Assembly: GCA_964450735.1 (NCBI GenBank)
Contig: CAYVDC010000007.1
Location: forward strand, 1,374 to 65,373
DNA length: 64,000 nt
Reading direction: 5' to 3'
DNA from: an uncultured Candidatus Saccharibacteria bacterium
GTDB lineage: Bacteria > Patescibacteriota > Minisyncoccia > Phycocordibacterales > UBA9973
Position 1 is the first letter of the stretch, and every line of letters begins with the position of its first letter. Under the pieces are notes generated by a model, which was given only the letters and a program-made list of their open reading frames with translations, was not told where the DNA came from and searched no databases. The position numbers and the translations under genes were made by a program. Below are positions 1 through 64,000 of this stretch, one piece after another.

Positions 1-893
1 GTGACAACGTCCTGTGCTGAGATCGTGCGGCGTTCCATTTCCTTTGCTTCCATATCTTTGTTGAAGCGCTGGTTGAATCGGAATCGTCCGACCGGTGAAA
101 GGTCGTAACGCTCGGTACCAAAGAGTGAGTTGATGAATTCTTTTGCGTTATCTGCGGTAGCAAGATCGCCGTCGCGGAGTCGCTTGTAGATTTCTGTGTA
201 TGCTTCAGCCAATGTTTTAGCTGGGTCTTTTTCAACCTGGAGCTTGATAGCATCAAAGTGAGTTGAATCCTTGAACGCATTCAAGATTTCTTCATCAGTG
301 TGCAAGCCCAAAACGCGCAACAATGATGTTGCTGGGAATTTTCGCTTCTTGTCGATACGGACAACGAGTGATCCATCAGTATCTGTTTCGATTTCAATCC
401 AAACTCCTCGAGCTGGAATGATTTTTGCACCGAAGTGCTTTTTGCCCTTCAATTCTTCTTCAGTGAAGAAGATACCGAATGAACGCGCGAGCTGCGGAAC
501 GATAACACGTTCTACGCCGTTGATGATGAATGTACCGTGACCAGTCATCAATGGCACATCGGCCATGAAGATTTCCTGCTCTTTGGTTTCGTTCAACATC
601 TTGTTAGTAAGTTTTACGCGAGCTTTGAGCTGTCCTTCGTATGACACCTTGTTTGCTTTTGCGTAATGCTCATCGTACTTCGGTTCACCGAGAGTGAATG
701 AAGTAAAATGAAGCTCGAACTTTTTGCCTGAGTAGTCAGACAACGGAGAAAACTCCTTAAAGACTTCCTTGAATCCTGTCTCCACGAGCCACGCAAATGA
801 CGTGAGCTGCGTTTCGAGAAGATTCGGGAACGGAGCCAATGGCTCCTTGTACTTCGCAAAATACTTTTGCGGCAACGCTGTTCTTTTCGGCAT
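1..893 (-). CDS. rpoB: DNA-directed RNA polymerase beta subunit, N-terminal ~297 aa; gene continues past the left window edge
   Basis: Minus-strand translation from ATG (revcomp of cat at 891-893) reads MPKRTALPQKYFAKYKEPLAPFPNLLETQLTSFAWL...EIFMADVPLMTGHGTFIINGVERVIVPQLARSFGIFF...RIDKKRKFPATSLLRVLG...RYDLSPVGRFRFNQRF, colinear with the RpoB N-terminal domain. It is not in the ORF track because it is open at the window edge. Confidence 0.85.
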   Translation of the reverse strand, partial: MPKRTALPQKYFAKYKEPLAPFPNLLETQLTSFAWLVETGFKEVFKEFSPLSDYSGKKFELHFTSFTLGEPKYDEHYAKANKVSYEGQLKARVKLTNKMLNETKEQEIFMADVPLMTGHGTFIINGVERVIVPQLARSFGIFFTEEELKGKKHFGAKIIPARGVWIEIETDTDGSLVVRIDKKRKFPATSLLRVLGLHTDEEILNAFKDSTHFDAIKLQVEKDPAKTLAEAYTEIYKRLRDGDLATADNAKEFINSLFGTERYDLSPVGRFRFNQRFNKDMEAKEMERRTISAQDVV

Positions 894-1100
894 AATATGC
901 TGTTCCAGAGGAAAAACGCCGGAGAGCTCTAAAATAAAAAAACTCGAAAGAAGGCTAGAACTTTCGGGAATTCGATTTTAGAGGGTGCACGAGGTTTGGT
1001 TCCTCAAGAATATAAACGTTTTAGTGTTAATAACACCAAAGCGAGGACGTAACTCATTCGTGCTTTAGTAATACTATATTACTCTATTTAGCAGAAAAAG

Positions 1101-1133
1101 TCAATAAAAACGGCGCCGAGGTTCCCCGGCGCC
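1101..1133 (-). terminator. Rho-independent terminator downstream of plsC
   Basis: GC hairpin GGCGCCG-aggttcc-CGGCGCC, followed on the minus strand by TTTTTATTGAC. Confidence 0.5.
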
Positions 1134-1159
1134 TTATACAATATAGTGATATTTCTATT

Positions 1160-1966
1160 TTACACTGGTGCAATAGTGCTTGCAGGATGCATACAATGCA
1201 TCGCTGCATAAGTATAGTCCCGAAGTTCTTCTGCGGTATTGAACTTTTCTGTACAAATTATATCCCCAAAGTGGACAGTGACGATGCCTGGCTTAATATT
1301 TAAAAAGCCCATATTTGCATTGTTTATTTCGTACAGGTTTTCCATGCATAACGGAAGGATATTCATGTTCGCAGCTCGCGCTAATTCAAAACCTCCGCGT
1401 TTGAAGCGCTGAAGCTTGCCTGTCTTTGTACGCGTTCCTTCGGCAGCAACTAGCAAGTTAAGCCCGTACTCACCGCAAAGCACCGCAACATCAAGCATAC
1501 TCTGTCGATCGCCTTTTGGGTCTTTGCCATTTCGTTCTACGGGAACAACAAAGAGTAATCTAATTACATCACCAAAAATTGGAATTCTAAAATTTTCCTT
1601 TTTCGATACTGCAGTTACCGGCACGCCATGGAATACATAGCCCCAAACAAACATATCAAGCCACGAAACATGGTTTGAAACGATGATGAGCGGGCTCGTA
1701 TTTGTTGGAAGTTCGCCTTTGATTTCAATTTGTATGCCGAACAAATCCAGCATCTGTTTCGAAAGTTCAAATATCAATTGGTGCGCTTCGCGTATCTTGC
1801 TGTCGCGATCATGTTTCCATATGGCGCTCCTCGCCTGCCGCATAAGCTTAGCGATACGATATGCATGTAGAAGAAAAATACGAATTGCAGTAAAAAATGT
1901 TTTCGCTTTCATAGAAGATTGTTTTTCTGCATATTGGCAATAAAAACTTTGTATGTCAACACACAC
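1160..1966 (-). CDS. plsC: 1-acyl-sn-glycerol-3-phosphate acyltransferase (lysophospholipid acyltransferase)
   Basis: HX4D acyltransferase motif (SNHVSWLD) and AEGTRTKTG motif; length typical. Confidence 0.75.
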   Translation of the reverse strand: MCVDIQSFYCQYAEKQSSMKAKTFFTAIRIFLLHAYRIAKLMRQARSAIWKHDRDSKIREAHQLIFELSKQMLDLFGIQIEIKGELPTNTSPLIIVSNHVSWLDMFVWGYVFHGVPVTAVSKKENFRIPIFGDVIRLLFVVPVERNGKDPKGDRQSMLDVAVLCGEYGLNLLVAAEGTRTKTGKLQRFKRGGFELARAANMNILPLCMENLYEINNANMGFLNIKPGIVTVHFGDIICTEKFNTAEELRDYTYAAMHCMHPASTIAPV

Positions 1967-2022
1967 CGTTTTTTCTTGCTAAATAGAGAAAAATATTGTA
2001 CTTTTAAAAAAAATATAAAACT

Positions 2023-2589
2023 ATGAATCTACTGCAACTTGTTTTTATTCCCATGATCTTGGGAACATTCATTCAAATTGGATTATATTTCAAAACTAAA
2101 ATTACCGTTTGGACCGTACTTCTTTCTTTGGCATTAGGCCTGTTTGTAACAATTCTATTTTTTCAGGCTCAAAACAATTTCTACATCAGCGATTTTTTCT
2201 ACCCTCGCGACGGCCTAAGCTACTATCTGCAAATCATCATCAGCTTGGCGCTCTTTATTGCAGTAATAAATTTCTCCAATAAAACCGACTTACGCTCGGA
2301 GAAACAAATCGCAATGGATACATTCAAAGCTATTTTTGACAGCATTGAAAAAACTAACGATGATTGTCTAACAAAAGATCAGATAGCTGAACTGATAGAA
2401 GATCCGGAGATACACGGCTTCAAAGACCATGTGGAATACACAAAGCAAATTGGAGACCGGTATTCAATACTGCTTCACGCAAAAGACCATAACGAAAAGA
2501 AGGCATGCTTTCTGCTTGAACTTCGTAAAAACGGAGACTTGGCGGCTAGCTGGAATTCAACTGGCGGATTCATTGACTGGGCGCAATAA
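2023..2589 (+). CDS. hypothetical membrane protein (N-terminal TM helices plus soluble C-terminal domain)
   Basis: ORF with hydrophobic N-terminus; followed by a clear terminator. Confidence 0.45.
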   Translation: MNLLQLVFIPMILGTFIQIGLYFKTKITVWTVLLSLALGLFVTILFFQAQNNFYISDFFYPRDGLSYYLQIIISLALFIAVINFSNKTDLRSEKQIAMDTFKAIFDSIEKTNDDCLTKDQIAELIEDPEIHGFKDHVEYTKQIGDRYSILLHAKDHNEKKACFLLELRKNGDLAASWNSTGGFIDWAQ

Positions 2590-2614
2590 CACATACATAT
2601 CTAGAATGCAAAAA

Positions 2615-2643
2615 CGGGAACCACAGGTTCCCGCTTTTTTTAT
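2615..2643 (+). terminator. Rho-independent terminator
   Basis: CGGGAACC-acag-GGTTCCCG hairpin followed by CTTTTTTTAT. Confidence 0.6.
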
Positions 2644-2655
2644 ATTCAGATTGTA

Positions 2656-3639
2656 TTAGTAACACTTCCCAGAAGCCGGGAGCAGTGAAGTTTCTTTTGC
2701 AGTTCCGTTATTGTCTGCGCAATAGTACTTGGTCGATTCTGCCATAAGTTTTGAGTAAACGGCAATATTCTTTTCTGTCGCTGAACAATGCAAGCGTGGA
2801 CCGTTGTGCTCAATATTTGAAGCAATAGTTTTTAGCATGGTCGCAGGCGAAATATCTTCGAGAGTATTAACCGGACAAACATCTGTATATGGACGTACTC
2901 CATCTGTTTCAATTTCAACTTGCGCGAGCGCGCTTACAACGCCTGCCTTGATGGCAGCATCTTGTCCGCGAGTTCGAGCAGTAGAAAGTGAAGCAAGAAC
3001 GATCGAAGCAAGTATTCCTATGATTGCAAATACACCGATAGCAATTGCGGCGATCACGATCCAATTATTTGATTTTTCACTTTTCAGACTATCAAGATCG
3101 ATGCTTTTTACATCCACTTCTGTGTAGTCCGCCGGAACAACTAAGGTCTTTGTTAGACGATCATGCCATCCTCGTGGATGAGAACCAACCAAGAAAGAAA
3201 ACGGTTCGAACGGAATAAATCGGCAAAGCGTTCGAAGTAATACTGTTGTAAAACCCGGTTCTGTTCCGTCCATCATGACGACTTTTGTTTTGGTAATCCA
3301 TTTTCCTGGGGTACGCGCCCACATGCTTTCAAAGAAGAGATGATAGCCACCGAGAACTGAAACGGCCACGATCCATCCTGAATTTTCACCAAAAAGAGCA
3401 AAGAGTGCGAGCCCGATCGCGTATGCGCCGATTCTATCGATGAAATAGTTAGCCAATCTTCGTCCCGAGGAAGCTGGCTTTTTCTGCTTAAGCAATTCTT
3501 CTTTTAATTGCTTTGCAGCATCGAGAGTAAGAGGATTCCCGCATGAGCTGCAAAATTTCGATTCCCCTTCTATTTTATTTCCACATTTCTGGCAGAACAT
3601 ATTATTTGTCTTTTTGTGCTCGTACCTTGTATCGAACAT
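2656..3639 (-). CDS. RDD-family membrane protein with N-terminal zinc-ribbon and C-terminal Cys-containing extracytoplasmic domain
   Basis: N-terminal CxxC...CxxC (FCQKCGN...CSSCGN); central block RRLANYFIDRIGAYAIG...ARTPGKWITKTKVV typical of the RDD domain. Confidence 0.65.
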   Translation of the reverse strand: MFDTRYEHKKTNNMFCQKCGNKIEGESKFCSSCGNPLTLDAAKQLKEELLKQKKPASSGRRLANYFIDRIGAYAIGLALFALFGENSGWIVAVSVLGGYHLFFESMWARTPGKWITKTKVVMMDGTEPGFTTVLLRTLCRFIPFEPFSFLVGSHPRGWHDRLTKTLVVPADYTEVDVKSIDLDSLKSEKSNNWIVIAAIAIGVFAIIGILASIVLASLSTARTRGQDAAIKAGVVSALAQVEIETDGVRPYTDVCPVNTLEDISPATMLKTIASNIEHNGPRLHCSATEKNIAVYSKLMAESTKYYCADNNGTAKETSLLPASGKCY

Positions 3640-3883
3640 AGTCGATCACAGCGAAACCAAGCGTGATAAATCCAAGAATAGCCAGGCTTGAACCGAGCAC
3701 TACTGCGTTTTCAAACGTAGCGATAAATCGTAACAAGATATAGCACGCGAAGAACGAAAGTATTGACACAATAATAAGCAAGTCATGCTTGAGGTGCGCG
3801 TCGATCTTTTCAAAATGATTATTCATGCTCATAGAGAGATAGTTTTTATAATAATTGGCGATCGTCAGAACGCCGTAATACAT
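3602..3883 (-). CDS. small hypothetical membrane protein
   Basis: 93-aa ORF with two hydrophobic segments; overlaps the start of the RDD gene; weak support. Confidence 0.25.
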   Translation of the reverse strand: MYYGVLTIANYYKNYLSMSMNNHFEKIDAHLKHDLLIIVSILSFFACYILLRFIATFENAVVLGSSLAILGFITLGFAVIDYVRYKVRAQKDK

Positions 3884-3936
3884 GTGGAGTATAACGTAGA
3901 GAGATTCAAAAATCCATAGCGGAGTTTAGAAAAAAT

Positions 3937-4626
3937 TTAGATTTTGCTTCGCTTCCATTCTTCTATCTTTTTGTGGTCTCCAGATTTCAATACTTCTGGC
4001 ACTGCATACTTTTTTTTCTTCCATTCGAGAACCTCTGGACGGGTATAAAATTCTGGCGATGACACGCGTTCTTCTTCTCGCGAATCAAAATTGCCGAGAA
4101 CTCCCGGTATCTGGCGTGACATACAATCAATAAGAATCATCGCAGGAAGTTCGCCCCCGGTAAGAACATAGTTTCCAATTGAAACATCTTCTGGCTTCAA
4201 GATCTTTTGAACGCGGGCGTCAATTCCTTCGTAGCGGCCAGAAATCATGACGACATCGGTGTATTTCGCAGCATTTGTCTTTGCATACTCTGTATCAAAC
4301 AATTTTCCAGACGGACTGAAAAAAATGATTTTTACTTTCGGCTTCTTTGCTTTTGTCTTTGAAATTTTCGTCAGGGCCTTGTCTACTGCTTTCAAAACTG
4401 GCTCAGCGCGCATGATCATACCCGGACCGCCGCCATATGGTCGGTCATCAACCACGCGAGAAACGTTGCCGTCCGGCCAAACTTTTTTGTATTTACCAGT
4501 AACAAAGTCGCGCGGATTGTAAAAGCTGATCTTGATCAGCTTTGATTTGATCGCGCGTCCAATAATAGACTCGGCGAGGTATGAATCGAATGATTCGGGA
4601 AATAATGTGATGATATGGAAATGCAT
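3937..4626 (-). CDS. trmD: tRNA (guanine37-N1)-methyltransferase TrmD (start placed at internal Met MHFHIITLFPE)
   Basis: MHFHIITLFPESF...GGGPGMIM...ISGRYEGIDARV...VLTGGELPAM are TrmD SPOUT signatures. The longer ORF in the track (to 4770) overlaps the upstream KH-protein gene, so the later start at 4626 is preferred. Confidence 0.85.
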   Translation of the reverse strand: MHFHIITLFPESFDSYLAESIIGRAIKSKLIKISFYNPRDFVTGKYKKVWPDGNVSRVVDDRPYGGGPGMIMRAEPVLKAVDKALTKISKTKAKKPKVKIIFFSPSGKLFDTEYAKTNAAKYTDVVMISGRYEGIDARVQKILKPEDVSIGNYVLTGGELPAMILIDCMSRQIPGVLGNFDSREEERVSSPEFYTRPEVLEWKKKKYAVPEVLKSGDHKKIEEWKRSKI

Positions 4627-4655
4627 GTATCTATAGACTATAGAATGTAAGGGAA

Positions 4656-4679
4656 AATGCAAGTAAAAATCCCCTTTCG
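4656..4679. terminator. bidirectional hairpin (terminator/attenuator) between KH-protein gene and trmD
   Basis: AAAAATCCCC-tttc-GGGGATTTTT. Confidence 0.45.
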
Positions 4680-4702
4680 GGGATTTTTGCAATTCTTTTG
4701 AA

Positions 4703-5011
4703 TTAGAGGTTTTTGAGATCTTCCATCGCTTCGTCAACTGCTGACGTAGGATTTGCTGATTTCGTTCCACCTTCTGGTTCGTTGATCTTGAGATTAACGC
4801 GAGCGTTATTCTTCATACCAATGACTCGGAGGAGTGTTCGGATAGCTTTTGCTGTGTTTCCCATGCGGCCGATGATCTTGCCCATATCTGCTGGGTTTAC
4901 TGAAAGAGTGATCAATACGCCCATTTCGTCAACGACGCGATCGATTTTTACATCATTAGGGTTGTCTACCAATGCTTTTACAACGTACTCGAGAAATGCC
5001 TTATCATCCAT
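4703..5011 (-). CDS. KH-domain RNA-binding protein (UPF0109/YlqC-like), usual neighbour of rpsP
   Basis: GKIIGRMGNTAKAIRTLL is the KH GXXG loop; gene order rpsP-KH-trmD is conserved in many bacteria. Confidence 0.7.
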   Translation of the reverse strand: MDDKAFLEYVVKALVDNPNDVKIDRVVDEMGVLITLSVNPADMGKIIGRMGNTAKAIRTLLRVIGMKNNARVNLKINEPEGGTKSANPTSAVDEAMEDLKNL

Positions 5012-5173
5012 ATCGTTCTTATATGTAAACTTGTAATCTGTAAGTGGGGCGACTGTTTCCCCGCTTATCTAATGAGTATACAATTTTTTGGACACCACCG
5101 CAATATATATTCTTATTATCATGACCATGAAAAAATAAAATGCGCTCGATTTCTCGGCGCATTTTATTTTTTA

Positions 5174-5491
5174 TTATGCCTGCTTCAATTCTTTTCGCTT
5201 CTTCGTAGGAGCCTTCTTGGAGAGAACGTTTACTTTCTTTCCTTCGATGATCTTCTCGTGAACGAGGAAGTTGTGAACAGTGTCAGAGAGCTGAGCTCCT
5301 TTGCTGATCCATTCCTTGATTCGATCTGCCTTGAATGAAGTTCGGTTTTCCTTGAGCTTTGGGCTGTAGGTTCCGAGGATTTCTAAAAATCGTCCGCTTT
5401 TTGCTGCATTCTTGTGGTCGGTCAAAACTACTCGGAAAGCCGGGTCGTTCTTGCGTCCAATGCGCTGTAATCTGATCATTAACATAGGCAC
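5174..5491 (-). CDS. rpsP: 30S ribosomal protein S16
   Basis: MLMIRLQRIGRKNDPAFRVV...GRFLEILGTYSP matches the S16 N-terminal consensus. Confidence 0.85.
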   Translation of the reverse strand: MPMLMIRLQRIGRKNDPAFRVVLTDHKNAAKSGRFLEILGTYSPKLKENRTSFKADRIKEWISKGAQLSDTVHNFLVHEKIIEGKKVNVLSKKAPTKKRKELKQA

Positions 5492-5573
5492 TATCTTATC
5501 AGAATATCGGCATATGTCAACCCGTAACTTTTAGGCAAAAAAATAAGCCTCCCCTTTCGGTTTGGCTTATAAG

Positions 5574-6530
5574 CTATATAACTTCAATTTCCATTAATTC
5601 CCTTAAAAGTCCGGTATTACTTCCGGCGAGAGTTTTTTTATGGTCATCGGTAGCGAATCCTGTTTTGGCGATGGAACATGCAACACCTTGGTCTTTGTTA
5701 CTCTTATCCCACAGTACCATCATCTCATCAATCGAGAAAAGTTTTGTTTCAACTCCACGTGATACTACTGGCCAGTGATGCCCAGATGCTTCCAAAACTT
5801 TTTCAACTTGCTCTCTGGAAAGTACTGCGGTTTTAATCATGGCTTGTAGCGCGTGATTGTGGTTGTAACTTAGCTTTCCTAAAAACAAGATCGAAATCAA
5901 CGTACCAGCAGAAAATTTCCTTTGTGTAACAGCCAATTCAACTGCTTTTGTGTGGAAGTTGCTTCTCGAAATTATTTTAAGCATTTCATCCGTAGAAATT
6001 TTTTCCCACTCTACTAACTCTGAAATTGCTTTTTTGAAAAAATCACACACCTCACGGTGTCTGAATTTCTGTTCGCCCAAAGCTTTTATTTCATAGTCAT
6101 CGGTAATTTTTTCAGCAATTCTAAACAATTCATCCGCAATGCGCACTTCTGACATTTCTTGTACAGCCAGCATTCCTTTTCTTAGTGCGATGGCAACTGC
6201 TTCAGTAACACAGAATGGTAAATGTTCGTCATTGAGTAGTAAGTAAAGCATTTCATTTTCTGTAAGGTTGCCGGTGTTAATGATAGCAACAGCAACTGGC
6301 CATTTTTGTTTTGCTTTTGAGTAAATCTCCAAAAGCTGTTTTCCTGAATACTTAGAATAGCTGAGCTGCCAATTTGTTTGTGTTGCAGCCATCATTGGAA
6401 TTTCAAAAAAGTCGGTATCGTCAAATTGGTTAGACAAGGCAAATTCTATCAATTCTTCATTAGTAAATTTGCTTTGGTCTTTTAATTGCAGTAGTTCAAA
6501 AATTTTTTTTGGGTTTAATGCTTGTTCCAT
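5574..6530 (-). CDS. hypothetical protein (318 aa, no recognisable domain)
   Basis: Long uninterrupted ORF with good coding texture; no motif recognised. Confidence 0.5.
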   Translation of the reverse strand: MEQALNPKKIFELLQLKDQSKFTNEELIEFALSNQFDDTDFFEIPMMAATQTNWQLSYSKYSGKQLLEIYSKAKQKWPVAVAIINTGNLTENEMLYLLLNDEHLPFCVTEAVAIALRKGMLAVQEMSEVRIADELFRIAEKITDDYEIKALGEQKFRHREVCDFFKKAISELVEWEKISTDEMLKIISRSNFHTKAVELAVTQRKFSAGTLISILFLGKLSYNHNHALQAMIKTAVLSREQVEKVLEASGHHWPVVSRGVETKLFSIDEMMVLWDKSNKDQGVACSIAKTGFATDDHKKTLAGSNTGLLRELMEIEVI

Positions 6531-6695
6531 TGGAAGTATATTTATATTTATATTTAGAGATATTCTCTACTTTAGGCATGCTTACAACCTGCGCAAAGTA
6601 GAGAATATTTCCGTTTTCAAAGAATAGAGATTTGAGAATTATAGCATACTTAATTAAGTATGTCAAAGTGACTCTATATATGGTATAGTAGTGGA

Positions 6696-8756
6696 GTGAA
6701 AAACCAACAAAAACCCCACCAAAACACTACTGGGCACCATACTGCAAAACCAGCTCACAACGGCAAAAAAGGTTCTCAGAAAAGAACAAACACTGGCGCT
6801 AAAAAATTCCATCATGCAACACCTGCGCACAAACAGCACAAAGGCCCGTCTATAAAATCCGGCACTCCCCTTGTCGGAACACTTTTGGTATCTGCACGCG
6901 GATACGGAAATGTCAGATTGCCTGACCAGAAAGAAAACATCAGCATCGACCCATCAGAACTAAACACAGGACTTCACGGCGATACAGTAGAAGTAGTCAT
7001 CGATACAAAAACAAAACGCTACCCCACTGCAAAGGTCACCAAGGTTATTTCGAGAGGCAAAGTTGGATTTACTGGCGTGCTTACGCAGACCGATGGTGTC
7101 TATCAGCTCAAAGCTGACGATCCACGCATGTATCGCACCATGATCATCCCAAAAGATGCTCTCCACGGAGCAAAAGCTGGTGAAAAAGTATTTTGTGAAA
7201 TTACTAAATGGGAAGATGCAAAAGCAGAACCGATTGGTAAAGTTTCAAAAATTCTCGGCATGCCCGGACATAACAATGCTGAAATGACAGGTATCGCTCT
7301 CGAGCGTGGATTCTCTGCTGACTTCCCTCGCGATATTGAGATGGAGGCAAATGAACTTGCAGAAAAAGGAATCACTGCCGATGAAATTGCCGGCCGCCGC
7401 GATATGCGAAACGTTCCGACATGCACCATCGACCCAGTCGACGCAAAAGACTTCGATGACGCCCTCTCAGTAAAAGCGCTTCCAGATGGAAACTATGAGA
7501 TCGGCATCCACATCGCCGATGTGTCTCACTATGTTCGTCCAGGGACTGCACTTGATCGCGAAGCTCTCGCTCGTGCGACTTCGGTGTATCTTGTTGACCG
7601 AACGATCCCCATGCTTCCTGAAGCACTTTCAAACGATCTCTGTAGCTTGAAACCAAACGTTGACCGATTGGCGATGAGCGCTATCCTTACACTCACTCCT
7701 GACGCTCGCATCATCGGAGCGTGGTATGGCAAAACAGTCATACATTCCGCAAAACGATTTGCCTATGAAGAAGCGCAGGTAGTTCTCGAAAGCGGCGTAG
7801 GACCGATGAAGGACGAACTCCTTATTCTCAACACGCTCGCTAAAAAATTGCTTGCTAAGCGAATCGAGGAAGGAACGCTCATCCTCGATACCGACGAAGT
7901 GAAATTCGAGCTCGATGAACATGGAGTTCCAATTCGCGCATACCGAAAAGTTCGCGTCGACGCTCACAAGCTCATCGAAGAATTTATGCTTCTCGCCAAC
8001 AAAAAAGTCGCCGAAGTTTTCAAAGCTGAAGAAAAGAAAGACGGCATCGGCGTCTACCGTATTCACGGACTTCCTGATGCAGACAAGATCGCTGATTTTA
8101 CATTTCTAGTAGAAAATCTTGGCTACAATGTTCCCAAGGGACCGATGACTCCAAAGATATTTGATTCGCTACTCAAAGAACTTGCGGACGCTCCAGAAAA
8201 AGACATGATCACCAGCGTTCTTATACGCTCGATGGCTAAGGCAATCTACTCCACAAAAAATATCGGTCACTTCGGACTTGGCTTCGACGACTACACTCAT
8301 TTCACATCTCCAATCCGCCGATACCCTGACCTCGTTGTACACCGCATGCTTCAAGCAATTCTCACGCATCACTCTATCCGCAGCAAAGATGTAAAGCATT
8401 ATGAAAAAATGATGAATCATTCATCGGAACGCGAGCGCAATGCGGCCGATGCAGAGCGTGCATCTATCAAATACAAACAGGTAGAATACATGATGACACG
8501 CATCGGTTCAGAATATCTCGGCGTCATTACCGGCCTGACTGAACGCGGATTGTTCGTTGAGGAACTCGAAACCAAATCAGAAGGCATGGTACAATTAAAA
8601 GAGCTCGGCAACGACATTTTTGTTCTTGGAGAACGAGACCTCGCTCTTATTGGAAAGAAAACAAAAAAGCGTTTCCGCGTTGGCGATCAGATCAAAATCA
8701 AAGTACTTCGCGCCGACCTTGCTGATCGAGTGATCGACTACGGACTCGCTGCCTAA
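6696..8756 (+). CDS. rnr: ribonuclease R (RNB-family 3'-5' exoribonuclease) with basic N-terminal tail and C-terminal S1 domain
   Basis: RNB motifs CTIDPVDAKDFDDALSV and HFGLGFDDYTHFTSPIRRYPDLVVHR; C-terminal S1-like segment. Confidence 0.9.
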   Translation: MKNQQKPHQNTTGHHTAKPAHNGKKGSQKRTNTGAKKFHHATPAHKQHKGPSIKSGTPLVGTLLVSARGYGNVRLPDQKENISIDPSELNTGLHGDTVEVVIDTKTKRYPTAKVTKVISRGKVGFTGVLTQTDGVYQLKADDPRMYRTMIIPKDALHGAKAGEKVFCEITKWEDAKAEPIGKVSKILGMPGHNNAEMTGIALERGFSADFPRDIEMEANELAEKGITADEIAGRRDMRNVPTCTIDPVDAKDFDDALSVKALPDGNYEIGIHIADVSHYVRPGTALDREALARATSVYLVDRTIPMLPEALSNDLCSLKPNVDRLAMSAILTLTPDARIIGAWYGKTVIHSAKRFAYEEAQVVLESGVGPMKDELLILNTLAKKLLAKRIEEGTLILDTDEVKFELDEHGVPIRAYRKVRVDAHKLIEEFMLLANKKVAEVFKAEEKKDGIGVYRIHGLPDADKIADFTFLVENLGYNVPKGPMTPKIFDSLLKELADAPEKDMITSVLIRSMAKAIYSTKNIGHFGLGFDDYTHFTSPIRRYPDLVVHRMLQAILTHHSIRSKDVKHYEKMMNHSSERERNAADAERASIKYKQVEYMMTRIGSEYLGVITGLTERGLFVEELETKSEGMVQLKELGNDIFVLGERDLALIGKKTKKRFRVGDQIKIKVLRADLADRVIDYGLAA

Positions 8757-8766
8757 CTAATTACCA

Positions 8767-11073
8767 ATGAAAGAACAAATATACAACTTCATACAGAGCT
8801 ATAAAAAACAGCTCCTAATTGGAGTTAGCGTATTTGTTGTTCTTGCTCTAGCACTGACAGTATTCCTTGTCGTCAGACACAATTCACGAGATGTTGAAAC
8901 TGCAGGCGCTTCATACCAAGTAGATACTTCAAGCCCGCTCTCAATGCCCGTGCCCGATGTGCCGACGAATATTTCATTTGAAAATATTCCCGATGAATCA
9001 TTCCTGCCCCCTCAGACAGGCAAATTGATCCGCGCAAACATTGTGACCATGCAGCTTGTCAGATACGAGAACGGCCAGATTGTCGGAACTCCAATGAAAA
9101 TCCTCGCCAAAGGTAAGACTGGTTCATTCTGGGAAACACCTGGCGGAAGCTACCCTATTATAGACTCCGAAGAAGACTACTATTCAGAAAAAGCTGGAGC
9201 GTTTTTCCCATACACCATGCACCTCTTTGGAAACTACATGATACACGGAGAGCCGCATGACAAAAACAACATCACCCTTTCCAAAAACCAAAATGGCGGC
9301 ATCAGGCTTTCAAACGACGATGCCAAAACATTGTACGTATGGTCCGATAGCGACACTCGAGTTTCGGTTTACAGCGATAGCAAGATCAAGCCGCAAGCAA
9401 TTTCATCGGAGTCTGTCTATGTAACTGCAACTGGATCCGTCCTGCCAAAAGTATCAGCCGAGAGCTATATCGTTGCCGACCTCGATACTGGCGAGGTAAT
9501 TCTTGAAAACAACATGGATGTTGTTCATCCAATTGCTTCAGTTTCAAAACTCATGACTGCCCTCATTTCTCTCGACACAATGAATCAGTTCGAGTTTGCA
9601 ACTGTTTCCAAAAAAGCGACGCAAGTATACAGCGTCAACAAATTTACCCCTGGTGAGCAGATCGCTCTATCCAATCTGATCTATCCGCTTCTTCTGCCTT
9701 CAAGCAATGTTGCGGCAGAAATCATCGCCGAACATCCAGGCCGAGAAAAATTCATGACTGAAATGAATGAAAAGGCTGCGGCGCTTGGAATGAAGAATAC
9801 TCACTATGATGATCCATCAGGACTTTCAGCGAACAACACTTCTACTGCCTACGATCTCTTTTTGCTCACCCAAAACCTCTTCAAAGAAAAATCATTCGTT
9901 TTTAATATCACTCTTGTTCCCTCGTATAACGCCCAAGGACACTACTGGAAAAATATCAGCCAATTCCTCAAGGTTCCTGGCTACCTCGGCGGCAAAAGCG
10001 GACAAACAGGAGAAGCAAAGCAGTCAAACGTTGCGCTCTTCAAACTACCGCTCTCAGAGTCCGATAATCGAAACATCGCTATCATAGTATTGCGTTCAAA
10101 TGACCGATATACAGATACGATGAAAATCTTTAACTTTGTTAAAAGCCGTGTTGTTTATGGCAGCAACAAGAACATTGTCATTACCGACAACAATGACCTC
10201 TCGAGCAATATCACGCTCGCTTTTGCTGGCGATATCATGCTTGATCGCGGCGTTAAATTTTCCGTACGCAAAAACTTTGCCGGAGATTACTCAGAACTTT
10301 TCAAAAATCTCGATATCATGCAAAAAAGCGATATAGCTTTTGCAAACTTAGAAGGACCGGTTTCCGACAAAGGCACCGACCTGCACAATTTGTACTCATT
10401 CCGCATGGACCCTCCTGTCCTTGATATTATCAAAAACGCTGGCTTTGACGTGCTGTCATTTGCAAACAATCACGTTGGAGACTGGGGTAATGAAGCATTC
10501 AATGATAGCTTGGACCGCATGAATACTGCGGGGATTACATATGTTGGCGCCGGCAAAACACGGAAGGAAGCAATCCAGCCGGTAATTCAAACTATCAAGG
10601 GAATGAAGATCGGCTTCATTGGTTTTACCGATGTTGGACCTGATAAGCTTGCCGTAACAGACAATACTCCCGGCGTCTTGCTCGCAAGCGATCCAGATTT
10701 TGAAAGCATTATTTCAAACGCAAAACAGCAAGTCGACTCGCTCGTGGTTACGTTTCATTGGGGTATTGAATACCAACAGAGCTCTTCCACTCGCCAGCAA
10801 GAACTTGCTCACAGAGCTATTGATGCTGGCGCGAACCTTATCATCGGAACCCATCCTCATGTAACGCAAGAAATCGAAACATACCGGGGAGGATTAATAG
10901 CCTACTCGCTCGGCAATCTCATCTTTGATCAAAACTTTTCCGAAGCAACCATGCGTGGCACGATCCTCCAAGTTACCCTCGACGCAAGAACAAAATCATT
11001 CAAGCGCTACGACAAATATATCGTCAGATTTACGCCTCAATTTCAACCACTTGTTCCAGAACTCTCACAATAA
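8767..11073 (+). CDS. tri-domain membrane-anchored cell-wall protein: L,D-transpeptidase-like (YkuD fold, Cys to Gly) + serine D-Ala-D-Ala carboxypeptidase (peptidase S11/PBP5-like) + CapA/PGA_cap metallophosphatase-like domain
   Basis: N-terminal TM helix. The YkuD-like block is TPGGSYPI...MIHGEP...SKNQNGGIRLSNDDAKTLY, which lacks the HGC-IRL cysteine. The S11 domain has SxxK (ASVSKLM), SxN (PSSNVAA) and KSG (GGKSGQTG). The C-terminal block FAGDIMLDRG...SFANNHVGDWG...IIGTHPHVTQ is typical of CapA-type metallophosphoesterases. Confidence 0.8.
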   Translation: MKEQIYNFIQSYKKQLLIGVSVFVVLALALTVFLVVRHNSRDVETAGASYQVDTSSPLSMPVPDVPTNISFENIPDESFLPPQTGKLIRANIVTMQLVRYENGQIVGTPMKILAKGKTGSFWETPGGSYPIIDSEEDYYSEKAGAFFPYTMHLFGNYMIHGEPHDKNNITLSKNQNGGIRLSNDDAKTLYVWSDSDTRVSVYSDSKIKPQAISSESVYVTATGSVLPKVSAESYIVADLDTGEVILENNMDVVHPIASVSKLMTALISLDTMNQFEFATVSKKATQVYSVNKFTPGEQIALSNLIYPLLLPSSNVAAEIIAEHPGREKFMTEMNEKAAALGMKNTHYDDPSGLSANNTSTAYDLFLLTQNLFKEKSFVFNITLVPSYNAQGHYWKNISQFLKVPGYLGGKSGQTGEAKQSNVALFKLPLSESDNRNIAIIVLRSNDRYTDTMKIFNFVKSRVVYGSNKNIVITDNNDLSSNITLAFAGDIMLDRGVKFSVRKNFAGDYSELFKNLDIMQKSDIAFANLEGPVSDKGTDLHNLYSFRMDPPVLDIIKNAGFDVLSFANNHVGDWGNEAFNDSLDRMNTAGITYVGAGKTRKEAIQPVIQTIKGMKIGFIGFTDVGPDKLAVTDNTPGVLLASDPDFESIISNAKQQVDSLVVTFHWGIEYQQSSSTRQQELAHRAIDAGANLIIGTHPHVTQEIETYRGGLIAYSLGNLIFDQNFSEATMRGTILQVTLDARTKSFKRYDKYIVRFTPQFQPLVPELSQ

Positions 11074-11076
11074 AAA

Positions 11077-11102
11077 ACAGCCCTCGAATATTCGAGAGCT
11101 GT
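11077..11102. terminator. bidirectional terminator between convergent genes
   Basis: Perfect palindrome CTCGAATATTCGAG extended by ACAGC/GCTGT, flanked by A/T runs. Confidence 0.5.
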
Positions 11103-11123
11103 GTATAAAATCTAAATCAATGC

Positions 11124-12362
11124 TTAGCAAATGTGCCAGTAACCCAACAAGTAGGTTATCAAAGCAGCAACTGCCGTAGGAAATGTCAGAACGAACCATA
11201 ATGCGGCAACTTTGCATGTCCATGGCTTGGTTGCCCAGTACGCTCTTTGTTTCAAAAACCATCCAATGGCAGGGCCAGAATTTCTTGAAACGAAATTCAT
11301 AAACCAGCGTATAAGTAGGTAGAACCCAATAGCGCCAAAGAAGGCGAAAAAGTAATTCCAGAAATAGATTATCAGTGCAACAATGCCTAAGCACACAATG
11401 ATCAAACCTATCAACAACCAGTTCATCCATTCAGTGCCTTTTTCAGGAGCACGCCTGGTGTACACAAACTGTGGAGTTTCTTCTATTGCATATTCTTTTA
11501 CAACTATCGCTGAAGGTTTTTTGTATAAACTATACAGGAACCATCCTAGGGCGATCAGGCCAAGTAAGGATAATAACTCTATCGGAAACGCAACGGGTGC
11601 GGTTGCCGGAATTACAGTAACTTGTCTCAGTCTTGCATGCCCATCTATGATTACATAGCGCATGTCTGGCAAGGATGCTACAACATACAATGAATCTGTT
11701 TCATCGGTTTCCGAGAATTGCTCCTCGTTCCAGGTGATTCCAGTCACCGTTACGCTATCGTAACCTTTTGCATGCAGGTTCTCTACAATCAACGGCGTAG
11801 TACGTTCTACACGTGCTTGTGCAACTTGCGCATTCTCTGGCTCTAAAACGCCAGGTTGAATACTTGCCATGAAGCCGTTCTTGATCGCTTCAGGCGATGC
11901 AGTACCGTGTGCTGAAAAGTAAATTTCCGGCGTAGTTATAGAAAAGTTTTTAATTCCCTGAGCCTTGCGTACGGCTACTGCTTGTTTGTCATAATCCAAC
12001 AACAAGTCGAATTTGAACTTTTCTATCGAATCTGCCAGCAAGTTCGCCAATGTAGCAGCAACCTGTGCTTCTACATTATCGCTCGGAGCGACAATTTCGA
12101 ATTTCGGAGCTACCGGATATGGCACCTTAAAGCTGAAGGTAACGACCGTGTCGGTGTACTTTTGGCTTTCAACTTGTACTGGGGAAAGAATTCCCAGCCA
12201 GTTGAATGTGCGCTTACCATTCTCCATTTTATAGAAGCGGTGGTATGCGGTAACATTATTACCTTTTTTGTATTGGGTAATAGCGAAAACTACTAAAAAC
12301 AGGGCGCTTACGGTTAATAGAATTGCTGAGATTACAACGGAGGTACGGAATACTTTTTTCAT
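11124..12362 (-). CDS. hypothetical membrane protein (signal anchor, large extracytoplasmic domain, C-terminal multi-TM bundle)
   Basis: ORF with N-terminal hydrophobic segment and four or more C-terminal TM helices. Confidence 0.5.
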   Translation of the reverse strand: MKKVFRTSVVISAILLTVSALFLVVFAITQYKKGNNVTAYHRFYKMENGKRTFNWLGILSPVQVESQKYTDTVVTFSFKVPYPVAPKFEIVAPSDNVEAQVAATLANLLADSIEKFKFDLLLDYDKQAVAVRKAQGIKNFSITTPEIYFSAHGTASPEAIKNGFMASIQPGVLEPENAQVAQARVERTTPLIVENLHAKGYDSVTVTGITWNEEQFSETDETDSLYVVASLPDMRYVIIDGHARLRQVTVIPATAPVAFPIELLSLLGLIALGWFLYSLYKKPSAIVVKEYAIEETPQFVYTRRAPEKGTEWMNWLLIGLIIVCLGIVALIIYFWNYFFAFFGAIGFYLLIRWFMNFVSRNSGPAIGWFLKQRAYWATKPWTCKVAALWFVLTFPTAVAALITYLLGYWHIC

Positions 12363-12464
12363 ACGTGGTTTTGTTTTTATTTAGGTGAACCAAAGCGAAA
12401 CCCGCGATTTTCTCGCGACCTTTGCTTTGGTTACACCCTTATTTCTCAAGGTATATATTGAGTA

Positions 12465-12494
12465 TATTATAGCACATTACTTGACATATTGTCA
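12465..12494 (-). promoter_or_regulatory. candidate sigma70-type promoter (TTGACA-N18-TATAAT on the minus strand) for the 11124..12362 gene, with a hairpin in the 5' leader
   Basis: Revcomp of tgtcaa (12489-12494) gives TTGACA and revcomp of attata (12465-12470) gives TATAAT. Downstream leader has hairpin AACCAAAGC...GCTTTGGTT. Confidence 0.35.
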
Positions 12495-12506
12495 ATATAT
12501 TGTAAA

Positions 12507-12534
12507 AGCCCTATTTCCAGGGCTTTTTTCTATA
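12507..12534. terminator. terminator hairpin downstream of smc-like gene
   Basis: AAAAGCCCT-atttcc-AGGGCTTTTTT. Confidence 0.5.
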
Positions 12535-12544
12535 CTGCACAAGG

Positions 12545-14827
12545 TTATTTAGCTATTTTTACTGCCTCATCAAACTTGATTGAAAGGAGCTTGGATCCCC
12601 CGTCGGCACCAATGGTCACACCATAGAGGACGCGTGCTCGGGACATTGTTTCGCGATTGTGCGTGACGACGATAAGCTGAGAATACTTTGAGAGGCTTTC
12701 GATCATGTCGCCATAGCGTCGTGAGTTTGCCTCATCAAGAGCTGCGTCAGTTTCATCGAGCACCAAGAATGGCGGCGGATTGACCTGTGACATAGCAAAG
12801 AGAAGCGCGATAGAAGTAAGCGATCGTTCTCCTCCTGAGAGCATGTGGAGGTCTTTGACTTTTTTGTGCGGGAGCGAAACGTTGATCTCAATGCCGCGTT
12901 CGAATTCAAAGTCAGCGTCATTTGCAACAGGGATCTCATCCGCTTCTTCGTCTTCGCCTTTTGATGGACGCTTGTGCTCAACGACGATTGAAAGGAATGC
13001 ATGTCCGCCGCCGAACATGAGTGAGAAGAAGTTAGTGAATTCTTTGTTGATCTTTTCCACACCGGTTTTGAATTCAGTGTCGATCTTTTGTTTGAGATCG
13101 CTAATGAGTGCGCGGAGTTCGGTTACCGCCTGATCGATATCTTGAAGTTCACGAGCCAAGAACTCGTCTCGAGAAACTGTTTCTTCGAATTCTTTGACGA
13201 CTTCGGTTCCACCTTGAGCGCCAGCGTCTTCGAGCTTGTATTTGATTCGGTCAATTTTCTTTTTGAGCTCTTCCTGCTGATGCTTGTCGGCGATTTCTTC
13301 GCTTGGCTGGAATCGCACAGCTTCAAGGCCCACGAGGATGCTTGCCTGCTTGAGTTCGTCCTCAAACTCAGCTTCGATGCGCGCGAGGTTTTCCCGTTCA
13401 AGAGCAATGAGACGTAATTCGGATTCGAGTTCCTGCTTCTTTGCTTTGAGTTCGTAGTATGCTCGTTCCTGATCACGAATGACGCTTTCATCTGATTTCT
13501 TTTCTGATTGGAGTTTGGCGATCTCAGCCTGCACTGCCATTTTGGCTGTATCAAGTTCAGCGATCTCATTTTCAACAGACTGAATGCCGTCGCGAAGTGT
13601 CTTGATCTGCGCCTCTACATGAGAGCGGTCTACAATGGGACTCTGATTTTTGTCCGTCTTTCGGTAATAAATAAACTGTTCGAATGTCTCGCGCACGCGA
13701 GCAACAGTCTCACGGATCTCACCGATATCCTGAAGTGAAAGAATTGTTGCCAAATCTCGGTCAAGTTCGCTAAACAATCCTTCAACTTCCTGAAGAGAAA
13801 CAGCAATGTCTTCTGGAGATCGTTCCTTTTCTGGAGCGCGGAGCTGCTCCTCGAGGAGTGCGATTGAGCCTTCTACGCGTCCGAGTTTGCGAGTAAGTTC
13901 AGCTTGGGATGTGAGGTGCTTGCTGTATTCAGTCTGAAGTCGCGCAGCCTCTGCGCTTGTTCCAGTATCAACGGTTGCTGTCTGGTTCTGAGATGATTCA
14001 TGGGTGCGAATATTCGCCTCTGCCTCGGAAATTTTCTCTCGGAGCGCATTTGTTTTTTCTTCTTGGGCAGCTTTTTCTTTTGCAATAAATGCTGATTGTT
14101 TGCTGAAATATTCTTTGTACAATCCCCCAACTTCGGTGCGGAGTTCCTGCGCCTTTTCGATTTTCTCTACCTGCTTTTTCAAGAATCCAATGTGCGGAGC
14201 GATCTCTCGGCGGAGCGACTGCACTTCTTTCATGTTCGCAAGCGTCTTGTCTAGTTTGCGCTCGCTTTCGCGGAGGCGGTACTGGTATACACGAAGACCA
14301 AGCGCATCCTCGATCATGCCGCGGCGGTCTTTTGGATTTGCTGAGAGCAATCGGTCTGCTTCACCTTGGGAAATAATATGGTGGCCAGATGAGCCGATAT
14401 TTACAGAAGCAACGAGCTCAAGAATATCTTTGAGGCGAACTTCAGTGCCGTTTAGTTTGTAGGTATTTGATCCATCGCTGTATACCTCGCGAGAAATAGA
14501 GATCTCATCGAAGTCGAGATTGATTGCTTTGTCCCCCGTCTTTGGAAGTGAGAATACTTTGCGTGAGTTGTCGAAAACGATCGTGACTGATGCGCGAGAA
14601 AGAGACGCCAATGCTTTGGAGCCTTTGAAGATCATGTCTGCTCCGCCTTTGCCGCGGAGAGATTTGATGGATTGTTCTCCGAGCACGAAACGAATTGATT
14701 CAACGACGTTTGATTTTCCTGATCCATTTGGGCCGACGATAGCCGTTACCGGCGTATCGAAATCAAGCATCGTTTTTTTGGCGAAGGATTTGAATCCGGA
14801 GAGTTCGAGGCGTTTCAACATCAGCAT
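12545..14827 (-). CDS. smc: SMC-like chromosome segregation ATPase (short, 760 aa)
   Basis: N-terminal Walker A (GPNGSGKSN), long coiled-coil middle, C-terminal signature LSGGERSLTSIALLFA plus Walker B LVLDETDAALD. At 760 aa it is shorter than canonical SMC, so RecN/SbcC-like cannot be fully excluded. Confidence 0.7.
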   Translation of the reverse strand: MLMLKRLELSGFKSFAKKTMLDFDTPVTAIVGPNGSGKSNVVESIRFVLGEQSIKSLRGKGGADMIFKGSKALASLSRASVTIVFDNSRKVFSLPKTGDKAINLDFDEISISREVYSDGSNTYKLNGTEVRLKDILELVASVNIGSSGHHIISQGEADRLLSANPKDRRGMIEDALGLRVYQYRLRESERKLDKTLANMKEVQSLRREIAPHIGFLKKQVEKIEKAQELRTEVGGLYKEYFSKQSAFIAKEKAAQEEKTNALREKISEAEANIRTHESSQNQTATVDTGTSAEAARLQTEYSKHLTSQAELTRKLGRVEGSIALLEEQLRAPEKERSPEDIAVSLQEVEGLFSELDRDLATILSLQDIGEIRETVARVRETFEQFIYYRKTDKNQSPIVDRSHVEAQIKTLRDGIQSVENEIAELDTAKMAVQAEIAKLQSEKKSDESVIRDQERAYYELKAKKQELESELRLIALERENLARIEAEFEDELKQASILVGLEAVRFQPSEEIADKHQQEELKKKIDRIKYKLEDAGAQGGTEVVKEFEETVSRDEFLARELQDIDQAVTELRALISDLKQKIDTEFKTGVEKINKEFTNFFSLMFGGGHAFLSIVVEHKRPSKGEDEEADEIPVANDADFEFERGIEINVSLPHKKVKDLHMLSGGERSLTSIALLFAMSQVNPPPFLVLDETDAALDEANSRRYGDMIESLSKYSQLIVVTHNRETMSRARVLYGVTIGADGGSKLLSIKFDEAVKIAK

Positions 14828-14880
14828 ATGATGGGTTTATTTTAGCATTTTATTGAGTATTAAAACAACTGGATTATTGT

Positions 14881-15112
14881 TCCGGGAGAGCGCTTACGGT
14901 GCACTTTTGATCGGACACCTTTGTGCTCCGCTCAAAAGTGCACCGACGCGCTATGAACATCTTTCATCCATCTGTATTCCAATCACCACTCTTTACCGTA
15001 AAGGTGGTGATTGGAAGTGAGTATGGTGATGAGATGCACAGGGCGCGAAGCAGTAGTTCTCCTGACGCAGCGTAAGCAAGTCAGGAAACTACTGCTGGTG
15101 CGCTCTCCGGGG
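14881..15112. repeat. structured intergenic element: three strong hairpins bounded by an imperfect terminal inverted repeat (candidate ncRNA or MITE/REP-like element)
   Basis: Terminal inverted repeat is CCGGGAGAGCGC (14882-14893) against GCGCTCTCCGG (15100-15110). Internal hairpins are GGTGCACTTTTGA...TCAAAAGTGCACC (13 bp), CCAATCACCAC(T)CTTTAC-cg-GTAAAGGTGGTGATTGG (~17 bp) and CAGTAGTT-CCTGAC...GTCAGG-AACTACTG. Confidence 0.5.
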
Positions 15113-15115
15113 ACT

Positions 15116-15811
15116 TTAGTCCAACCAGTTTTTGACTACCAATGCAGCCTCAGCTGCTTTGGTTTCTGCTTCTTGTTTTGACTTGCCTTTTCCAGACGCC
15201 ACTAGTTCATCGCCAAAATAAATACCAATAGTGAAATGTTTGTCGTGGTCAGGACCGCTCTCTGCCGTAACTTTGTACGCAGGTGTAACATGAACGAATT
15301 CCTGGGCTTTTTCCTGGATCAAGCTTTTCGGATCGCGCCATAATTTCTTTTTGACGATCTCGTCGAGTTTTGGGAACAAAGCGTTTTTTATGAATGTCTC
15401 GCAAGCATCATATCCCTGGTCAAGAAAAAGCGCGCCAGTAAATGACTCGAACGTGTTTGCAAGAATGTGCATGCGCGCCTTGCCGACGTCGCGGCTCTCG
15501 CCTTTTGAAAGGAGCAAGTACTCATTCATACCAAGGTTAGCTGCAGTCTCAGAAAGAACAACTGCATTTACGAGCGCAGAACGGTATGCAGTAAGCTCGC
15601 CTTCTGGAGCTGACTTATATGTTTTATAGAGATGATCTGTGACCACCAATTCCAAAACTGCATCGCCCAAAAATTCCAAACGCTCATTGTGAGAGAAATT
15701 GCTGCCTGGATTTTCGTTGATGAACGAACGGTGAATAAATGCCTGACGAAGAAGTTCCTTGTTTTTGAACGATACTGCTACTTTTTTTTCAAAGTCTGTG
15801 AAATCAATCAT
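15116..15811 (-). CDS. rnc: ribonuclease III
   Basis: RNase III signature ERLEFLGDAVLELVVTDHLY; C-terminal dsRBD (GKGKSKQEAETKAAEAAL). Confidence 0.9.
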   Translation of the reverse strand: MIDFTDFEKKVAVSFKNKELLRQAFIHRSFINENPGSNFSHNERLEFLGDAVLELVVTDHLYKTYKSAPEGELTAYRSALVNAVVLSETAANLGMNEYLLLSKGESRDVGKARMHILANTFESFTGALFLDQGYDACETFIKNALFPKLDEIVKKKLWRDPKSLIQEKAQEFVHVTPAYKVTAESGPDHDKHFTIGIYFGDELVASGKGKSKQEAETKAAEAALVVKNWLD

Positions 15812-15897
15812 GAATTGAAAGGATAAAGAAGTAAGACTATATGAGATACTCTTGCTTCTTCATCCCTGATTAGGGATTACTAAATAGTATTGAACGC

Positions 15898-16803
15898 TTA
15901 GCGCTTTCCAGTGATGATTGGAATAGCCTTGGCGATCAATGCCGTCACACTATCATACATGCGGAGGCTTGTCACCTCTTTCAAAGTGAACCATTTGCAG
16001 TCGTCCAAACCGCCTGAAGTTGATTCAAGTTTGACTGGAGTGTATGCAGATTCGCCCAAATAAAAGACCACTTGCTTTCGGATTTTGCCTTTTTGCGGAT
16101 GTGAGGCAACGTACTCATCATCACCAAGCTTTTCGATGATGCGCATATCGAGACTCATTTCTTTTTTGATTTCTCGGATAGCGGCCTGCTCTGAAGTCTC
16201 GCCTTCTTGAGCGCCTCCTTTTGAAAGTGTCCAATATCCGAAGACATCGTGCACGAGCGCAAGATAAATTTCACCATTGTCGATTGCGTATACGACAGCT
16301 CCAGCCTTCACTTCAATTGGAAGTTTTGAAATATCTACCGGCTCATCTTTCATCTGTCGCTTTGATTTCTGATCTTTGCCTGGCTCACCGAGTTCTTTGT
16401 AGACAGCTCCCAATACTCCGTTGATGAATCGTGACGAAGAGTCTGAACCGAATGTCTTTGCAAGTTCAATCGCTTCGTTGATAGAAACTTTTGGAGGAAC
16501 TTCATTGTGGTCGCCAAAAAGAAGCTCAGCAAGTCCCATGCGGAGAATGTTTCGGTCTACAGCATTGATCTTGTCGATCGGCCACTCTGGCGCAGCTTTG
16601 GCGATAATCTCATCAACAAGGTCCTTTTTGCGAACAACGTTCATAGCAAGCGTTTGCATGAACGGCAAGTCTTCGAGGCCTGGTGCGAACTCCTCAGAGT
16701 TGCGCTTCAAAATCTCCTCAATATCTGAGTCTGGCTTACCTTTAAAATCCCACTCGAAGAGGGTTTGGAGAATAACTGAACGTGATAGATGACGATTTGC
16801 CAT
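15898..16803 (-). CDS. nusB: NusB-like antitermination domain fused to a C-terminal NUDIX-like hydrolase domain
   Basis: The N-terminal ~140 aa are NusB-like (ANRHLSRSVILQTLFEWDF...RFINGVLGAVYKEL). The C-terminal ~140 aa carry a degenerate Nudix box (GGAQEGETSEQAAIREIKKEMSL) in a single continuous ORF. Confidence 0.7.
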   Translation of the reverse strand: MANRHLSRSVILQTLFEWDFKGKPDSDIEEILKRNSEEFAPGLEDLPFMQTLAMNVVRKKDLVDEIIAKAAPEWPIDKINAVDRNILRMGLAELLFGDHNEVPPKVSINEAIELAKTFGSDSSSRFINGVLGAVYKELGEPGKDQKSKRQMKDEPVDISKLPIEVKAGAVVYAIDNGEIYLALVHDVFGYWTLSKGGAQEGETSEQAAIREIKKEMSLDMRIIEKLGDDEYVASHPQKGKIRKQVVFYLGESAYTPVKLESTSGGLDDCKWFTLKEVTSLRMYDSVTALIAKAIPIITGKR

Positions 16804-16899
16804 AAAAGAACAATAAAGAACTAAGTATTAGTAAAAGAACAATTAAGCGGTTGATAACGCAACGTTATTAAAAACGAAAAAAGCAAAAGCTTCGATAGA

Positions 16900-17112
16900 C
16901 TATCGAGCTTTTGCTTTTGCCTGCTTTTTCTCAACTTTCGCAACTACATCGATGACTTTCTTGCCACGGTACATGCCAGTTGCCATGTCGACGCGGTGTC
17001 GAAGGTGTGTCGATCCAGTCTTGGAGTCAACAGAAAGAGCTGCGCCCTTTACTTTGTGGTGCGAGCGGCGGTTAGCCGTGTGCGCACGTGTGTGTCTCAT
17101 TCGTACTACCAT
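16900..17112 (-). CDS. rpmF: 50S ribosomal protein L32
   Basis: [40 protein letters not shown] closely matches the L32 consensus (RRSH...VDKTSGE.HLRHH....GYYRGRKVI). Confidence 0.75.
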
Positions 17113-17202
17113 ATAGAGCCATCATACCAGGAATAATAAAAAAAGCAAGTAAAAATGCCGCCTAGGTAAACCTGGCGGCACTGAAGGTAAAAACTTAATA
17201 AG

Positions 17203-17769
17203 CTACAACACTAACCCATCTCTATGCTCGTCATTTAACGGCGTTTTGTTTTTTGAACCAATCAAATGGGTATTGATCGTTGCCAAAACCTCCTCTACCT
17301 TTTTAAAGTGATAAAGAGGTGCTGAACCATTGCTGTAAAAAAGCAAAGCGTATATAGATGAATCGAACTGAAATAAATCATGTGTATTTAACACAGGCAT
17401 AGCAGTTTGAACAAGTAAATCATGCTTTACTAATTTTAGCAGGTCTGGTATCTGTAGCGGAAACAAATCGCTATTTTGTATGGTTGTATCAATAGATACA
17501 AATCTTTCTGCCGCTGAACCTTCAGTCTTTGTTAGGTTGGTTGGGTTCAATAACGTAACGTGAGAAACAAAAGCAGAATCTTTGTAGGCTGCAATCTTTT
17601 CAATTATTTGTTTCTTGTTTGCTAAAAAGATTGATTGGTCTGATTGCTCAAACGGTTTCATTGCCTCAAATTCTTTTTTGTGTTTTTCTAATTCCCACTC
17701 GAACACTAAGTGTTTGGGAATGTTCAAAATACCTGTCTGGGTGGTAGGTCGCGTAGTAATGTACGTCAT
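17203..17769 (-). CDS. hypothetical protein, possibly YceD/DUF177-like (positional inference upstream of rpmF)
   Basis: Only synteny (yceD-rpmF) supports this; no motif recognised. Confidence 0.3.
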   Translation of the reverse strand: MTYITTRPTTQTGILNIPKHLVFEWELEKHKKEFEAMKPFEQSDQSIFLANKKQIIEKIAAYKDSAFVSHVTLLNPTNLTKTEGSAAERFVSIDTTIQNSDLFPLQIPDLLKLVKHDLLVQTAMPVLNTHDLFQFDSSIYALLFYSNGSAPLYHFKKVEEVLATINTHLIGSKNKTPLNDEHRDGLVL

Positions 17770-17852
17770 AAAATACTGTGTTTAAAAAGTGAAAAAAAAT
17801 ATTGTTCTGTAAAAAAACCTATCTATAGAACTTACCACACAATGTTCAATAG

Positions 17853-18482
17853 TCAAATAACCTTTGAAAGGAAGCTTCTTCGGTGATATGGGGTCAATCC
17901 ATGCTTTTTGATGGCTTTGTAGTGCTCAATCGTTCCATAGCCTTTGTGGTTCTCGAATCCGTATTCAGGATGAACTTCGGAAAGGTCTTCCATGACTTGA
18001 TCACGAAGTACCTTTGCAGCTATCGAAGCAAGGGCGATGACTGGTTCTTTTTCATCCCCTTTGATGATTGTTTCCTGATTGAAATATTCTTCTGGAGCAT
18101 GCAGTCCTCCATCGAGCAGCACATGGACATGGTCTGGATTAACATCGAGCCGTGACAAAGACTCCACCAGTGCGCACTGGATGGCATTGGAAATTCCTAC
18201 CGTATCGATATCTTCGGCTGACACATACGCGACGACATAATCAAGCGTTCCTTGTTCTCGCCATTTCTCAATTTCAACAAACCACTCTTCGCGTTTTTGA
18301 GCTGAGAGTTTCTTTGAATCTTTGACATGATCTGGAGGATCGAGTTCCCTGTCTTTCCATACGAGCGCACAAACCGCAACGGGTCCCGCAAGCGGGCCGC
18401 GGCCTACTTCGTCGATACCGATAATATGTTTTGGCGTCTGTCGTAGTAACACTGTACTAAGTATACCAAAATTTTTATGCAA
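17853..18482 (-). CDS. rnhB: ribonuclease HII
   Basis: IIGIDEVGRGPLAGPVAVCALV is the RNase HII N-terminal catalytic motif. Confidence 0.85.
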   Translation of the reverse strand: MHKNFGILSTVLLRQTPKHIIGIDEVGRGPLAGPVAVCALVWKDRELDPPDHVKDSKKLSAQKREEWFVEIEKWREQGTLDYVVAYVSAEDIDTVGISNAIQCALVESLSRLDVNPDHVHVLLDGGLHAPEEYFNQETIIKGDEKEPVIALASIAAKVLRDQVMEDLSEVHPEYGFENHKGYGTIEHYKAIKKHGLTPYHRRSFLSKVI

Positions 18483-18551
18483 TCAATACCTTTTTCACGC
18501 ACAAAAACAGCCCCTTTCGAGGCTGTTTTATATGATTACTGAATCAATAGA

Positions 18552-19148
18552 TTACGGCTGATACTGTTCAGAAATATTTGTCACAACACCATTGTTGAGC
18601 GTGATCCAATAGAGAAGCTTCGATGCCGTGTACTGAGTCGTAGGAGTATTAAACGCAGTCTTGAATGTCGCGAGCGATACTGGCTGGTTGTAGTAGAAGT
18701 TGCCATCAGTAGGATTGTGGCTGTATGTCTGTAGAGTCACTGTTGCATTTGAAGCAACTGGGAAGAATCGCATCTGCGGGCTGCTATTCACCACCTTGTA
18801 ACCGTTCGTACAGTCAGTTGAGTTGCCTGCACAAGTGAGCCACTGAACGTAGTCAATTGAAAGGCCCGTTGTTCCGTTGTTTTGTGTTGCAATAGATTTG
18901 ATGTAGCCAATATATTTTCCGGTGTTCTGATAGCCAGGAATATTTTCTCCTGAAACTGCAGGTGTTCCAGGAACTACGGCAGGAACTTCATCATTATTTT
19001 TTGTATTTGAATCTGCAGCCTGTGATTGCTGATCATTCTTTACAACTCGTTCAGAAGTTTTTTTGCCCATCTGATATGAGAGAACTCCGACAATAATAAT
19101 GAGCCCGAGAGCGACAAGCGCGATGCTGATTTCCCTGTTGTTTTTCAT
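18552..19148 (-). CDS. hypothetical secreted/membrane-anchored protein (Asn/Thr-rich)
   Basis: N-terminal TM anchor (ISIALVALGLIIIVGVL); no domain recognised. Confidence 0.45.
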   Translation of the reverse strand: MKNNREISIALVALGLIIIVGVLSYQMGKKTSERVVKNDQQSQAADSNTKNNDEVPAVVPGTPAVSGENIPGYQNTGKYIGYIKSIATQNNGTTGLSIDYVQWLTCAGNSTDCTNGYKVVNSSPQMRFFPVASNATVTLQTYSHNPTDGNFYYNQPVSLATFKTAFNTPTTQYTASKLLYWITLNNGVVTNISEQYQP

Positions 19149-19281
19149 AAGTTAGTTTTAATTACAAATAATATTAATAATAAATTAAGTATATATGATA
19201 CATCGAACGAGCGCTATATGTGAAATAAAAAACCGTCCCAGTATGTCGGAACGGTTTAAATAAAATAAGCGAAGGTATAAA

Positions 19282-19662
19282 TTATGAACGAGGCAAAACA
19301 CCAGATAATTCTTGAGTGGCCTCAAGTATGGCATCTATTCGTTGAATAAATTGACCGCCATCTCCTGCTGATAGAGTGGTAGATGAGTAAGTATATTCCT
19401 CAAAAAATTGCCGCATTTGTCTAAGGATACTTATCAGTGTATTTGCACGCGCAAGTCCTTGCGGTGGTTCACCTAATTCAAACGATGCTGGAATGAATTG
19501 TATTAATCCTCGTACTTCATTTGATTTACGCAAGATAACCTCAATGGGATTACCTCCGTGATCTTGCTGGTACAAAGGGAAATTAAACCAACAAAACATA
19601 ATAAATTCTAAAATCCTCTGTTCAACTTTCTGTGCTTTTTCGGTTTGTTCTGGAGTTAGCAT
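19282..19662 (-). CDS. hypothetical protein (126 aa)
   Basis: ORF only. Confidence 0.4.
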   Translation of the reverse strand: MLTPEQTEKAQKVEQRILEFIMFCWFNFPLYQQDHGGNPIEVILRKSNEVRGLIQFIPASFELGEPPQGLARANTLISILRQMRQFFEEYTYSSTTLSAGDGGQFIQRIDAILEATQELSGVLPRS

Positions 19663-19684
19663 ATGCCTGTATTTAGTTTATTTT

Positions 19685-19738
19685 AATTAAGAAATACAAC
19701 AGAAAACAGTTTTCTACTTACTGTTGTATTTCTTAATT
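19685..19738. promoter_or_regulatory. 18-bp perfect inverted repeat in divergent promoter region (candidate operator / 5'-UTR hairpin)
   Basis: AATTAAGAAATACAACAG (19685-19702) against CTGTTGTATTTCTTAATT (19721-19738), with an 18-nt spacer that itself contains AAAACAG/TTTTC. Both flanking genes diverge from here, so it is not a terminator. Confidence 0.45.
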
Positions 19739-19870
19739 TATTTTCAAAGTACCACATATATTATATCACATTTATACTTATATTGTCAATAGCGATAGTA
19801 CCTATATTTTACTTAGTAAATAAAGGATTGAGTACTTGAAGATTGGGGCTAAACCCTGTAAGCTGTACCC

Positions 19871-22800
19871 ATGTCATCCAAGTTCGTCCATCTCCATACT
19901 CATAGTCACTATTCCCTCCTGGACGGACTGACCAAGCTCGACGACATGGTCAAAATCGCCAAGAAAAACGACATGACTGCCATCGCCCTCACCGACCACG
20001 GCAACATGTACGGCGCGATCGAGTTCTACAAAATCTGCAAAAAAGAAGGCATCAAGCCGATCATCGGTGTTGAAGCATATGTAACCGCTGGCTCGCGTTT
20101 CGACAAGACAGCGAACACTGACGGTGGCAAGCGCTACTATCACATGATACTTCTTGCAAAAAACCTGCAAGGATACAAAAATCTCATCCGCCTCGTCACC
20201 AAAGCAAACCTCGAGGGCTATTACTACAAGCCACGAATGGACAAAGAAATTTTGCGCGAATTCCATGAAGGAATCATCGCTCTTTCAGGCTGCATGGGCG
20301 GAGAACTTTCGCAGACACTGTTGAAAAGAAATTATGAAAAGGCTGACGAGATCATCAAAGAATCGCAGGATATTTTTGGAAAAGAAAATTACTTCATCGA
20401 AATCCAGTCGCATCCATCAATCGAAAAAGACAAAGAGCTTCGCGACGAACTTGTAAAAATTGCAAAGAAGCACGGCATCCCTACTGTTGCTACTCAAGAC
20501 TCGCACTATCCATGCCAAGACGACCACGAAGCGCATCATACGCTGCTTGCGATCAACACCCAGAGCGACAACAATGCCGGATTGGAATTTTCAAAAGATG
20601 ACTTTTCATTGATCGATGAAAAAACCGCGCTCGAATATTTCAAAGACGTTCCCGAGTCAGTCGGAAACACCATGCTCGTCGCCGATCTTTGCGAAGACTA
20701 TGAAATTGAGCTTGGCGTTGCATACTTCCCTGAGTTTCCTTTGCCGCCAGGCATTACCGCAGATGAAAAACTCCGTGAGCTCGCATACGCAGGTTTTGCG
20801 TTCCGAGAAACAGATCAATCAAAAGAATACGTAGACCGCTTGGAATATGAACTTTCTGTTATCAAGCAAAAAGGATACGCCGGCTACTTCCTTGTAGTGG
20901 GAGACCTTTTGAAGTTCGCTCGCGAAAATGGCATTCTTACCAACATTCGAGGATCGGTTGCGGGATCGCTCACTACGTTTTTGATCGGTATTACGAACGT
21001 AGATCCGTTGATCTATAAACTTCCGTTCGAGCGATTCCTTAACCCAGAGCGTCCATCCCTTCCCGATATCGATATGGACTACGCCGATAACCGACGTGGA
21101 GAAATGATCGAATATGCGAAGCACAAATATGGCGAAGACCACGTAGCCCAAATCGGTACATTCGGTACCATGATGGCAAAGGGTTCAGTTCGCGACGTTG
21201 CTCGCGCACTCGGTTTCCCGTACGCAATCGGCGATCGACTTTCAACGATGATTCCGATGGGCTCCCAAGGATTTCCAATGACAATCAAACATGCAATGGA
21301 AATGGTTCCAGAACTTGCCAAAGCATACAAAGAAGAACCTGACACGAAAAAAATTATTGACCTCGCTCTCAAACTAGAAGGCTGTGTTCGCCATGTTTCT
21401 GTGCACGCTGCAGGCGTGGTGATCGCCCCAAAACCATTGTATGAATTCGCACCGACACAGTACGATCCGAAGGGTGATGCAATTATCACTCAGTACGACA
21501 TGCACTACATAGAAGACGTAGGTCTGCCAAAATTCGACTTCCTTGGAATCCGAAACCTGGCAATTCTTGCTGATGCAGTGACGCTCGTAAAACAATTGCG
21601 CAACGTTGATGTTGACCTCGACCGTGTTGATATCGAGGACATTTCTACATTCCATATGCTTGCTCGTGGAGAAACCATGGGACTCTTCCAATTGAACGGA
21701 GGCGGGATGACTGCATACCTCAAGCAGCTTCGCCCAACGACAATCCACGATATCAATGCGATGGTTGCACTCTACCGCCCTGGACCGATGGAAATGATTC
21801 CTGAATACATCAAGCGAAAGCACGACAATTCTCTGATCCGATATTTGGACCCACGAATGAAAGACATTCTTGATCAGTCATACGGAGTTATTACCTACCA
21901 AGACGACGTCATGATGATTGCGATCAAACTCGCTGGATATTCATGGCTCGAAGCCGACAAGCTCCGAAAAGCCATGGGTAAGAAAATCCCAGCTGAAATG
22001 GAAGCACAGAAAGAAAAACTTCTCACTGGTTTCGTAAAAAATGGCATGACCGAAAAGAAAGCTCAGCAACTCTGGGCGCTCATTGAACCGTTCGCCGCGT
22101 ACGGATTTAACAAAGCCCATGCTGCTTCATATGGCCGCGTCTCATATCAGACTGCCTACATGAAGGCAAACTTCCCTGTCGAATACATGACAGCTATTTT
22201 GACTGCTGAATCAGGCGATGTAGAAAAAATTGCTGAAATCATCCATGAATGTGAAAAAATGGCGATCGAAGTGCTGCCACCGAACGTGAACGAATCTTTC
22301 GGCGGATTTACTGTTATTGAAAATCTTAAGAAAGAAGAAAAGACGGGCGTCATCCGCTTCGGATTTTACACAATCAAAAACCTGGGAACAGATATCGCGG
22401 ACGCCATCATCGCGGAACGAAAAGCAGGCGGTAAATTTACCTCAATCGGAAATTTCCTCGATCGCATCAAGCACAAAAACCTCAATAAAAAATCAATGGA
22501 AGCTTTAATAAAATCCGGTGCAATGGATTCATTCGGCGACCGTGGTGTCCTTCTCGGAAATATGGAGGATATGCTTGCCTACAATAAAGAAGCAAGCAAG
22601 GTTGCTAACCAAGACTCGCTTTTCGGCGACATGCCGGAAGTAATGGCAATGACATTTACGCTTAAGTCAGGTACGAATGCTTTGGATCGCGACAAGCTGA
22701 TCTGGGAAAAAGAACTGCTCGGCCTCTTCGTTTCAGGACATCCACTCAATGAATACCGTGAAAAAATTGAAAACAGCGGCGTGACTATCAAAAAAATTAA

Positions 22801-23062
22801 AGAAGAACTCGAGAAGGATGCGGCAATCGTATTTGGCGGCATTATTGAGGAAGTAAAAGTCGTCATTACCAAGAACAACGAACGCATGGCATTTATGCGC
22901 GTTGCGGACTTTACCGGAGCCGTAGAATCAGTCGTATTTCCGAAGGTTTTTAAGCAGTTTGGCGACAAGCTGATCGTTGATGCTATCGTGGCAATCAAAG
23001 GAAAAGTATCAGTGCGAAAGGAGGAGAAAAGCGTTTTGGTTGATGGGGTGAAGATCCTCTAG
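19871..23062 (+). CDS. dnaE: DNA polymerase III alpha subunit
   Basis: N-terminal PHP domain (HLHTHSHYSLLDG...ALTDHGNMYG), polymerase core (RPSLPDIDMDY), C-terminal OB fold; 1063 aa. Confidence 0.9.
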   Translation: MSSKFVHLHTHSHYSLLDGLTKLDDMVKIAKKNDMTAIALTDHGNMYGAIEFYKICKKEGIKPIIGVEAYVTAGSRFDKTANTDGGKRYYHMILLAKNLQGYKNLIRLVTKANLEGYYYKPRMDKEILREFHEGIIALSGCMGGELSQTLLKRNYEKADEIIKESQDIFGKENYFIEIQSHPSIEKDKELRDELVKIAKKHGIPTVATQDSHYPCQDDHEAHHTLLAINTQSDNNAGLEFSKDDFSLIDEKTALEYFKDVPESVGNTMLVADLCEDYEIELGVAYFPEFPLPPGITADEKLRELAYAGFAFRETDQSKEYVDRLEYELSVIKQKGYAGYFLVVGDLLKFARENGILTNIRGSVAGSLTTFLIGITNVDPLIYKLPFERFLNPERPSLPDIDMDYADNRRGEMIEYAKHKYGEDHVAQIGTFGTMMAKGSVRDVARALGFPYAIGDRLSTMIPMGSQGFPMTIKHAMEMVPELAKAYKEEPDTKKIIDLALKLEGCVRHVSVHAAGVVIAPKPLYEFAPTQYDPKGDAIITQYDMHYIEDVGLPKFDFLGIRNLAILADAVTLVKQLRNVDVDLDRVDIEDISTFHMLARGETMGLFQLNGGGMTAYLKQLRPTTIHDINAMVALYRPGPMEMIPEYIKRKHDNSLIRYLDPRMKDILDQSYGVITYQDDVMMIAIKLAGYSWLEADKLRKAMGKKIPAEMEAQKEKLLTGFVKNGMTEKKAQQLWALIEPFAAYGFNKAHAASYGRVSYQTAYMKANFPVEYMTAILTAESGDVEKIAEIIHECEKMAIEVLPPNVNESFGGFTVIENLKKEEKTGVIRFGFYTIKNLGTDIADAIIAERKAGGKFTSIGNFLDRIKHKNLNKKSMEALIKSGAMDSFGDRGVLLGNMEDMLAYNKEASKVANQDSLFGDMPEVMAMTFTLKSGTNALDRDKLIWEKELLGLFVSGHPLNEYREKIENSGVTIKKIKEELEKDAAIVFGGIIEEVKVVITKNNERMAFMRVADFTGAVESVVFPKVFKQFGDKLIVDAIVAIKGKVSVRKEEKSVLVDGVKIL

Positions 23063-24225
23063 CCTTTTTTCTGCTTACTCAATAAAAAGCCATTGTGATA
23101 GCTCGAGTAAATATCATTATCATAATACTTAGGAACAATGTCCTTCCCGACGAAATCAACATCTTCAATGGCCGCTGGACGATCGGGGCCAACTGCTTTT
23201 ATTCGAGCCTCCTTGGAGAAATCTTTTACCCAGCCATCCATGGCGCCTGAACTGCAAGCATTAGCAATGAGCTGCGAATCATTAGAAAGAAGCTCTTTCA
23301 TTCTAGGAGCCAGCGTACCAATATCTTCTTGTTTAACGAAACTTCCTTCTGCTGGATCCTCGCCGAGATAAAATCCACTGGCTTCACTGTGAGCAGATAA
23401 AACCGTGAGAGACACTTTCTTTTGAAAATCCTGTTGTACCCGCGCCAATTGTTGTTCCATGGCATCTGATGAAGAGCATTCGACAATCCTGAAATTCAAA
23501 TCTTCTTTTTTATTACGAAATACTTTCGTCCACAATTCTTGTTGGTTATCAAAAGAGCCGATCCCGTCACCTGCAGCAAACAACAAAAGACCCACCTCTT
23601 TATTCTGATCTATTACAGCGAGCTGGTTCAAAAGTATTTCCTTTGGATATCGCTGGAAATTCTTGATGCCGAAGTTTTCATTCAGTTTTTTTACAGAACC
23701 TGGCTGTATGATTTCCAGTTCATCCATGGCTTCAAATGATTTTGTTGCCATGTCGTATGATTCTCCGATCTTGAATTCATCAATATTGTTGAAAATCGTA
23801 TTCCAGTCTTTTCCTTCATTAAAAGCTTTTTCCATCGCCTCATCGTTGAACAATGTTCTTTTAAACAATTCAATATTGAAGTCAGCTATCCCAAATTGCT
23901 CCATTGCGGCTTTTTGCCAGCTTTCCTTTACCGCCTCGTAATCTGAAGCATCAATAGCCTGGGAAGTTTGTTCCCAATCTACCAGAGCCCTATTTTCGGA
24001 ATTCTCAATTTCACCAAGGCTTCCTTTTGCCCGCTCAAGATCTTCACTTGACAGATCAATCTTTTCAAATTGAATTTCTGAAAGTTTTGATTCATCCACA
24101 GAAGCACGAAGCTCTGAAGTTTTTTCAGCTGCAAAAGCCTCAAGGTTTATTTCCTTTTCTACAGAGGACTCGAGATGTGTCTTTTTTCCTTCGTTATGTA
24201 AAGAAGTGTTTTCGGGCGTTGGCAT
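23059..24225 (-). CDS. hypothetical protein with acidic N-terminal region and C-terminal domain carrying a caspase-like His...Cys arrangement
   Basis: The C-terminal region has LTVLSAHSEASGF followed ~47 aa later by LIANACSSGAMDG. This His-Gly / Ala-Cys spacing resembles the peptidase C14/CHAT catalytic dyad; the assignment is tentative. Confidence 0.45.
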   Translation of the reverse strand: MPTPENTSLHNEGKKTHLESSVEKEINLEAFAAEKTSELRASVDESKLSEIQFEKIDLSSEDLERAKGSLGEIENSENRALVDWEQTSQAIDASDYEAVKESWQKAAMEQFGIADFNIELFKRTLFNDEAMEKAFNEGKDWNTIFNNIDEFKIGESYDMATKSFEAMDELEIIQPGSVKKLNENFGIKNFQRYPKEILLNQLAVIDQNKEVGLLLFAAGDGIGSFDNQQELWTKVFRNKKEDLNFRIVECSSSDAMEQQLARVQQDFQKKVSLTVLSAHSEASGFYLGEDPAEGSFVKQEDIGTLAPRMKELLSNDSQLIANACSSGAMDGWVKDFSKEARIKAVGPDRPAAIEDVDFVGKDIVPKYYDNDIYSSYHNGFLLSKQKKG

Positions 24226-24231
24226 ATTATT

Positions 24232-24444
24232 TTAACTCAGTAATTCTTTGCGCAGTTTTTCGATTTTATTGGTATCGGATTTTTTCTTTAACTCAGCTAT
24301 GATCTGGCGTTTCTTACTCCCTAAAAACCGAACTCTGTTTTTGACCCGGTTATACAAGCCCACCAGCAGAGATTTCTTCTTAGTTTCTGATATCAGGTTT
24401 ACCATGAATATGGTAAATGTAGCACAAAAAAACGGGAAAAACAT
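24232..24444 (-). CDS. small basic protein, possibly ribosomal protein S21-like
   Basis: Basic Lys/Arg-rich small ORF (LYNRVKNRVRFLGSKKRQIIAELKKK) with loose resemblance to the S21 ALRRFKR... pattern. Confidence 0.3.
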   Translation of the reverse strand: MFFPFFCATFTIFMVNLISETKKKSLLVGLYNRVKNRVRFLGSKKRQIIAELKKKSDTNKIEKLRKELLS

Positions 24445-24566
24445 CTCGCAAAAACCATAGTGATCTCAGCACTAAACTACCTAGACCGCAAAGTGTTTGC
24501 CCTACAGGAATTGTATGGTACTATCTTCGTATTATCACTTGATTCTCCTCGGAGGAATAAACGGAA

Positions 24567-25949
24567 ATGAGTAAAAAAACAGCCGCTTCCAAAAAAATGT
24601 GGAAGCTCGGAGCCAAAGAATTCAATACGCAATACTTTGACTACAACAAAGATGGAGACTTGGTTGTCAAAGAAGGCAACAATACATACAACCTCCGCTA
24701 CTTAGCGGAAAAAATGGGCACATCGCTCGAAATCTTTTTCCCGTTCATCGTTGAAGAACGCGTGGAGGATTTTCTTGATCTCACCACTTCCCTCATTAAG
24801 AAACTAAAGTACCAGGGAAAGTTCTTTTACCACTACCCAATGAAGGTAAACCAAAACAAGGAAGTTGTTATGGCCCTCATCGGCGAAGGCGCGAACATTG
24901 AGACAGCTTCATACAACGAACTCTACTTGGTCAAGAAAATGCTTGAGCAAGGTACTTTCAATACCAATATCCGCATCCTCTGCAATGGACCAAAGACTTC
25001 TGCATACATGTCACTCATCGACGAACTCCAGCACAAAGGCCTCCGTATTGTGCCAATCATCGAAGGACCGAACGAACTCTCAGCGCTTCAGCACTCACGC
25101 TACGACGTTGGTATTCGACTCGACATGCCGGTCAAAGCAGACTCGATCTGGAACAAGCCGATCGACCGCTTCGGATTCCGAGCGGATGAAATTTTGGAAA
25201 TCGGCAAATTCAAGCACCTCCGTATCCTTCACTACCACGTCGGTTCGCAGATCAACAAGGCAAATGATATTCTCGGCCCGATCAAGTACGCGCTCGATGT
25301 CTTCTTTAAATTAAAAGAAAAGAACCCATCACTCGACACGCTAGATATCGGCGGCGGCATGCCAATTCCCTACGAGCGTAAAAAAGGATACAACATCGAG
25401 AAGATCATGGAAAATATCTTCGAGCTTGCAAAGCGTGAAGCCAACAAGCGAGAAATGCCTCACCCAAACATCATCTGTGAATGGGGCCGCTACATGGTCG
25501 CTCCAGCTCAGGTCACTATCTACAAAGTTATCGATACCAAGAAAATCACCTACAAGAAAAGCGATGCCAAAAAATGGTACGTTATCGACGGCTCATTCAT
25601 GAATGACCTCCTCGATACGTGGGCAATCAAGCAGAACTGGTCAATAGTTCCCGTAAACAACGCTCGCGACGAAGATCTCACTGACGTATGGCTCGGCGGA
25701 TCAAGCTGCGACTCAGATGATATTTACAAAGGAACCGACGGAGCACTCCGACTTCCCGACTTCGATTCAAGCGAAGATGCAAAGCCCCTCATGATCGCAG
25801 TCCTCGACACCGGAGCATACCAAGACCCCCTCGCTTCACACCACTGCATGCTCTCCTCACCGCTCAAGCTCATCGCCCAAAACGGACACATCATGGTAGT
25901 CCGCAAACGCGAAACCCCTGACGACGTCGGAAAAGCGTTCGGATGGTAA
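24567..25949 (+). CDS. PLP-dependent (fold-III) decarboxylase, compact SpeA-like arginine decarboxylase
   Basis: YFDYNKDGDLVV resembles the SpeA N-terminus; PLP-Lys motif HYPMKVN; GEGANIETASYNEL; GGG loop LDIGGGMP. Good GGAGG RBS. Specificity for arginine is inferred from neighbouring agmatinase. Confidence 0.65.
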   Translation: MSKKTAASKKMWKLGAKEFNTQYFDYNKDGDLVVKEGNNTYNLRYLAEKMGTSLEIFFPFIVEERVEDFLDLTTSLIKKLKYQGKFFYHYPMKVNQNKEVVMALIGEGANIETASYNELYLVKKMLEQGTFNTNIRILCNGPKTSAYMSLIDELQHKGLRIVPIIEGPNELSALQHSRYDVGIRLDMPVKADSIWNKPIDRFGFRADEILEIGKFKHLRILHYHVGSQINKANDILGPIKYALDVFFKLKEKNPSLDTLDIGGGMPIPYERKKGYNIEKIMENIFELAKREANKREMPHPNIICEWGRYMVAPAQVTIYKVIDTKKITYKKSDAKKWYVIDGSFMNDLLDTWAIKQNWSIVPVNNARDEDLTDVWLGGSSCDSDDIYKGTDGALRLPDFDSSEDAKPLMIAVLDTGAYQDPLASHHCMLSSPLKLIAQNGHIMVVRKRETPDDVGKAFGW

Positions 25950-25965
25950 AGCTATGAATGCCGAA

Positions 25966-26026
25966 GCATATCACTTTCTGAAATTGCCCTGCCCGCTAAG
26001 AGAAACAATTTTAGAAAGTGATATGC
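25966..26026 (+). promoter_or_regulatory. 21-bp near-perfect hairpin between decarboxylase and deoxyhypusine-synthase-like genes (candidate attenuator/processing/binding site)
   Basis: GCATATCACTTTCTGAAATTG against CAATTTTAGAAAGTGATATGC (20/21 complementary) with a 19-nt loop; no downstream U-run. Confidence 0.4.
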
Positions 26027-26082
26027 GTAGGCATCGAAAATAACTGTATCTCGAATTATTTATTAGATAATATTTAGATGTT

Positions 26083-27105
26083 ATGCAAAACAACTTACCA
26101 ACACTTGAATTCATCCTCAAGCATTACCAAAACTTCAACGCTCGTGCGACAAAGGACGCAACTATCGCATACTGGCGCCACATGGAACAAGGCGGCAAGA
26201 TGTTCTGGGCAATTGCAGGTGCGATGTCATCAGCACAGCTCGGTATCGTTCTCGCTCCAGCAATCCGCGCAGGATTGATCCACGGTATTTCTTCAACTGG
26301 CGCAAACCTCGAAGAATCACTCTTCCGACTCGTTGCTCACAATCACTACAAGGACTTCCCAGACTACCGATACTTTACCAAAGAAGACGACACAAAAATC
26401 CTCGAAGACCGCATGCGCCGCGTCACTGACACATCGATCCCAGAAGACGAAGCATTCCGCGTCGTCGAAAAGCAGATCGTACCAACATGGATCAAAGCAA
26501 CCGAGGACGGAACACGAAAATTCTGGCATGAATATTTCTATGATCTCATCCAGTCAGTAGACAAGAAAGATCACCAAGGAAAGACTGAGGAATGCTGGCT
26601 CCTCGCAGCAGCTGAAGCAAAGCTCCCTATCGTTGTTCCAGGATACGAAGACTCAACATTCGGAAACATCTTTGCTGCTCACGTAAAAGCAGGTGAAGCT
26701 TCTGCATCAATCGCAAAATCAGGAATCGAATACATGGGAGAGTTTTATGACAACTACCAGGAACTCTCAAAAGGCGCTGGCGTAGGATTCTTCCAGATCG
26801 GCGGAGGAATCGCTGGTGACTTCCCAATCTGCGTCGTTCCATCACTCAAATACGATATGGAAGTCAAAGACGTAAAGCCGTGGGCTTACTTCTGCCAGAT
26901 CTCAGACTCAACCACTTCATACGGTTCATACTCAGGTGCAACTCCAAACGAAAAGATCACGTGGGACAAGCTCACTCAGGATACACCGATGTTCGTTGTT
27001 GAATCAGATGCAACCATCGTTGTTCCACTTATGCTCAACGCATTGATGGAAGCGAAAGCAAATCCAGAAGCAGCAAACAAACTCATCGCGCAGTACACAA
27101 AATAA
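26083..27105 (+). CDS. deoxyhypusine synthase-like protein (probable homospermidine synthase)
   Basis: DHS-family blocks AIAGAMSSA, GISSTGANLEE, VVPGYEDSTFGN, IGGGIAGDF. Confidence 0.75.
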   Translation: MQNNLPTLEFILKHYQNFNARATKDATIAYWRHMEQGGKMFWAIAGAMSSAQLGIVLAPAIRAGLIHGISSTGANLEESLFRLVAHNHYKDFPDYRYFTKEDDTKILEDRMRRVTDTSIPEDEAFRVVEKQIVPTWIKATEDGTRKFWHEYFYDLIQSVDKKDHQGKTEECWLLAAAEAKLPIVVPGYEDSTFGNIFAAHVKAGEASASIAKSGIEYMGEFYDNYQELSKGAGVGFFQIGGGIAGDFPICVVPSLKYDMEVKDVKPWAYFCQISDSTTSYGSYSGATPNEKITWDKLTQDTPMFVVESDATIVVPLMLNALMEAKANPEAANKLIAQYTK

Positions 27106-27119
27106 TTTTGGAAAGAAAA

Positions 27120-27150
27120 AATGGCAACGGAATACAATTCCGTTGCCATT
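27120..27150. terminator. bidirectional Rho-independent terminator
   Basis: AATGGCAACGGAA-tacaa-TTCCGTTGCCATT flanked by A/T runs. Confidence 0.55.
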
Positions 27151-27168
27151 TTGAATTTAGGGCGCTCT

Positions 27169-27792
27169 CTAATTTTTAGTTAAACTATATGCTGCTTTTA
27201 CATCAAACAGCGAACTTACAAATTTTTTCTGCATGCTGTCGTACGCCGGCCGTAAGAGTTCACATTTTGCTTCAAAAGCCGCATGCGCGTTTTCGATACG
27301 CGTATCGCATTCGCTTGATAGCATGTGCATTTGAGCGTTGTATTTTGCAAACCCTACCGAAGTAGTAGTATTTTCAAAATCCGTAATCCGCTCAAAATTG
27401 TTTGTAGTAAAAACGTCCTTATAACTGCGGTAACCAGCAGAGTCGGTTGCCTGAAATTGATCCATAGCAGAAGCTTCACCTTTAGCGCGAACAGCATTGA
27501 AGCTGTCCTTAAGGGCTTTTTGCTCTTCTAAATACGTTTCAATTTCAGCACGGTATTTGCTGTCATTAGCTTCCAATACTGCTTGCAATAAATTCCACTT
27601 CTCTTCAAGCGTAGCCTTGCTACTCATCAAAGAATCCGTGTTTAATTCATACAAAATAGTACCGGTAACAGGAGCCATAATCTGGTTTTGTGCTTCCACG
27701 ATTGTGGGTTGCACTTCTTTGGTATTACAAGCCATTAAAAATAATACTGCAAAGAAAAATACTGCGGGGTTTGTGAACGTTTTCATTGTCAA
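27169..27792 (-). CDS. hypothetical lipoprotein
   Basis: Signal peptide ending in a lipobox-like LMAC (FFFAVLFLMACNT). Confidence 0.5.
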   Translation of the reverse strand: MTMKTFTNPAVFFFAVLFLMACNTKEVQPTIVEAQNQIMAPVTGTILYELNTDSLMSSKATLEEKWNLLQAVLEANDSKYRAEIETYLEEQKALKDSFNAVRAKGEASAMDQFQATDSAGYRSYKDVFTTNNFERITDFENTTTSVGFAKYNAQMHMLSSECDTRIENAHAAFEAKCELLRPAYDSMQKKFVSSLFDVKAAYSLTKN

Positions 27793-27908
27793 TTGTGTTT
27801 TGTTAGAAAAAACAAAATACTTAGGGTCGCTCAGTACTTAGTTTTTCCAACAAAAATATTTCAAAGAGATTGGGTGTATTATAGCATATATATGCCTATT
27901 AGTCAATA

Positions 27909-27938
27909 TAAAACCCCCTTATTTTATAAGGGGGTTTT
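27909..27938. terminator. bidirectional terminator
   Basis: AAAACCCCCTTA-tttta-TAAGGGGGTTTT. Confidence 0.55.
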
Positions 27939-27957
27939 ATATTGCATGGAGTTACTT

Positions 27958-28230
27958 TTATTCTTTTAACTTCGTACCACATTTGTGGCAGAAATCAGGA
28001 TTCATGTTTTTGCCAAGATAGGTGTGACAAACTGGACAGCGCCAATTCCAAGCCGAGAAAATCAGGCCCGCGATAACAATACATACTGCGATCGCAGTTA
28101 GCGTATCAGTGCTGATAGTCGTATTTCTCAACAAAACCATGCCAACCAACGCGATACCCACTGGTACAGCAACAAAGAGCTGTATCTTTTTTGCCTTCTT
28201 TATCTTTTCAATAACTTCATGATGTTCCAT
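27958..28230 (-). CDS. small membrane protein with C-terminal zinc-ribbon
   Basis: Two TM helices; C-terminal CPVCH...CHKCG. Confidence 0.4.
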   Translation of the reverse strand: MEHHEVIEKIKKAKKIQLFVAVPVGIALVGMVLLRNTTISTDTLTAIAVCIVIAGLIFSAWNWRCPVCHTYLGKNMNPDFCHKCGTKLKE

Positions 28231-28243
28231 ATATGGTACTCAA

Positions 28244-29143
28244 TTATCGCTTCTTCTTCCCTCCCAACAATTTTGTCTTGTAAAACGTATTGATCATATT
28301 GTAGACGATCTGCGCTGCGCCGTATTCGGTAAGTACATTGTCCGGAACTGGAGAAACTTCCACGACGTCTGCACCAACCAACTGTCGGCCTTCGATGACT
28401 GCTTCAAGCAATCGGAGCGTGTAGTACCATTCAAGTCCTCCCTGCACCGGTGTTCCCGTACCTGGCATATACGCAGGATCGATTCCATCCACGTCGATAG
28501 AAATGTAGACTTTCTTTGTTTTGACTGCGGCAATGACACGAGCGATCGATGGAATTTTTTCAGCACCCCATTCGAACACAGAAATATTTTTGTTAGCCAT
28601 GAAGTAGTCGTATTCGTCTTTTGAGAATGCGCGGATACCCACCTGTACGAGACTGTATCCCATTTCATGCGCGCGTCGCATGACTGCTGAGTGTGCGTAC
28701 GGAGTTGGATCAGTGTCATTGTAATCGCTGTCATCTTTACGGAGATCACAGTGCGCGTCGATCTGGAAAATAGTAACGTCTTTGGGATTATGCTTCTCTG
28801 AAAGCGCTTTGAGGGCTCCAAATGACATTGAGTGCTCTCCACCGAGGAGAAATGTAAAAGGAGCTGTGCTTGCCTTGCAGGCAGCAACAACGGCGTTGTG
28901 GGCGTCTTCCGGGGACATCTTTTGGAGACCAGCGATATCCTGAAGTGCGACTTTGATTTTTTCTGGTGATTCGACTCGGTATCGGCGATCGAAGAACTCG
29001 ATCTGAGTATTCAAACAGTCAATGACCTTTTGAGGACCTTCGGCAGTTCCCTTGTGGAACGAAGCGGTCTTGTCGTATGGAGCTGAGATAATAAGTACGT
29101 CCGGGTTGTCTTTGGGGCGTGAATTGATGATTGATTGTGGCAT
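28244..29143 (-). CDS. speB: agmatinase (arginase/ureohydrolase family)
   Basis: Ureohydrolase metal-binding blocks GGEHSMS, IDAHCDL, SIDVDGIDP. Its position next to an Arg-decarboxylase-like gene supports agmatinase over arginase. Confidence 0.75.
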   Translation of the reverse strand: MPQSIINSRPKDNPDVLIISAPYDKTASFHKGTAEGPQKVIDCLNTQIEFFDRRYRVESPEKIKVALQDIAGLQKMSPEDAHNAVVAACKASTAPFTFLLGGEHSMSFGALKALSEKHNPKDVTIFQIDAHCDLRKDDSDYNDTDPTPYAHSAVMRRAHEMGYSLVQVGIRAFSKDEYDYFMANKNISVFEWGAEKIPSIARVIAAVKTKKVYISIDVDGIDPAYMPGTGTPVQGGLEWYYTLRLLEAVIEGRQLVGADVVEVSPVPDNVLTEYGAAQIVYNMINTFYKTKLLGGKKKR

Positions 29144-29190
29144 GTGACTATACTAGCAAAGATATGGGCAAAGTAAACATTTGTACGCAA

Positions 29191-29214
29191 TAAAAAATGC
29201 CTGTTTGGGTAAAC
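29191..29214. terminator. terminator hairpin
   Basis: ATGCCTGTTTGGGTAAACAGGCAT preceded by an A-run. Confidence 0.4.
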
Positions 29215-29245
29215 AGGCATACAGTATCTATTAGATATGAACTAA

Positions 29246-29935
29246 TTATTTTTTACGAAATAACAAAGTCGTTTCGCGTGAATCTATACCCTTAACATAG
29301 TTTTCGTTATTATCGCCGGTATAACCATTGATAGGTTCGAAACCAAGCAAATCCAATGTTTGTAATACAAACTCAATTGGGTGAACGTACATTACTACAT
29401 CATCTTCATCCAAAAAGTTATGTATTTTGCCTTGTGGAGAATTTGCCTTATAGATAAGTAAGTTAAAGCCTAACAATCCGCCTGACTTAAGCACACGAGA
29501 TGCTTCAGTGAAAGGGTGAAGTATATTCTCGATGTACATAAGTGCCGAACAGCAAGTAACCATATCGGCGGTTGCATTCGTTGCTGGCACAGTAGCAGTA
29601 CGCAAATCCATTTCAAATGCTTCAACAGTTATATTGTGCGAAGCAGTAAATTCTGGAAGTTGCGAAAGCATTCCTTCTGAAAAATCTGTTCCCAAGAATT
29701 TTGTAAATCCAAGTAGTGACAGTGTTACGATTGATGTTCCTGAACCGCAGGCCAAGTCTATTAAAAAACCATTTGGGATTTTAAAATCCTTTCCCATTTT
29801 CATTCGCACTAATGTAACTAGTGTTACCGCAATAGGAGAACCTCCCCTTTTACAAAATGCTAAATAGCTTAGGTACGTTTGTGGGTCGTTGTAGTATTCT
29901 TTTGTATCCATCTTTCTTTTGTTTTTCTTTACCAT
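29246..29935 (-). CDS. class I SAM-dependent methyltransferase
   Basis: Motif I LIDLACGSGTS; Rossmann-fold pattern. Confidence 0.65.
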   Translation of the reverse strand: MVKKNKRKMDTKEYYNDPQTYLSYLAFCKRGGSPIAVTLVTLVRMKMGKDFKIPNGFLIDLACGSGTSIVTLSLLGFTKFLGTDFSEGMLSQLPEFTASHNITVEAFEMDLRTATVPATNATADMVTCCSALMYIENILHPFTEASRVLKSGGLLGFNLLIYKANSPQGKIHNFLDEDDVVMYVHPIEFVLQTLDLLGFEPINGYTGDNNENYVKGIDSRETTLLFRKK

Positions 29936-30005
29936 AGCATGGTTTTATGGAAAGTCAAATAAAAAACACCGGCTGCATAATTGCAAGCCGGTATATATTA
30001 GGAAC

Positions 30006-30569
30006 TTATGTTTTTTCAATCGTTTTTTGTTTTTTTGAAAACACGAAGGTTTTCTTAGCAATTTTAAATGCATTCATCGGTAAATATTTCAAGAAAGAAA
30101 AACTTGTAGATGTAGCCTTAGTAGAAGTAGTCCGAATTTCATGCATGTTGAGTGCTAGCAATCCATAGTCTTTTTCCCAAAATGGAAAGTCGGTCTTGGG
30201 TAAATTAACATAAATTGCACGAAGCTCATCGAGCGTAATGTCTTCACAATCCAGCATAAGCCTCGATAGATCTGTCTTTTTACGAATATCACTTGCCGTG
30301 GACAAGTATGGTATCCAGCGAGCTCGAGAAATCTTTCTTGCTTCTGCAAGTTCCCTATATTTGTAATAATCATATGCCGCAAAGCAAATCCAAATGATTA
30401 CAGCGGGCACAGTTGAAAAGAATATTATTTTGAATCCATAATCCACAATGTAGTTCGCCATATGCTTTCGTTTTTTGTCATAGTACATCCAGATTGAAAA
30501 TGTGTAAATAGTTGAAAAACGACCGAGACCGCAGAATAAAAATGCCCCGCTGTTTTTGCAGCGAGGCAT
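30006..30569 (-). CDS. hypothetical membrane protein
   Basis: ORF with several hydrophobic helices. Confidence 0.4.
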   Translation of the reverse strand: MPRCKNSGAFLFCGLGRFSTIYTFSIWMYYDKKRKHMANYIVDYGFKIIFFSTVPAVIIWICFAAYDYYKYRELAEARKISRARWIPYLSTASDIRKKTDLSRLMLDCEDITLDELRAIYVNLPKTDFPFWEKDYGLLALNMHEIRTTSTKATSTSFSFLKYLPMNAFKIAKKTFVFSKKQKTIEKT

Positions 30570-30583
30570 ATATATAAATTGTG

Positions 30584-31240
30584 TTATTTAAGTTTAGCTA
30601 CACATAAGCATTGTGATGTGATGAAACCCTGCATATGGTATTGGTCTGGCAATTCTGCTTCCAACATATCTACTATCGCCAAGTTGGCCTTTTTTAAGCC
30701 GTAACGGATTTCAGCGATAGAATGGCATTTGGAAGTCTGGAATCCAGGCAATGCAAACGGAACATGTTTTGCCTGTATATCATCTGATATCGTCACAGTA
30801 ACAAAACCTAAGTACCCTGTGGGCTTCAGAATTCTCGCCACCTCGCTAAAGCAATGATGCGGAGAGTCAAGATACGGAAGCAATCCCTCGCATAAAACCA
30901 AATCAGCAAATTGAGCTGGCAGAGGAAGCGTGTCGTTGTTTAAATCGGCATACTGGCTAACAAATCGTTTGTTTGCCTTGCGAGCTTCTTGTTTCGCAAG
31001 ATTAAGCATATCGACAGATTGATCAATCCCAGCATATGTTCTAAAACCGAGATGTGAGAAATAATGCAACGTAGTGAACGGACCACAGCCGAGATCAACA
31101 ACGCGACCGCCGGTAAAGTCTTTCTGAGTTTTTGAAAGTACGTAATTGCGAAACATCAACGAAACCGATTTTTCTATTGGATTATATTTATTATCTTCTA
31201 AATACTTTAAAGCATCGCTTTTTTGATTATATGGATTCAT
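30584..31240 (-). CDS. class I SAM-dependent methyltransferase (second copy, distinct sequence)
   Basis: Motif I VVDLGCGPFTT, post-I IDQSVDML. Confidence 0.65.
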   Translation of the reverse strand: MNPYNQKSDALKYLEDNKYNPIEKSVSLMFRNYVLSKTQKDFTGGRVVDLGCGPFTTLHYFSHLGFRTYAGIDQSVDMLNLAKQEARKANKRFVSQYADLNNDTLPLPAQFADLVLCEGLLPYLDSPHHCFSEVARILKPTGYLGFVTVTISDDIQAKHVPFALPGFQTSKCHSIAEIRYGLKKANLAIVDMLEAELPDQYHMQGFITSQCLCVAKLK

Positions 31241-31335
31241 GTGGTATTTTTTTATTACAATAACACATTTTTTAATAAAATCAAGTTCTGCTACTTGTAT
31301 AATAACTCTTCAAAAATAAGGGCCTCCATGCTAGT

Positions 31336-33090
31336 ATGAAACCTATGAACCCAGAAGAACTATCAAAAGTCCGCCATACACTGGCACACTTACTCGCCCA
31401 ATCAGTACAGGCTCACTACCCTGCCGTACAACTCACGCTTGGGCCGGCAGTCGATAACGGCTTCTATTACGATATGGATTTTGGTACCGAAAAAATCGGC
31501 GATGCTGACCTCGGCAAAATCCAGACGACAATGCGCAAGAATCTTTCAAAGTGGACTGAATTCACCCACCGCGAAGTTACCAAAGACGAAGCCCTCGCTC
31601 TCTTTGCTGGAAATCCATACAAGACTGAACTCATCAATGAAATTGCTGACCGTGGTGAGAAGATCACACTCTACTCTTGCGGAGGGTTTGAAGATCTCTG
31701 TCGTGGAGGACATGCTGAAAATCCTGCAAAGGAAATCTCTGCTGACTCATTCAAGCTTGATCGTGTAGCTGGCGCATATTGGCGCGGGGATGAAAAAAAT
31801 CCGATGTTGACTCGTATTTACGGATTGGCATTCGAATCAAAAGACGCACTCACTGCATACATCACTCAACAAGAAGAAGCAAAAAAACGCGATCACCGAA
31901 AGCTCGGCAAAGAAATGGGCTTGTTCGTTTTCTCCGATCTCGTAGGACCAGGACTTCCCCTCTGGACTCCAAAAGGAACTTTCATCCGCGAAGCATTGAA
32001 TGACTATGTATGGTCTCTCCGCAAGAAGAAAGGCTACCAAAAAGTCACTATCCCTCACATCACAAAAAAGGAACTCTACGAGACTTCAGGCCACTGGGCG
32101 AAATACGCTGATGACTTGTTCAAAATCCACACTCGCGAGGATCACCTCTTTGCTATGAAGCCAATGAACTGCCCTCACCACACGCAGATTTTTGACAGCG
32201 AGCCAAGAAGCTATCGTGACATGCCGCAGCGCTATGCTGAGACAACGATGGTATACCGTGATGAACAGTCAGGAGAACTTTCAGGACTCTCACGAGTGAT
32301 CTCAATCACTCAAGACGATGCGCACGTATTTTGCCGAGAGAACCAGATCGAAGTCGAAGCACTCGCAATCTGGGATATTATCGAAACATTTTACAATACG
32401 TTTGGATTTAAACTCCAGGTTCGTTTTTCACGACATGATCCATCTCAGATGGAAAAATACTTGGGCGGAGCAGAAGTATGGGCAAAGGCTGAAGGCGCTC
32501 TTGAGAACCTTATGAAGTCCAAGGGAGTAACGTGGATGGACGGTCTCGGCGAAGCAGCATTCTACGGACCAAAGATCGACTTCATTGCTCGTGACTCGAT
32601 CGGACGCGTTCTCCAGGTTGCGACAATCCAGCTCGACTTCAACCAGCCAAAGAACTTCGGACTTGTTTGTACAAATGAAAAAGGAGAAAAGGAACAGATC
32701 GTTATGATCCATGCAGCGATCATGGGATCGATCGAACGATTCATGTCTACTATGATCGAGCACGTTGCTGGAAATTTCCCAACATGGCTCTCTCCTACTC
32801 AGGTTACGATCGTTCCGATCCGCGAAGAACACGAAGCATTTGCACAGAAATTGAACGACATGCTTTTGGAAAATGACATTCGTGTTAAGCTTGATAACGG
32901 CAAAGACTCTATGGGCAAGCGTATCCGTGAATCAAAAACACAGCGCATTCCATATACAATCGTTATCGGAGATCAGGAATCATCAAGCGGCGTTCTCACT
33001 ATCGAAACACGAAGCGGAGAAAAGCTTCAGATGAATGAAACTGAATTCTTGGCTAAGTTAGTTGAGGAAGTGAAGACAAAGGCATACTAA
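31336..33090 (+). CDS. thrS: threonyl-tRNA synthetase (no N-terminal TGS domain)
   Basis: HRKLGKEMGLFVFSD...PGLPLWTPKG, MNCPHH, class II aaRS motifs, C-terminal anticodon-binding domain. Confidence 0.9.
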   Translation: MKPMNPEELSKVRHTLAHLLAQSVQAHYPAVQLTLGPAVDNGFYYDMDFGTEKIGDADLGKIQTTMRKNLSKWTEFTHREVTKDEALALFAGNPYKTELINEIADRGEKITLYSCGGFEDLCRGGHAENPAKEISADSFKLDRVAGAYWRGDEKNPMLTRIYGLAFESKDALTAYITQQEEAKKRDHRKLGKEMGLFVFSDLVGPGLPLWTPKGTFIREALNDYVWSLRKKKGYQKVTIPHITKKELYETSGHWAKYADDLFKIHTREDHLFAMKPMNCPHHTQIFDSEPRSYRDMPQRYAETTMVYRDEQSGELSGLSRVISITQDDAHVFCRENQIEVEALAIWDIIETFYNTFGFKLQVRFSRHDPSQMEKYLGGAEVWAKAEGALENLMKSKGVTWMDGLGEAAFYGPKIDFIARDSIGRVLQVATIQLDFNQPKNFGLVCTNEKGEKEQIVMIHAAIMGSIERFMSTMIEHVAGNFPTWLSPTQVTIVPIREEHEAFAQKLNDMLLENDIRVKLDNGKDSMGKRIRESKTQRIPYTIVIGDQESSSGVLTIETRSGEKLQMNETEFLAKLVEEVKTKAY

Positions 33091-33207
33091 TTCAAAATAC
33101 TACGACAAAAGAGCGGCGCCTCTTCTCGCTTGGTAATTTATCTTTACAGTATCACGCCGCTCGAAGCGGCTTACCTATCGGTAAGCCGGGCGCGCATCTT
33201 TTTTTAA

Positions 33208-33690
33208 TTATAAATACTTAATTTCTTTCCCCAACTTCGTCACCAAATCATGTTCCCACTGTGCGCCTTTGGATGTTTTCCAATTCGGCATGAAATAAAA
33301 CGTGGTGATTTTTTCCTTGTTCATCAGTGGTAGGTAAAAATCATCAAGGATGCTGTAAGCGTATTCTCCCGGCTTCAGGTCTTTCTTTAATTTCTGCATC
33401 GGCATCTCAAACGGCATCTGGTCAAAAACGTGCAAGCCTTCCGCTTGGAGTTTTTTGATTGTTTCATTGAATGCGTGCAAATTTGCTTCCAAGCTTCCCA
33501 GCCCACCGCTTGCGATCGGTCCGCAGACTTGAACCACCGTTTCCGGCATTCGTGAATACACTCGCTCGGCTATTGCGTACATCGCAGTTGCCGTTTCAGC
33601 GGCTTCCAAATCTGCCCAATCCTGGTCAGTCCAATATTGTAATGTTTCTTTACTTAATTCCATAAAAACTTTTAAGGCAGTTATCTTCAT
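33208..33690 (-). CDS. hypothetical protein, co-operonic with a Nudix hydrolase
   Basis: ORF only (VCGPIASGGLGSLEANL motif unassigned); overlaps the upstream Nudix gene by ~40 nt. Confidence 0.4.
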   Translation of the reverse strand: MKITALKVFMELSKETLQYWTDQDWADLEAAETATAMYAIAERVYSRMPETVVQVCGPIASGGLGSLEANLHAFNETIKKLQAEGLHVFDQMPFEMPMQKLKKDLKPGEYAYSILDDFYLPLMNKEKITTFYFMPNWKTSKGAQWEHDLVTKLGKEIKYL

Positions 33691-34093
33691 CAGGCATTAA
33701 ATACAATTTCAACGCATCTTTGGGAGTAGTCCAAACAAAGTCTATATGCTCGGCTTCACTCAATTTAACCTCAGGAAGGTAATCAAGAACTACCCTGTAA
33801 TTATAATAGATGAAATGTCTGTCACTATTATCATGCGTTACGTAAAATGTAATCGGGTCTTTAAATGATTCAAGATCAATCTGCAATCCTGTCTCTTCGA
33901 ATACTTCACGAGCGATTGCGTGTTTATTACTTAAATCTTCCTTATTTATTTTTCCACCAGGACGGCCATACATTAGTCCTTCGGCTTTATTTGGATGTCG
34001 TTTTAATTCCAAAATTTTTCCATCGCACTCAACAAAACAACCAACCACTTCAATAGGATTATCGAATGAGGCTGGTTGTTTTAGATAAAACAT
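33650..34093 (-). CDS. NUDIX hydrolase
   Basis: Canonical Nudix box GGKINKEDLSNKHAIAREVFEETGL. Confidence 0.8.
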   Translation of the reverse strand: MFYLKQPASFDNPIEVVGCFVECDGKILELKRHPNKAEGLMYGRPGGKINKEDLSNKHAIAREVFEETGLQIDLESFKDPITFYVTHDNSDRHFIYYNYRVVLDYLPEVKLSEAEHIDFVWTTPKDALKLYLMPDEDNCLKSFYGIK

Positions 34094-34096
34094 ACT

Positions 34097-36193
34097 TTAG
34101 ATATCGAGTTCCGCCATCTTGGCATGTGTCTGGATAAATGTTTTGCGAGGAGCAACATCAGATCCCATGAGCATGTCGAAGACTTTGTCTGCGTCAGCTG
34201 CGAGTTCGATGTTCACCTGTTTGATCACGCGTCGGCTTGGATCCATAGTTGTTTCCCAAAGCTCTTCGGCGTTCATTTCTCCCAAACCTTTGTATCGCTG
34301 AACGTTGATTTTGACTGCGCGAGGCTTTCCGTCTTTCATTTCAACGATCTCAACTTCTTCGCCTTCTTCTTCGCCAGATCCATCGCGTTCTGCTTGGGCA
34401 ACCATTTCGTCGAGGTCAACGTCTTTTTCTTGGCCCATGACGGCGACTTTTTCCTCGTCAGAATATGCATAGAAGATTTCCTTGCCTTTCTTGATCTTGT
34501 AGAGCGGCGGCTGAGCGATATAGATAAATCCACCATCAAGCAATGGCTTGAAGTATCGATACAAAAGCGTAAGGATCAGTGTTCGGATGTGCGCACCGTC
34601 AACGTCGGCATCGGTTGCGATGATGACCTTGTGGTAGCGAAGTTTTGAGATATCAAATGTGTCTCCGATCGCAGTTCCGAGAGCAACCACGAGGTTCTTG
34701 ATCTGTTCTGAAGCAAGCATGCGATCAAGGCGTGCTCGTTCAATGTTCAAGATCTTTCCTCGGAGCGGCAAGATAGCCTGTGTCTTTCGGTCACGGCCGG
34801 TCTTTGCAGTACCGCCCGCTGAGTCTCCTTCCACAATAAAGAGTTCGGATTCTTCGGCGCTCTTTGACTGACAGTCAGCGAGTTTGCCTGGAAGTGTCAT
34901 TCCCTCCAAAGCGCCTTTTCGCAAGATTGAATCCTTTGCAGCCTTTGCTGCTTTTCGAGCTCGCACTGCGAGAATCGCCTTGTTGATGATTGATTTTGCC
35001 TGATCTGGGTTTTCTTCAAGGAAGTTAGCAAATGCATCTCCGAAGACCGTTGCTACAGCGCCCTGAGCCTCCATAGAGCCGAGTTTAGCCTTTGTCTGGC
35101 CCTCGAACTGGATCTCAGCAAGTTTGACTGAGATGACCGCTGTAAGACCTTCAAGAACGTCTTCACCGGTAAATCCGCCGTCAGCTTCTTTGATGAGGTT
35201 ATTTTTCTTGCCGTAGGTATTGAGCAGGCGTGTAAGCGCAGTCTTGAAACCGGTTACATGCGTTCCGCCTTCGGGAGTATGGATGTTGTTCGCAAACGGA
35301 ACGATCTTGGTTTCGATTTCGTCGGTATATTGCAATGCAATTTCAACGCCAACATTATCCTGTTCTTTTTCAACATAGAAAACGGATTCCTGAATTGGCT
35401 TCAATCCTTGGTTGTAGTATTTGACCAATGACATCAAGCCACCTTCGAAATAGAACGAGTATGATGGGACTTCTAGCCCGAGGTCGCCAAACCAATATGC
35501 ATCGTCAAGTGAGAATTTCTTGTTGAACAATGTATCAGCATCCATCTCGCGTGCATCAATGATAGTGAGCTTCAAACCTTTGACGAGATATGCCTGCTGG
35601 CGCATGTGGTTGACCACGGTGCTCCAGGTGAACTTTACGCCTTCTTTGAAGATTTCTGGGTCAGGAGAAAATGTTGTGATCGTTCCATGCAATTTTGAAG
35701 AACCAACTTTTTTGACATTGGCTTTCTTTTTTCCCTGAGAGTACTCTTGCATAAAGATGCCGCCGTCTCGGTGAACTATTACCTTTGTGTATATTGAAAG
35801 CGCGTTAACAACAGAAGCACCCACACCGTGGAGACCTCCAGACACTTTGTAACCAGATCCTTCGCCGCCGAATTTTCCACCGGCATGAAGCGTGGTCATA
35901 ACCATTTCAAGCGCTGAAAGTTTTGTCTTTGGGTGAATGTCGGTTGGAATACCGCGACCATTGTCCACGACACGAATGAAGTTGTCAGGAAGAAGCGTGA
36001 TCTCGATGCGGTTTGCATGGCCAGCCATCGCTTCGTCGCGAGAGTTATCGAAAATTTCCCATATCAAATGGTGAAGACCATCAGGACCAGTTGATCCGAT
36101 GTACATACCAGGACGTTTTCGGACAGGTTCAAGTCCCTCGAGCACTTGGATTTGCTCGGCACCGTATTTAGCTTTCGATTCGTCTTTTGCCAT
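34097..36193 (-). CDS. gyrB: DNA gyrase subunit B (start placed at MAKDESKAKYG)
   Basis: GHKL ATPase (GLHHLIWEIFDNSRDEAMAGH), TOPRIM (EGDSAGG), acidic C-terminal insert. Start codon ATG is the revcomp of cat at 36191-36193. Confidence 0.9.
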   Translation of the reverse strand: MAKDESKAKYGAEQIQVLEGLEPVRKRPGMYIGSTGPDGLHHLIWEIFDNSRDEAMAGHANRIEITLLPDNFIRVVDNGRGIPTDIHPKTKLSALEMVMTTLHAGGKFGGEGSGYKVSGGLHGVGASVVNALSIYTKVIVHRDGGIFMQEYSQGKKKANVKKVGSSKLHGTITTFSPDPEIFKEGVKFTWSTVVNHMRQQAYLVKGLKLTIIDAREMDADTLFNKKFSLDDAYWFGDLGLEVPSYSFYFEGGLMSLVKYYNQGLKPIQESVFYVEKEQDNVGVEIALQYTDEIETKIVPFANNIHTPEGGTHVTGFKTALTRLLNTYGKKNNLIKEADGGFTGEDVLEGLTAVISVKLAEIQFEGQTKAKLGSMEAQGAVATVFGDAFANFLEENPDQAKSIINKAILAVRARKAAKAAKDSILRKGALEGMTLPGKLADCQSKSAEESELFIVEGDSAGGTAKTGRDRKTQAILPLRGKILNIERARLDRMLASEQIKNLVVALGTAIGDTFDISKLRYHKVIIATDADVDGAHIRTLILTLLYRYFKPLLDGGFIYIAQPPLYKIKKGKEIFYAYSDEEKVAVMGQEKDVDLDEMVAQAERDGSGEEEGEEVEIVEMKDGKPRAVKINVQRYKGLGEMNAEELWETTMDPSRRVIKQVNIELAADADKVFDMLMGSDVAPRKTFIQTHAKMAELDI

Positions 36194-36274
36194 AGTATGT
36201 ATGTTGATTATAAAAATAAAAAGCGCACCCGGAAACACTAGAAACAGTCGATTTGTACCTAAAAAGTATACCAT

Positions 36275-36300
36275 ATTGCATATGCAAAAACCAGCTCGAA
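36275..36300. terminator. bidirectional terminator
   Basis: AAACCAGC-tcgaaat-GCTGGTTTT. Confidence 0.5.
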
Positions 36301-36340
36301 ATGCTGGTTTTAAGCTTGCAATATAAGGCTTATTATGGCG

Positions 36341-38713
36341 TTACACAGATTCTTGTAGTGGTGTTTCAGGCTCTTCTGCTGGAGCAGCAGGAGTAGGGGT
36401 TTCTTCTGGAACTGGAGTGTCGATAACTGGATTTTCTAATGGTGGAACTACTTCTTGTGTTCCTTCTGTTGTAGGCTCGACAGGTTGCAGTTCTGGCTCA
36501 GGAACTGGATCAGGTTCAGGGGCAGGACTAGGAGCAGGGACAATAACTGCTGTTCCGCACTCACCCGCAGTTTTTACAAAATCACCGTTAGCCAGTGTTA
36601 CGCAGTATGGAAGATGAGAAACAGTATCGTACATTGTAAATCCAGACGGTGTTTCTGGTGTTCCAAAGACAATGCTTTTTACATGAAGTACCATATCTGC
36701 GAATCGGCTTGCGAGCGAACTTGTGTCGCCTATTCCCTGAATAGAAGAAATTTTTATATCAAGTTCCTGAACAGCCTTGGTTAATACTGGAATGATTCCA
36801 GTATAGTTAAGCGAAAGATATTTGCCTTCTGTTACCAAATCTGGGAGAACAGTGCGGACTTCCTGGGCTATGAAGCCGATCTGTGGAGATCCGTCGCTAA
36901 TCATTCGGTATGTTACAGGACGCAGTGAATTGATGGTTTGCAAACCGTATGAGCTCGATGAAATATTTTGTTTCAATCGTTGGTCAGAAGAAATATTCAA
37001 GCTTTGTGTAATAACTCCGGTTGCGAAGATTTTTCCATCAACCTGGAGAAGTGCAGACCCATCGTCGATCTGATTGTTAGTATTTTCAAAATTATTGATA
37101 CCGATTCCAACTTTTCCATTTTTCAAAATTGTAAGAGCATCACTGTCTGAGCCTGTCCCCACACCATTACCAACAACGAAGAGTCGGTCCCTTGCATCAA
37201 AATCCAACGGGTCAAATGGTGTATAGTTTGTAGTGCTCAATCCTACTGACACTTCCGCGAACGATTTTGAAGATAATCTATAACCAATTGCGGTTGAGAC
37301 CTTGCCGCTCGCGGTTGCCTGCTGACCCATTGCAGTAGCATACTGGCCACTTGCAACAGTACCACTACCAAACGCAGTTGAAGTCGAACCTGAAGCAAGC
37401 GTACTCTGTCCGAACGCAGTTGCATTTTCATTGCTTGCGACAGAACCTGTGCCAAACGCGGTTGAAGCGTCAGCGCTTGCCGTACTTGATATTCCAAAAG
37501 CAGTTGCACCTGTACTGGACGCTGTTGTGGCAAAACCAAACGCAGTAGAAGCTATCCCAATGGAATCAGTATCTACTCCAAAGGCCACTGAACCATCATC
37601 ACCGGCATAGGTATTTGTTCCAAACGCTACAGTAAAGCGACCAACTGCATCTGTATTGTAACCGAAGGCCACGGCATAATCCCCAGAAGCGTTATTGCCG
37701 GAACCGAACACTGTCGTAAAATCACCGCTAGAAATAGTTCCGCTTCCGAGCGCTACACTGTGAAGGCCTGAAGCAATTGGTGCATCCAAACCTCGATCAT
37801 TGTCAGCAAAACCGATAGCAACGGAACGGTTGCCAATGTTGCCACCTTGCCATAAGCTGCCATTGACTGAACCAAGGCGTATCGCTTTTTGATCATAATT
37901 GAAGAAGAATTTTTGTTCCTCATTGAATTGGGTTACTGGAGTCATCTGCCACTTTTCTCCATCAATATAATTTGAAGAAACAAATGTAACATATACTCCA
38001 TCCTGCAATAGATCTGGAACTCCCGCATTGATTGGATTTCCTGTTGAAACAGTTACACCATTCAAAGTAAAAGTATAATCCGTTCCGCTTGGTTCAATTA
38101 TTACTGCATATACATCTGTGATACTGGAACCTGTATATGGTCCTTCAAAACCGACATCAGGGAATGAGCCAAAGTTTATAGGATTAGTTGTTGGTCCGAC
38201 GATTATCGTTGTTCCAGTATTATTATTAAAACTATCTGAATTAAATATAAATCCATTGCTTTTTACAGCCAGGCGATTTTGCCCGAGCATAATTTCGTTA
38301 GCTTCACTGGTTACTGCTCCATTCCCAATTGCGAACGAATTTGCCTGGCTTGCTGTACTAGCAGTTCCAAGTGCAATATTACCGATTTGCCCGAATTTCG
38401 CCATTTGAGAATTGTTCGTCTTAATGACAAAATCGGCTGCATCCGTCGTCCCAACAAAATTCGTTGTTCCTCCGTCAGTGCCTGCGTTTCCGGTAAGCCC
38501 CCAACCAACACCGTCACCAGTATTTTGAAAACAATTAGAAGAACCAGGAGCGCAACCTGGGTCGAGAATAGAATCTCCGAACAAATACCCGCCAGATGGA
38601 GGAACCGTGCCTGGAGAAAGCTGCGCAGAAAAAACTACAGCCCCATAACCCAAAACTGACAATACAGCTACGGAAAGAGAGACGAATTTTTTATACGGAA
38701 AAGCACGGAACAT
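36341..38713 (-). CDS. secreted fibre-like surface protein, paralog 1: signal peptide, conserved Cys-containing N-module, Gly/Ala/Ser/Thr-rich repeats (Hep_Hag/beta-helix-like), peptidase S74 intramolecular chaperone autoproteolysis domain, Pro/Glu-rich C-terminal tail
   Basis: N-terminus VLGYGAVVFSAQLSPGTVPPSGGYLFGDSILDPGCAPGSSNCFQNTGDGVGWGLTGNAGTDGGTTNFVGTTDA. The repeat region has recurring ..ATAFG..STASG.. units. The S74 block is SDQRLKQNISSSSYGLQTINSLRPVTYRM...IGFIAQEV...PVLTKAVQEL. The tail is PAPSPAPEPDPVPEPELQPVEP... Confidence 0.75.
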   Translation of the reverse strand: MFRAFPYKKFVSLSVAVLSVLGYGAVVFSAQLSPGTVPPSGGYLFGDSILDPGCAPGSSNCFQNTGDGVGWGLTGNAGTDGGTTNFVGTTDAADFVIKTNNSQMAKFGQIGNIALGTASTASQANSFAIGNGAVTSEANEIMLGQNRLAVKSNGFIFNSDSFNNNTGTTIIVGPTTNPINFGSFPDVGFEGPYTGSSITDVYAVIIEPSGTDYTFTLNGVTVSTGNPINAGVPDLLQDGVYVTFVSSNYIDGEKWQMTPVTQFNEEQKFFFNYDQKAIRLGSVNGSLWQGGNIGNRSVAIGFADNDRGLDAPIASGLHSVALGSGTISSGDFTTVFGSGNNASGDYAVAFGYNTDAVGRFTVAFGTNTYAGDDGSVAFGVDTDSIGIASTAFGFATTASSTGATAFGISSTASADASTAFGTGSVASNENATAFGQSTLASGSTSTAFGSGTVASGQYATAMGQQATASGKVSTAIGYRLSSKSFAEVSVGLSTTNYTPFDPLDFDARDRLFVVGNGVGTGSDSDALTILKNGKVGIGINNFENTNNQIDDGSALLQVDGKIFATGVITQSLNISSDQRLKQNISSSSYGLQTINSLRPVTYRMISDGSPQIGFIAQEVRTVLPDLVTEGKYLSLNYTGIIPVLTKAVQELDIKISSIQGIGDTSSLASRFADMVLHVKSIVFGTPETPSGFTMYDTVSHLPYCVTLANGDFVKTAGECGTAVIVPAPSPAPEPDPVPEPELQPVEPTTEGTQEVVPPLENPVIDTPVPEETPTPAAPAEEPETPLQESV

Positions 38714-38807
38714 GTGCCTAAATTATATCATATTGGCTTGATAATACTAATAAAAAAGCCAGCCCCATTACTGGAAACTGGCTCTATAAAATTTAAAATC
38801 AAAGTTG

Positions 38808-40493
38808 TTACTGCACTACTACTTTTGCGGTAGTATCACCCGCTTTTAGGAAATAAATTCCTTTCGGCAAGTCTAATTGCAGTTGCTGTTTTGGAGAAGT
38901 AAGCTGATACGAAATCTGCTTGCTACCAATTACGTCATAAACATCTACCTTACCCAGGTTACGATAATCCTCGCTGGTTACAAAAAATGTACCATTATTA
39001 GGATTTGGGAATACTGTAAATGCGGTTTTAGAAACCGAAGCAACACCGGTCGGCGTGGCTATGGCAGGATATGTTTCAACCCGTAATTTGCTTGCATCCG
39101 CTCCGAACATCTCTGCTCGTATACCAGCGGGGAATTTGTAAATAAGGTTGTTGTACCTCATTTTCATATCAACCGTAGTGCCAGCAGGGATCGTTCCCTG
39201 TTGTACATACTGCACAGCTTTACTTTCAACCTGCAATGAGTTATCCGATGCATCAGGATTAAATATTTCTATTACTGAATTTTGGACAACCGTATCGAAT
39301 GGCGCTGCGCCAAGCGTGAACGGATTGTTTGCAGTACTGCTTACATAATACATCGGCAACCGCATGTCGGGGCCAATCTGCACATCTCTGTTTTGAGCAG
39401 GAATGTGTGTAGTAGCGAAATATTTCTCTTTCCAAAAAACGGAGCTCGCTAGATCAATCTGATTTCCATTTACGATAGCGAAATTAAATTTCGTAAAAAT
39501 CGTCATCAAGGCTGAATCTGACGCTCCAGGAAACATGTTTCTGAACACATCGAGCAACGCATCGATACCTACAGTATCACCAGCATGCCTGCCGTCATTA
39601 AAGGCTTGTGCCGCTTGAGCGGTACCAGTGTCGATAATAAACGTTGGAAACACATAACTAAACGTTATGGATTGTCCTGGAAGGAGTTTTAATTTTCCGT
39701 CCATATCCATAGTAGGAAACTGCTCCATTGGTGCGTAGGTTACTGGGTTGCGAGTGAAGAAATCTGCATACATCTCATTGCTAACTTCTGTTAGTTCGTA
39801 ACAGGAACGCGTTGGTGTTGTATAGCAATATCTTTTGGATGAATCCAGCCAAGAACGATGTTGAATGATATCTTCGGCAGACATGTAATTGTCGATCGTA
39901 CCGGGAACCTTATCCAAGGACCGCGGCTCGCCATCATCAGTATCAACCAAAATAGTATCGTTATTGTGGAACAATTCACCAAGGGTATGACCCTCGGTAG
40001 TCACAATACGCAGTGAGTCAGCTGAAATCATTCCTGTTTCCACCGCTACATGGTTGAAGAAGTTTTCACGTTCTCCGCACATGTGCGAGGCATTAGCCAG
40101 AAAAAATCCGCATGGGGTAAACTGCTTGCGTGCAACAAACCGGTCGAATCCATTGGGGCCGTACGAAGTGTACTCGGGATTCCGCAGGTGTACGATGTAC
40201 GGGCTTTTAACAAGCCTGGTCATCTCTCTGGTAAATCCGAAGGGGTCGCCTGTTGAAGCCATGTGATCATAATATGTTTGCTTGGTAGCAAAAATTATAT
40301 TATCACTGTCTTCAAACTGGGTTAGTAGGTAGAACTCCATGGGTACTGAATCGGTGTTTTGAATCGTCACACTAAAGCTGTCATTCGGGTTTGGAACATT
40401 CGCCGGAAAGCCTTTGAATAGTTCAACAACTTGTGCGTGTGAGGTAAAGGTAAAAAGCATTGCGGCAAAAGCCAGTAGATAGAATTTTTTCAT
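38808..40493 (-). CDS. secreted protein with C-terminal T9SS-type (Por) sorting domain
   Basis: Signal peptide MKKFYLLAFAAMLFTFTSHAQ. Last ~70 aa FPNPNNGTFFVTSEDYRNLGKVDVYDVIGSKQISYQLTSPKQQLQLDLPKGIYFLKAGDTTAKVVVQ match the Por_Secre_tail pattern (NP..., YD..G, LP.G(I/V)YF.K, K.V..). Confidence 0.6.
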   Translation of the reverse strand: MKKFYLLAFAAMLFTFTSHAQVVELFKGFPANVPNPNDSFSVTIQNTDSVPMEFYLLTQFEDSDNIIFATKQTYYDHMASTGDPFGFTREMTRLVKSPYIVHLRNPEYTSYGPNGFDRFVARKQFTPCGFFLANASHMCGERENFFNHVAVETGMISADSLRIVTTEGHTLGELFHNNDTILVDTDDGEPRSLDKVPGTIDNYMSAEDIIQHRSWLDSSKRYCYTTPTRSCYELTEVSNEMYADFFTRNPVTYAPMEQFPTMDMDGKLKLLPGQSITFSYVFPTFIIDTGTAQAAQAFNDGRHAGDTVGIDALLDVFRNMFPGASDSALMTIFTKFNFAIVNGNQIDLASSVFWKEKYFATTHIPAQNRDVQIGPDMRLPMYYVSSTANNPFTLGAAPFDTVVQNSVIEIFNPDASDNSLQVESKAVQYVQQGTIPAGTTVDMKMRYNNLIYKFPAGIRAEMFGADASKLRVETYPAIATPTGVASVSKTAFTVFPNPNNGTFFVTSEDYRNLGKVDVYDVIGSKQISYQLTSPKQQLQLDLPKGIYFLKAGDTTAKVVVQ

Positions 40494-40580
40494 TGTGTAA
40501 AGTGGTTATTGGTTATGTAAAATAATTTTTAGACTGACTTATACTATGCCACAAAATGGTAAATTTTACAAGACCTACCA

Positions 40581-40606
40581 AAAACCCCTCTAATAGAGGG
40601 GTTTTT
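40581..40606. terminator. terminator downstream of fibre paralog 2
   Basis: AAAACCCCTCTA-ata-GAGGGGTTTTT. Confidence 0.55.
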
Positions 40607-40613
40607 GGAATGA

Positions 40614-43229
40614 TTATGATGCAGGAGCGATTTCTGGAGTAGGTTCTGGGGCAGGTTCAGAAGCTGGTTCTGGAGCAGGTTCTGGGGTTGGTTCTACGGT
40701 AGGTTCTGGAGTTGGTTCTAGTGTCGGTGGGGTTTCTACCAGCGGCTCTTCTGTCACCGTTTCCGGCTGAGGTTCTGTCGGGGTTTCCGAAACAACTGGT
40801 TCTTCTTGCGGAACTGGTTGCTGTGTCTGGCCGCCAGAATTATAGTTGTTTTGCTGAGGCAATAGCTGCTTGAGCTGCTGAAGTTGCGCACGTGTTATAC
40901 ATTCATCCGCATATCCTTCTTCTGACAAACAAATTTCATGAGTAAATATTCGCGCGATGCCATTGCTTGCATTTCCCAACCATCCGCTGATCGATGACAA
41001 AAATGTGCTGCTTGGGGTTGTAAGAGTATCCATTGAAGCTACTTTCAAATTGAGCTCTTGGACTGATTTAATGAGCAACGGGATAAATGTCTTGTAATCA
41101 ACCATCATATATCCATCTGTTCGATGACCTACAGCCTCTGGATAGAGTGGCTCAACTTGCTGCGCCAAGACTCCGGTATGCTGCTTATTATTGTCATTGA
41201 TGATAGATTGATCGTACATAAAATCAACCACTCTGATATTTTTCAAAACATCCAAACCGTATGAGGTATCAATGATATTTTGTTTTGTGCGCTGGTCGGA
41301 AGGAGCGGTCGTATCAATTGTGTTTGTTCCAATATAGAGAGTAGATGAGCCTGAACCGCTAGTAACGTCGCTAATCTTGTTGCTATCGCTATCAACACCA
41401 ATACGGAGACCAGTACGGAAAAAGTTCTGTGCTTCAGCATCGTCAATAAAGAGAGCATACTCCATACCTGAAGTCCCCTGGAGTGACGCATTGCTGAAAT
41501 AAATACCATAGACATCCGCAGCAGTCAGTGAAGGAACATCCGTTACACCATCAAAGGTGCTGCTGAAATTTATACCTTTGATTAAGTTTATTGCTTCAAT
41601 ACCTGGCTGATAGACACTTCCTTGCATTCCAGAAGAAAAGTTGATTCCATTCGTACTAAAAATAGAACCGGTGTTTCGAATGAACGAAGTAAGATGCATA
41701 ACGTCCGCATTATTAACAATACCTCCACTCTGTACAGTCACTCGAGCATCAATTCCAAAAGCATTATTGATGGTTGCGCCCGAAACGTTACTTGAAACCA
41801 CACTGTTGATTCCATATGCAGTATTTACGACTCCGGTTGCACTTAAGTTGGTTACACTGCCGTTAATTCCTTTCATGGCGTTAACAGTTCCTGTTCCCAA
41901 ATTTCCCGCCAGATTGTTTAAGCCATACAAATTATCAATATTGCCGGAACCTTGATGAAGTGCAGTACTATTGATACCGTTCATATTACTGATTGTTCCA
42001 GATGAAGTAGGGCTTGAAGCAACAGAAGCAGTAATACCCGCTATTCCACCAGTACCTGAGGCAGTAGAAACGTTAAAAGCGCCACCGTCCCAAACTGTTG
42101 AACCTGAGAGCGTAGAATATGCGGTATTGGTTGTATTTCCGGTAGCAGTCAAGGTGCCTTCAAATGTATTAAAGGTTCGGTTTGTAGAAGATGCAACTTC
42201 TGTAGATGCAATACCTCTGAAGCGGCCATTTAATTTCAAACGAATTGAAGTTGCATCAGAATCTCCTTCCCAGTTATTGATGCCGAATGCCGAGTTTCCA
42301 TTTTTTAGAATAGTAAACGCATCATTTTTGTCTGGCCATACACCCAATAGTGAATTATTGCCCGAGTCATTATCTCCATTACCGATACTAAACACCCGGT
42401 CTGTCGGTGACAAAAATTGCCCCAAACCAAGTGGAGTCGGTGTGTAATCTGTTCCATATGCACCAATAGATGTTTCATATGCAGAACGAGCGAAACTGCT
42501 CTGTCCAAAAGCAGTTGAAGCATAACCCGAGGCAATAGTGTCATAACCAAAAGCTGTCGAAGCAGAGTTGCTTGCTAATGTACCCTGACCAAAAGCAGTT
42601 GAGTCTGAGCCTGAAGCGGTATTGCTTGTTCCAAACGCGGTTGCGTTTTCTTCAATAGCACTTGTTCGGTCTCCAAATGCAGTAGCATATGGGCCAGTCG
42701 CCTTTGTACCAACGCCCCATGCAGTCGAAAGCTGTCCAGAAGCAAAAGGATAATCATAGTTACCTGTGCTTCCGCCCCACGCCATCGCTCCTTGTCCAGA
42801 CGCTGTTACTGCAATATTGCCATTAGTATCTGGTCCAACAAGAACACCATCAGTGTAATTTCCAAATGCGATATTTCCATTTTGGCCAAACCGGCCTATT
42901 TCTGCTCCATTGGTTTTTACAACAAAATCTACAGCATCAGTTGTTCCGATGAAATTTGTTGTTCCTCCGTCAGTTCCTGCATCACCGGTAAGAGCCCACC
43001 CCACACCATCCCCAGTATTTTGATAACAGTTGGCACTGCCCGGAGCACATCCTGGATTGAGAATACTGTCACCTGCTGCATATCCGCCACTTGGTGGCGT
43101 TGTGCCATCAGCTAGTTGCGCACCAAACACAACCACTCCATATCCGACAATGGAAAGCAGTGTGATAAAAAAAGAAAGAATCTTTCGGTGGGAAAAAAAC
43201 AATGATTTCATGTACAAAAAGTATACCAC
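40614..43229 (-). CDS. secreted fibre-like surface protein, paralog 2 (same architecture as paralog 1; 871 aa)
   Basis: Conserved N-module LSIVGYGVVVFGAQLADGTTPPSGGYAAGDSILNPGCAPGSANCYQNTGDGVGWALTGDAGTDGGTTNFIGTTDA. Gly/Thr/Asn-rich repeats. S74 block SDQRTKQNIIDTSYGLDVLKNIRVVDFMY...TGVLAQQVE...IPLLIKSVQELNLK. Pro-rich tail PEPTVEPTPEPAPEPASEPAPEPTPE. Confidence 0.75.
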   Translation of the reverse strand: MVYFLYMKSLFFSHRKILSFFITLLSIVGYGVVVFGAQLADGTTPPSGGYAAGDSILNPGCAPGSANCYQNTGDGVGWALTGDAGTDGGTTNFIGTTDAVDFVVKTNGAEIGRFGQNGNIAFGNYTDGVLVGPDTNGNIAVTASGQGAMAWGGSTGNYDYPFASGQLSTAWGVGTKATGPYATAFGDRTSAIEENATAFGTSNTASGSDSTAFGQGTLASNSASTAFGYDTIASGYASTAFGQSSFARSAYETSIGAYGTDYTPTPLGLGQFLSPTDRVFSIGNGDNDSGNNSLLGVWPDKNDAFTILKNGNSAFGINNWEGDSDATSIRLKLNGRFRGIASTEVASSTNRTFNTFEGTLTATGNTTNTAYSTLSGSTVWDGGAFNVSTASGTGGIAGITASVASSPTSSGTISNMNGINSTALHQGSGNIDNLYGLNNLAGNLGTGTVNAMKGINGSVTNLSATGVVNTAYGINSVVSSNVSGATINNAFGIDARVTVQSGGIVNNADVMHLTSFIRNTGSIFSTNGINFSSGMQGSVYQPGIEAINLIKGINFSSTFDGVTDVPSLTAADVYGIYFSNASLQGTSGMEYALFIDDAEAQNFFRTGLRIGVDSDSNKISDVTSGSGSSTLYIGTNTIDTTAPSDQRTKQNIIDTSYGLDVLKNIRVVDFMYDQSIINDNNKQHTGVLAQQVEPLYPEAVGHRTDGYMMVDYKTFIPLLIKSVQELNLKVASMDTLTTPSSTFLSSISGWLGNASNGIARIFTHEICLSEEGYADECITRAQLQQLKQLLPQQNNYNSGGQTQQPVPQEEPVVSETPTEPQPETVTEEPLVETPPTLEPTPEPTVEPTPEPAPEPASEPAPEPTPEIAPAS

Positions 43230-43254
43230 AAAATGGTATATCAGTGCTTGTGGA

Positions 43255-45060
43255 TTAACGAATTTGCCAGCCCTCGTGGCCTTCGATCACCTTCTGAATG
43301 CTTTCCATGATTGGATTTATCTCTGCATCGGTCAATGTTCGGTCTATAGCCTGGAAAACAAGGTGAAATGCATATGAGGTTCGCCCTTCTTTGGTAAATT
43401 GGTCGAAGAGGTCTGGCTCGCGCGCAAGAAGAGCGGTTCCCAATTTTGTATACAGCGACTTTAATTCTTCTGAAGTTACACTTTCTGGGACCCAGACAGC
43501 AATATCGCGGGAAATAAATGGGTACTGGCTCCACTGAATAAAATGCTGCGTATTTTCATTTGTCGGAAGAATTTTTTCGTATGAATCCCCTGCGGTTATC
43601 ACATTCTTTTCGCAGAATTCTTCGAGGGTCATTTCTATTACTCCTTTTTTGTCTGCAAAAGCAACATGAACAATCTCGCCTTCTTTTGGAAACACCGTTC
43701 CAATTTCAAAAATCTTCATGTCAGAAATTCCAAGGAGCGGCGCATTCAAGCGATTCATTTCATATGCCTCTTTCAGTCCTTCTGCGAGGTCTGTTCTGAG
43801 CGCACCTTTATCGCCAACCCCGCGCGCAACTTCGAATATTCCCTTTTTGCGGAATGCATAGGTGATCGTTTCGCGGTAACCATCAGCAACAAGCTTTGCG
43901 CGAGCTGCATTCATTTTGTAAAAAATTTCGTTCTTTTTTGGATTTGGAGGTAGTTCAACTGGAACAGCCTGGATTTTTTCTAATCCATACAGTCTTGCAA
44001 CTTCTTCGGCAATGTCGTGCTGTCCGGTGAGATCAAGACGTAGATATGGAACAGCCAATGTCCCAATATCTCCTACTCCGGATATCTGATATCCATAATC
44101 AGTCAGTATCTTTATTATTTCCCCTTCCGTGAGAGCAGTGCCAAGATACTTATTTATTTTAGAAATTGAAAAATTCACTACGCGACCAATTTCAGGTTTT
44201 GGGTAGACGTCGACGATTTCTTCAAAAACAGCATCAGGACACATTTCAGCAATAACTGCACTCAAGTCGCGCATTCCCCATGGAGCATGTTCAGCAAAAA
44301 GATCATTCTCAAATCGCTTTGCAGAATCAGAAAGCAAGTTCAAACGACGTGCAGTTTTACGAACAGCGACAGGATCAAAGTTCGCGACTTCGAGAACAAT
44401 GTCAGTCGTTGTGTCAGTAACTCCAGAATCAAGTCCCCCCTTCACCCCTGCAAGCGCGAGCGGTTTTACAAAATCCATAACCACAGTATCCGTAGCTTTC
44501 AATTTGGCGACTACTTGCTCACGTCCGAGAACCGGCAGCTCCTGTCCTTCGCTGGCATTGGTAATACGAATGCCTCCTTCAATTTTTGAAAGATCAAACG
44601 CATGGCATGGCTGTCCGCAATCGTACATGACCAGGTTTGTTGCGTCGACGATGTTATTAATCGAGCGTTGGCCGATTGATTCGAGATGCTTCACTATCCA
44701 TTCCGGTGATGGACCAACTTTGATATTGCGAACTATTCGCCCCATATATCGTCGGCAATTTTCTGTTTGAATTTCAATTTTGAGTTCAGTTGGTTTTGAT
44801 TCTGGAACTTTATAGAGAGGAGTTGGGTCTTTGAATTTGAAACCGAGAAGTCCGGCGACTTCTTTTGCCACGCCGTGGTGCGAAAGCAAATCATGTGCAC
44901 GGTTTGGAAGAATATTCAAATCCAAAACAGTATCGCCGTTCGGCAATTTTTCGATGCCTTCCACTTCGCAGAGTTTGAACGTCAAAATATCTGCCAACAC
45001 TTCAGGAGTTGGAAGCTCGCCGTCTACATACCATTTAAGCCAGTCGTAAGAAATTTTCAT
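43255..45060 (-). CDS. pheT: phenylalanyl-tRNA synthetase beta subunit (short form, 601 aa)
   Basis: MKISYDWLKWYVDGELPTPEVLADILTFKLCEVEG is the PheT N-terminus; B3/4 and B5 regions recognisable. Confidence 0.9.
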   Translation of the reverse strand: MKISYDWLKWYVDGELPTPEVLADILTFKLCEVEGIEKLPNGDTVLDLNILPNRAHDLLSHHGVAKEVAGLLGFKFKDPTPLYKVPESKPTELKIEIQTENCRRYMGRIVRNIKVGPSPEWIVKHLESIGQRSINNIVDATNLVMYDCGQPCHAFDLSKIEGGIRITNASEGQELPVLGREQVVAKLKATDTVVMDFVKPLALAGVKGGLDSGVTDTTTDIVLEVANFDPVAVRKTARRLNLLSDSAKRFENDLFAEHAPWGMRDLSAVIAEMCPDAVFEEIVDVYPKPEIGRVVNFSISKINKYLGTALTEGEIIKILTDYGYQISGVGDIGTLAVPYLRLDLTGQHDIAEEVARLYGLEKIQAVPVELPPNPKKNEIFYKMNAARAKLVADGYRETITYAFRKKGIFEVARGVGDKGALRTDLAEGLKEAYEMNRLNAPLLGISDMKIFEIGTVFPKEGEIVHVAFADKKGVIEMTLEEFCEKNVITAGDSYEKILPTNENTQHFIQWSQYPFISRDIAVWVPESVTSEELKSLYTKLGTALLAREPDLFDQFTKEGRTSYAFHLVFQAIDRTLTDAEINPIMESIQKVIEGHEGWQIR

Positions 45061-45063
45061 AAC

Positions 45064-45966
45064 TTATAAATCAAAAAAATCAGTATCGATTTTATATATT
45101 TTTAACTCTTGTTCTTGGGTTACCCCTAAACCAACACTAAGCATTAACTCGGCCAGCTTTTCCCCATTAATAAGCACAATCTGAACATGGGAAATTGCAG
45201 CAACAGAAACAGCATCATTATTGAAATCAGAGGTAGTAATAAAAACGCCTTTCTTTGCATTTTTACCTAAAATATCTCCGATAAATTGCGACACTTCCCT
45301 TCGGCCAACCTTATTACCCCATCTTTTGGCTTGTACATATATTTTTTCAAACCCGAGATGGTCCCCCTTAATAATACCATCTATACCACCATCACTTGTA
45401 TAGCGGGTAACTTCGCCGACGCCGTACCCCATTTTAACCAATAAATCTACGACTAATTTTTCAAATAATTGAGGATGCATGGATGCCACTTTTTCCAAAA
45501 TCTCTTCCTTTACAAGATCATTGATTTTGTTTACATTGGCAATTATATTTTCTTGAGGAGTAATATTTGAATCTTCCGAAACATCTTCGCCTTCGCTCCT
45601 ATTTTTTTCATCCTTATTTCCCCAGGTCTTCACATCCCAAAAATCAGGAAATTTCTTTAGATCTTTGACACTTAAACTTGTTAGGTTTTGTTTTAGTAGA
45701 TCTAGCCCCCTTTCTGTAATAATATATTTCCTTTTCTCCTGTGTTTTATCTATCAGCTTCGCTTTAAAAATAAAAGTTCTTGCCCATGCCAGTCTGTCGA
45801 GAAAAATTTTTCTTCCTGGAGTGTTTGGATATTGGGCGTTTTTATCTTCATCAGTCAAATGAACCTTTTGGGCAATAACATCTTCAAAAACCTGCCAATC
45901 ATGCGGCTGGCCATCCTTAAAGCATTCTAATAATGGGAGCATCAGCTCATTAAATTTGGGAATCAT
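45064..45966 (-). CDS. mrr: Mrr-family restriction endonuclease (Mrr_N winged-helix + Mrr_cat PD-(D/E)xK nuclease)
   Basis: The C-terminal block EKLVVDLLVKMGYG...YTSDGGIDGIIKGDHLGFEKIYVQAKRW is the Mrr_cat signature (D...IDG...E.K, VQAKR). The N-terminal winged-helix-like region (MIPKFNELMLPLLECFKDGQPH...) resembles Mrr_N. The gene sits 4 nt from the pheT start and 14 nt from the pheS stop. Confidence 0.8.
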   Translation of the reverse strand: MIPKFNELMLPLLECFKDGQPHDWQVFEDVIAQKVHLTDEDKNAQYPNTPGRKIFLDRLAWARTFIFKAKLIDKTQEKRKYIITERGLDLLKQNLTSLSVKDLKKFPDFWDVKTWGNKDEKNRSEGEDVSEDSNITPQENIIANVNKINDLVKEEILEKVASMHPQLFEKLVVDLLVKMGYGVGEVTRYTSDGGIDGIIKGDHLGFEKIYVQAKRWGNKVGRREVSQFIGDILGKNAKKGVFITTSDFNNDAVSVAAISHVQIVLINGEKLAELMLSVGLGVTQEQELKIYKIDTDFFDL

Positions 45967-45979
45967 AAAAATTATTTAT

Positions 45980-46702
45980 TTACCATTGATTAATTCTCAA
46001 ATCTCCCTGATACAGGAATCGCACATCGGAAATATCGTACTTCACCATGAGAATGCGATCTACTCCTCCGCCGAATGCAAAGCCCTGATATTTTTCAGGA
46101 TCAATGCCGGCGTTTTTGAGAACATTCGGATGAATCATTCCCGCACCCATGACTTCGAGCCATCGGTTGCGGAATTTGATCCAGACTTCGAGACCTGGTT
46201 CAACGAATGGGAAATAGCTTGGTCGCAATTGAATTTCAACATCTTCGCCAAGCAAACCACGGTAGAGTTTCAAAAGCGTGTCTTTGAGATTTCCAAGATT
46301 GATATTTTCTCCGATTGCGCAGCCGTCTACCTGGAAGAACTGCATTTCGTGAGTGGCATCAGTAGCTTCGTTTCGGAATACTTTTCCGACTGAAACATAG
46401 CCGCATGGAAATGAATCATTTTTTACTGCCTGTTCGAGTGCGCGTGACGTTGCGTTGGTTGCATGCGTTCGCATGACCATTCCCTCTTGGTTTTTGATAT
46501 AAAACGTGTCCTGCATGTCGCGAGCCGGATGGTCTTTGGAAACGTTCAGCGCGTCGAAGTTATACCATTCAGTTTCCATTTCAGGACCGATAGCAACTTC
46601 AAAGCCAAGTTTGTCGAAAATGCGAACGATATCGTTCGTCATGATGGTGATGGGATGCAATTTTCCTTTTTCGTTGTTCATATTATTTATGCTTGCTTCC
46701 AT
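45980..46702 (-). CDS. pheS: phenylalanyl-tRNA synthetase alpha subunit (catalytic core only, 240 aa)
   Basis: HPITIMTNDIVRIFDKLGFEV...SKDHPARDMQDTFYI, FRNEATDATHEMQFFQVDG and GGGVDRILM are PheS class II motifs. Confidence 0.9.
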   Translation of the reverse strand: MEASINNMNNEKGKLHPITIMTNDIVRIFDKLGFEVAIGPEMETEWYNFDALNVSKDHPARDMQDTFYIKNQEGMVMRTHATNATSRALEQAVKNDSFPCGYVSVGKVFRNEATDATHEMQFFQVDGCAIGENINLGNLKDTLLKLYRGLLGEDVEIQLRPSYFPFVEPGLEVWIKFRNRWLEVMGAGMIHPNVLKNAGIDPEKYQGFAFGGGVDRILMVKYDISDVRFLYQGDLRINQW

Positions 46703-46992
46703 TCAAGTTTATAACTCCCTCCTGATTTTTTGTGGAGTTTATACGTATATCCCTTTGCTTCAAATTTATAATAGTTATTACCTCCTGGTTCAGTGCCATT
46801 TTTTAGGGCTTTAAACATTTCTTCAGCTTCTTTGTGGTGTTTATGGAGATAGTCCAAAGCATGCTTCATATGGCCCATGTGGTTGGTCTTGTAGACGACT
46901 GAATGGGTCAGAATACTATCTTCGCCCATTCCTGAAGGTTCTGGGCTTTCTTTGGCTGGTCCTGGTTGGTCTTCGTAATCGTAATCATCCAT
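46687..46992 (-). CDS. small His-rich hypothetical protein
   Basis: 101-aa ORF (HMGHMKHALDYLHKHHKEAEEMF), overlaps pheS start by 16 nt; weak. Confidence 0.3.
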   Translation of the reverse strand: MDDYDYEDQPGPAKESPEPSGMGEDSILTHSVVYKTNHMGHMKHALDYLHKHHKEAEEMFKALKNGTEPGGNNYYKFEAKGYTYKLHKKSGGSYKLEWKQA

Positions 46993-47029
46993 ATATCCAC
47001 TATATCATAAAGCTATTCCAATAAAAGCC

Positions 47030-50000
47030 TTACTTCGCAACCTTGCTCAAACCATAAATATCCTTGGCTAGCTTGCAGTACGGACACTCAGTTTGTTGTC
47101 CAAACGGCTTAAATGAACACGGACGGTGTATCCATTCCCTGCTTGCAACCGAACCATCATAATCCTTGATATCGCGGACGAGCGAATCTATCTGTTCTTC
47201 GCCAATATGCGTACGATATACCGCATCTTTGCTCTTTGGATCTTCTTCGAGATACAGAAGTTGTGATTCAATAACTCGAGATTCTTTTTCTACACCCTGA
47301 ATTAAATAGGTGTACATAACGAGCTGTCGCAAATAGCCACTCAATCGTCCTTCTTCGGTTTCTTTTTCGATTGCAGATTTTGTCTTAGAAGATCCTGTTT
47401 TGAAATCAATCACGCGAACAGTTCCATCGGGAAAACGTTCAGTGAGGTCGATCTTTCCATACATCGTAAGGTTTGGAAATGTTTTGTCATGGAACGACAG
47501 CGGCCGCTCAGTATCTCGTTTCTTTTCAAGCGTTGGCAAATATTTTTCTGAAAAATTGGCCAGGACGGTTTTTGCTTGCGCAAACAATCGCTCGCGCGTT
47601 TTTCCGTCAAGAATAAACTCGCGCTCGATTGCTTCTTCAAAAACCGCCTCGAGTTCTTTTTCTGAAACTTTTTTCGGAGCAGAAAGAATACTGTCGAGTC
47701 CGGCATGAACAATCGTTCCAAATATCAAGCTTTCTGTTTTTGGTTCTGGCAGCTGGAGGAAGTTTCGGAAATACCATTTCCATGGGCATTCGAAGAAGTT
47801 ATTTAGAAGCGTTACGGAGACTTTAGTTTTTGAATATTCTTCTTTGACGCTTTCAGTCAATTTCTCAATCTCGCTTTCATCAACTGCTTTTGCCTGCTTG
47901 GAAACATACATTCGGATATCGCTTGCTTCAAATTCTTTGCGAGTGTCTTCGAGTGTTTTGCGAGTGAAGTGCTTCTCAGGAATATCCATCACGACATGGG
48001 CAATCTCTTGCTCACCGCCCGTGTGATTGGAACGCGAATATGAGAGCGTGCAAAATCGCTTTGCTCGAGTGAGGGCAACATAGACTTCCCTTTTTACCAC
48101 TGCTTGGTCTTTGGATTCAATTTTTGCTTCCACTGATTCCGGCAAGGTAAATCCCATGCGCTTGCCGCTCATGAGCGTCTTTTCGTTCATATGGGCAATC
48201 CAGACGAAATCGAATTCCAATCCTTTGGAAGCATGGAAGGTCATGACGCGAATACCTGAAACGCCGGAAATAGTTGCGACCGGTATATGAGCGCCGTAGC
48301 TTTCAAGACGATCGAGGTATTCCAAGAAGCCGGCAAGTGTAAGTTTTGAATTGCGCTCACGGCTCGTCAGTATCAAGTGCAAAAACGTTCGAATAATTTC
48401 AACTCGGCGAATCAATGTTTCGTGATCGGTAGAAGATTTCAAAAAGAGCTCATCGCCGATTTTTTGAACGAGTGAATAAATGTCAGACTTCCCTGCTTCA
48501 TTTACCAAATCACCGAGGACTTTGCCCCATGTCGCAACTGGATTAATTTCCGCAAACAAATTTCCAGCTGCTTCAGCGCTTGAAAGAGAATAAACGGAAA
48601 GATCGCGGGACTTAGTTTCTCTTAGAAATGTATGAGCTTCCAAAGGCTTTACCCCTGAAATCGGATCAAGGAGCGATTGACCGACTGCAACTGCATTGTA
48701 TGGATCATTGACGATTGAGAGTATGCGGCGTAGTGAGGCGGTCTCGGAAAGATCAAAGAATGAGATAGATTCGTCCGCGCGGACCGGGAGGCCCAAGTCA
48801 CGAAGGATGGTTACCCCCGCGCGGACGTGCTTATTCTTTGGAACCAAAACTGCGCATTCCTTTGGTTCCAATCCATTTTTGATTGCTGCCTGTATTGCAA
48901 GCCCGGCTGCCAGAATTTCATCCCGTGGATATTGATATTCGGCAAGCGTGAGCTCATGATTTTCTTTGTGGTTGCTTCGCAATTTTTCTGTCGCCAATGT
49001 GCTCGCCAAAAGCGCATCGGCAGTATCGAGGATTTTTTGCGTTGAGCGGTAATTTTCTACCAGCGTAATTAACTTCGCTTTTCCGAATGCAGTTTTAAAA
49101 TCCTCAAAGTAAGCAAGCGATGCGCCGCCAAATCCGTAAATCAATTGTCGGTCATCTCCCACTACAAAAATATTCGGCTTCTCTTCCCCCTGCCAAACCG
49201 CTTTTAAAAACGAATTTTGAATACCGCTTGAGTCTTGGTGTTCGTCAACCAAAACATAGAGATAATCTTCCCGCAGCGTCGCGCTGACATCTTCGGAATT
49301 CTGAACAAGGGTAACCGCATATTCAAGCACATCATCATAGTCCATGAGTCCGCGGTCGCGTTTTGTCTTTTCATAGAGTTCGTAAAATCGAACAACTTCA
49401 CGGGTTCGCTCCAGGCCTTCGATTTTTTTCTCCACTTCTTTTTTTAGCTGGCCCTTTGATTCACCGCGAGTTGAAATGCTTGCTGGATCATTTTTGAATT
49501 CGGAAATCGAATTTTCAATTTCTTGCAAAAAATCGGCAGGGCTTAATCGTTCGCGCTTGAGAAGCGAGACAAGTGATTTGAGATCATTGAAATAGAGCGC
49601 AGAGTTTCCACGCGGGCGCAAATACTCCCATTCATTTTCATGAAGCATTTCATCCACCAGTAATACGGCTTCCCGCTCATCGAGCAATTTCGGCGTAATT
49701 TCAAAATCTAAGAATTCGTAGTTCTTTTCTATCAGTCCGATGGCAAAGGCATGGAATGTTGTAATACGAACATTGCCGGCGGCCGATCCGATGAAGCTGA
49801 AAAGGCGTTCCCTCATTGCGGACACGCCGGCGTTCGTAAACGTAAGACAGAGAATCCCCCCTGGAGGCGTATCAGTCTTTTGGAGGATATTAGCGATGCG
49901 AAGCGAGAGAACCTGGGTCTTTCCAGTTCCAGGACCAGCAACTACCATCACAGGACCGTCTATGGCGTCTACTGCCTGCCGTTGGGCTGGATTGAGTTTG

Positions 50001-50035
50001 GTAAGGGCTTTTTCGAAGGCTTCGCTGGTTGGCAT
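47030..50035 (-). CDS. UvrD/PcrA-family ATP-dependent DNA helicase fused to C-terminal RecB/Cas4-like PD-(D/E)xK nuclease domain with Cys cluster
   Basis: N-terminal Walker A (AGPGTGKTQV), UvrD motifs (VDEHQDSS, FVVGDDRQLIYGFGGAS, MTFHASKGLEFD). The C-terminus has ECPWKWYF...GTIVHAGLD...Y-x-EL motifs and a terminal CxxC (C-X-Y-C) plus upstream Cys, the Cas4/AddB-style Fe-S nuclease arrangement. Confidence 0.8.
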   Translation of the reverse strand: MPTSEAFEKALTKLNPAQRQAVDAIDGPVMVVAGPGTGKTQVLSLRIANILQKTDTPPGGILCLTFTNAGVSAMRERLFSFIGSAAGNVRITTFHAFAIGLIEKNYEFLDFEITPKLLDEREAVLLVDEMLHENEWEYLRPRGNSALYFNDLKSLVSLLKRERLSPADFLQEIENSISEFKNDPASISTRGESKGQLKKEVEKKIEGLERTREVVRFYELYEKTKRDRGLMDYDDVLEYAVTLVQNSEDVSATLREDYLYVLVDEHQDSSGIQNSFLKAVWQGEEKPNIFVVGDDRQLIYGFGGASLAYFEDFKTAFGKAKLITLVENYRSTQKILDTADALLASTLATEKLRSNHKENHELTLAEYQYPRDEILAAGLAIQAAIKNGLEPKECAVLVPKNKHVRAGVTILRDLGLPVRADESISFFDLSETASLRRILSIVNDPYNAVAVGQSLLDPISGVKPLEAHTFLRETKSRDLSVYSLSSAEAAGNLFAEINPVATWGKVLGDLVNEAGKSDIYSLVQKIGDELFLKSSTDHETLIRRVEIIRTFLHLILTSRERNSKLTLAGFLEYLDRLESYGAHIPVATISGVSGIRVMTFHASKGLEFDFVWIAHMNEKTLMSGKRMGFTLPESVEAKIESKDQAVVKREVYVALTRAKRFCTLSYSRSNHTGGEQEIAHVVMDIPEKHFTRKTLEDTRKEFEASDIRMYVSKQAKAVDESEIEKLTESVKEEYSKTKVSVTLLNNFFECPWKWYFRNFLQLPEPKTESLIFGTIVHAGLDSILSAPKKVSEKELEAVFEEAIEREFILDGKTRERLFAQAKTVLANFSEKYLPTLEKKRDTERPLSFHDKTFPNLTMYGKIDLTERFPDGTVRVIDFKTGSSKTKSAIEKETEEGRLSGYLRQLVMYTYLIQGVEKESRVIESQLLYLEEDPKSKDAVYRTHIGEEQIDSLVRDIKDYDGSVASREWIHRPCSFKPFGQQTECPYCKLAKDIYGLSKVAK

Positions 50036-50082
50036 AGGGCTATTTTAGCATGAGTAGGAACGCCCAGATACACCTGGACAGA

Positions 50083-51384
50083 TTACAATAATGCTTCTCC
50101 AATTTGATAAGCTTCCCCTGCGCCCATGGTCACCAACACATCATTGGGGCCAAGATTTCTGCGCTGCAATGTTTCGAAAGCTTCCTGGAATGTATCAAAT
50201 GCATCGGCATTGATTTTGTGTCCGCGGATTTTTTCGGCGAGCATTTCGCTTGATACACTTCCGTCGTTTTCTTCGCGTGCGGCGTAGATCGGAAGAATGA
50301 TCACATGATCAGCCTGTGTAAATGATGCACCAAAATCATCGAGCAATAATTTTGTTCGTGAATACAAATGCGGTTGAAATACTACCGTAACTTCTTTTTG
50401 TCCATACGGATAAATTTCACGGAAGCCCTGCAGTGTTGCGGTAATTTCGGTTGGGTGATGAGCATAATCATCGTAGACGGGGGTTCCGCTTTTCAATTCT
50501 CCTTTGTATTCAAAACGTCTCCATGTTCCAGGAAATGTTGCAAGATATTTATCAGCAGTAAATTCCTCTACGCCAATAAGGCTGACCGCTGCTCCTGCTG
50601 CAGCCGCATCTGCCTGGTTGTGCGCGCCTGGAATTTTCAATTCGCGCGCGTGATAAAAATCATGGTAGTTCACAATCTGTGCCTGCACGCCGGAAATTAC
50701 TTCTTTTACCACTTCATCATTTGCGTTACAGACAATGTATCCATCGGCTGGAACTTTTTCACAGAGCTCGCGAAACGCGCTCTTGATATCGGCAATGTCC
50801 TTGTAGTAATCAAGATGATCTGCTTCGATGTTCGTAATAACCAAAATCTTTGGATTGATATTCAAAAATGATCGGCGATATTCACAAGCTTCAACCACAA
50901 AGTATTCGCTCTTGCCCGCCATGAAATTGCTTTTCTCATTTACCATGAGCGAACCCACAATAACCGTAGGATCCTTGCCAGCATTTTTCATAACATGCGC
51001 GATCATTGCCGTCGTTGTAGTTTTGCCGTGTGTTCCCGCGACGGCGATCGTATACTTGCCTTCGGTAACAATATGGAGCATCTGGGGGTATGAGCGGGTT
51101 GGAATAGTTCCTGACTGGAGTGCGGCGAATAACTCTGGATCATAATTTTCGATAGCAATCGTATAAACGATCAAATCAACGTCCTTTGGAATAAGATCAA
51201 TACCCTGTCCGATCTTCACGATCGCGCCGGCGTCCCGCAATTCCTTCACTACTTCCCCTTCAGAAACATCAGAACCTATTACCTCTTTACCCTCCTGCAA
51301 AAACATCCGAGCAACAGCCGAAATGCCAATGCCGCCAATGCCGACAAAGAAGACTTTTTTGATTGTACTTAGATTTAATTCCAT
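50083..51384 (-). CDS. murC: UDP-N-acetylmuramate--L-alanine ligase
   Basis: VFFVGIGGIGISAVARMFLQEGKEVIGSD, AGTHGKTTTTAMIAHV. Confidence 0.9.
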   Translation of the reverse strand: MELNLSTIKKVFFVGIGGIGISAVARMFLQEGKEVIGSDVSEGEVVKELRDAGAIVKIGQGIDLIPKDVDLIVYTIAIENYDPELFAALQSGTIPTRSYPQMLHIVTEGKYTIAVAGTHGKTTTTAMIAHVMKNAGKDPTVIVGSLMVNEKSNFMAGKSEYFVVEACEYRRSFLNINPKILVITNIEADHLDYYKDIADIKSAFRELCEKVPADGYIVCNANDEVVKEVISGVQAQIVNYHDFYHARELKIPGAHNQADAAAAGAAVSLIGVEEFTADKYLATFPGTWRRFEYKGELKSGTPVYDDYAHHPTEITATLQGFREIYPYGQKEVTVVFQPHLYSRTKLLLDDFGASFTQADHVIILPIYAAREENDGSVSSEMLAEKIRGHKINADAFDTFQEAFETLQRRNLGPNDVLVTMGAGEAYQIGEALL

Positions 51385-51947
51385 AATTTTTCAATTAATT
51401 TCTTTTCAATTTGATCCGTCTCTGTCTCTGATTTTATAACAAAAAATTCATCAAATAACGAAGCTTCTGGGGGCTGCATTCTAGTTTTCTGTTTCTCAAT
51501 CAATTCTTTAAAATCTTTTGTGATTCGAAGTACATTCGTCGATCGTTCTGATTTTTCAATTCGGTTCAAAACCAGTTCTTCTGGGAGTTCAAAATATACA
51601 CAGATAGTTTTATATTGAAATTTTTTTGCCAATTCTAAAACCAACTCGCGACCTTTAATCCACATATTCGAATTAGAAAGTACAATCGGCTTTCCCAGAG
51701 CCATAGTAAACTCAACAAACAATAAAAAAGTTCTGAACTTTAGGGCAATGTTGCTAAATAAGCCATTGTGCTCTGCATCATCTACTTCTCTCAATTTTGG
51801 AAATTGCTCTTTCATAAAAACCGCAATCGGGTCGGCTTCGAGGATAATTAGATCCTTTACTTTTTCTTCAATTTTCCTTGCGAGCGTTGTCTTGCCGGAG
51901 TGAGTCTTGCCAACAAACATTATTAAGATTTTGCCTTTATTATCCAT
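51375..51947 (-). CDS. P-loop NTPase / predicted small kinase (AAA_33 or zeta-toxin-like fold)
   Basis: Walker A FVGKTHSGKTTLA near the N-terminus; 190 aa; overlaps the murC start by 10 nt and abuts murD. Confidence 0.5.
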   Translation of the reverse strand: MDNKGKILIMFVGKTHSGKTTLARKIEEKVKDLIILEADPIAVFMKEQFPKLREVDDAEHNGLFSNIALKFRTFLLFVEFTMALGKPIVLSNSNMWIKGRELVLELAKKFQYKTICVYFELPEELVLNRIEKSERSTNVLRITKDFKELIEKQKTRMQPPEASLFDEFFVIKSETETDQIEKKLIEKLWN

Positions 51948-51948
51948 A

Positions 51949-53292
51949 TTATTTCAACCCCTTAATTATCTTCACAAACTGCTCTCCTCGATCATACTCA
52001 TTCTTGAACAATTCAAACGATGAGAACGCTGGCGAGAACAAAACAATATCACCCTTTTGTGCTGACTTCACAGCTCTTGCCACCTGCTTCTTCAGGTCAA
52101 GTTCTTCGCTAAAGGTGAATCCCTTCTGCGCAAGCAGCGGCTTTAATTTTTCGGTTCCAGAACCTTTCAATAATACAACCTGGTTTGCGAACTCTGGAAT
52201 TGCGTTTGCAAGTGCTTTTGCATCAAGGGCTTTGTCGGTACCACCAGCAAGGAGGATGAGGTTATGGGGTTTTGCGAGCGGGGCGAGCGCAGCGAGCCCC
52301 GCCACGCATGCCTCAGGAGTGGTCGCACAAGTATCATTGAAAATCGAAATTCCTTTGTACTTTCGTACAAACTCCAAGCGTCCCGGTACGCCCTTGAATG
52401 ATTCGACGGCTGCTTTGATTTTTGTCTCAGGGATTTTTAAATATCGCGCAACAGCAACAGCACATGAAGCATTTTCTCGTACATGCTCACCTGGGGTTTT
52501 AAGCTTCCAGTTTTTTGGAATGTCAGCGCTTGTTGTGGCGATCAACTTCCCTTTCGTTTTGCCTTTTACCAACGGCATTAGCGCCGATCGAACAACTAAA
52601 ACGTCGTCTTTTTTTTGATGCAGAAATATCTGCGCCTTGTCTTTAAAATAGAGATCAATATCGTTCTTGTAGTAATTCATGTGATCAGGCATGAAGCTCG
52701 TGAAAACAGCAATCTCAGGAGAAATTTGTGCCTCGCCAAATCCTTGCAACTGCCATGAAGATAATTCAAACACAACGAAATCGCCTTTTTTGACTTTTGA
52801 CAGGAGTGGGAGTGCCGCAGTGCCTTTGATATTTCCGCCAAGATGCGCGCGCTTGCCTGATTTTTTGAGAATATGGTAAATCAGTTCAGTCGTAAATGTT
52901 TTGCCTCGCGTGCCGGTAATACCGATCATGCGAACGTCCGGAGCAAATTTGAAAAACAGCGTTTCGTCCATTTCGATCGGAATGCCATTTTTTCTCGCAT
53001 GGGCAATATACAGAGAATCCAACGGAACTCCTTGGCCTTTGATGATAAAATCTTTGTTCTCAAAATCCTGCATGCGATGCTCGCCCAAAACAAAGGTAAT
53101 ATTTTTGTATCCCTTGAGCGCATCGATCGATGACTTTAGTTCTTTTGCGGTTTTAAGGTCTGTGACGGTAACCGAGGCGCCGTTTTTTGAGAGGAACTGG
53201 ATATCACCCAAAAGCTTGCCCAAAAGGCCAAGGCCCAGGACGGTGACCTGTTTCCCTTTGCAATAGGCTCTGAAATCCTTGGCTGACTGCAT
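51949..53292 (-). CDS. murD: UDP-N-acetylmuramoylalanine--D-glutamate ligase
   Basis: VTVLGLGLLGKLLGDIQFLSKNGASVTVTD, GITGTRGKTFTTELI. Confidence 0.9.
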   Translation of the reverse strand: MQSAKDFRAYCKGKQVTVLGLGLLGKLLGDIQFLSKNGASVTVTDLKTAKELKSSIDALKGYKNITFVLGEHRMQDFENKDFIIKGQGVPLDSLYIAHARKNGIPIEMDETLFFKFAPDVRMIGITGTRGKTFTTELIYHILKKSGKRAHLGGNIKGTAALPLLSKVKKGDFVVFELSSWQLQGFGEAQISPEIAVFTSFMPDHMNYYKNDIDLYFKDKAQIFLHQKKDDVLVVRSALMPLVKGKTKGKLIATTSADIPKNWKLKTPGEHVRENASCAVAVARYLKIPETKIKAAVESFKGVPGRLEFVRKYKGISIFNDTCATTPEACVAGLAALAPLAKPHNLILLAGGTDKALDAKALANAIPEFANQVVLLKGSGTEKLKPLLAQKGFTFSEELDLKKQVARAVKSAQKGDIVLFSPAFSSFELFKNEYDRGEQFVKIIKGLK

Positions 53293-53320
53293 ATACTGCC
53301 TATTTTACCATATTTGCCAA

Positions 53321-54280
53321 TTATTGCTTTGGCAGCTTGAAATGAGTCACATGCTTATCGCCAGTGTACTCAGCTTCAAAATTGTCTTCTCCCAACACGA
53401 CAGGATGAATCTTTTTAACAAGGAATCCTGTGCCTCGTTTCATTCGTCGAATAAGGAACCAGAGTCCGACTGAAACAAGGACAATGATCACGAGGATGTA
53501 GATAAGGAACGGCATTATGTAACAGACAAAAAATGAATTTGAGATTGGCTGAACTTTGACTTGGTACATTACGCGCGAAATCACTTCAACCATTTTGGCA
53601 TCTCGCTCAATCAATTCTTTTTTTGAAAGTGTTTCGACGGTAGCCGCATCAAGATATTGTGGAACATACGTTGAAAATGCTTCGGTTGCGAACGCGTGCT
53701 GGCTTTTTGCCTTGCCGAGCCATTTTGGCTTTTCGAGAGAAATACGGAACGTGTCCCCGCTTGCGCTTACATGAAGATAATAGTTCGTTGGCACAAACCC
53801 CCACTTTTTTGCAGGCTGGAGATAATACATATCGATCTTTCCATCAAGAATATATACAGATCTCAAACGCAGATCATTGAGCGCTGCATTTTGGATAACA
53901 TCAACAATTTTTTCTTTGGTGTTTACTGGATCAGCTCCCAAATTCCATTCAGTCGGAAGCGTTTCGCCAGCCTTGCATTGATCTCCAACTCCTTGTTCGT
54001 CAACAAGAAGATGCGTATCGAGCTTTACGGCGATAGTCGGCGTGCCAGGAGTAACCGGTGGTGTTGTTGGCTGTTCAACATGGGCTCCAGTTGTTGGGCC
54101 ATAGTCCAAGTCCGGAATTACTGGAACAGAACCTGGGACATACACTGTTCCAGGAGGAGTTGGTCGTGGATCAGTCCATCCAGCAGGATGATCAATATCA
54201 GGAATTACCACCTGAGCAAGCGCAACCACCGGAAACAAAAGAGCGAGTAAGAAAAAAATACGGATAGATTTCATGAACAT
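53321..54280 (-). CDS. hypothetical secreted/membrane protein (signal peptide, Pro/Thr-rich region, C-terminal TM)
   Basis: ORF with N-terminal signal (FFLLALLFPVVALAQ) and C-terminal TM. Confidence 0.45.
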   Translation of the reverse strand: MFMKSIRIFFLLALLFPVVALAQVVIPDIDHPAGWTDPRPTPPGTVYVPGSVPVIPDLDYGPTTGAHVEQPTTPPVTPGTPTIAVKLDTHLLVDEQGVGDQCKAGETLPTEWNLGADPVNTKEKIVDVIQNAALNDLRLRSVYILDGKIDMYYLQPAKKWGFVPTNYYLHVSASGDTFRISLEKPKWLGKAKSQHAFATEAFSTYVPQYLDAATVETLSKKELIERDAKMVEVISRVMYQVKVQPISNSFFVCYIMPFLIYILVIIVLVSVGLWFLIRRMKRGTGFLVKKIHPVVLGEDNFEAEYTGDKHVTHFKLPKQ

Positions 54281-54290
54281 AGTATATCAA

Positions 54291-54983
54291 TTATGCACTA
54301 CGAGTAAAAGAAAGCAGTTCTTGAGATGAACGCGTAAGTGATACAAAACCTTTCTTGGTTATTACTCCAGTGTCTTCAATTCGTATTCCAAGCTTATTTG
54401 GAATATAGATTCCAGGCTCAACTGTTACCACCATATTCTCTCGGAAATACGGCCGCTCTCGTCGCCAATAAATACGCGGCGCTTCATGAATGCGAGTTCC
54501 AACACCATGCCCGAGCGTATGTACAAAGTATTTGTTGTACTCGCCCATAACCTCTCTTGAACGAAGATCTGAAAACGCCGCTTTTACATCTGGGAGATAC
54601 AATTTCTCTGCTTCAGTTTTTGATTTCAATACCATCGCATAGAGATCTTTTTCTTCTTTGGTTGGCTTGCCGACAAACACGGTACGCGTCATGTCAGACA
54701 TGTAGCCCTGAAAGATCACTCCGAAATCCAAAATAACAAAGCCTTCGAGTTTCGAATCAGTTGGTTTTGGATGAATGTCATTTCCTGCGCGAGCACCAGA
54801 AGTAACGATCGGAGGAAAGCTCGGTTTCAATCCGCGCTTTTTTATTTCAGAAGAAATAAAAGCCTGCAATTCAACCTCTGTCTTCCATTTAAAATTACTG
54901 ATGATTTTTTTGAAAATCTGATCGGTAATCTCGCAGGCTTTTTTTATTTTTGCTATTTCAGTTTTAGTTTTGACCTGGGCCAT
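54291..54983 (-). CDS. M24-family metallopeptidase (Xaa-Pro aminopeptidase/prolidase-like, short)
   Basis: Pita-bread fold metal ligands in DFGVIFQGYMSDMTRT, HTLGHGVGTRIHE, VVTVEPGIY, IEDT. Confidence 0.7.
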   Translation of the reverse strand: MAQVKTKTEIAKIKKACEITDQIFKKIISNFKWKTEVELQAFISSEIKKRGLKPSFPPIVTSGARAGNDIHPKPTDSKLEGFVILDFGVIFQGYMSDMTRTVFVGKPTKEEKDLYAMVLKSKTEAEKLYLPDVKAAFSDLRSREVMGEYNKYFVHTLGHGVGTRIHEAPRIYWRRERPYFRENMVVTVEPGIYIPNKLGIRIEDTGVITKKGFVSLTRSSQELLSFTRSA

Positions 54984-55581
54984 AAATATATTCCTTTATA
55001 AGTGAGAAAGAATCTGGACGAAGAGCAAAAAGTGGATCTTCCCCAGCATACACACGTTCAAGCTCGACTAGAGAAAAATATTTTGACCCCTCTACTTCAT
55101 CATTAACTGGAATATCATCTGCATCAACAAAAACTGCGGTCACATATACATCGACAAGTTCATTCTCGGTAAAATCTTCAGATACATACGAACTATGTCT
55201 CACCGTGCCGAGATAGACCATTTCCTCGGGCTCTTTTTGAATTCCCATTTCTTCAAATAGCTCACGTGCAGCTGCAACCTTGCTTTCTTCTTGAGTATCA
55301 ATGTGCCCGCCTGGAATCGCCCACTTGCCTGGATCAAGTTTTTTTGTCATTGCACGCTTCTGCAAGAGAAGATGTCCTGTATCATTTAATAGCCAGATTT
55401 GGGCAATTCGGTGTAATATGCCATGCTTGTGAATTTCAGACTTTGGAAGCACTTCTCCTGTTTCCATTCCATCCTCTCCGTATACATCCAAAAGTTCGTT
55501 ATTATTTTCCAGCATTTTTTTCTTCAGTGTTAGTAGTATCTTTCTCGCCCCATCTCCATCTTGGCTCTTCACCTGTAACAT
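54964..55581 (-). CDS. NUDIX hydrolase (start may be the internal Met near 55515)
   Basis: Nudix box GGHIDTQEESKVAAARELFEEMGI. Confidence 0.75.
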   Translation of the reverse strand: MLQVKSQDGDGARKILLTLKKKMLENNNELLDVYGEDGMETGEVLPKSEIHKHGILHRIAQIWLLNDTGHLLLQKRAMTKKLDPGKWAIPGGHIDTQEESKVAAARELFEEMGIQKEPEEMVYLGTVRHSSYVSEDFTENELVDVYVTAVFVDADDIPVNDEVEGSKYFSLVELERVYAGEDPLFALRPDSFSLIKEYIYGPGQN

Positions 55582-55792
55582 AACAAATAGTAATCAAAAA
55601 TATAGTCAGTATGATTATGTTAGGAAAAAAGTGGAAAAAGAGACCATTAAGTGACTGTGGATTCTGACTAACAAAGAGCCCATTGAAAAAGAGGCCTGCG
55701 ATATACAAAGCGAGCACAGCCCAGCCCTGCCAAGTAACTGGTGTCCATCCCCAGCCATATGTTTTTGCCTTAAACCATAGTTTATCTTTCAT
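55502..55792 (-). CDS. small hypothetical membrane protein
   Basis: 96-aa ORF with two TM helices; weak. Confidence 0.3.
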   Translation of the reverse strand: MKDKLWFKAKTYGWGWTPVTWQGWAVLALYIAGLFFNGLFVSQNPQSLNGLFFHFFPNIIILTIFLITICYVTGEEPRWRWGEKDTTNTEEKNAGK

Positions 55793-55854
55793 ATATACCT
55801 ATTATAGCAAAAACCGCTTCATGTTCCCATGAAGCGGTTTTTTATAGAAAGGTA

Positions 55855-56322
55855 TTAGCCGATGTACTTTGACATAAGCAACCACGCGAGAGTGCTCAAC
55901 AAGACGACAACGAGCTGATAGCCAGCTGTGAGGCCGAACATCATCCATGAGTGTCGCTTTGACTTGCCGCTCCAAAGCGCGCCTACTGTCAAAACAGGAA
56001 CAATAAATCCGAGCCAGATAAATACTCCATACATGAGTGCGCCGAGGACTGTAAGACCACCGACGGTGATCACGAGCAATGCTGCGACAAAACCGAGGGC
56101 GTAGTACTGAGCAAATGAAACTACGAAGTTCGTAAGATAGGTAGGGATCATTGCCTTCTGCATTGCCATCATTTCAGCCTTTGAAAGGCCAGATGGCATT
56201 TTGCTGCCGATGACTTCTGCCCACTGCTTTCCAAACAATGGACCATACCAAATAACTCCGACGATCATGCTCAAGACTGCACCAGCGAGTGCTGTCAAAG
56301 CTGTAAAAGCAAAAAGTGACAT
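55855..56322 (-). CDS. hypothetical integral membrane protein (four TM helices)
   Basis: Hydrophobic ORF; WYGPLFGKQW motif unassigned. Confidence 0.4.
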   Translation of the reverse strand: MSLFAFTALTALAGAVLSMIVGVIWYGPLFGKQWAEVIGSKMPSGLSKAEMMAMQKAMIPTYLTNFVVSFAQYYALGFVAALLVITVGGLTVLGALMYGVFIWLGFIVPVLTVGALWSGKSKRHSWMMFGLTAGYQLVVVLLSTLAWLLMSKYIG

Positions 56323-56401
56323 ACTATTTTATAACTGCTTAGTTTGTAAATCTTTCACTCCGAATAAAGGCTCGGCCGAAAGTGTCTGTGCGACAAGGCT
56401 A

Positions 56402-56962
56402 TTATACACCGAAAATCGCTGTGCGGAAATTTTCTTTATACACAGGATCAAGTGCTGCTTTGATGCAATCCATAGAAAGCTCGCCCACTCGAAAATCCTT
56501 GTGTTCAGACATAACGAGAAACTCATCAAATGTTACAAGCATGGTTTCGTGAAGACGCTCCCCTGCATCGAGCTTCGGTTCAGCTATTTTTTTACAGTTT
56601 GAAGCAATCACAACGAACGTTGATTTTTCAACAGTTCCAGCGAGCACTCGAGCGCGCATGAGCCTATAGTCCTCTGCCTCATATCCTGTTTCTTCGAGAA
56701 GTTCACGCTTGGCTACGCTGATTGGATCAGTTTCTTCTCGGTCAAAACGGCCCGCAGGCAGGCCGATATAAATACCTTCGTTCGGCTGTTCTTCTTTGTG
56801 CAAATATATTTTGTCGCCAATGGTCGGAATAATGATGACATTGTCGAGCGGACGAACAGCTTCGAATGTCTTGGTTGTACCATCAAAAAGCTCCTGTTCC
56901 CATTGGTAAACATCGAAGATCACTCCTTCAAAGACTTTTTTTGCGTGTTTGGGAATTGCCAT
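56402..56962 (-). CDS. NUDIX hydrolase (ADP-ribose pyrophosphatase-like)
   Basis: Nudix box GRFDREETDPISVAKRELLEETGYE. Confidence 0.8.
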   Translation of the reverse strand: MAIPKHAKKVFEGVIFDVYQWEQELFDGTTKTFEAVRPLDNVIIIPTIGDKIYLHKEEQPNEGIYIGLPAGRFDREETDPISVAKRELLEETGYEAEDYRLMRARVLAGTVEKSTFVVIASNCKKIAEPKLDAGERLHETMLVTFDEFLVMSEHKDFRVGELSMDCIKAALDPVYKENFRTAIFGV

Positions 56963-57000
56963 ATGCTGCTATGATACGTTTTCTAATAAAAAATGCAAAA

Positions 57001-57597
57001 TTACTGATCGCCGTATTTTTTTGAAATTTCTCCGAGCACCAACATTATTTCTTCTTTGTGGTCGACAAAATCGATCTCTTTTGCAGCAAGCTTGTTCGCA
57101 AATGTTTTCCAATGCATGAGGTCTAGTCCTGCTGTATCGCGTTTATCAAGTTCAAGATCATTCTCATTCAAATCATGTTCGATCAAGTATACAGAAACAA
57201 ATTGCTTGCCGATCTTTCCATCATATCTAGTCTCTAGCTGCTTTATGATTCCAATTTTTCTAAACAGCGATTCGTCGATCGTGATCCCCAGTTCTTCTGA
57301 TAATTCGGTTTTGACTGCATCCATCTCTGTCTGATCCCCATCAACATATCCCCCAAATGATTCTGCCCACTTGCCGGGATTATTCATGACATGCATCGAG
57401 CGCTGTACCAGATATAATTCCCCTTTTGAATTGATGATCCATGCGTGAACTGATTTGCACCACAATCCTTGGTTGACGGCGTCATCAATCGTTCCCATTC
57501 CAACGAGTATGCGATCTTCATTGTAAATGCCAACCGGAGTGCGGCTCAGCACCACTTCGTTTCCAGCTATTATGATTGTTTCTGGTTGTTCTTCCAT
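57001..57597 (-). CDS. NUDIX hydrolase (start placed at MEEQPETIII; the longer ORF in the track would overlap the tRNA)
   Basis: Nudix-like box GGYVDGDQTEMDAVKTELSEELGI (Arg replaced by Thr). The in-frame ATG at 57597 sits immediately before the tRNA-Leu 3' end. Confidence 0.7.
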   Translation of the reverse strand: MEEQPETIIIAGNEVVLSRTPVGIYNEDRILVGMGTIDDAVNQGLWCKSVHAWIINSKGELYLVQRSMHVMNNPGKWAESFGGYVDGDQTEMDAVKTELSEELGITIDESLFRKIGIIKQLETRYDGKIGKQFVSVYLIEHDLNENDLELDKRDTAGLDLMHWKTFANKLAAKEIDFVDHKEEIMLVLGEISKKYGDQ

Positions 57598-57598
57598 G

Positions 57599-57682
57599 TG
57601 CTGGGAGGGAGACTCGAACTCCCACGGCCTTGCGGCCACTTGCACCTGAAGCAAGCGCGTCTACCAATTCCGCCATTCCAGC
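57599..57682 (-). tRNA. tRNA-Leu (anticodon CAG), type II with long variable arm; CCA not encoded
   Basis: Revcomp GCTGGAATGGCGGAATTGGTAGACGCGCTTGCTTCAGGTGCAAGTGGCCGCAAGGCCGTGGGAGTTCGAGTCTCCCTCCCAGCA: 7-bp acceptor stem, D arm, anticodon loop TTCAGGT, variable stem-loop GGCCGCAAGGCC, T arm GGGAG-TTCGAGT-CTCCC. Confidence 0.8.
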
Positions 57683-57738
57683 ATTTGTTAGTGCAAACTA
57701 TACCGTATTTGCGGGCTCTTTGCTAGGCAAAGAAATAC

Positions 57739-57769
57739 AAAAGGCCGCCGGCGTAGCCGGCGGCCTTTT
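57739..57769 (-). terminator. Rho-independent terminator downstream of RRM-protein gene
   Basis: AAAAGGCCGCCGGC-gtag-CCGGCGGCCTTTT; on the minus strand it is followed by TTTTGTATTTC. Confidence 0.6.
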
Positions 57770-57780
57770 GCTTCACGACA

Positions 57781-58053
57781 TTAGAATCGGCGAGGTGCGC
57801 CTTCTTCCTTTGGACGTGCAACAGCGACATGAATCATGCGGCCATCGAGTTCTTTGCCGTCAAGCATTGAAATCGCATTGTCCGCTTCTTCATCAGAAGC
57901 CATTTCAACAAAGCCGAAGCCGCGTGAGCGACCTGATACTTTGTCCATGACTACTGAAGCGCTGGAAACAGTTCCTGCAGCTGCGAAAGCATTGCGGAGG
58001 CTGTCATCGTTTGTAGCCCACGCGAGTGAGCTAACATAGAGTTTTTTTGCCAT
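57781..58053 (-). CDS. RRM-type RNA-binding protein
   Basis: RNP-2 LYVSSL and RNP-1 RGFGFVEM; ~90 aa with Gly/Arg-poor short tail. Confidence 0.8.
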   Translation of the reverse strand: MAKKLYVSSLAWATNDDSLRNAFAAAGTVSSASVVMDKVSGRSRGFGFVEMASDEEADNAISMLDGKELDGRMIHVAVARPKEEGAPRRF

Positions 58054-58069
58054 TGTTCAAATAGATACA

Positions 58070-58108
58070 AACTGGTTATCTCGACCGTACTTTTGCCGCA
58101 AACCGGGA
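58070..58108 (-). promoter_or_regulatory. hairpin in 5' leader of RRM-protein gene
   Basis: CTCGACCGT...ACGGTCGAG 9-bp stem with inner CCG/CGG pairing, 17-55 nt upstream of the start codon. Confidence 0.35.
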
Positions 58109-58236
58109 AACGGTCGAGCCCAAATACAGTGGTATTTAATCATATACGAGATGAAAAGTAAATAAAGAAAAAATCAAAGAAAAATGCCTGGAACACAAAG
58201 TGCCCAAGCATATAAAAAAAAATAAATAGCAGTTAA

Positions 58237-59961
58237 TTATGGGAGAGAGTCCCAAAACAATTTAAAATTTCTGGAACTAGCCAGTTTGCCACGATCGCGA
58301 GCAAATATAAATCTCAAGCTTGTGCTGGTACCGTAGTTCACGTCAAAATCCAGGCTTACGGTGTGCCAACCTGGTCCTACCGTACAAAGTCCGGAAAGTG
58401 CAGTATTAGGAAAAAGACTTTCTTCCACTCTATACTCTGTACCATTAAAAGCCACAGAAGTATCTCCATACAATTCACCCTGGATCCTAACGTGGAATTT
58501 ACCTGCAGGGATTGATTGGCTTATTGCACTCGCAAATGAATGCGGTGCATTAGTTGTGTCTCGGTCAATTTGAGCGAGACTTAATTTTACTCCATGAATA
58601 GGAGTAAAACCTGTTGGACCAGTGGGGCCAGTTGGGCCTCCACCTGAACCAGTTGCACCAGGTATACCTTGAGGTCCAGTTGCACCTGTGTTTCCGGCAA
58701 TTCCTTGCGGGCCAGTATCTCCAGTCGGACCATTTTGGCCATTGGTACCATTCGTACCTGAGGGACCTTGTGGGCCGGTTGGACCGGTTGGACCAGTAGC
58801 ACCAAAACCTGTAGGTCCGGTGTTTCCTTGTAAACCAGTTGCTCCCGTTGCACCAACTAAACCCTGAATGCCTTGCAATCCTGTTGCACCGGTAGGACCA
58901 GTGTTTCCAGAAACGCCTTGTGCACCAGTTGCTCCTTGTAAACCTGTTGCTCCAGTGTTGCCGATTAAACCTTGTGGTCCAGTATTTCCGGTTGCGCCTT
59001 GAGTGCCGCTAATTCCGGGAATGCCTTGAGGTCCAGTTACACCTTGTGCTCCCTGCAAACCAGTAGCTCCTGTAGCTCCAATCAAGCCTTGTGGGCCAGT
59101 GGGGCCAGTTGCGCCGCCACCTGCACCAGTCGGTCCTTGTAAGCCTGTAGGGCCAGTTGCTCCAGTAATACCAATTCCAGTTACGCCAGGTAATCCTGTC
59201 GAACCTGTAATTCCAGGAATACCCTGAGCACCGGTTGGACCGGTTACTCCTTGCAAACCCGTTACTCCACTTGCACCAGTAGGCCCTTGAAGCCCTAAAG
59301 CTCCTTGGGGTCCCGTTGGGCCAGTTATGCCAGTAGTACCTTGCAAACCTTGTGGTCCAGTATTTCCGGTTGCGCCTGTAATTCCCTGCGGGCCAGTAGT
59401 TCCATTAAGACCAGTTGAACCAGTTGCGCCGCGAGCACCAACAGTGCCGTTTAATCCTTGGACGCCAGCAGGTCCGGTTACACCGGGTATACCTTGCGGG
59501 CCAATTTGGCCTGCTGGGCCAGTTGCGCCAGTCGGGCCAGGATTATCAGCATACAAAGCACGAGCTGCATAAAGTGAGTATGGTACGCTCTCTAACTTGG
59601 TCGAACCCATATTGATATATGCAGTACCGCCGTTAGGATCAAGCTCAACTAGTAAATACACATCTGCTCCACCCCATGGAATGGTTGGAAAATCATATCG
59701 TGTATCAGTTGGCATGCCGCTGCCGATAACATGCGTAAACAGTCCGAATCGGTTGGTAGTCGCTGTATCAGTCTCCTGATACAATGGAAAACCATTGTTA
59801 ACGCGGTGCGTGAGGGTAAGTCGAAAATTTACAAGACGGCCAGCAAGCGCATTTCCGGAAGCGTCCCGGGCAATGGCTTGGTAATTGATGCCTTGCGGTG
59901 CCTGTGCATCCGCCACTAAAGTCATCAACGCAATAAGCGTGAGTAGTATGGTTGTTTTCAT
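58237..59961 (-). CDS. collagen-like triple-helix repeat protein with signal peptide and N- and C-terminal globular domains
   Basis: Signal peptide [21 protein letters not shown]. About 100 uninterrupted Gly-X-Y triplets ([25 protein letters not shown]...) rich in Thr/Gln/Pro. The ~125-aa C-terminal non-collagenous domain may be C1q/TNF-like. Confidence 0.8.
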
Positions 59962-60049
59962 AAAATATAATTGAGTATGTTGTTTTAAAATAAGTGTATT
60001 TCGTTCAGAGTGGCTGTGTTCAGACAGTTGCTTCGTATCGTAGCATTTA

Positions 60050-60079
60050 TTGACAAAAAGTCAAAAAATCGTTATAACG
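60050..60079. repeat. 30-nt perfect palindrome (nested with TTGACAAAAAGTCAA) between fibre paralog 3 stop and collagen-like gene start
   Basis: GTCAAAAAATCGTTA|TAACGATTTTTTGAC; AT-rich stem, so it could be a terminator or a protein-binding operator. Confidence 0.45.
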
Positions 60080-60109
60080 ATTTTTTGACTTTTTGATGCA
60101 GTTATTAGG

Positions 60110-62494
60110 CTATTCAACGGTTGGCTCGATGACTGGTGGATTATTCCCTTCTTCTGGCGTTGTAGGTTCTTGCGGCGCGACTGGTTCCTCGCTCGGAGGA
60201 GGCACGTCTTGTACGACTGGTTCCTGCGGTGGTGGTGGTAATTGACCTTGATAATTTGCTCCGCCAGCAATACCGTTTTTATCAAGAAGCTCGTTGAACT
60301 GGGCTTCAGTGATACAACGTTCTCCAACACAAATCTGATCTTTTGCTTTGATAGTACCGGCTACAATTTTCACAATACCGTTTGCTTGATTGCCGAGCCA
60401 ATCTCCCAATTTGTGGGCAAATGCGGTGTCGCTTGCATCAAAATTCTCAATGCCTTTTATTTTCAGATTAAGTTCTTTTATTCCCTCAGCAAGAACTGGG
60501 GTGATGTTTGCATAATTTACCGCGAGCATTCCATCAGCATTTTGAGAAATCAACTCTGGGAAGAATTGCTGAATGTTCTGAGCGATAAAACCGATGTGGT
60601 TCTGAGTAAGATCATCGCCTGAGTTCCATTTGTATTTGACCGTTCGAAGCTGATCGATCAGCTCAAGCGTATTGTTTGGAAGTGGAACAATATCGGTCTT
60701 CAAACGTTCATCAGAAGAACAGCTTACGCCCGAACCAACTACGATCGAACAGCTGTTGCCGATTCCGCCGTTGAAAACGATTTGGTTAATTCGGAAAGTC
60801 GTCGAGCCCAACATGAGCTCATTGGACGCATTATTTATAGCACCAGTACCGAGAGCGATGCTATTTGAAAATCCGCCAGTATTTGTGTCCTCACCGATCA
60901 AAATAGATGTTTGACCTCTCGTACTAGTAAGTACTGTTCCTGTTGCTCCATTTCCTACTCCTGTAATAGTTTCTCCATTTACGTATAGCACGGTTGTTGA
61001 GTTAGCAAACGTCAGTGTCGTACCATTAACAGAAACTATGACATTGCTAGCCCCCGATATTGATCCGAGTACTGTGTCGCCCGGAACGAAAGTTCCTGAT
61101 CCTGGAGTAAACGTAACCGTTGTAAGGGTGTTATTTATAGTATCAGAATAGCCGGCGTTTCTACCGATAAAGATCGAGTTGCGAGCAGTAGCCGCGGCCG
61201 ATCCTGCATTCATACCAATGAACATGGAGCCACCAGCTGAAGTAGCGCTTTTACCGGAATTTTCTCCAATAAAGATTGCCTGCGATGCACCTGTAGCATT
61301 TAAACCCGATTGATTACCAAAGAAAAATGAATGTGAGGCATTTGTTGCTCCTTTTCCGGCATAGATACCGACATATGTTGAGTCGTTGGCATTGGTTGCA
61401 TTCATACCGGCTTCAAATCCGATGATTGTTGTTCCGCTGGCATTTATTGCGTCCATACCGGCCCGAGCACCAAGAAATGTCGAAGAATAAGCACCTTCTC
61501 CGCTTGTTATAGAACCAGGAGAATATCCACTCATGTAGCCTGCGCGATACCCAATGAATGTTGAAACTGTTGCGAGATTTGCTTTATATCCTGATTCCGC
61601 TCCCAAGAAAGTTGATTGAGCTGCTCCTGATGCTCCATATCCCGCTTGGTAACCAATAAAATTTGAGCCTCCACTAAACCCCAAACCATTGGCGGTTGGT
61701 CCAAGAAAATCCGCAGTGCTTTGAGCATTGTATCCTGCCTGATACCCAAACAGGTTGGAATTATTCGCACCTTCAGCTCCCACCAATGCTGGACCTGCTC
61801 CTGCTTCATATCCAAAAATATTTGAGTCGTGAGCATTGTCCGCTCCATCACCGGCGCGGTATCCGAAGAAGTTAGAATTAAAAGCACCAGTCGCTGTATT
61901 TCCAGCAAGGGCGCCGACAAAGTTTGAATACGTTGCATCAGTTGCTCCAAAACCTGCGCGGTCACCGAAGAAAGTAGAGAATGCTCCGTTCACCGCGTCC
62001 TCACCCGCTCTGTTTCCGAAGAAGTTTGCATTGTTCGCTTCGCTTGCTCCGCAACCAGCGCGAAATCCGAAAAAGTTTGCATCGTTGGCGTTGATTGCGT
62101 TACAACCAGAAAGCTCGCCGAAATAGTTCGAGTGGTCAGCGTTCGTTGCGTTAAGTCCTGCGTTGGTACCAATGAAATTCGAGAAGCCAGCATTGTCAGC
62201 ATTCAAGCCTGCGTTGATACCAATAAATACTGTGTTGTCTTGTGAACCACCACTATCTCCGGCTCCATTTCCAAGCCATGTGTAGCTGCCTGTAGTAACC
62301 AGATAGTAGGGGTCAACAACGCAGTCAGTTGATTGCGGAGCGCAGCCCGGATTGAGAATACTATCGTTACCTGCTGAATATCCTCCTGTTGGAGGCAAAG
62401 TGCCATCTGGTAATTGTGCTGCAAAAACAACAAAGCCGTAGCCGATAATGGAAAGAATCGTTATAGAAAAAGTAAGAAGTTTTTTCGAGAACAT
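60110..62494 (-). CDS. secreted fibre-like surface protein, paralog 3 (same N-module and S74 domain; central region of ~14-residue Asn/Ala/Gly/Phe periodic repeats)
   Basis: N-module LSIIGYGFVVFAAQLPDGTLPPTGGYSAGNDSILNPGCAPQSTDC. Repeats ..NANFFGNRAGEDAVNGAFSTFFGDRAGFGATDATYSNFVGALAG.. S74 block SSDERLKTDIVPLPNNTLELIDQLRTVKYKW...IGFIAQNIQ...PVLAEGIKELNLK. Tail PPPPQEPVVQDVPPPSEEPVAPQEPTTPEE. Confidence 0.75.
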   Translation of the reverse strand: MFSKKLLTFSITILSIIGYGFVVFAAQLPDGTLPPTGGYSAGNDSILNPGCAPQSTDCVVDPYYLVTTGSYTWLGNGAGDSGGSQDNTVFIGINAGLNADNAGFSNFIGTNAGLNATNADHSNYFGELSGCNAINANDANFFGFRAGCGASEANNANFFGNRAGEDAVNGAFSTFFGDRAGFGATDATYSNFVGALAGNTATGAFNSNFFGYRAGDGADNAHDSNIFGYEAGAGPALVGAEGANNSNLFGYQAGYNAQSTADFLGPTANGLGFSGGSNFIGYQAGYGASGAAQSTFLGAESGYKANLATVSTFIGYRAGYMSGYSPGSITSGEGAYSSTFLGARAGMDAINASGTTIIGFEAGMNATNANDSTYVGIYAGKGATNASHSFFFGNQSGLNATGASQAIFIGENSGKSATSAGGSMFIGMNAGSAAATARNSIFIGRNAGYSDTINNTLTTVTFTPGSGTFVPGDTVLGSISGASNVIVSVNGTTLTFANSTTVLYVNGETITGVGNGATGTVLTSTRGQTSILIGEDTNTGGFSNSIALGTGAINNASNELMLGSTTFRINQIVFNGGIGNSCSIVVGSGVSCSSDERLKTDIVPLPNNTLELIDQLRTVKYKWNSGDDLTQNHIGFIAQNIQQFFPELISQNADGMLAVNYANITPVLAEGIKELNLKIKGIENFDASDTAFAHKLGDWLGNQANGIVKIVAGTIKAKDQICVGERCITEAQFNELLDKNGIAGGANYQGQLPPPPQEPVVQDVPPPSEEPVAPQEPTTPEEGNNPPVIEPTVE

Positions 62495-62604
62495 CAGTGC
62501 ACTTAGTATACCAAAAAACCTATATTCCGCATAGAAAAATCCTCTCTTTGTGGGGATATTTCTATAAGTAAATCCAACTACCGTAACCCGCTTCTGCGGG
62601 CGAA

Positions 62605-62693
62605 GGCGGAGAGAGGGAGATTCGAACTCCCGATACCATTTCTGATATACAACCTTTCCAGGGTTGCCGTTTCAACCGCTCACGCATCTCTCC
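62605..62693 (-). tRNA. tRNA-Ser (anticodon GGA), type II
   Basis: Revcomp GGAGAGATGCGTGAGCGGTTGAAACGGCAACCCTGGAAAGGTTGTATATCAGAAATGGTATCGGGAGTTCGAATCTCCCTCTCTCCGCC: perfect 7-bp acceptor stem, anticodon stem CAACC/GGTTG, loop CTGGAAA, long variable arm, T arm GGGAG-TTCGAAT-CTCCC. Confidence 0.8.
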
Positions 62694-62721
62694 AATGCAT
62701 AGTACCTTACTATGATTTCAT

Positions 62722-63612
62722 TTATTTTCCAAGAAGCGCCTTGATGCGATCTTCGACTCGTGGATGCGTAGCGAACAATGAACTAACATGTTTTGCGAAT
62801 TTACCTGAACCTTCTGGGTTAGCAAGATACAAGTGCGCGATCGCTGAAGACTGTCGCTGCATAGGCTTGCCGTATTCGCCGATTTTTTTGAGAGCGCTTG
62901 CCAATCCTTCTGGATAACGAGTAAGCAGAGCACCGGAAGCGTCAGCCAAATATTCACGCTTTCGAGAAATCGCAAGTTGAATGAGCATTGCAAAAATTGG
63001 TGCGAGAATTGCAAGAACAATCCCTACAACCATGAGCAATCCCCCACCTTCACGATTGTCACGATCACGGAAACCAAAAAGCTGCGAGCGCAAAAAAATA
63101 TCAGCAACGATAGAAACAAAACCTGCAAGCACAACAGCAACAGTCGAAACAAGCATGTCTCGATTGCCCACGTGAGAAAGTTCATGAGCCAAAACACCCT
63201 CGAGTTCTTTTCGTTCCATAATCTGTAGTAGTCCAGTAGTCACTGCAACCGCTGCATGTTTTGGATCTCTTCCGGTTGCAAATGCGTTTGGGGATGGGTC
63301 GGTGATGACGTAAATCTTTGGGACTGGAAGTCCGGCGGTAATAGAAAGATTTTCGATGATATTATGTAAGTCAGGAAACTGTGCTTTGAGAGCAAGTTTG
63401 GCACCGGAAAGTGAAATCACAACTTTGTCTGAAAACCAGTACGCCGTAATATTCATCACGATAGAAAATACAGCGAACCCGATTAGAATGCTTGGATTGC
63501 CGTAATAGTAGCTAAAGAACCAGCCAAGGCCGATAACTATGACTAAAAAGGTGGTCATGAGGAGCCACGTTTTGGTGATATTTGAAGATTGATGGGTATA
63601 TAAAGTAGCCAT
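62722..63612 (-). CDS. htpX: zinc metalloprotease HtpX (peptidase M48)
   Basis: HEXXH (LAHELSHVGNRD), four TM helices, N-terminal region MATLYTHQSSNITKTWLL typical of HtpX. Confidence 0.85.
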   Translation of the reverse strand: MATLYTHQSSNITKTWLLMTTFLVIVIGLGWFFSYYYGNPSILIGFAVFSIVMNITAYWFSDKVVISLSGAKLALKAQFPDLHNIIENLSITAGLPVPKIYVITDPSPNAFATGRDPKHAAVAVTTGLLQIMERKELEGVLAHELSHVGNRDMLVSTVAVVLAGFVSIVADIFLRSQLFGFRDRDNREGGGLLMVVGIVLAILAPIFAMLIQLAISRKREYLADASGALLTRYPEGLASALKKIGEYGKPMQRQSSAIAHLYLANPEGSGKFAKHVSSLFATHPRVEDRIKALLGK

Positions 63613-63624
63613 AGGATGTAGTAT

Positions 63625-63650
63625 ATCACAATCAAAAACCTCCCATATAT
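63625..63650. terminator. bidirectional terminator
   Basis: AAAACCTCCCATATATGGGAGGTTTT. Confidence 0.55.
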
Positions 63651-63680
63651 GGGAGGTTTTATCTGTATCTGGATATTATT

Positions 63681-63995
63681 TTATAGTGCCGGCGTTGTGG
63701 CCGCTGCCCGCTCTGGCATATAGACGCTGTCACCCAATCCGAGTATGGGATAGAAGATGAACGGAACGAAGAGCAATCCAACAGTGAACCAGCCACCGTG
63801 TCCGAACTTGATTGAAAGCTGGTGGGTAATGATGATATAGATCACTATGTTTACGATTGGAACAAGCAAAAGCAAAATCCACCATCCCGGCTTGCCGGTG
63901 ATCTTGATGAGGATATAGGTGCTGTAAATTGGAATGATTGCTTCCCACCATGCGTGATTCGCTTTCTGGAAAATGCGAATACGCGCATACACCAT
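63681..63995 (-). CDS. hypothetical small membrane protein (N-terminus may extend beyond the window)
   Basis: ORF with three hydrophobic helices; reaches the right edge of the window. Confidence 0.35.
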   Translation of the reverse strand: MVYARIRIFQKANHAWWEAIIPIYSTYILIKITGKPGWWILLLLVPIVNIVIYIIITHQLSIKFGHGGWFTVGLLFVPFIFYPILGLGDSVYMPERAAATTPAL

Positions 63996-64000
63996 GAGAA

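Follow-up and report, generated by a model that had tools for sequence, protein, structure and literature searches.

A T9SS-type C-terminal domain on a secreted protein encoded in a surface-fibre cassette of Paceibacteria

Background

[quoted passage not shown] The CTD of such cargo is an independent and cleavable domain, and the passenger folds without it. Bacteria that use the T9SS have many CTD proteins, and within the FCB superphylum the presence of a type IX CTD is taken as diagnostic of T9SS cargo. The system is confined to FCB (PMC11205867), and Patescibacteria are considered to be monoderms that have no outer membrane (PMC12102498, PMC11665869).

The protein described here is encoded in a stretch of DNA of 64 kb, analysed as a whole and referred to as the window, and has the same architecture as T9SS type A cargo. 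It differs from the cargo of Bacteroidota in that its genome is that of a monoderm-type member of the CPR for which no T9SS context was detected, in that its gene is located inside a hypervariable surface-fibre cassette, and in that its passenger domain is uncharacterised. A literature search for T9SS/Por CTDs in CPR, Patescibacteria or Parcubacteria yielded no relevant paper. Our preferred reading, with a probability of about 0.6, is that of a secreted Paceibacteria protein that was acquired horizontally: a Sec-exported putative hydrolase with a repurposed CTD, encoded in a fibre cassette.

Organization of the locus

The gene for the CTD protein and its neighbours are arranged as follows.

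43255..45060, minus strand: pheT, bordering the cassette insertion on the left
40614..43229, minus strand: upstream fibre gene, 871 aa, with N-terminal membrane anchor, YadA_head repeats, Peptidase_S74 and a Pro/Glu-rich tail (Pfam)
40585..40599, minus strand: terminator-like hairpin past the upstream fibre gene
38808..40493, minus strand: complete gene for the CTD protein, secreted, 561 aa (ORF list; stop codon 38808-38810)
38755..38785, minus strand: intrinsic-terminator-like hairpin (12-bp stem and T run) directly past the stop of the CTD gene
36341..38713, minus strand: downstream fibre paralog, 790 aa (Pfam), found only in the genome of the window
34097..36274, minus strand: gyrB, bordering the cassette insertion on the right; lineage marker

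The CTD protein is 100% identical to NCBI protein P0001 (66.7-kb contig), and the G+C content of its gene equals that of the flanks. The gene looks monocistronic, because a terminator-like hairpin lies behind the upstream fibre gene. It had originally been predicted to lie between two fibre paralogs, and the two flanking ORFs indeed share 60% identity across the N-terminal 138 aa, and both comprise YadA_head repeats and Peptidase_S74.

The gene order pheT, fibre, CTD gene, gyrB was found in five independent assemblies; besides the window these are L001 (NCBI MAG, 200-kb contig), L003 (JGI), L004 and L091. In L005 and L008, which are the next relatives (GyrB about 75%), pheT directly abuts gyrB; the cassette of fibre and CTD gene is a clade-specific insertion between these two genes. 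An ortholog of the upstream fibre gene adjoins the CTD gene in L001, L003 and L004, and the downstream fibre paralog is not present between CTD gene and gyrB in these three loci.

The YadA_head repeats and Peptidase_S74 of the flanking proteins are also known from YadA-type adhesin heads and from the fibres of phage tailspikes and endosialidases (Peptidase_S74 chaperone), respectively. Unlike trimeric autotransporter adhesins, the flanking proteins have no C-terminal YadA membrane anchor that was detectable with Pfam or NCBIfam; unlike the phage tailspike and YadA fibres, they carry an N-terminal membrane anchor, and about 160 further residues, including the Pro/Glu-rich tail, follow behind the S74 domain. 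Viral scans gave no relatives of the flanking fibres except for the S74-domain match, and no relative of the CTD protein. No phage context was found, and the idea that the cassette came from a phage is not supported.

Host lineage

The gene context had been described in the original prediction as CPR- or Patescibacteria-like, with an FCB lineage as a second option. The placement of GyrB bears out the former and speaks against the latter: the best 80 relatives are all (80/80) Patescibacteria/Paceibacteria, with 94% identity to a Ca. Paceibacterota MAG and 67-78% to the remaining best relatives. PheS, PheT, ThrS and a UvrD-like protein are syntenic with, and 76-98% identical to, their counterparts in Paceibacteria MAGs. 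The gene content is CPR-like and includes the NusB-NUDIX fusion, which had been pointed out before and was confirmed in the window. Judged from these comparisons, the window genome belongs to the Patescibacteria/Paceibacteria (CPR). Shine-Dalgarno usage did not separate CPR from Bacteroidota loci, because the CPR genes, too, are without Shine-Dalgarno sequences.

Identification of the C-terminal domain

The 561-aa protein is divided into the following segments.

40431..40493, minus strand: signal peptide, residues 1-21, MKKFYLLAFAAMLFTFTSHA/Q (sequence inspection)
39054..40430, minus strand: N-terminal domain (N-domain, about 460 aa), residues 22-480, of an uncharacterised family
39021..39053, minus strand: flexible linker, residues 481-491 (pLDDT <50 at residues 478-488), with the recombination breakpoint between N-domain and CTD
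38811..39020, minus strand: T9SS type A C-terminal domain, residues 492-561 (PF18962, TIGR04183, PDB CTD matches, Foldseek, dN/dS)

The Sec-type signal peptide (MKKFYLLAFAAMLFTFTSHA/QV) was predicted by eye alone; it ends in the Bacteroidota-style 'AQ' that had been noted earlier, and homologues have an equivalent n-h-c region, also with A-Q at the end.

The last ~70 residues had been proposed to fit the TIGR04183 pattern, and they passed the check with the official HMMs: PF18962 (Por_Secre_tail) matched residues 494-558 with 33.8 bits and an E-value of 4e-8 (gathering cut-off 27), and TIGR04183 matched residues 494-561 across the full model (1-72) with 33.3 bits (cut-off 23). When the C-terminal 110 aa were scanned by themselves, the score was 38 bits. 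The TIGR04183/PF18962 scores of all four clade orthologs are 33.6-38.6 bits, and TIGR04183 scores range from 33 to 41 bits for CPR copies versus 32 to 42 bits for non-CPR copies. Furthermore, the family profile matches solved T9SS CTDs, i.e. the NucA CTD 8glk_D (E 7e-10), 7pzj, 8glj_D and the RgpB CTD 7pq4.

An AF2 model based on an alignment of 38 sequences (5 close sequences alone gave a pLDDT of 39) has a pLDDT of about 80-89 across the CTD, which is positioned at the extreme C-terminus (492-561 of 561) behind the low-pLDDT linker. Foldseek superimposed the modelled CTD on 8glk_D with a probability of 1.00, a target-normalised TM of 0.72 and an rmsd of 3.0 A, and on 7pq4 with a TM of 0.49. 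The C-terminal 70 residues are confirmed as a genuine T9SS-type CTD, a beta-sandwich like the solved CTDs; the HMM and structure matches exclude the convergent origin that had also been considered.

Search for further CTD proteins and T9SS components

Among the C-termini of the 107 ORFs of the window, the CTD gene is the sole TIGR04183 match, and neither T9SS parts nor outer-membrane biogenesis genes were found among the 33 proteins of the window that were scanned. In 1.42 Mb of related Paceibacteria loci, all of them around gyrB, 1,979 ORF C-termini gave no PF18962 match outside the family, in a two-stage screen (home-made HMM first, official models second) of limited sensitivity that divergent CTDs may escape; the home-made first-stage HMM was too family-specific and failed to pick up two bona fide CTDs, which are encoded in L095 and L096. 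As far as the sequences covered here indicate, this Paceibacteria lineage does not use the CTD as a general tag, and the protein is not one of many CTD proteins.

Distribution of the family and horizontal transfer

The search of 1.84 G proteins yielded 43 representative relatives of the N-domain family, and a metagenome scan (A3) yielded a single locus. Most family members carry the same CTD, with a PF18962 match in 21 of 38 members; some are without it (P0013 and P0014), and in P0010 on L086, which represents a CPR lineage, the CTD is internally deleted. The CTD is evidently dispensable in some settings, since it is deleted or missing in these members.

Within the CPR, the family occurs in the window clade, in L093 (GyrB at 67-71% to Paceibacteria) and in L086. 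The first and the last of these are independent CPR lineages, and in both of them the gene is tied to surface-fibre genes. The family members L095 (599-kb contig) and L096 are found in non-CPR contexts with further CTD proteins, with two CTD proteins within about 21 kb. These two loci, as well as L084, L088, L089 and L094, are presumably Bacteroidota, judging by context, CTD density and signal-peptide style.

In a bootstrapped NJ tree, the window clade and the pair P0014 and P0016 each received 100%, and CPR monophyly received 0%; this polyphyly of the three Paceibacteria lineages argues for repeated transfer from T9SS-type bacteria. Horizontal acquisition, which had been offered as one explanation at the outset, has thereby gained ground: the presence of the family in non-CPR genomes rich in CTD proteins, together with the polyphyly of the CPR copies, supports acquisition of the whole protein (N-domain and CTD) by CPR. 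Groundwater Patescibacteria have received genes from various groups outside the CPR, of which Bacteroidota are one of the more frequent (PMC12455944). The repeated flow of genes from T9SS-type bacteria to Paceibacteria points to a physical association, and possibly also to hosts. To our knowledge, there are no cultured host pairs for the class Paceibacteria.

Sequence variation and selection

Across the clade, most housekeeping proteins share 92-98% identity, with values of 76-80% for PheS, PheT and the UvrD-like helicase in some pairs; GyrB is 93-97% and ThrS 96-98% identical, versus 59-66% for the CTD protein. Between L004 and L091, dS is 0.34 for gyrB, 0.49 for the N-domain and 2.35 for the CTD; between the window and L091, dS is 0.95 for gyrB, 0.88 for the CTD and >3 for the N-domain. 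L004 has a divergent yet fully intact CTD allele, and its N-domain remained orthologous. These distances indicate that N-domain and CTD alleles have been replaced independently.

For the 70 codons of the CTD, a dN of 0.092 versus a dS of 0.88 was obtained (dN/dS about 0.1; comparison with L091/L003), indicative of purifying selection, which may perhaps reflect needs of folding or stability alone. Selection maintains a bona fide CTD in a lineage for which an outer membrane and a T9SS are not expected, and the annotation 'T9SS type A sorting domain-containing protein' in CPR MAGs is no evidence of a T9SS.

Possible role of the C-terminal domain

In our preferred reading, the ancestors of the CTD protein would have been ordinary T9SS cargo of FCB-type, probably Bacteroidota, bacteria. 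The gene would have reached the CPR clade together with, or beside, a membrane-anchored surface-fibre gene, and the two form a cassette between pheT and gyrB that is a diversity hot spot, with independent swapping of N-domain and CTD alleles. The signal peptide by itself would carry the protein across the single membrane. An outer membrane and a T9SS are not expected, so that type IX export would make no use of the CTD, and another function of the tail is probable: selection would preserve its beta-sandwich fold for a new role. Most plausibly, this role is the docking of the enzyme to a surface partner, which may be the envelope or the fibres of the CPR cell itself, or the surface of another cell, a partner or a host. 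Fibre, enzyme and CTD represent a testable candidate host-interaction module.

It is rather unlikely that the CTD merely came along with the gene, has no role of its own, and persists solely because of a contribution to folding or stability of the protein. Such a passenger would be in line with the deletion or loss of the CTD in P0010 (L086), P0013 and P0014, with a signal peptide that suffices for export from a monoderm, and with the lack of any other CTD protein or T9SS part in the window; however, the dN/dS of about 0.1 across 70 codons at a dS of 0.88, the TIGR04183 scores of the CPR copies, which are not eroded relative to non-CPR copies, and the gain of a divergent, fully intact CTD allele by L004 while its N-domain stayed orthologous all argue against it, as does the general knowledge that the CTD of T9SS cargo is not needed for passenger folding. 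We consider it very unlikely that the CTD acts as a true sorting signal, in a type IX-like export route particular to the lineage or in connection with an outer layer of unusual kind: in favour are the intact and conserved state of the CTD and an inspection that covered a 64-kb window of the genome, but one CTD protein in this window and none in 1.42 Mb compare with two within about 21 kb in L095 and L096, a T9SS part was found in 0 of 33 scanned window proteins, and Patescibacteria are considered monoderm (PMC12102498, PMC11665869). An artefact of assembly or binning, by which a CPR contig became a chimera with a fragment from Bacteroidota, would account for the Bacteroidota-like signal peptide and CTD; it is refuted by synteny, since five independent assemblies share the insertion between pheT and gyrB, and also stands against a G+C content equal to that of the flanks and a CTD gene that diverges along with its clade.

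Mimicry directed at a host is distinctly improbable. Paceibacteria would have repeatedly captured a T9SS cargo gene, and would keep its tail as a ready ligand for the surface-exposed T9SS shuttle and attachment proteins PorV and PorU (or PorU/PorZ) of a Bacteroidota host; the secreted CTD would dock there from outside and, working with the fibres in host recognition, tether the enzyme and the epibiont, or it would jam host secretion. We know of no documented case of capture of an exogenous CTD by PorV or PorU, and in L086 the CTD is truncated, yet the fibre linkage is kept. Consistent with mimicry are the purifying selection and the swapping-in of intact divergent CTD alleles in a lineage without visible use for a CTD, at least three acquisitions of the family by Paceibacteria from T9SS-type genomes, the physical linkage to surface-fibre genes in the window clade and L086, a hypervariability of the kind found at host-interaction loci, and the suggestion that Bacteroidota are frequent donors or partners of Patescibacteria (PMC12455944). 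If true, a secretion signal would have been turned into a device for host recognition or tethering.

The N-terminal domain

In the preferred reading of a repurposed T9SS cargo protein, the putative hydrolase is the N-domain, for which one candidate catalytic core was located.

39918..40094, minus strand: candidate catalytic core, residues 134-192, with C139 (MCGER), H169 (GHTLGE) and D184/D186 (VDTDDGEP)

The AF2 model of the N-domain has a pLDDT mostly >90. No match for the N-domain was obtained with Pfam/NCBIfam at relaxed thresholds, or with Pfam at E <= 10 for 38 family members, and no fold match with Foldseek against PDB (top 50) and BFVD; the lack of a PF01841 match at E <= 10 and of the fold in the PDB top 50 sets the N-domain apart from known transglutaminase-like/PNGase proteins. 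Among 38 sequences, H169 and D184 are invariant, and C139 and D186 are conserved in at least 90%. In the model, helix 139-153 has C139 at its N-terminus, and the next strands bear H169 and D184.

Yeast Png1 (1x3w) has the same order and spacing of these residues (C-30-H-15-D), likewise with the Cys at the N-terminal end of a helix and with His and Asp on the strands that follow, and shares the local motifs 'CGE', 'H...E' and 'W..D'. In a weak hhalign match (P = 0.03, probability 1.7%; 36% identity across 44 columns), the three residues C/H/D are in register with the catalytic residues of PNGase (Png1). The N-domain is a putative transglutaminase/PNGase-like Cys-His-Asp hydrolase, and would represent a new, uncharacterised family of secreted putative enzymes; at about 460 aa it is much larger than the transglutaminase-like/PNGase core, and it contains the additional conserved residues K96, Y222, Y242 and N448.

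CTD protein

The gene under study and its two neighbours are as follows.

36341..38713 (-): second fibre; YadA_head repeats and Peptidase_S74; unique to this genome
38808..40493 (-): CTD gene; ORF of 561 aa
40614..43229 (-): upstream fibre; YadA_head repeats and Peptidase_S74; adjoins the CTD gene

A type IX secretion (T9SS) C-terminal sorting domain (CTD) had been predicted for this protein and was confirmed with PF18962 (Por_Secre_tail; 33.8 bits, E 4e-8, residues 494-558; gathering cut-off 27) and TIGR04183 (33.3 bits, whole model covered; cut-off 23). The family profile matched solved T9SS CTDs, i.e. 8glk_D (NucA in the SprA translocon complex; E 7e-10), 7pzj (a flavobacterial lipase), 8glj_D and the RgpB CTD. 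In the AlphaFold2 model (38 family sequences as input; mean pLDDT 85), an independent C-terminal beta-sandwich follows a disordered linker (residues 478-488), and superimposes on 8glk_D with a target-normalised TM of 0.72 and an rmsd of 3.0 A. The N-terminus (MKKFYLLAFAAMLFTFTSHA, followed by QV) reads by inspection as a standard Sec signal peptide, and the flanking fibre-like proteins are paralogs of each other; both points agree with the original prediction. Recognition of the domain is not in itself a novelty, since the NCBI pipeline would give the name 'T9SS type A sorting domain-containing protein'.

The passenger domain (N-domain, residues 21-490) is matched by nothing in Pfam or NCBIfam, and the top 50 Foldseek hits contain no structure resembling it; when 1.84 G representatives were searched exhaustively with HMMER, only 43 relatives came out. 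The family shows no variation at H169 and D184 and hardly any at C139 and D186; in the model, helix 139-153 is capped by C139, with H169 and D184 on the two following strands. The family motif, QCG-[helix]-TG.F..R.V..GH...E...G.W..D.DPG, resembles a transglutaminase/PNGase core, and in a weak hhalign alignment (P = 0.03; 44 columns, 36% identity) the C/H/D residues line up with those of yeast and mouse PNGase (fragments checked against 1x3w and 2f4m). A transglutaminase/PNGase-like enzyme is taken as a lead only.

Host lineage and genome context

The best 80 genome matches to the GyrB of the window are exclusively Patescibacteria, with a Ca. Paceibacterota MAG at the top (94%) and the remainder (67-78%) labelled Paceibacteria, Nomurabacteria, Zambryskibacteria or 'Saccharibacteria'. 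The gene content is of the reduced CPR type (PheS, 240 aa; PheT, 601 aa; SMC, 760 aa; a NusB-NUDIX fusion), and Mur ligases and a YkuD/S11/PGA_cap fusion are consistent with it. The CPR-like context thus stands, and the alternative that the genome belongs to the FCB superphylum is rejected by the GyrB matches. The NusB-NUDIX fusion is real (15898..16803 (-); NusB, residues 7-136; NUDIX, 170-279).

An assembly or binning artefact is hardly conceivable: the order pheS-pheT-fibre-CTD gene-gyrB was found again in four further independent assemblies (same-clade loci L001, L003, L004 and L091), and the G+C of the CTD gene equals that of its flanks. Contamination and chimerism were excluded by this recurrent order and the G+C together with the lineage.

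Fibre cassette and allele replacement

L005 and L008, the genomes next in relatedness (GyrB about 75%), have gyrB directly beside pheT; the fibre and CTD gene are therefore a clade-specific insertion. Terminator-like hairpins lie on both sides of the CTD gene, and the gene looks monocistronic.

Within the clade, identity is 93-97% for GyrB and 96-98% for ThrS, falls to 76-80% in some pairs for PheS, PheT and the UvrD-like helicase, and amounts to 72-77% for the upstream fibre and 59-66% for the CTD protein. Between L004 and L091, dS is 0.34 for gyrB, 0.49 for the N-domain and 2.35 for the CTD; between the window and L091 the values are 0.95, >3 and 0.88, respectively. These synonymous distances show allele replacement, not mere acceleration, and their pairwise contrasts show separate histories of N-domain and CTD, with the breakpoint at the linker. 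At unsaturated dS, dN/dS is about 0.10 for the CTD (window vs L091/L003) and about 0.15 for the N-domain (L004 vs L091). The divergent CTD allele of L004 gives the top TIGR04183 score within the clade (38.6 bits); because of this intact allele and the low dN/dS, the CTD is taken to be maintained by selection.

Origin of the family

PF18962 matched 21 of the 38 full-length family members, and most end in a typical YPNP...G.Y...K..V tail and carry 'AQ'-type signal peptides. Family members occur both in non-CPR genomes and in Paceibacteria. The non-CPR locus L095, a 599-kb contig, encodes two-component systems, a Ser/Thr kinase, GuaA and a second CTD protein (choice-of-anchor B family); in L096 the neighbour is a 1357-aa protein with Ig_7 and Por_Secre_tail, and another non-CPR member, P0013, is surrounded by DUF748, DUF6600 and rhomboid genes. 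The Paceibacteria carriers are the window clade, L093, which shares 67-71% GyrB identity with Paceibacteria and contributes P0016 with an intact CTD (40.9 bits), and L086 (JGI 3300056623, 746-kb contig; 7269..13635), with a distant homologue (31% identity) whose CTD has an internal deletion. The L086 site is unrelated to that of the window, between EF-G/SIMPL and SOD/L28; S74 fibre genes flank the homologue on either side, hence the fibre-enzyme linkage is conserved across independent acquisitions.

In a neighbour-joining tree (451 columns, 200 bootstrap replicates), the window clade and the pair of P0014 (non-CPR) and P0016 (CPR) each received 100%, and monophyly of the CPR copies 0%. The simplest reading is that T9SS-type bacteria passed the gene to Paceibacteria at least three times, with Bacteroidota as donors to judge from context; Bacteroidota are among the commoner non-CPR gene donors to groundwater Patescibacteria (PMC12455944). 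Horizontal acquisition, part of the second explanation originally offered, is upheld by the non-CPR members with their further CTD proteins and by the lack of CPR monophyly.

Role of the CTD

T9SS is described as restricted to the FCB group (PMC11205867), and Patescibacteria are viewed as monoderms that lack an outer membrane (PMC12102498, PMC11665869). The CTD protein gave the single TIGR04183 match among 107 ORF C-termini of the window, and no T9SS components were detected among 33 window proteins scanned by Pfam. Outside the N-domain family, PF18962 was absent from 1,979 ORF C-termini in 1.42 Mb of Paceibacteria loci, all surrounding gyrB (two-stage screen, first stage of limited sensitivity), so in this lineage the CTD does not act as a general tag; the non-CPR loci L095 and L096, by contrast, each carry a pair of CTD proteins in a stretch of about 21 kb. 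A native T9SS-like export route in this clade is very improbable, and the signal peptide alone would be enough to bring the protein out of a cell with one membrane.

We favour, with a probability of about 0.6, a putative enzyme gained by horizontal transfer, exported via Sec as part of a hypervariable surface-fibre cassette, with its CTD given a new role as a beta-sandwich for binding or docking in place of type IX export. That the CTD is a passenger relic would fit its loss by internal deletion in L086, but seems unlikely given its dN/dS of about 0.10, its uneroded HMM scores and the intact divergent allele swapped in at L004. Mimicry, by which the CTD would bind T9SS proteins on the surface of a Bacteroidota host, is more doubtful still. 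No papers noting or discussing T9SS CTDs in CPR bacteria were found in the literature; new are the selective maintenance of a CTD apparently without T9SS, the recurrent acquisition of CTD genes by Paceibacteria, their link to surface fibres, and the uncharacterised passenger family.

Additional features

The window has another surface-fibre locus, in which a 574-aa collagen-triple-helix-repeat protein (58237..59961 (-)) adjoins a third Peptidase_S74 fibre paralog of 794 aa (60110..62494 (-)). In phage tailspikes the S74 'intramolecular chaperone' is the cleaved C-terminus, whereas in all three window fibres (36341..38713, 40614..43229 and 60110..62494, all (-)) it is internal, followed by about 140-170 residues including a Pro/Glu/Thr-rich tail. 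In this genome alone, pheS and pheT are separated by an inserted Mrr-type restriction endonuclease (Mrr_N and Mrr_cat; 45064..45966 (-)); the corresponding site in L001 holds a 108-aa ORF. In L003, a JGI contig, gyrB, thrS, fibre and CTD gene are each broken into several ORFs (11300..13661 and 17764..19626), probably through assembly frameshift errors and not as pseudogenes. In L093 (5180..9429), some 1.3 kb separate gyrB from the CTD-bearing member downstream of it, which stands beside an 825-aa PG_binding_1 protein; variable surface genes may land repeatedly in the vicinity of gyrB.

A 768-aa protein (8767..11073 (+)) combines L,D-transpeptidase (YkuD), D-Ala-D-Ala carboxypeptidase (Peptidase_S11) and PGA_cap in one chain. 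Genes for an Orn/Arg decarboxylase (24567..25949 (+)), a deoxyhypusine-synthase homologue (26083..27105 (+)) and an arginase-family protein (28244..29143 (-)) lie close together and may form a polyamine or hypusine-like module in this reduced genome. Many genes, e.g. 36341..38713 (-), 40614..43211 (-), 51949..53292 (-), 6696..8756 (+) and 60110..62494 (-), are preceded by a -10-like box (GATATAAT, GGTATACT, GGTAAAAT, GGTATAGT) that ends 5-9 nt from the start codon. Such boxes near start codons occur also in L086 and L093, and Shine-Dalgarno sequences are absent from nearly all genes of all three loci, which suggests that leaderless transcripts are widespread in this Paceibacteria clade.

Follow-up and report, generated by a model that had tools for sequence, protein, structure and literature searches.

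Few gene neighbours in bacteria are as conserved as pheS and pheT, which are translationally coupled. A nuclease gene in such a position has a counterpart in T4, where mobE, a free-standing homing endonuclease gene, lies between nrdA and nrdB. Varied cargo between core genes is also a feature of horizontal-transfer hotspots and replacement-type flexible islands, reportedly described for instance by Oliveira, Touchon and Rocha in 2017. Among type IV methyl-directed restriction enzymes the founding member is the Mrr protein of Escherichia coli K-12 (EcoKMrr, b4351), which is activated by a tetramer-to-dimer transition (PMC5435990) and for which the roles of the catalytic motif residues have been described (PMC2790908, PMC5435990). 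The E. coli mrr gene adjoins hsdR in the immigration-control region, whereas the mrr gene described here is wedged between pheS and pheT. It was found in a 64-kb stretch of DNA (the window) from a Paceibacteria/Nomurabacteria-type Patescibacterium. It is likely that this gene encodes a functional-looking, solitary Mrr that was recently gained by horizontal transfer into a permissive pheS|pheT slot, most probably delivered by recombination and expressed by read-through.

The ORF map of the window places the three genes head to tail on the minus strand as pheS (46702-45980), mrr (45966-45064) and pheT (45060-43255). The pheS product is a 240-aa phenylalanyl-tRNA synthetase alpha subunit of the short CPR form (Pfam tRNA-synt_2d, E = 2e-84), and its score of 262 bits against NCBIfam TIGR00468 is above the cut-off of 237. 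The in-frame ATG at 46681 is probably the true pheS start, since alignments with homologues begin no earlier than residue 7-13. The pheT product is a 601-aa reduced form of the beta subunit with the Pfam domains B3_4, B5 and FDX-ACB and has full-length matches in 77 relatives. Its TIGR00472 score of 393 is just under the cut-off of 403 because the N-terminal tRNA-binding domain is missing, as it is in all 77 relatives. The insert is bounded by the pheS stop codon and the pheT start codon, which bears out the first-pass annotation of an mrr gene placed precisely between the two. That annotation was also right that the spacers are tiny, although their exact sizes are 13 and 3 nt rather than the 14 and 4 nt it gave. 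The 13-nt spacer from the pheS stop to the mrr ATG (45967-45979, ATAAATAATTTTT) contains no Shine-Dalgarno-like sequence. The 3-nt spacer from the mrr stop to the pheT ATG (45061-45063, GTT) has the same tight geometry as the pheS-pheT junction of empty-slot relatives, where spacers are mostly 1-20 nt. Neither spacer contains a terminator-like site. The window retains co-directional pheS and pheT orthologues, with the pheS stop and the pheT start now 919 nt apart; only a few nucleotides separate the two in 53 of 77 related species, which is not the case in the other 24. An independent Logan contig (L001, SRR12404947, 1217 nt) is 100% identical over the 3' end of pheS, mrr and the 5' end of pheT. 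This separate contig spans both junctions and rules out an assembly chimera, which the first-pass annotation had named as a way in which its reading could fail.

The 300-aa Mrr protein has two domains. Residues 5-93 (45688-45954) form an Mrr_N winged-helix domain, the presumed modified-DNA sensor, that covers positions 1-87 of the 87-position PF14338 profile (E = 4.6e-19, 68.8 bits against a Pfam cut-off of 29.5). Residues 161-275 (45142-45486) form an Mrr_cat PD-(D/E)XK-type nuclease domain that covers positions 2-115 of 115 in PF04471 (E = 7.7e-36, 123 bits against a cut-off of 21). Residues 2-299 match positions 3-315 of the 317-position PADLOC mREase_IV profile (PDLC03657) at E = 3.8e-63, and BLASTP aligns the same residues colinearly with residues 3-304 of EcoKMrr at 31% identity. 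The two proteins are alike in length (300 and 304 aa) and in their Mrr_N plus Mrr_cat architecture, and have in common the motif I glutamate, the paired aspartates, the QxK and a downstream glutamate. F168-E169 of motif I (45460-45465), D192-GGI-D196 and Q212-A-K214 of motifs II and III (45325-45393), and E224 in the downstream helix (45295-45297) align with E. coli Mrr F171/E172, D199/D203, Q219/K221 and E231, respectively. F168, E169, D192, D196, Q212 and K214 are invariant in homologue alignments of 18 and 30 sequences. The window protein and its three closest relatives differ from E. coli Mrr in having 5 residues fewer after the MGYG motif. The AlphaFold model is confident, with a pLDDT of 83.6 (86-97 over residues 1-110). 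Foldseek returns MspJI, AspBHI and AF1548 as the best PDB matches to the nuclease domain, and a profile search matches LlaBIII (4xqk) at E = 2e-6. No frameshift interrupts the ORF, which is full length and keeps every catalytic and structural invariant residue. The HMM searches confirm the first-pass assignment of an intact Mrr-type nuclease, and the degenerate active site that would have undermined it is not found when the catalytic D/E/K residues are compared with those of E. coli Mrr.

The middle ORF is identified from its domains and motifs as a canonical, intact Mrr-type type IV (modification-dependent) restriction endonuclease (45064-45966), with an enzymatic activity and specificity that are predicted from sequence. 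The winged helix at the N terminus would sense modified (methylated) DNA, and the PD-(D/E)XK-type domain at the C terminus (E169, D192, D196, Q212-x-K214) would cut it. Phage or foreign DNA that enters the cell with methylation patterns absent from the host would be restricted in this way. The gene is solitary: no methyltransferase adjoins it, and the only one among the window ORFs scanned (29246-29935) is of a generic SAM-dependent, small-molecule type and lies 15 kb away.

Comparison with relatives defines the place where mrr is inserted. Window alignments to the L007 and L088 loci break at 45974/45980 and resume at 45061/45060, and delimit a variable slot that runs from the pheS stop codon to the pheT start codon (45061-45979). 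Mrr occupies this slot in 0 of 80 related species and is missing from it in 81 other loci. The comparison of pheST loci that the first-pass annotation proposed shows that the insert is lineage-specific. In the closest species representative the slot is empty. L007 and L008 have nothing in it, and L088 and L009 have an 85-aa gene. Strain L088 is 93.9% identical to the window in nucleotide sequence and has an identical PheS, and its slot ORF is DUF1871-like and unrelated to mrr. Other cargo is present in 24 of 77 relatives and comprises about 20 different, unrelated types, among them SET, PemK/MazF, NYN, 23S_rRNA_IVP, Nuc_deoxyrib_tr, EamA, PQ-loop and TerC/Msr proteins as well as unknowns. The cargo is usually AT-rich and usually co-directional and consists of one gene of 0.1-3 kb. 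In 23 of the 24 occupied slots its main ORF runs in the same direction as pheST and lies close by. The junction is not privileged: interruptions are commoner still at the neighbouring UvrD|pheS junction (37/44 compared with 24/77). The pheS|pheT junction of this clade is, as read from these alignments, a permissive polymorphic slot that is either empty or holds unrelated small genes.

The gene upstream of pheS (47030-50035, minus strand) encodes a 1001-aa UvrD helicase with a C-terminal PD-(D/E)XK (Cas4/AddB-like) nuclease. Pfam (UvrD-helicase, UvrD_C, PDDEXK_1) establishes that the fusion noticed in the first pass is real. Most of 80 related loci have a homologue on the upstream side of pheS, with 44 same-strand, near full-length matches at an identity of at least 40%. 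The UvrD-nuclease is, to judge from this synteny, a conserved core neighbour outside the insert. Its proximity to mrr is coincidental because the arrangement is core synteny in most relatives, and the suggestion of a neighbourhood enriched in nucleases is not sustained. A 101-aa minus-strand ORF between the UvrD-nuclease gene and pheS (46687-46992) has counterparts in none but the closest relatives (L007, L008 and L088) and has no Pfam, NCBIfam or PADLOC match.

The composition of mrr sets it apart from its surroundings. Its GC content is 0.360 compared with 0.44 for the window, and with a GC3 of 0.309 it ranks third lowest of 54 ORFs. Another insertion of one low-GC gene is present at the murD–murC junction of the same window. 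The nearest mrr homologues are only 47-51% identical, and 2 of the 3 close homologues with context examined adjoin a type I hsdR gene, as E. coli mrr also does. The mrr allele is a singleton (cluster size 1) in a 5.8-billion-protein database. Composition and distribution together mark mrr as an apparent recent, lineage-specific horizontal gain.

Nearly all genes from about 33 kb to 64 kb are co-directional and tightly packed, so almost any insertion would land within an operon. Across 42800-50300, the frequency of terminator-like and promoter-like sites does not exceed that in shuffled sequence. A promoter-like TTGAGA-18-AATAAT (46000-45971) overlaps the pheS–mrr spacer, and such sites occur here at the chance rate. 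Co-transcription of mrr with pheST is plausible from the tiny spacers and the lack of terminator-like sites in them. Since mrr is without a recognisable promoter or terminator of its own, its expression would most likely come from read-through of the upstream co-directional gene array, and pheT translation would now restart 3 nt past the mrr stop.

Around 44960-46080 only short repeats at chance level occur, and neither repeats that flank the insert nor a target-site duplication is present. By contrast, inverted arms of 22-37 nt accompany the 23S_rRNA_IVP cargoes of L040 and L015. The hallmarks of transposons, IS elements, integrons and integrative elements are absent from mrr, whose neighbouring ORFs are pheS and pheT, and delivery by a transposon or an integrase is unlikely. 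Identity with L088 is mosaic along the locus. A 950-nt tract identical to L088 precedes the last 166 nt of pheS (45980-46145, minus strand), which abut the slot and carry 12 synonymous differences within flanks that are identical elsewhere. This divergent end is a candidate left end of the recombination tract that brought in the cargo, a reading that comes from one pairwise comparison (with L088) in a locus that is mosaic throughout. Homologous recombination is the most likely route for the arrival of mrr, with the conserved pheS and pheT genes serving as the flanking arms, and delivery by this route would amount to allele or cassette replacement. It is possible, if on balance doubtful, that the pheS|pheT and murD|murC junctions are population-level cassette slots at which promoter-less genes are swapped by recombination and expressed from the essential transcript. 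This wider reading would cover Mrr, MazF-like toxins, NYN nucleases, SET proteins and hairpin-flanked 23S_rRNA_IVP genes, exchanged between strains of the Paceibacteria-type Patescibacteria via the flanking essential genes. If true, it would describe a distinct, operon-embedded mode of genome flexibility in ultra-small genomes that are without classical islands and integrases.

Other accounts of the position have to be weighed against recent gain by recombination. The first-pass annotation proposed a defence gene that is hard to lose, held in place by an addiction logic ascribed to type IV systems. A place within the essential pheST operon would stabilise mrr because pheT would depend on transcription and translational restart through it, and disruptive mrr mutations would be polar on an essential gene. 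The tight spacers with no terminator-like site between the genes fit this proposal, and the predominance of close, co-directional cargo in occupied slots suggests that only operon-compatible insertions survive. However, the slot is emptied, refilled and given other contents between close relatives, so recombination could easily remove or replace mrr precisely and mrr is not hard to lose. Of the two junctions, UvrD|pheS is less constrained and is interrupted oftener, and pheS|pheT is not favoured. Addiction requires a cognate methyltransferase, and type IV enzymes have none. No protecting methyltransferase is adjacent to mrr and the Mrr family is modification-dependent, not modification-blocked, so post-segregational killing is not expected and the argument from addiction finds no support. 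Stabilisation by the operon is unlikely. mrr could instead be a recent arrival heading for loss, intact only because it came recently, unexpressed or inactive in this host and eventually discarded. The singleton allele, a GC content that has not drifted towards that of the host and the upstream spacer with no Shine-Dalgarno-like sequence agree with such a passenger. The last point is uninformative because the native pheS and pheT also have no obvious Shine-Dalgarno sequence, and the full-length, frameshift-free ORF with its invariant residues kept speaks against decay, which is quite improbable.

Homing-like selfish spread would have the nuclease cut insert-free pheS|pheT alleles, as free-standing homing genes do. 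It would explain a precise intergenic insertion between two conserved essential genes with no transposon hallmarks, and the L088 pattern resembles co-conversion of the flanks. Against it, Pfam detects only the Mrr family and not HNH, GIY-YIG or LAGLIDADG (or His-Cys box) domains, the singleton allele is not in the slot of the other loci, and the many non-nuclease cargoes that share the slot mean that no nuclease is needed to explain the insertion. Its probability is very small. The first-pass annotation also raised a domesticated nuclease that serves translation. In the form weighed here, its role would relate to translation or tRNA and it would be co-regulated with PheRS; the one argument for this is its place between pheS and pheT. 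None of the 80 related species has the gene, nor does the 94%-identical strain, which has a different gene in the slot, and its architecture and motifs are all those of DNA-targeting Mrr enzymes. The hsdR neighbours of its homologues, the low GC that marks it as foreign and the slot cargo functionally unrelated to translation also count against domestication. This idea is close to refuted and is the least probable of all; the presence of mrr at pheS|pheT is normal gene turnover and not a new translation-linked nuclease.

Recent gain of a solitary Mrr into a permissive slot makes the location unusual yet explicable. The enzyme itself is unremarkable and adds one further Mrr-family type IV member to the CPR/Patescibacteria defence repertoire. 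The more useful result is the context: about one in three related Paceibacteria species has its pheS-pheT pair interrupted, and two 94%-identical strains differ in cargo within boundaries that agree to the base. The locus shows how accessory genes can enter reduced genomes with long co-directional arrays, and be exchanged there, with no recognisable mobile element. Annotators of these lineages should be cautious: a gene that sits inside an essential operon is not thereby functionally linked to it.

The closest known systems resemble the window locus in different respects. P0002 and P0003, Mrr homologues that abut or are fused to type I R-M operons (loci L002 and L004), are among the closest relatives in sequence (48-51% identical to the window Mrr) and have the same domain set. 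Their genes start at the hsdR stop codon within defence loci (Methylase_S, SduA_C, Hypoth_Ymh), whereas the window mrr has no defence neighbours. The best solved-structure matches, MspJI/AspBHI and LlaGI/LlaBIII, share the catalytic fold and motifs of the Mrr nuclease domain, but their recognition and motor modules differ (an SRA-like domain; helicase plus methyltransferase) and only the C-terminal half is comparable. Free-standing homing genes of the mobE type likewise place a nuclease gene precisely between two conserved essential genes. The window locus differs from them in its nuclease family, in showing no evident spread and in a slot that is also used by non-nuclease cargo. Core-bounded hotspots and flexible islands resemble it in the varied cargo at one core-gene position, the absence of integrase and repeat hallmarks, and a mosaic flank identity consistent with homologous recombination. 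Unlike those regions, the slot here takes a single gene and lies inside an otherwise highly conserved, coupled gene pair.

The pheS (46702-45980, 240 aa), mrr (45966-45064, 300 aa) and pheT (45060-43255, 601 aa) genes lie head to tail on the minus strand in the ORF map. Reading the sequence places a 13-nt spacer (ATAAATAATTTTT) between the pheS stop codon and the mrr ATG and a 3-nt spacer (GTT) between the mrr stop and the pheT ATG. The first-pass annotation therefore had the order pheS-Mrr ORF-pheT right, but not the spacers, which it gave as 14 and 4 nt. PheS matches Pfam tRNA-synt_2d and scores above the NCBIfam equivalog cut-off. Since alignments to homologues begin only at residue 7-13, translation of pheS probably starts at the in-frame ATG at 46681. 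PheT matches Pfam B3_4, B5 and FDX-ACB. Both subunits are reduced forms common to all 77 relatives: PheS (233-240 aa) is without the N-terminal coiled coil, and PheT (601 aa) is without the N-terminal tRNA-binding domain, which explains why its NCBIfam score is just under the TIGR00472 cut-off. Looking up PheT and a 233-aa PheS by exact sequence gave no record.

Consensus scans of 42800-50300 were used to look for transcription signals. Promoter-like and terminator-like matches occurred at the same frequency as in shuffled sequence, so that no promoter or terminator belonging to mrr itself stands out. One promoter-like site (46000-45971) overlaps the 3' end of pheS and is not separable from chance. 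A terminator-like site was found in neither spacer flanking mrr, as the first reading had it. Read-through from the upstream genes would be the simplest explanation for mrr expression, and pheT initiation 3 nt past the mrr stop would mimic the native pheS-pheT geometry.

The possibility that the ORF is a mis-assembled chimera was ruled out by contigs assembled independently in Logan from run SRR12404947. A 1217-nt contig (L001) that covers the 3' end of pheS, the whole of mrr and the 5' end of pheT is 100% identical to window 46136-44920, and a second contig (L090) is 100% identical to 50992-46115, so that both junctions and the upstream region are matched. The contigs of this run break on either side of the mrr cassette, at 46115-46136 (L090 end and L001 start) and at 44920. 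These breaks could reflect co-existing slot alleles that branch the assembly graph or simply low coverage.

The mrr product has Pfam matches to both of the domains first claimed for it, the Mrr_N winged helix (residues 5-93, E 5e-19) and the Mrr_cat core (161-275, E 8e-36). The PADLOC model for type IV methyl-directed restriction enzymes aligns over the whole length (residues 2-299 against 3-315 of 317, E 4e-63). Alignment with E. coli K-12 Mrr (from NC_000913.3) is colinear at 31% identity. The residues discussed for the E. coli enzyme are E172 in motif I, D199/D203 in motif II, Q219/K221 in motif III and E231 in a helix (PMC2790908), and D203A is a catalytic mutant (PMC5435990). These positions correspond to E169, D192/D196, Q212/K214 and E224 in the window protein, and alignments of 18 and 30 homologues show no variation at F168, E169, D192, D196, Q212 and K214. 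A degenerate active site is excluded by these alignments, which show the motif I-III residues retained. In the AlphaFold model (mean pLDDT 83.6), the N-domain folds as a winged helix, residues 115-128 form a linker with little order, and a long helix and an alpha/beta nuclease core follow. Among PDB folds it comes closest to two modification-dependent enzymes, MspJI and AspBHI, and to AF1548 and the Mrr-like N-domain of RPB5. A search of PDB chains with the single protein sequence gave no match, and only a profile search reached the Mrr-family nuclease of LlaBIII (E 2e-6) and MspJI (E 1e-3). The features of the predicted protein are those of a canonical Mrr. By homology, the winged helix would sense modified DNA and the PD-(D/E)XK-type domain would cleave it, providing a solitary type IV barrier against DNA with foreign methylation. 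We infer this action, and expression by read-through, from sequence.

The pheST loci of related genomes were compared using the 80 best pheS loci (12 kb each) from species-representative genomes. All 80 are Patescibacteria (CPR) MAGs under varying labels (Paceibacterota, Nomurabacteria, 'Saccharibacteria'). An Mrr homologue was absent from the slot in all 80 and was found nowhere else in these 12-kb loci. The closest representative (L007; PheS 97%, UvrD-nuclease 92% and PheT 80% identical) has the pheS-pheT junction TAA-TTAT-ATG, and its nucleotide alignment to the window ends at 45974 and restarts at 45061. Among 5.8 billion database proteins, the window allele is a singleton and its nearest relatives are only 47-51% identical. 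Gene context was inspected for three of the four nearest relatives; two start at the stop codon of a type I hsdR, which also adjoins mrr in E. coli, and the third is in an unrelated context. The GC content of mrr is 0.360 (GC3 0.309) compared with a window mean of 0.433, the third lowest among 54 ORFs. The absence from 80 species, the distant homologues, the hsdR contexts and the low GC together argue that mrr is a recent, lineage-specific horizontal acquisition. A conserved association of Mrr with pheST was ruled out, given that the slot is without Mrr in the 80 related species and the closest homologues examined are placed elsewhere. A literature search on insertions between pheS and pheT found nothing relevant.

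Other genomes carry different genes at the same position. An exact PheS look-up retrieved a 23.8-kb Logan contig (L088) from a different run (ERR15976506). This contig, from the closest strain, aligns colinearly to the window in two stretches, 50702 to the pheS stop (45980) and the pheT ATG (45060) to 41327, with 93.9% nucleotide identity, and it has a 266-nt segment with an 85-aa ORF (4728-4985) in place of mrr. This ORF and a 91-aa ORF (6761-7036) in the slot of a more distant genome (L009) share 57% identity. The 85-91-aa protein has a WDPI motif and only sub-threshold similarity to DUF1871 (E 0.07). The two loci that share it are not each other's nearest neighbours. The slot thus has three states in this small clade: empty (L007, L008), filled by the 85-91-aa gene (L088, L009) or filled by Mrr (window). 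To look for further slot alleles, JGI metagenome contigs were scanned with exact patterns from the 3' end of pheS and the 5' end of pheT, and neither pattern gave a match. Across related species, the pheS-pheT gap is 170-3100 nt in 24 of 77. The main gap-filling ORF is on the pheST strand and close to its neighbours in 23 of these 24 occupied slots, and gap GC is below that of the locus in every one (24/24). The cargo includes SET-domain proteins (four loci), PemK/MazF-like toxins, 23S_rRNA_IVP four-helix-bundle proteins and nucleoside-deoxyribosyltransferase-like proteins (two loci each), and an NYN nuclease, an EamA transporter, a PQ-loop protein, an RNAP alpha-CTD-like protein and a TerC/MsrB/MsrA block (one each), together with many proteins without any family. 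Clustering found only five shared families (a sixth cluster was a set of antisense ORFs), so most insertion events were independent.

Mobile-element hallmarks (terminal repeats, a target-site duplication, an integrase or transposase) were sought around mrr and none was found. Between 41327 and 50702, identity between the window and L088 is strongly mosaic, with fully identical blocks of 150-900 nt interspersed with blocks of 77-90% identity. The pattern points to homologous recombination being frequent in this Patescibacteria population. Ahead of the slot, 950 identical nt are followed by 12 synonymous differences over the final 166 nt of pheS; after the unrelated cargo, pheT differs at one position in its first 392 nt. 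A homologous-recombination tract bounded by one crossover within pheS and a second right at the beginning of pheT would deliver a different slot allele from a related donor. The flank pattern is suggestive of what such a tract leaves, as read from one pairwise comparison (window versus L088) at a locus that is mosaic throughout.

The pheS|pheT junction is not a special hotspot, as the UvrD-nuclease|pheS junction is interrupted more often in the same loci (37/44 compared with 24/77). In the window this second junction holds a 101-aa ORF (46687-46992, minus strand) whose stop overlaps the annotated pheS start. It has no Pfam, NCBIfam or PADLOC match and has homologues only in the closest relatives (83% identical in L007, 51% in L008, 100% in L088); it is another lineage-restricted filler gene. 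Further upstream, a 190-aa AAA_33/zeta-toxin-like P-loop kinase ORF (51375-51947, minus strand, GC 0.34, weak PADLOC VakA match) sits flush between murD (51949-53292) and murC (50083-51384) and overlaps the murC start. It is missing from L008, where murD and murC overlap directly, and is the second in-operon, low-GC, single-gene insertion within the window. In L007, a homologue of window ORF 53321-54280 lies directly before murC (666-1375 against window 53319-54025), and the window region with murD and the AAA_33 gene is missing there. The interval from pheT to gyrB (34097-36274) is occupied by three large secreted proteins (790, 561 and 871 aa; 36341-43229, minus strand), two of which carry YadA_head repeats and a Peptidase_S74 (endosialidase chaperone) domain. 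Because gyrB directly follows pheT in L008, these 7 kb are variable as well. A further paralogue is located at 60110-62494. From about 33 kb to 64 kb, all predicted genes are on the minus strand with very short spacers, and therefore nearly any surviving insertion appears to lie in an operon. We conclude that junctions of co-directional core genes in these genomes acquire and swap single accessory genes, and that pheS|pheT is merely not protected from this.

The first-pass annotation offered two readings of the gene, a defence gene hitch-hiking in an essential operon or a nuclease domesticated for translation. Hitch-hiking holds only in the weak sense that transcription is proposed to be borrowed. 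The added idea that addiction makes the gene hard to lose does not hold, since close relatives show the slot emptied and refilled and since type IV enzymes, to our knowledge, have no methyltransferase partner. Both the phyletic pattern and the defence setting of two of the closest homologues contradict domestication. The UvrD helicase/Cas4-like nuclease fusion (47030-50035, minus strand) is real by Pfam, and its PADLOC GajB matches stem from the general similarity among UvrD helicases. In most relatives the fusion is found upstream of pheS, and this conserved synteny makes the supposed nuclease-rich neighbourhood coincidental. A nuclease or defence island is excluded by the same synteny and by the lack of matches for the 101-aa neighbor.

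The window mrr is a fresh member of a known family in a position that is unusual yet explicable. It is doubtful that base-precise, recombination-mediated cassette turnover inside the essential gene pairs of ultra-small genomes is a distinct phenomenon rather than ordinary flexible-genome behavior, and this generalization is the only part that might merit further attention.

Some pheS-pheT spacers contain structured repeats. The two 23S_rRNA_IVP genes are flanked by inverted arms of 22-37 nt (L040, 6788-6824/7646-7682; L015, 6710-6731/7074-7095) built from short AGT/ACT-rich units, and the spacer of another locus (L051) resembles a lone leftover arm of this type. Spacers of ~130 nt with terminal inverted repeats occur in two different genomes (L028, 4601-4736; L056, 2560-2694) and have GAATCCCGTTAGA...TCTAACGGG in common. 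The latter resemble a small palindromic (MITE- or REP-like) element, and the IVP arms are like those of rRNA intervening-sequence elements, but lie outside rRNA.

Follow-up and report, generated by a model that had tools for sequence, protein, structure and literature searches.

Three divergent Nudix genes clustered beside a bacterial tRNA-Leu(CAG) gene

Nudix genes of the window and their motifs

The DNA analysed here, a stretch of 64,000 nucleotides referred to as the window, contains five ORFs with a Nudix domain, in agreement in number and position with a preliminary description of the same sequence. None falls below the gathering score of the Pfam NUDIX family (PF00293; 21.1 bits), scores ranging from 36.3 to 72.3 bits, and a six-frame regular-expression scan and an iterated HMM search returned the same five with none extra. 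Three of them (N1, N2 and N3) lie within 2.6 kb, N1 and N2 being separated by the two small genes noted previously, encoding a DUF1761 protein and a protein of 96 aa (TM96). N3 abuts a tRNA-Leu(CAG) gene, as had been pointed out: its ATG at 57597 lies 0 nt past the tRNA end given by ARAGORN, and 1 nt past the discriminator base. The mutual divergence claimed for the paralogs is also borne out, local identities being 25-37% over 22-129 residues. The genes adjoining the cluster have housekeeping functions (MurC, MurD, M24 peptidase, UvrD-PDDEXK); those beside N4 and N5, elsewhere in the window, encode SMC, RNase III, RNase HII, L32, GyrB and ThrRS. The genes considered are as follows.

57598..57682, minus strand: tRNA-Leu(CAG), called by ARAGORN, CCA end not encoded
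57001..57597, minus strand: N3, 198 aa, IDI/YfcD/DR0079-like Nudix fold (Pfam NUDIX, 36.3 bits)
56402..56962, minus strand: N2, 186 aa, predicted ADP-ribose/NDP-sugar pyrophosphatase-type Nudix protein (Pfam, 36.8 bits)
55855..56322, minus strand: DUF1761 membrane protein (Pfam, 68.5 bits)
55502..55792, minus strand: TM96, ORF of 96 aa, a putative membrane protein according to the preliminary description
54964..55515 (alternative start 55581), minus strand: N1, 183 aa, IDI/YfcD-like, strict Nudix box (Pfam, 72.3 bits)
54291..54983, minus strand: M24 metallopeptidase, 230 aa (Pfam Peptidase_M24, 170.7 bits)
33650..34093, minus strand: N4, 147 aa, MutT/NudG-like Nudix protein, between gyrB and a DUF4406 gene (Pfam, 47.1 bits)
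15898..16803, minus strand: N5, 301 aa, NusB-Nudix fusion (Pfam NusB, 115 bits; NUDIX, 47 bits)

Among the five proteins, the strict Nudix box (GX5EX7REUXEEXGU) occurs in N1 only. The boxes of N2 and N4 are one residue longer (X8 for X7) with all key residues retained; in that of N3 (G..Q..TELSEELGI) positions 7 and 15 are occupied by Q and T, and in that of N5 (REIKKEMSL) positions 19 and 22 by K and S. Two domains out of five, those of N3 and N5, accordingly have degenerate catalytic motifs, which weakens the original notion of a heavy investment in sanitation. As to specificity motifs, N2 has the LDxGE motif of ADPRases and NDP-sugar hydrolases; the motifs of NADH pyrophosphatase (NudC; SQPWPFPxS after the box) and CoA pyrophosphatase (NudL; LLTxR[SA]x3Rx3Gx3FPGG before the box) were absent from all five proteins, in strict or relaxed form.

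N2 has 2355 homologues, for the most part in Patescibacteria, and the box residues RE..EE.G and the glutamate of LDxGE (Glu135) are invariant across 40 members of the family. Its own box (GX5EX8RELLEETGY) precedes this motif, in which Glu135 aligns with the LDQGE of Bdellovibrio NudF (PDB 5c7q; sequence match 5e-11). The AlphaFold2 model of N2 has a pLDDT of 96, and all of the 50 Foldseek matches listed are ADPRases or NDP-sugar hydrolases, with query-normalised TM-scores of 0.55-0.71. Work of the Bessman group reportedly established a conserved Pro, some 15-16 residues after the Nudix box, as a marker of the ADPRase subfamily; N2 has no Pro in the 20 residues following its box, and the family consensus has one at about +13 in 48% of members. 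Sequence and model together predict an enzyme of ADP-ribose/NDP-sugar pyrophosphatase type.

N1 and N3 are much more restricted in their homologues. For N1 the close ones number just 17, beyond which identity falls sharply to 37% or less; most are 175-183 aa in length, and the start at 55515 is more likely than that at 55581 because most N1 homologues have about 183 aa. N1 matches E. coli IDI (1ow2; phmmer, 7e-9), retaining His25, His32, His69, Glu114 and Glu116, with Gly at the position of Cys67 in the IDI motif NSxCxHP. Among its best PDB matches are entries named IDI, Nudix hydrolase 1 and NudI, Nudix proteins that act on prenyl diphosphates. N3 has just 10 close homologues, followed by a similar drop to 37% identity or less, and the best Foldseek matches of its AlphaFold2 model (pLDDT 94) are IDI-1, DR0079 and YfcD. 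Both proteins score below the NCBIfam IDI cutoff of 127 bits (N1, 67.9; N3, 41.1). Glu7 and Arg15 are missing from the N3 box, and inspection of the alignment indicates that His32, His69, Glu114 and Glu116 are not retained, neither Cys67 nor Glu116 being present. T, S or N occupies box position 15 in all 10 close homologues, and the changes in the orthologs (R to T/S/N, E to Q/K/M/A) are conserved across 48-84% identity. N3 is a clade-restricted paralog of N1 type. Its orthologs, with their conserved motifs, are evidently kept by purifying selection, and the protein most probably acts as a hydrolase that has been weakened or re-purposed, or else serves to bind a ligand.

The two remaining genes lie well apart from the cluster. 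The best PDB match of N4 is a CTP pyrophosphohydrolase (2rrk; 2e-8). An N4-like ORF 3' of gyrB was seen in two loci at most (L097 and, in part, L099), and a Nudix ORF with its start immediately 3' of gyrB, as defined by our script, in 1 of 67 loci. N5 is the ordinary NusB of its lineage. Its N-terminal 140 residues score 123.7 bits against the nusB equivalog TIGR01951 (cutoff 88.35) and find NusB structures in the PDB at values down to 1e-18, and its C-terminal domain matches Ndx1 of T. thermophilus and Ap4A hydrolases at about 1e-6. The fusion is widespread, and 32 of 37 representatives have a degenerate box in the fused domain; a description of this fusion was not found in the literature searched.

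Density and distribution of the Nudix genes

Related loci anchored on GyrB contain 7.3 stand-alone Nudix ORFs per Mb, and the surroundings of N2 orthologs 22 per Mb. The probability of finding two further Nudix genes within 2.6 kb of a given one is about 2e-4 to 2e-3, and that of four stand-alone genes per 64 kb about 0.001 to 0.06. The three-gene cluster is non-random. Nudix density had been called unusual, and this holds for the cluster, but the count of five in the window is merely 3-8-fold over the lineage background. Another Nudix gene is immediately adjacent in 7 of 76 unrelated N2 orthologs, and three lie inside 3.2 kb in one locus (L071); the grouping of Nudix genes may, by this token, have some functional basis.

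The orthologous tRNA-Leu occupies the same position in seven loci (L004, L006, L010-L013 and L091), and a region of 20 kb is collinear across close relatives at the species level. Clustering, as opposed to dispersal, is likewise found in the closest relatives, which are the only ones to have the N1-N2-N3 trio and in which the locus holds two to four Nudix genes; in 76 of 80 species-level GTDB loci, N2 occurs without N1 or N3. Even among relatives the set is changeable. N3 is missing from L091; N1 has been cleanly deleted from L012, where TM96 and M24 remain and a gene of 618 aa has been inserted; and L090 has a double-Nudix protein and two copies of N2 in tandem duplication. Only a narrow clade has the trio, and each of its members is dispensable on its own.

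The interval between tRNA-Leu and N2 differs in content among relatives, holding N3 alone, acylphosphatase and N3, acylphosphatase and DoxX, or acylphosphatase, a double-Nudix gene and DoxX. Such differences, together with the duplication in L090 and the insertion in L012, would fit a hot spot of gene gain 3' of the tRNA gene, where repeated insertion and duplication assembled the cluster as a neutral accident with no selection for clustering. We consider this quite unlikely, as mobile-element genes and flanking repeats were looked for and not found, and as the conserved motifs of the N3 orthologs evidently reflect purifying selection, although such a history would overlap with, rather than contradict, a lineage-specific juxtaposition of housekeeping genes.

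Variable gene content just 3' of the tRNA could also be read in favor of the anti-phage or anti-toxin function initially suggested, whereby the Nudix proteins would serve defence or counter-defence in conflicts with phages or hosts by breaking down second messengers made of nucleotides, signals derived from NAD, or adducts of ADP-ribose; L091 has a NADAR-domain gene close to the locus, and N1, N3, N4 and N5 give weak matches (26-46 bits) to PDC-S07, a single-gene candidate model of PADLOC. These matches, however, reflect the shared Nudix fold alone, and N2, DUF1761, TM96 and the neighbours are without a match in PADLOC-DB. The neighbours examined include neither a further defence gene nor an integrase or transposase, and the tRNA 3' end is not repeated in the manner of an attachment site, as would be expected at an island boundary. 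The GC content is that of the surroundings, the neighbouring genes are of the housekeeping kind, and the Nudix genes are syntenic and core across species-level relatives within the collinear region. A role in defence is on these grounds highly improbable.

Transcription signals and gene packing

Promoters and terminators were called from sequence conservation alone, and comprise the following.

57737..57771, minus strand: intrinsic terminator after the RRM-protein gene, 16-bp stem with 11 G-C pairs, T tract
57696..57709, minus strand: promoter-like motif AATACGGTATAGTT, with a -10 hexamer TATAGT at 57702-57697
56971..56999, minus strand: sigma-70-type promoter TTTGCA-17-TATCAT (promoter scan), 8 nt before the N2 ATG
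55809..55842, minus strand: intrinsic terminator hairpin in the gap between DUF1761 and the 96-aa gene (-23.1 kcal/mol, z = -6.2)
55801..55809, minus strand: extended -10 element TGCTATAAT, 8 nt ahead of the TM96 ATG

The first of these is predicted to close the transcription unit upstream of tRNA-Leu. The last base of the TATAGT hexamer lies 14 nt ahead of the tRNA 5' end, and the core ATAC[G/A][G/C]TATAGTT is found again in front of tRNA-Leu in the window, L004 and L010-L013, with one-base variants and a spacing that varies by several nt; in the window the full motif has a single exact copy and one more site (36264-36277) with 2 mismatches. The architecture of the N2 promoter is conserved in the same six loci, and its position would make the N2 mRNA leaderless. 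Shine-Dalgarno-like motifs precede just 6 of 56 genes, -10 boxes are enriched 0-12 nt ahead of ATGs, and most transcripts of this genome, poor in Shine-Dalgarno motifs, appear to be leaderless. Further downstream, the terminator hairpin shows compensatory changes in 5 of its 14 pairs across five orthologous loci, and the extended -10 element is conserved too: the window, L004, L010 and L011 share TGnTA[TG]AAT, and L006 has TGCTATACT.

The conserved N2 promoter, and the conserved terminator-promoter pair ahead of TM96-N1-M24, argue for at least three transcription units rather than one operon. The units would be tRNA-Leu-N3, N2-DUF1761, and one beginning with TM96-N1-M24; read-through from N3 into N2 is possible since no terminator lies between them. 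DUF1761 follows N2 in every syntenic locus and is probably co-transcribed with it. Within the third unit, stop and start codons overlap at both junctions, N1 sharing 14 nt with the TM96 gene and 20 nt with the M24 gene, which starts inside the 3' end of N1. TM96, for which a family search gave no match above threshold, has orthologues in the syntenic loci, and the overlap of M24 with its preceding gene is kept in relatives, including L012 with its deletion of N1.

Tight packing or overlap of N2-DUF1761 and of TM96-N1-M24 throughout the clade raises the prospect of a membrane-associated module, in which N2 and N1 would act with DUF1761, TM96, the M24 peptidase and, in relatives, DoxX. Such a module might turn over envelope precursors, prenyl diphosphates or NDP-sugars for example, its genes lying near those of the Mur ligases and N3 providing an accessory or regulatory subunit. 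A distant locus of Magasanikbacteria (L035) likewise has N2, M24 and DUF1761 side by side, the cluster is closely followed by MurD and MurC, relatives have PAP2 and BacA upstream, and the PDB matches of N1 to enzymes of prenyl diphosphates are in keeping with this task. We nevertheless find it unlikely. N2 occurs without any of its proposed partners in about 90% of Patescibacteria loci, N1 was lost from L012 and yet TM96 and M24 were kept, and the conserved terminator parts DUF1761 from TM96-N1. Moreover, adjacency is weak evidence of function at this depth, because the whole 20-kb region is collinear in close relatives.

Proposed roles and relation to known Nudix families

We think it probable that three distinct housekeeping Nudix genes have come to lie side by side in this one lineage, and that they are not a dedicated system. 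They would belong to the core genome on the downstream side of tRNA-Leu(CAG), in a small group of Paceibacteria-like Patescibacteria with tiny genomes. N2 would be a phylum-wide enzyme converting ADP-ribose or a related NDP-sugar to NMP and a sugar phosphate, and under a reduced metabolism may contribute to the salvage of nucleotides and pentoses and to the removal of reactive metabolites. N1 is predicted to be an active diphosphatase of the IDI/YfcD type, combining a full Nudix box with the His3Glu2 metal site of IDI, without the isomerase cysteine. N3 would be an N1-type paralog in which the IDI metal ligands and two box residues were lost while purifying selection persisted.

Each protein both resembles and departs from characterized relatives. 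N4 is like the E. coli NudG/MutT-type (d)NTP pyrophosphohydrolases in its single Nudix domain and its best match, 2RRK, but unlike them in its score (46.7 bits against an NCBIfam equivalog cutoff of 156) and in the one-residue insertion of its box. N5 is like NusB in its N-terminal domain and like the Ap4A/Ap6A hydrolases (Ndx1, Aquifex Ap4A hydrolase) in its C-terminal domain; NusB in its canonical form is a separate protein of some 140 aa, whereas in the lineage of N5 a Nudix domain is always attached to it. N2 shares with the ADP-ribose/NDP-sugar pyrophosphatases (Bdellovibrio NudF 5C7Q, E. coli NudE/NudF, B. methanolicus Act and human NUDT5) an N-terminal beta domain followed by the Nudix domain, the box glutamates and the glutamate of LDxGE, and differs from them in its extra box residue, the missing marker Pro and an identity of only 17-25% to any solved structure. 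N3 and N1 both fall to the IDI/YfcD/DR0079 branch (COG1443), the former by likeness in sequence and predicted structure, the latter by sequence match and by keeping the five metal ligands of IDI. N1 differs from IDI itself in having Gly for the catalytic Cys67 and a perfect Nudix box, which IDI lacks; by both features it should be a hydrolase rather than an isomerase, and the JGI label of 'isopentenyl-diphosphate isomerase' is probably wrong.

Nudix genes of the window and their local density

The five Nudix ORFs named in the preliminary description are all present, each scoring above the Pfam NUDIX gathering score of 21.1 bits that was taken as the threshold, and neither a six-frame motif scan nor an iterated HMM search found a further Nudix ORF in the window. 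All five, designated N1 to N5, belong to the Nudix superfamily.

Nudix ORFs and the adjoining tRNA gene (window coordinates)
15898-16803, minus strand: N5, NusB-Nudix fusion, NusB 115 bits and NUDIX 47 bits
33650-34093, minus strand: N4, beside gyrB, NUDIX 47.1 bits
54964-55581, minus strand: N1, NUDIX 72.3 bits
56402-56962, minus strand: N2, NUDIX 36.8 bits
57001-57597, minus strand: N3, NUDIX 36.3 bits
57598-57682, minus strand: tRNA-Leu(CAG)

Two small genes separate N1 from N2 as had been described, one encoding a DUF1761 protein and the other a 96-residue protein (TM96) which was earlier called a membrane protein and is without a significant family match. N3 does abut tRNA-Leu(CAG), its ATG beginning at 57597. 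A strict Nudix box (GX5EX7REUXEEXGU) is found in N1 only; those of N2 and N4 carry one inserted residue, that of N3 reads G..Q..TELSEELGI and that of N5 contains REIKKEMSL. Local identity among the five domains is only 25-37%, in keeping with the divergence first noted, which argues that they are old paralogs. The NADH and CoA subfamily motifs occur in none of the five proteins, and the wider set of NADH, CoA, ADPRase-Pro and ApnA-Tyr motifs gave no positive assignment.

The claim that this density is unusual holds for the tight trio N1-N3, which is not attributable to chance, but less so for the window at large, where the excess is only 3-8-fold; both estimates refer to backgrounds drawn from the flanks of anchor genes rather than from whole genomes. 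Near N2 orthologs of unrelated Patescibacteria, 26 extra Nudix ORFs in 1.17 Mb (1.43 per 64 kb) give a probability of about 0.06 for at least four further Nudix ORFs in 64 kb, and of about 2e-3 for two more within 2.6 kb of a given one. Related loci anchored on GyrB hold 48 Nudix ORFs in 1.09 Mb, a count dominated by the syntenic NusB-Nudix gene (40 fusions), which was therefore kept apart from the 8 stand-alone ORFs; on the latter (0.47 per 64 kb) the corresponding probabilities are about 0.001 for at least four stand-alone ORFs and about 2e-4. Tandem Nudix pairs around N2 recur in 7 of the 76 N2 loci outside the immediate relatives, one locus having three Nudix ORFs. Elsewhere in the Patescibacteria, Nudix genes have clustered independently near N2 orthologs: a Kaiserbacteria MAG packs three into 3.2 kb (L071, 2122-5291), N2 paralogs stand in tandem in another MAG (L041, 2641-3784), and an N2-M24 metallopeptidase-DUF1761 arrangement occurs in a Magasanikbacteria MAG (L035, 2738-4886).

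Predicted activities of the individual proteins

N2, which has 2355 homologues, resembles in sequence the Bdellovibrio NDP-sugar hydrolase NudF (5c7q, 5e-11) as well as NudE and ADP-ribose pyrophosphatases. Its AlphaFold2 model (pLDDT 96) retrieved members of the ADPRase/NDP-sugar hydrolase group in all 50 Foldseek matches listed, and across the N2 family neither the RE..EE.G residues nor the Glu of an LDxGE motif further downstream varies. Fold and catalytic Glu thus support its prediction as an enzyme of this type, while the marker proline of classical ADPRases, missing from N2, lends no such support.

N1 aligns to the type 1 isopentenyl-diphosphate isomerase (IDI) of E. coli at 7e-9 and keeps all five metal ligands of that enzyme; the catalytic Cys67 is, however, replaced by Gly and the Nudix box is perfect, which argues that N1 is an IDI/YfcD-type hydrolase rather than an isomerase. 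The model of N3 (pLDDT 94) likewise resembles IDI-1 and two Nudix proteins of the same branch, DR0079 and YfcD, but inspection of the alignment shows N3 to lack four ligands of the IDI metal site (His32, His69, Glu114, Glu116) and two box residues (Glu7, Arg15). All ten N3 orthologs (48-84% identity to N3) show these changes, and so N3 is constrained rather than decaying. IDI membership was rejected for both proteins, and their public label of isopentenyl-diphosphate isomerase is probably wrong. Close homologues number 17 for N1 and 10 for N3, both sets being clade-restricted. An internal start of N3 at Met33 was ruled out, residues 7-35 being conserved in the orthologs and forming confident beta strands in the model.

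Outside the cluster, N4 is by nearest match, the CTP pyrophosphohydrolase NudG, a MutT/NudG-like enzyme. It runs 41 nt into the DUF4406 gene that comes next (33208-34093, minus strand), and resembles an insertion between gyrB and DUF4406, since these two adjoin without N4 in three related loci (L095, L151, L157). For the Nudix domain of N5 the nearest matches are Ndx1 and Ap4A hydrolases. NusB with a C-terminal Nudix domain was also seen at L036 (1803-2738), at L086 (18117-19037) and in 40 loci among L092-L171. In the GyrB-anchored loci 40 of 41 NusB ORFs carry the domain, and among the best 150 representative clusters full-length fusions make up at least 50 and extend down to 31% identity; a canonical REUxEExGU box is retained in only 5 of 37 aligned fusions. 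The fusion is therefore the normal form of NusB in this lineage, with a Nudix box that is mostly degenerate; no description of it was found in the literature searched.

Conservation and neighbourhood of the cluster

Homologues derive from MAGs labelled Candidatus Paceibacterota, Patescibacteria and related candidate phyla. N3 lies beside N2 in only 4 of 80 GTDB species-level N2 loci, the four closest (N2 identity 62-91%), one of which (L012) lacks N1; the other 76 have N2 without N1, N3, TM96 or, L035 apart, DUF1761. Metagenomic relatives with N2 identity of 55-68% match the gene order of the window: RRM, (acylphosphatase), N3, N2, DUF1761, TM96, N1, M24, unknown, MurD/MurC, UvrD. At about 45% identity the neighbours of N2 are unrelated to those in the window. 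Composition is fluid even among relatives: L091 has N2 and N1 and lacks N3, L012 has cleanly lost N1 and gained a 618-aa gene, and L090 (GCA_020049755.1, 4231-7230) has a 369-aa double-Nudix protein in the N3 slot and, besides it, two tandem N2 copies. This argues that N2 is the constant element and that N1 and N3 are dispensable additions. The C-terminal domain of the L090 protein is IDI-like (box LHELHEEVGL), and with N1 that locus has four genes and five Nudix domains. L091 also carries a NADAR-domain gene between MurD and MurC (11590-12039). The M24 peptidase following N1 (54291-54983, minus strand) has only 230 aa and no N-terminal domain; in every relative it begins 20 nt before the end of the gene ahead of it, which in L012 is TM96 instead of N1.

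An anti-phage function, offered earlier as an alternative, gained no support: the only PADLOC matches were generic ones (26-46 bits) to a single candidate Nudix model, with N2 and its neighbours giving no match at all; the neighbours examined included neither an integrase nor defence genes; and a search for attachment-site-like copies of the tRNA 3' end found none. Around the cluster, the core genome is collinear across species. Genes are densely packed in the window and lie mostly on the minus strand, GC content is even, and there are core genes for SMC, RNase III, L32, RNase HII, ThrRS, GyrB, a UvrD-PDDEXK helicase, MurC, MurD, the M24 peptidase and an RRM protein. We consider a role in defence very improbable. 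Several fibre-like surface proteins are also encoded in the window.

Large putative surface proteins (window coordinates)
36341-38713, minus strand
38808-40493, minus strand
58237-59961, minus strand
60110-62494, minus strand

One of these (574 aa) has collagen triple-helix repeats, two have a Peptidase_S74 (endosialidase chaperone) domain, one of them with YadA head repeats as well, and one has a Por_Secre_tail sorting domain; the four may be adhesins or fibre proteins of an episymbiont.

The cluster would best be explained as housekeeping Nudix genes, all from known subfamilies, that lie side by side in this lineage only: a putative ADPRase/NDP-sugar hydrolase (N2) and two genes of the IDI/YfcD/DR0079 branch, of which N1 is canonical and N3 degenerate. 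The original observation of a cluster was confirmed, while its interpretation as an investment in nucleotide sanitation, signalling or defence is only partly supported.

Probable transcription units and the tRNA-Leu junction

Transcription signals and junctions
57771-57737, minus strand: strong terminator after the RRM gene (terminator scan)
56963-56999, 55793-55809 and 53293-53313: examples from the window of the pattern that suggests leaderless mRNAs
57595-57600, minus strand: junction of tRNA 3' end and ATG in the window
L011 9364-9368, L012 2180-2184, L004 9097-9100, L091 5836-5839: the same junction in related loci

Upstream of tRNA-Leu is a conserved motif with a -10 hexamer, TATAGT, the end of which lies 14 nt from the tRNA 5' end. 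The N3 stop codon is followed at once by a promoter, TTTGCA-17-TATCAT, which sits 8 nt before the N2 ATG and is conserved in six loci. In the DUF1761-TM96 gap a hairpin (-23.1 kcal/mol, z = -6.2) carries a U tract and shows compensatory change in five pairs across five loci; after it comes an extended -10, TGCTATAAT, 8 nt before the TM96 ATG. The generic promoter/terminator scan did not exceed shuffled expectation and missed the DUF1761/TM96 terminator, the conserved elements being revealed only by cross-species comparison. These elements split the three Nudix genes into what we infer, from sequence conservation, to be at least three units: tRNA-Leu-N3, N2-DUF1761 and TM96-N1-M24 onwards, with overlaps of 14 nt (TM96/N1) and 20 nt (N1/M24) in the last. 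A looser functional link of the Nudix genes with the membrane proteins and M24 peptidase seems doubtful to us.

Only 6 of the 56 window genes have a Shine-Dalgarno-like motif of any kind. Strong -10 hexamers concentrate 0-12 nt ahead of start codons (26 hits over 13 positions vs 23 over the next 42); 16 of the 56 genes have a -10 hexamer, with 5 or 6 of its 6 positions matching, whose end lies 4-11 nt from the ATG, and in several of these a TGn extension is present. Together these patterns suggest that leaderless transcription is widespread, even the rule, in this genome. The literature searched yielded nothing relevant on Nudix proteins in CPR/Patescibacteria or on leaderless translation in CPR.

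The distance from the tRNA-Leu(CAG) 3' end to the next ATG is 0-1 nt in five of eight related loci, 8-10 nt in two and 40 nt in one, and the gene at the 0-1 nt junction differs, being N3 in three loci and the acylphosphatase gene in two.

The cluster itself adds little beyond showing that a reduced genome can accumulate Nudix genes locally. More useful for the interpretation of Patescibacteria genomes are its by-products: the constitutive fusion of NusB to a mostly degenerate Nudix domain, the apparent leaderless mRNAs with promoters 8 nt upstream of the ATG, and the coincidence of a tRNA 3' end with the next start codon in a genome that apparently uses such messages. A joint reading, to which we give little credence, would have the slot 3' of tRNA-Leu(CAG) diversify IDI-like Nudix genes, with N3 neofunctionalised, possibly non-catalytic, and translated from a leaderless mRNA released by tRNA 3' processing, so that its dosage would be tied to tRNA-Leu(CAG) transcription; if true, and taken with the NusB fusion, this would suggest that Patescibacteria have recruited Nudix folds into their gene-expression machinery to sense nucleotides or RNA ends rather than for sanitation. 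As to the junction alone, neither a Shine-Dalgarno motif nor an internal promoter was found there, and the mRNA 5' end may for this reason be made by tRNA 3' processing, by analogy with the "tRNA punctuation" of mitochondria.
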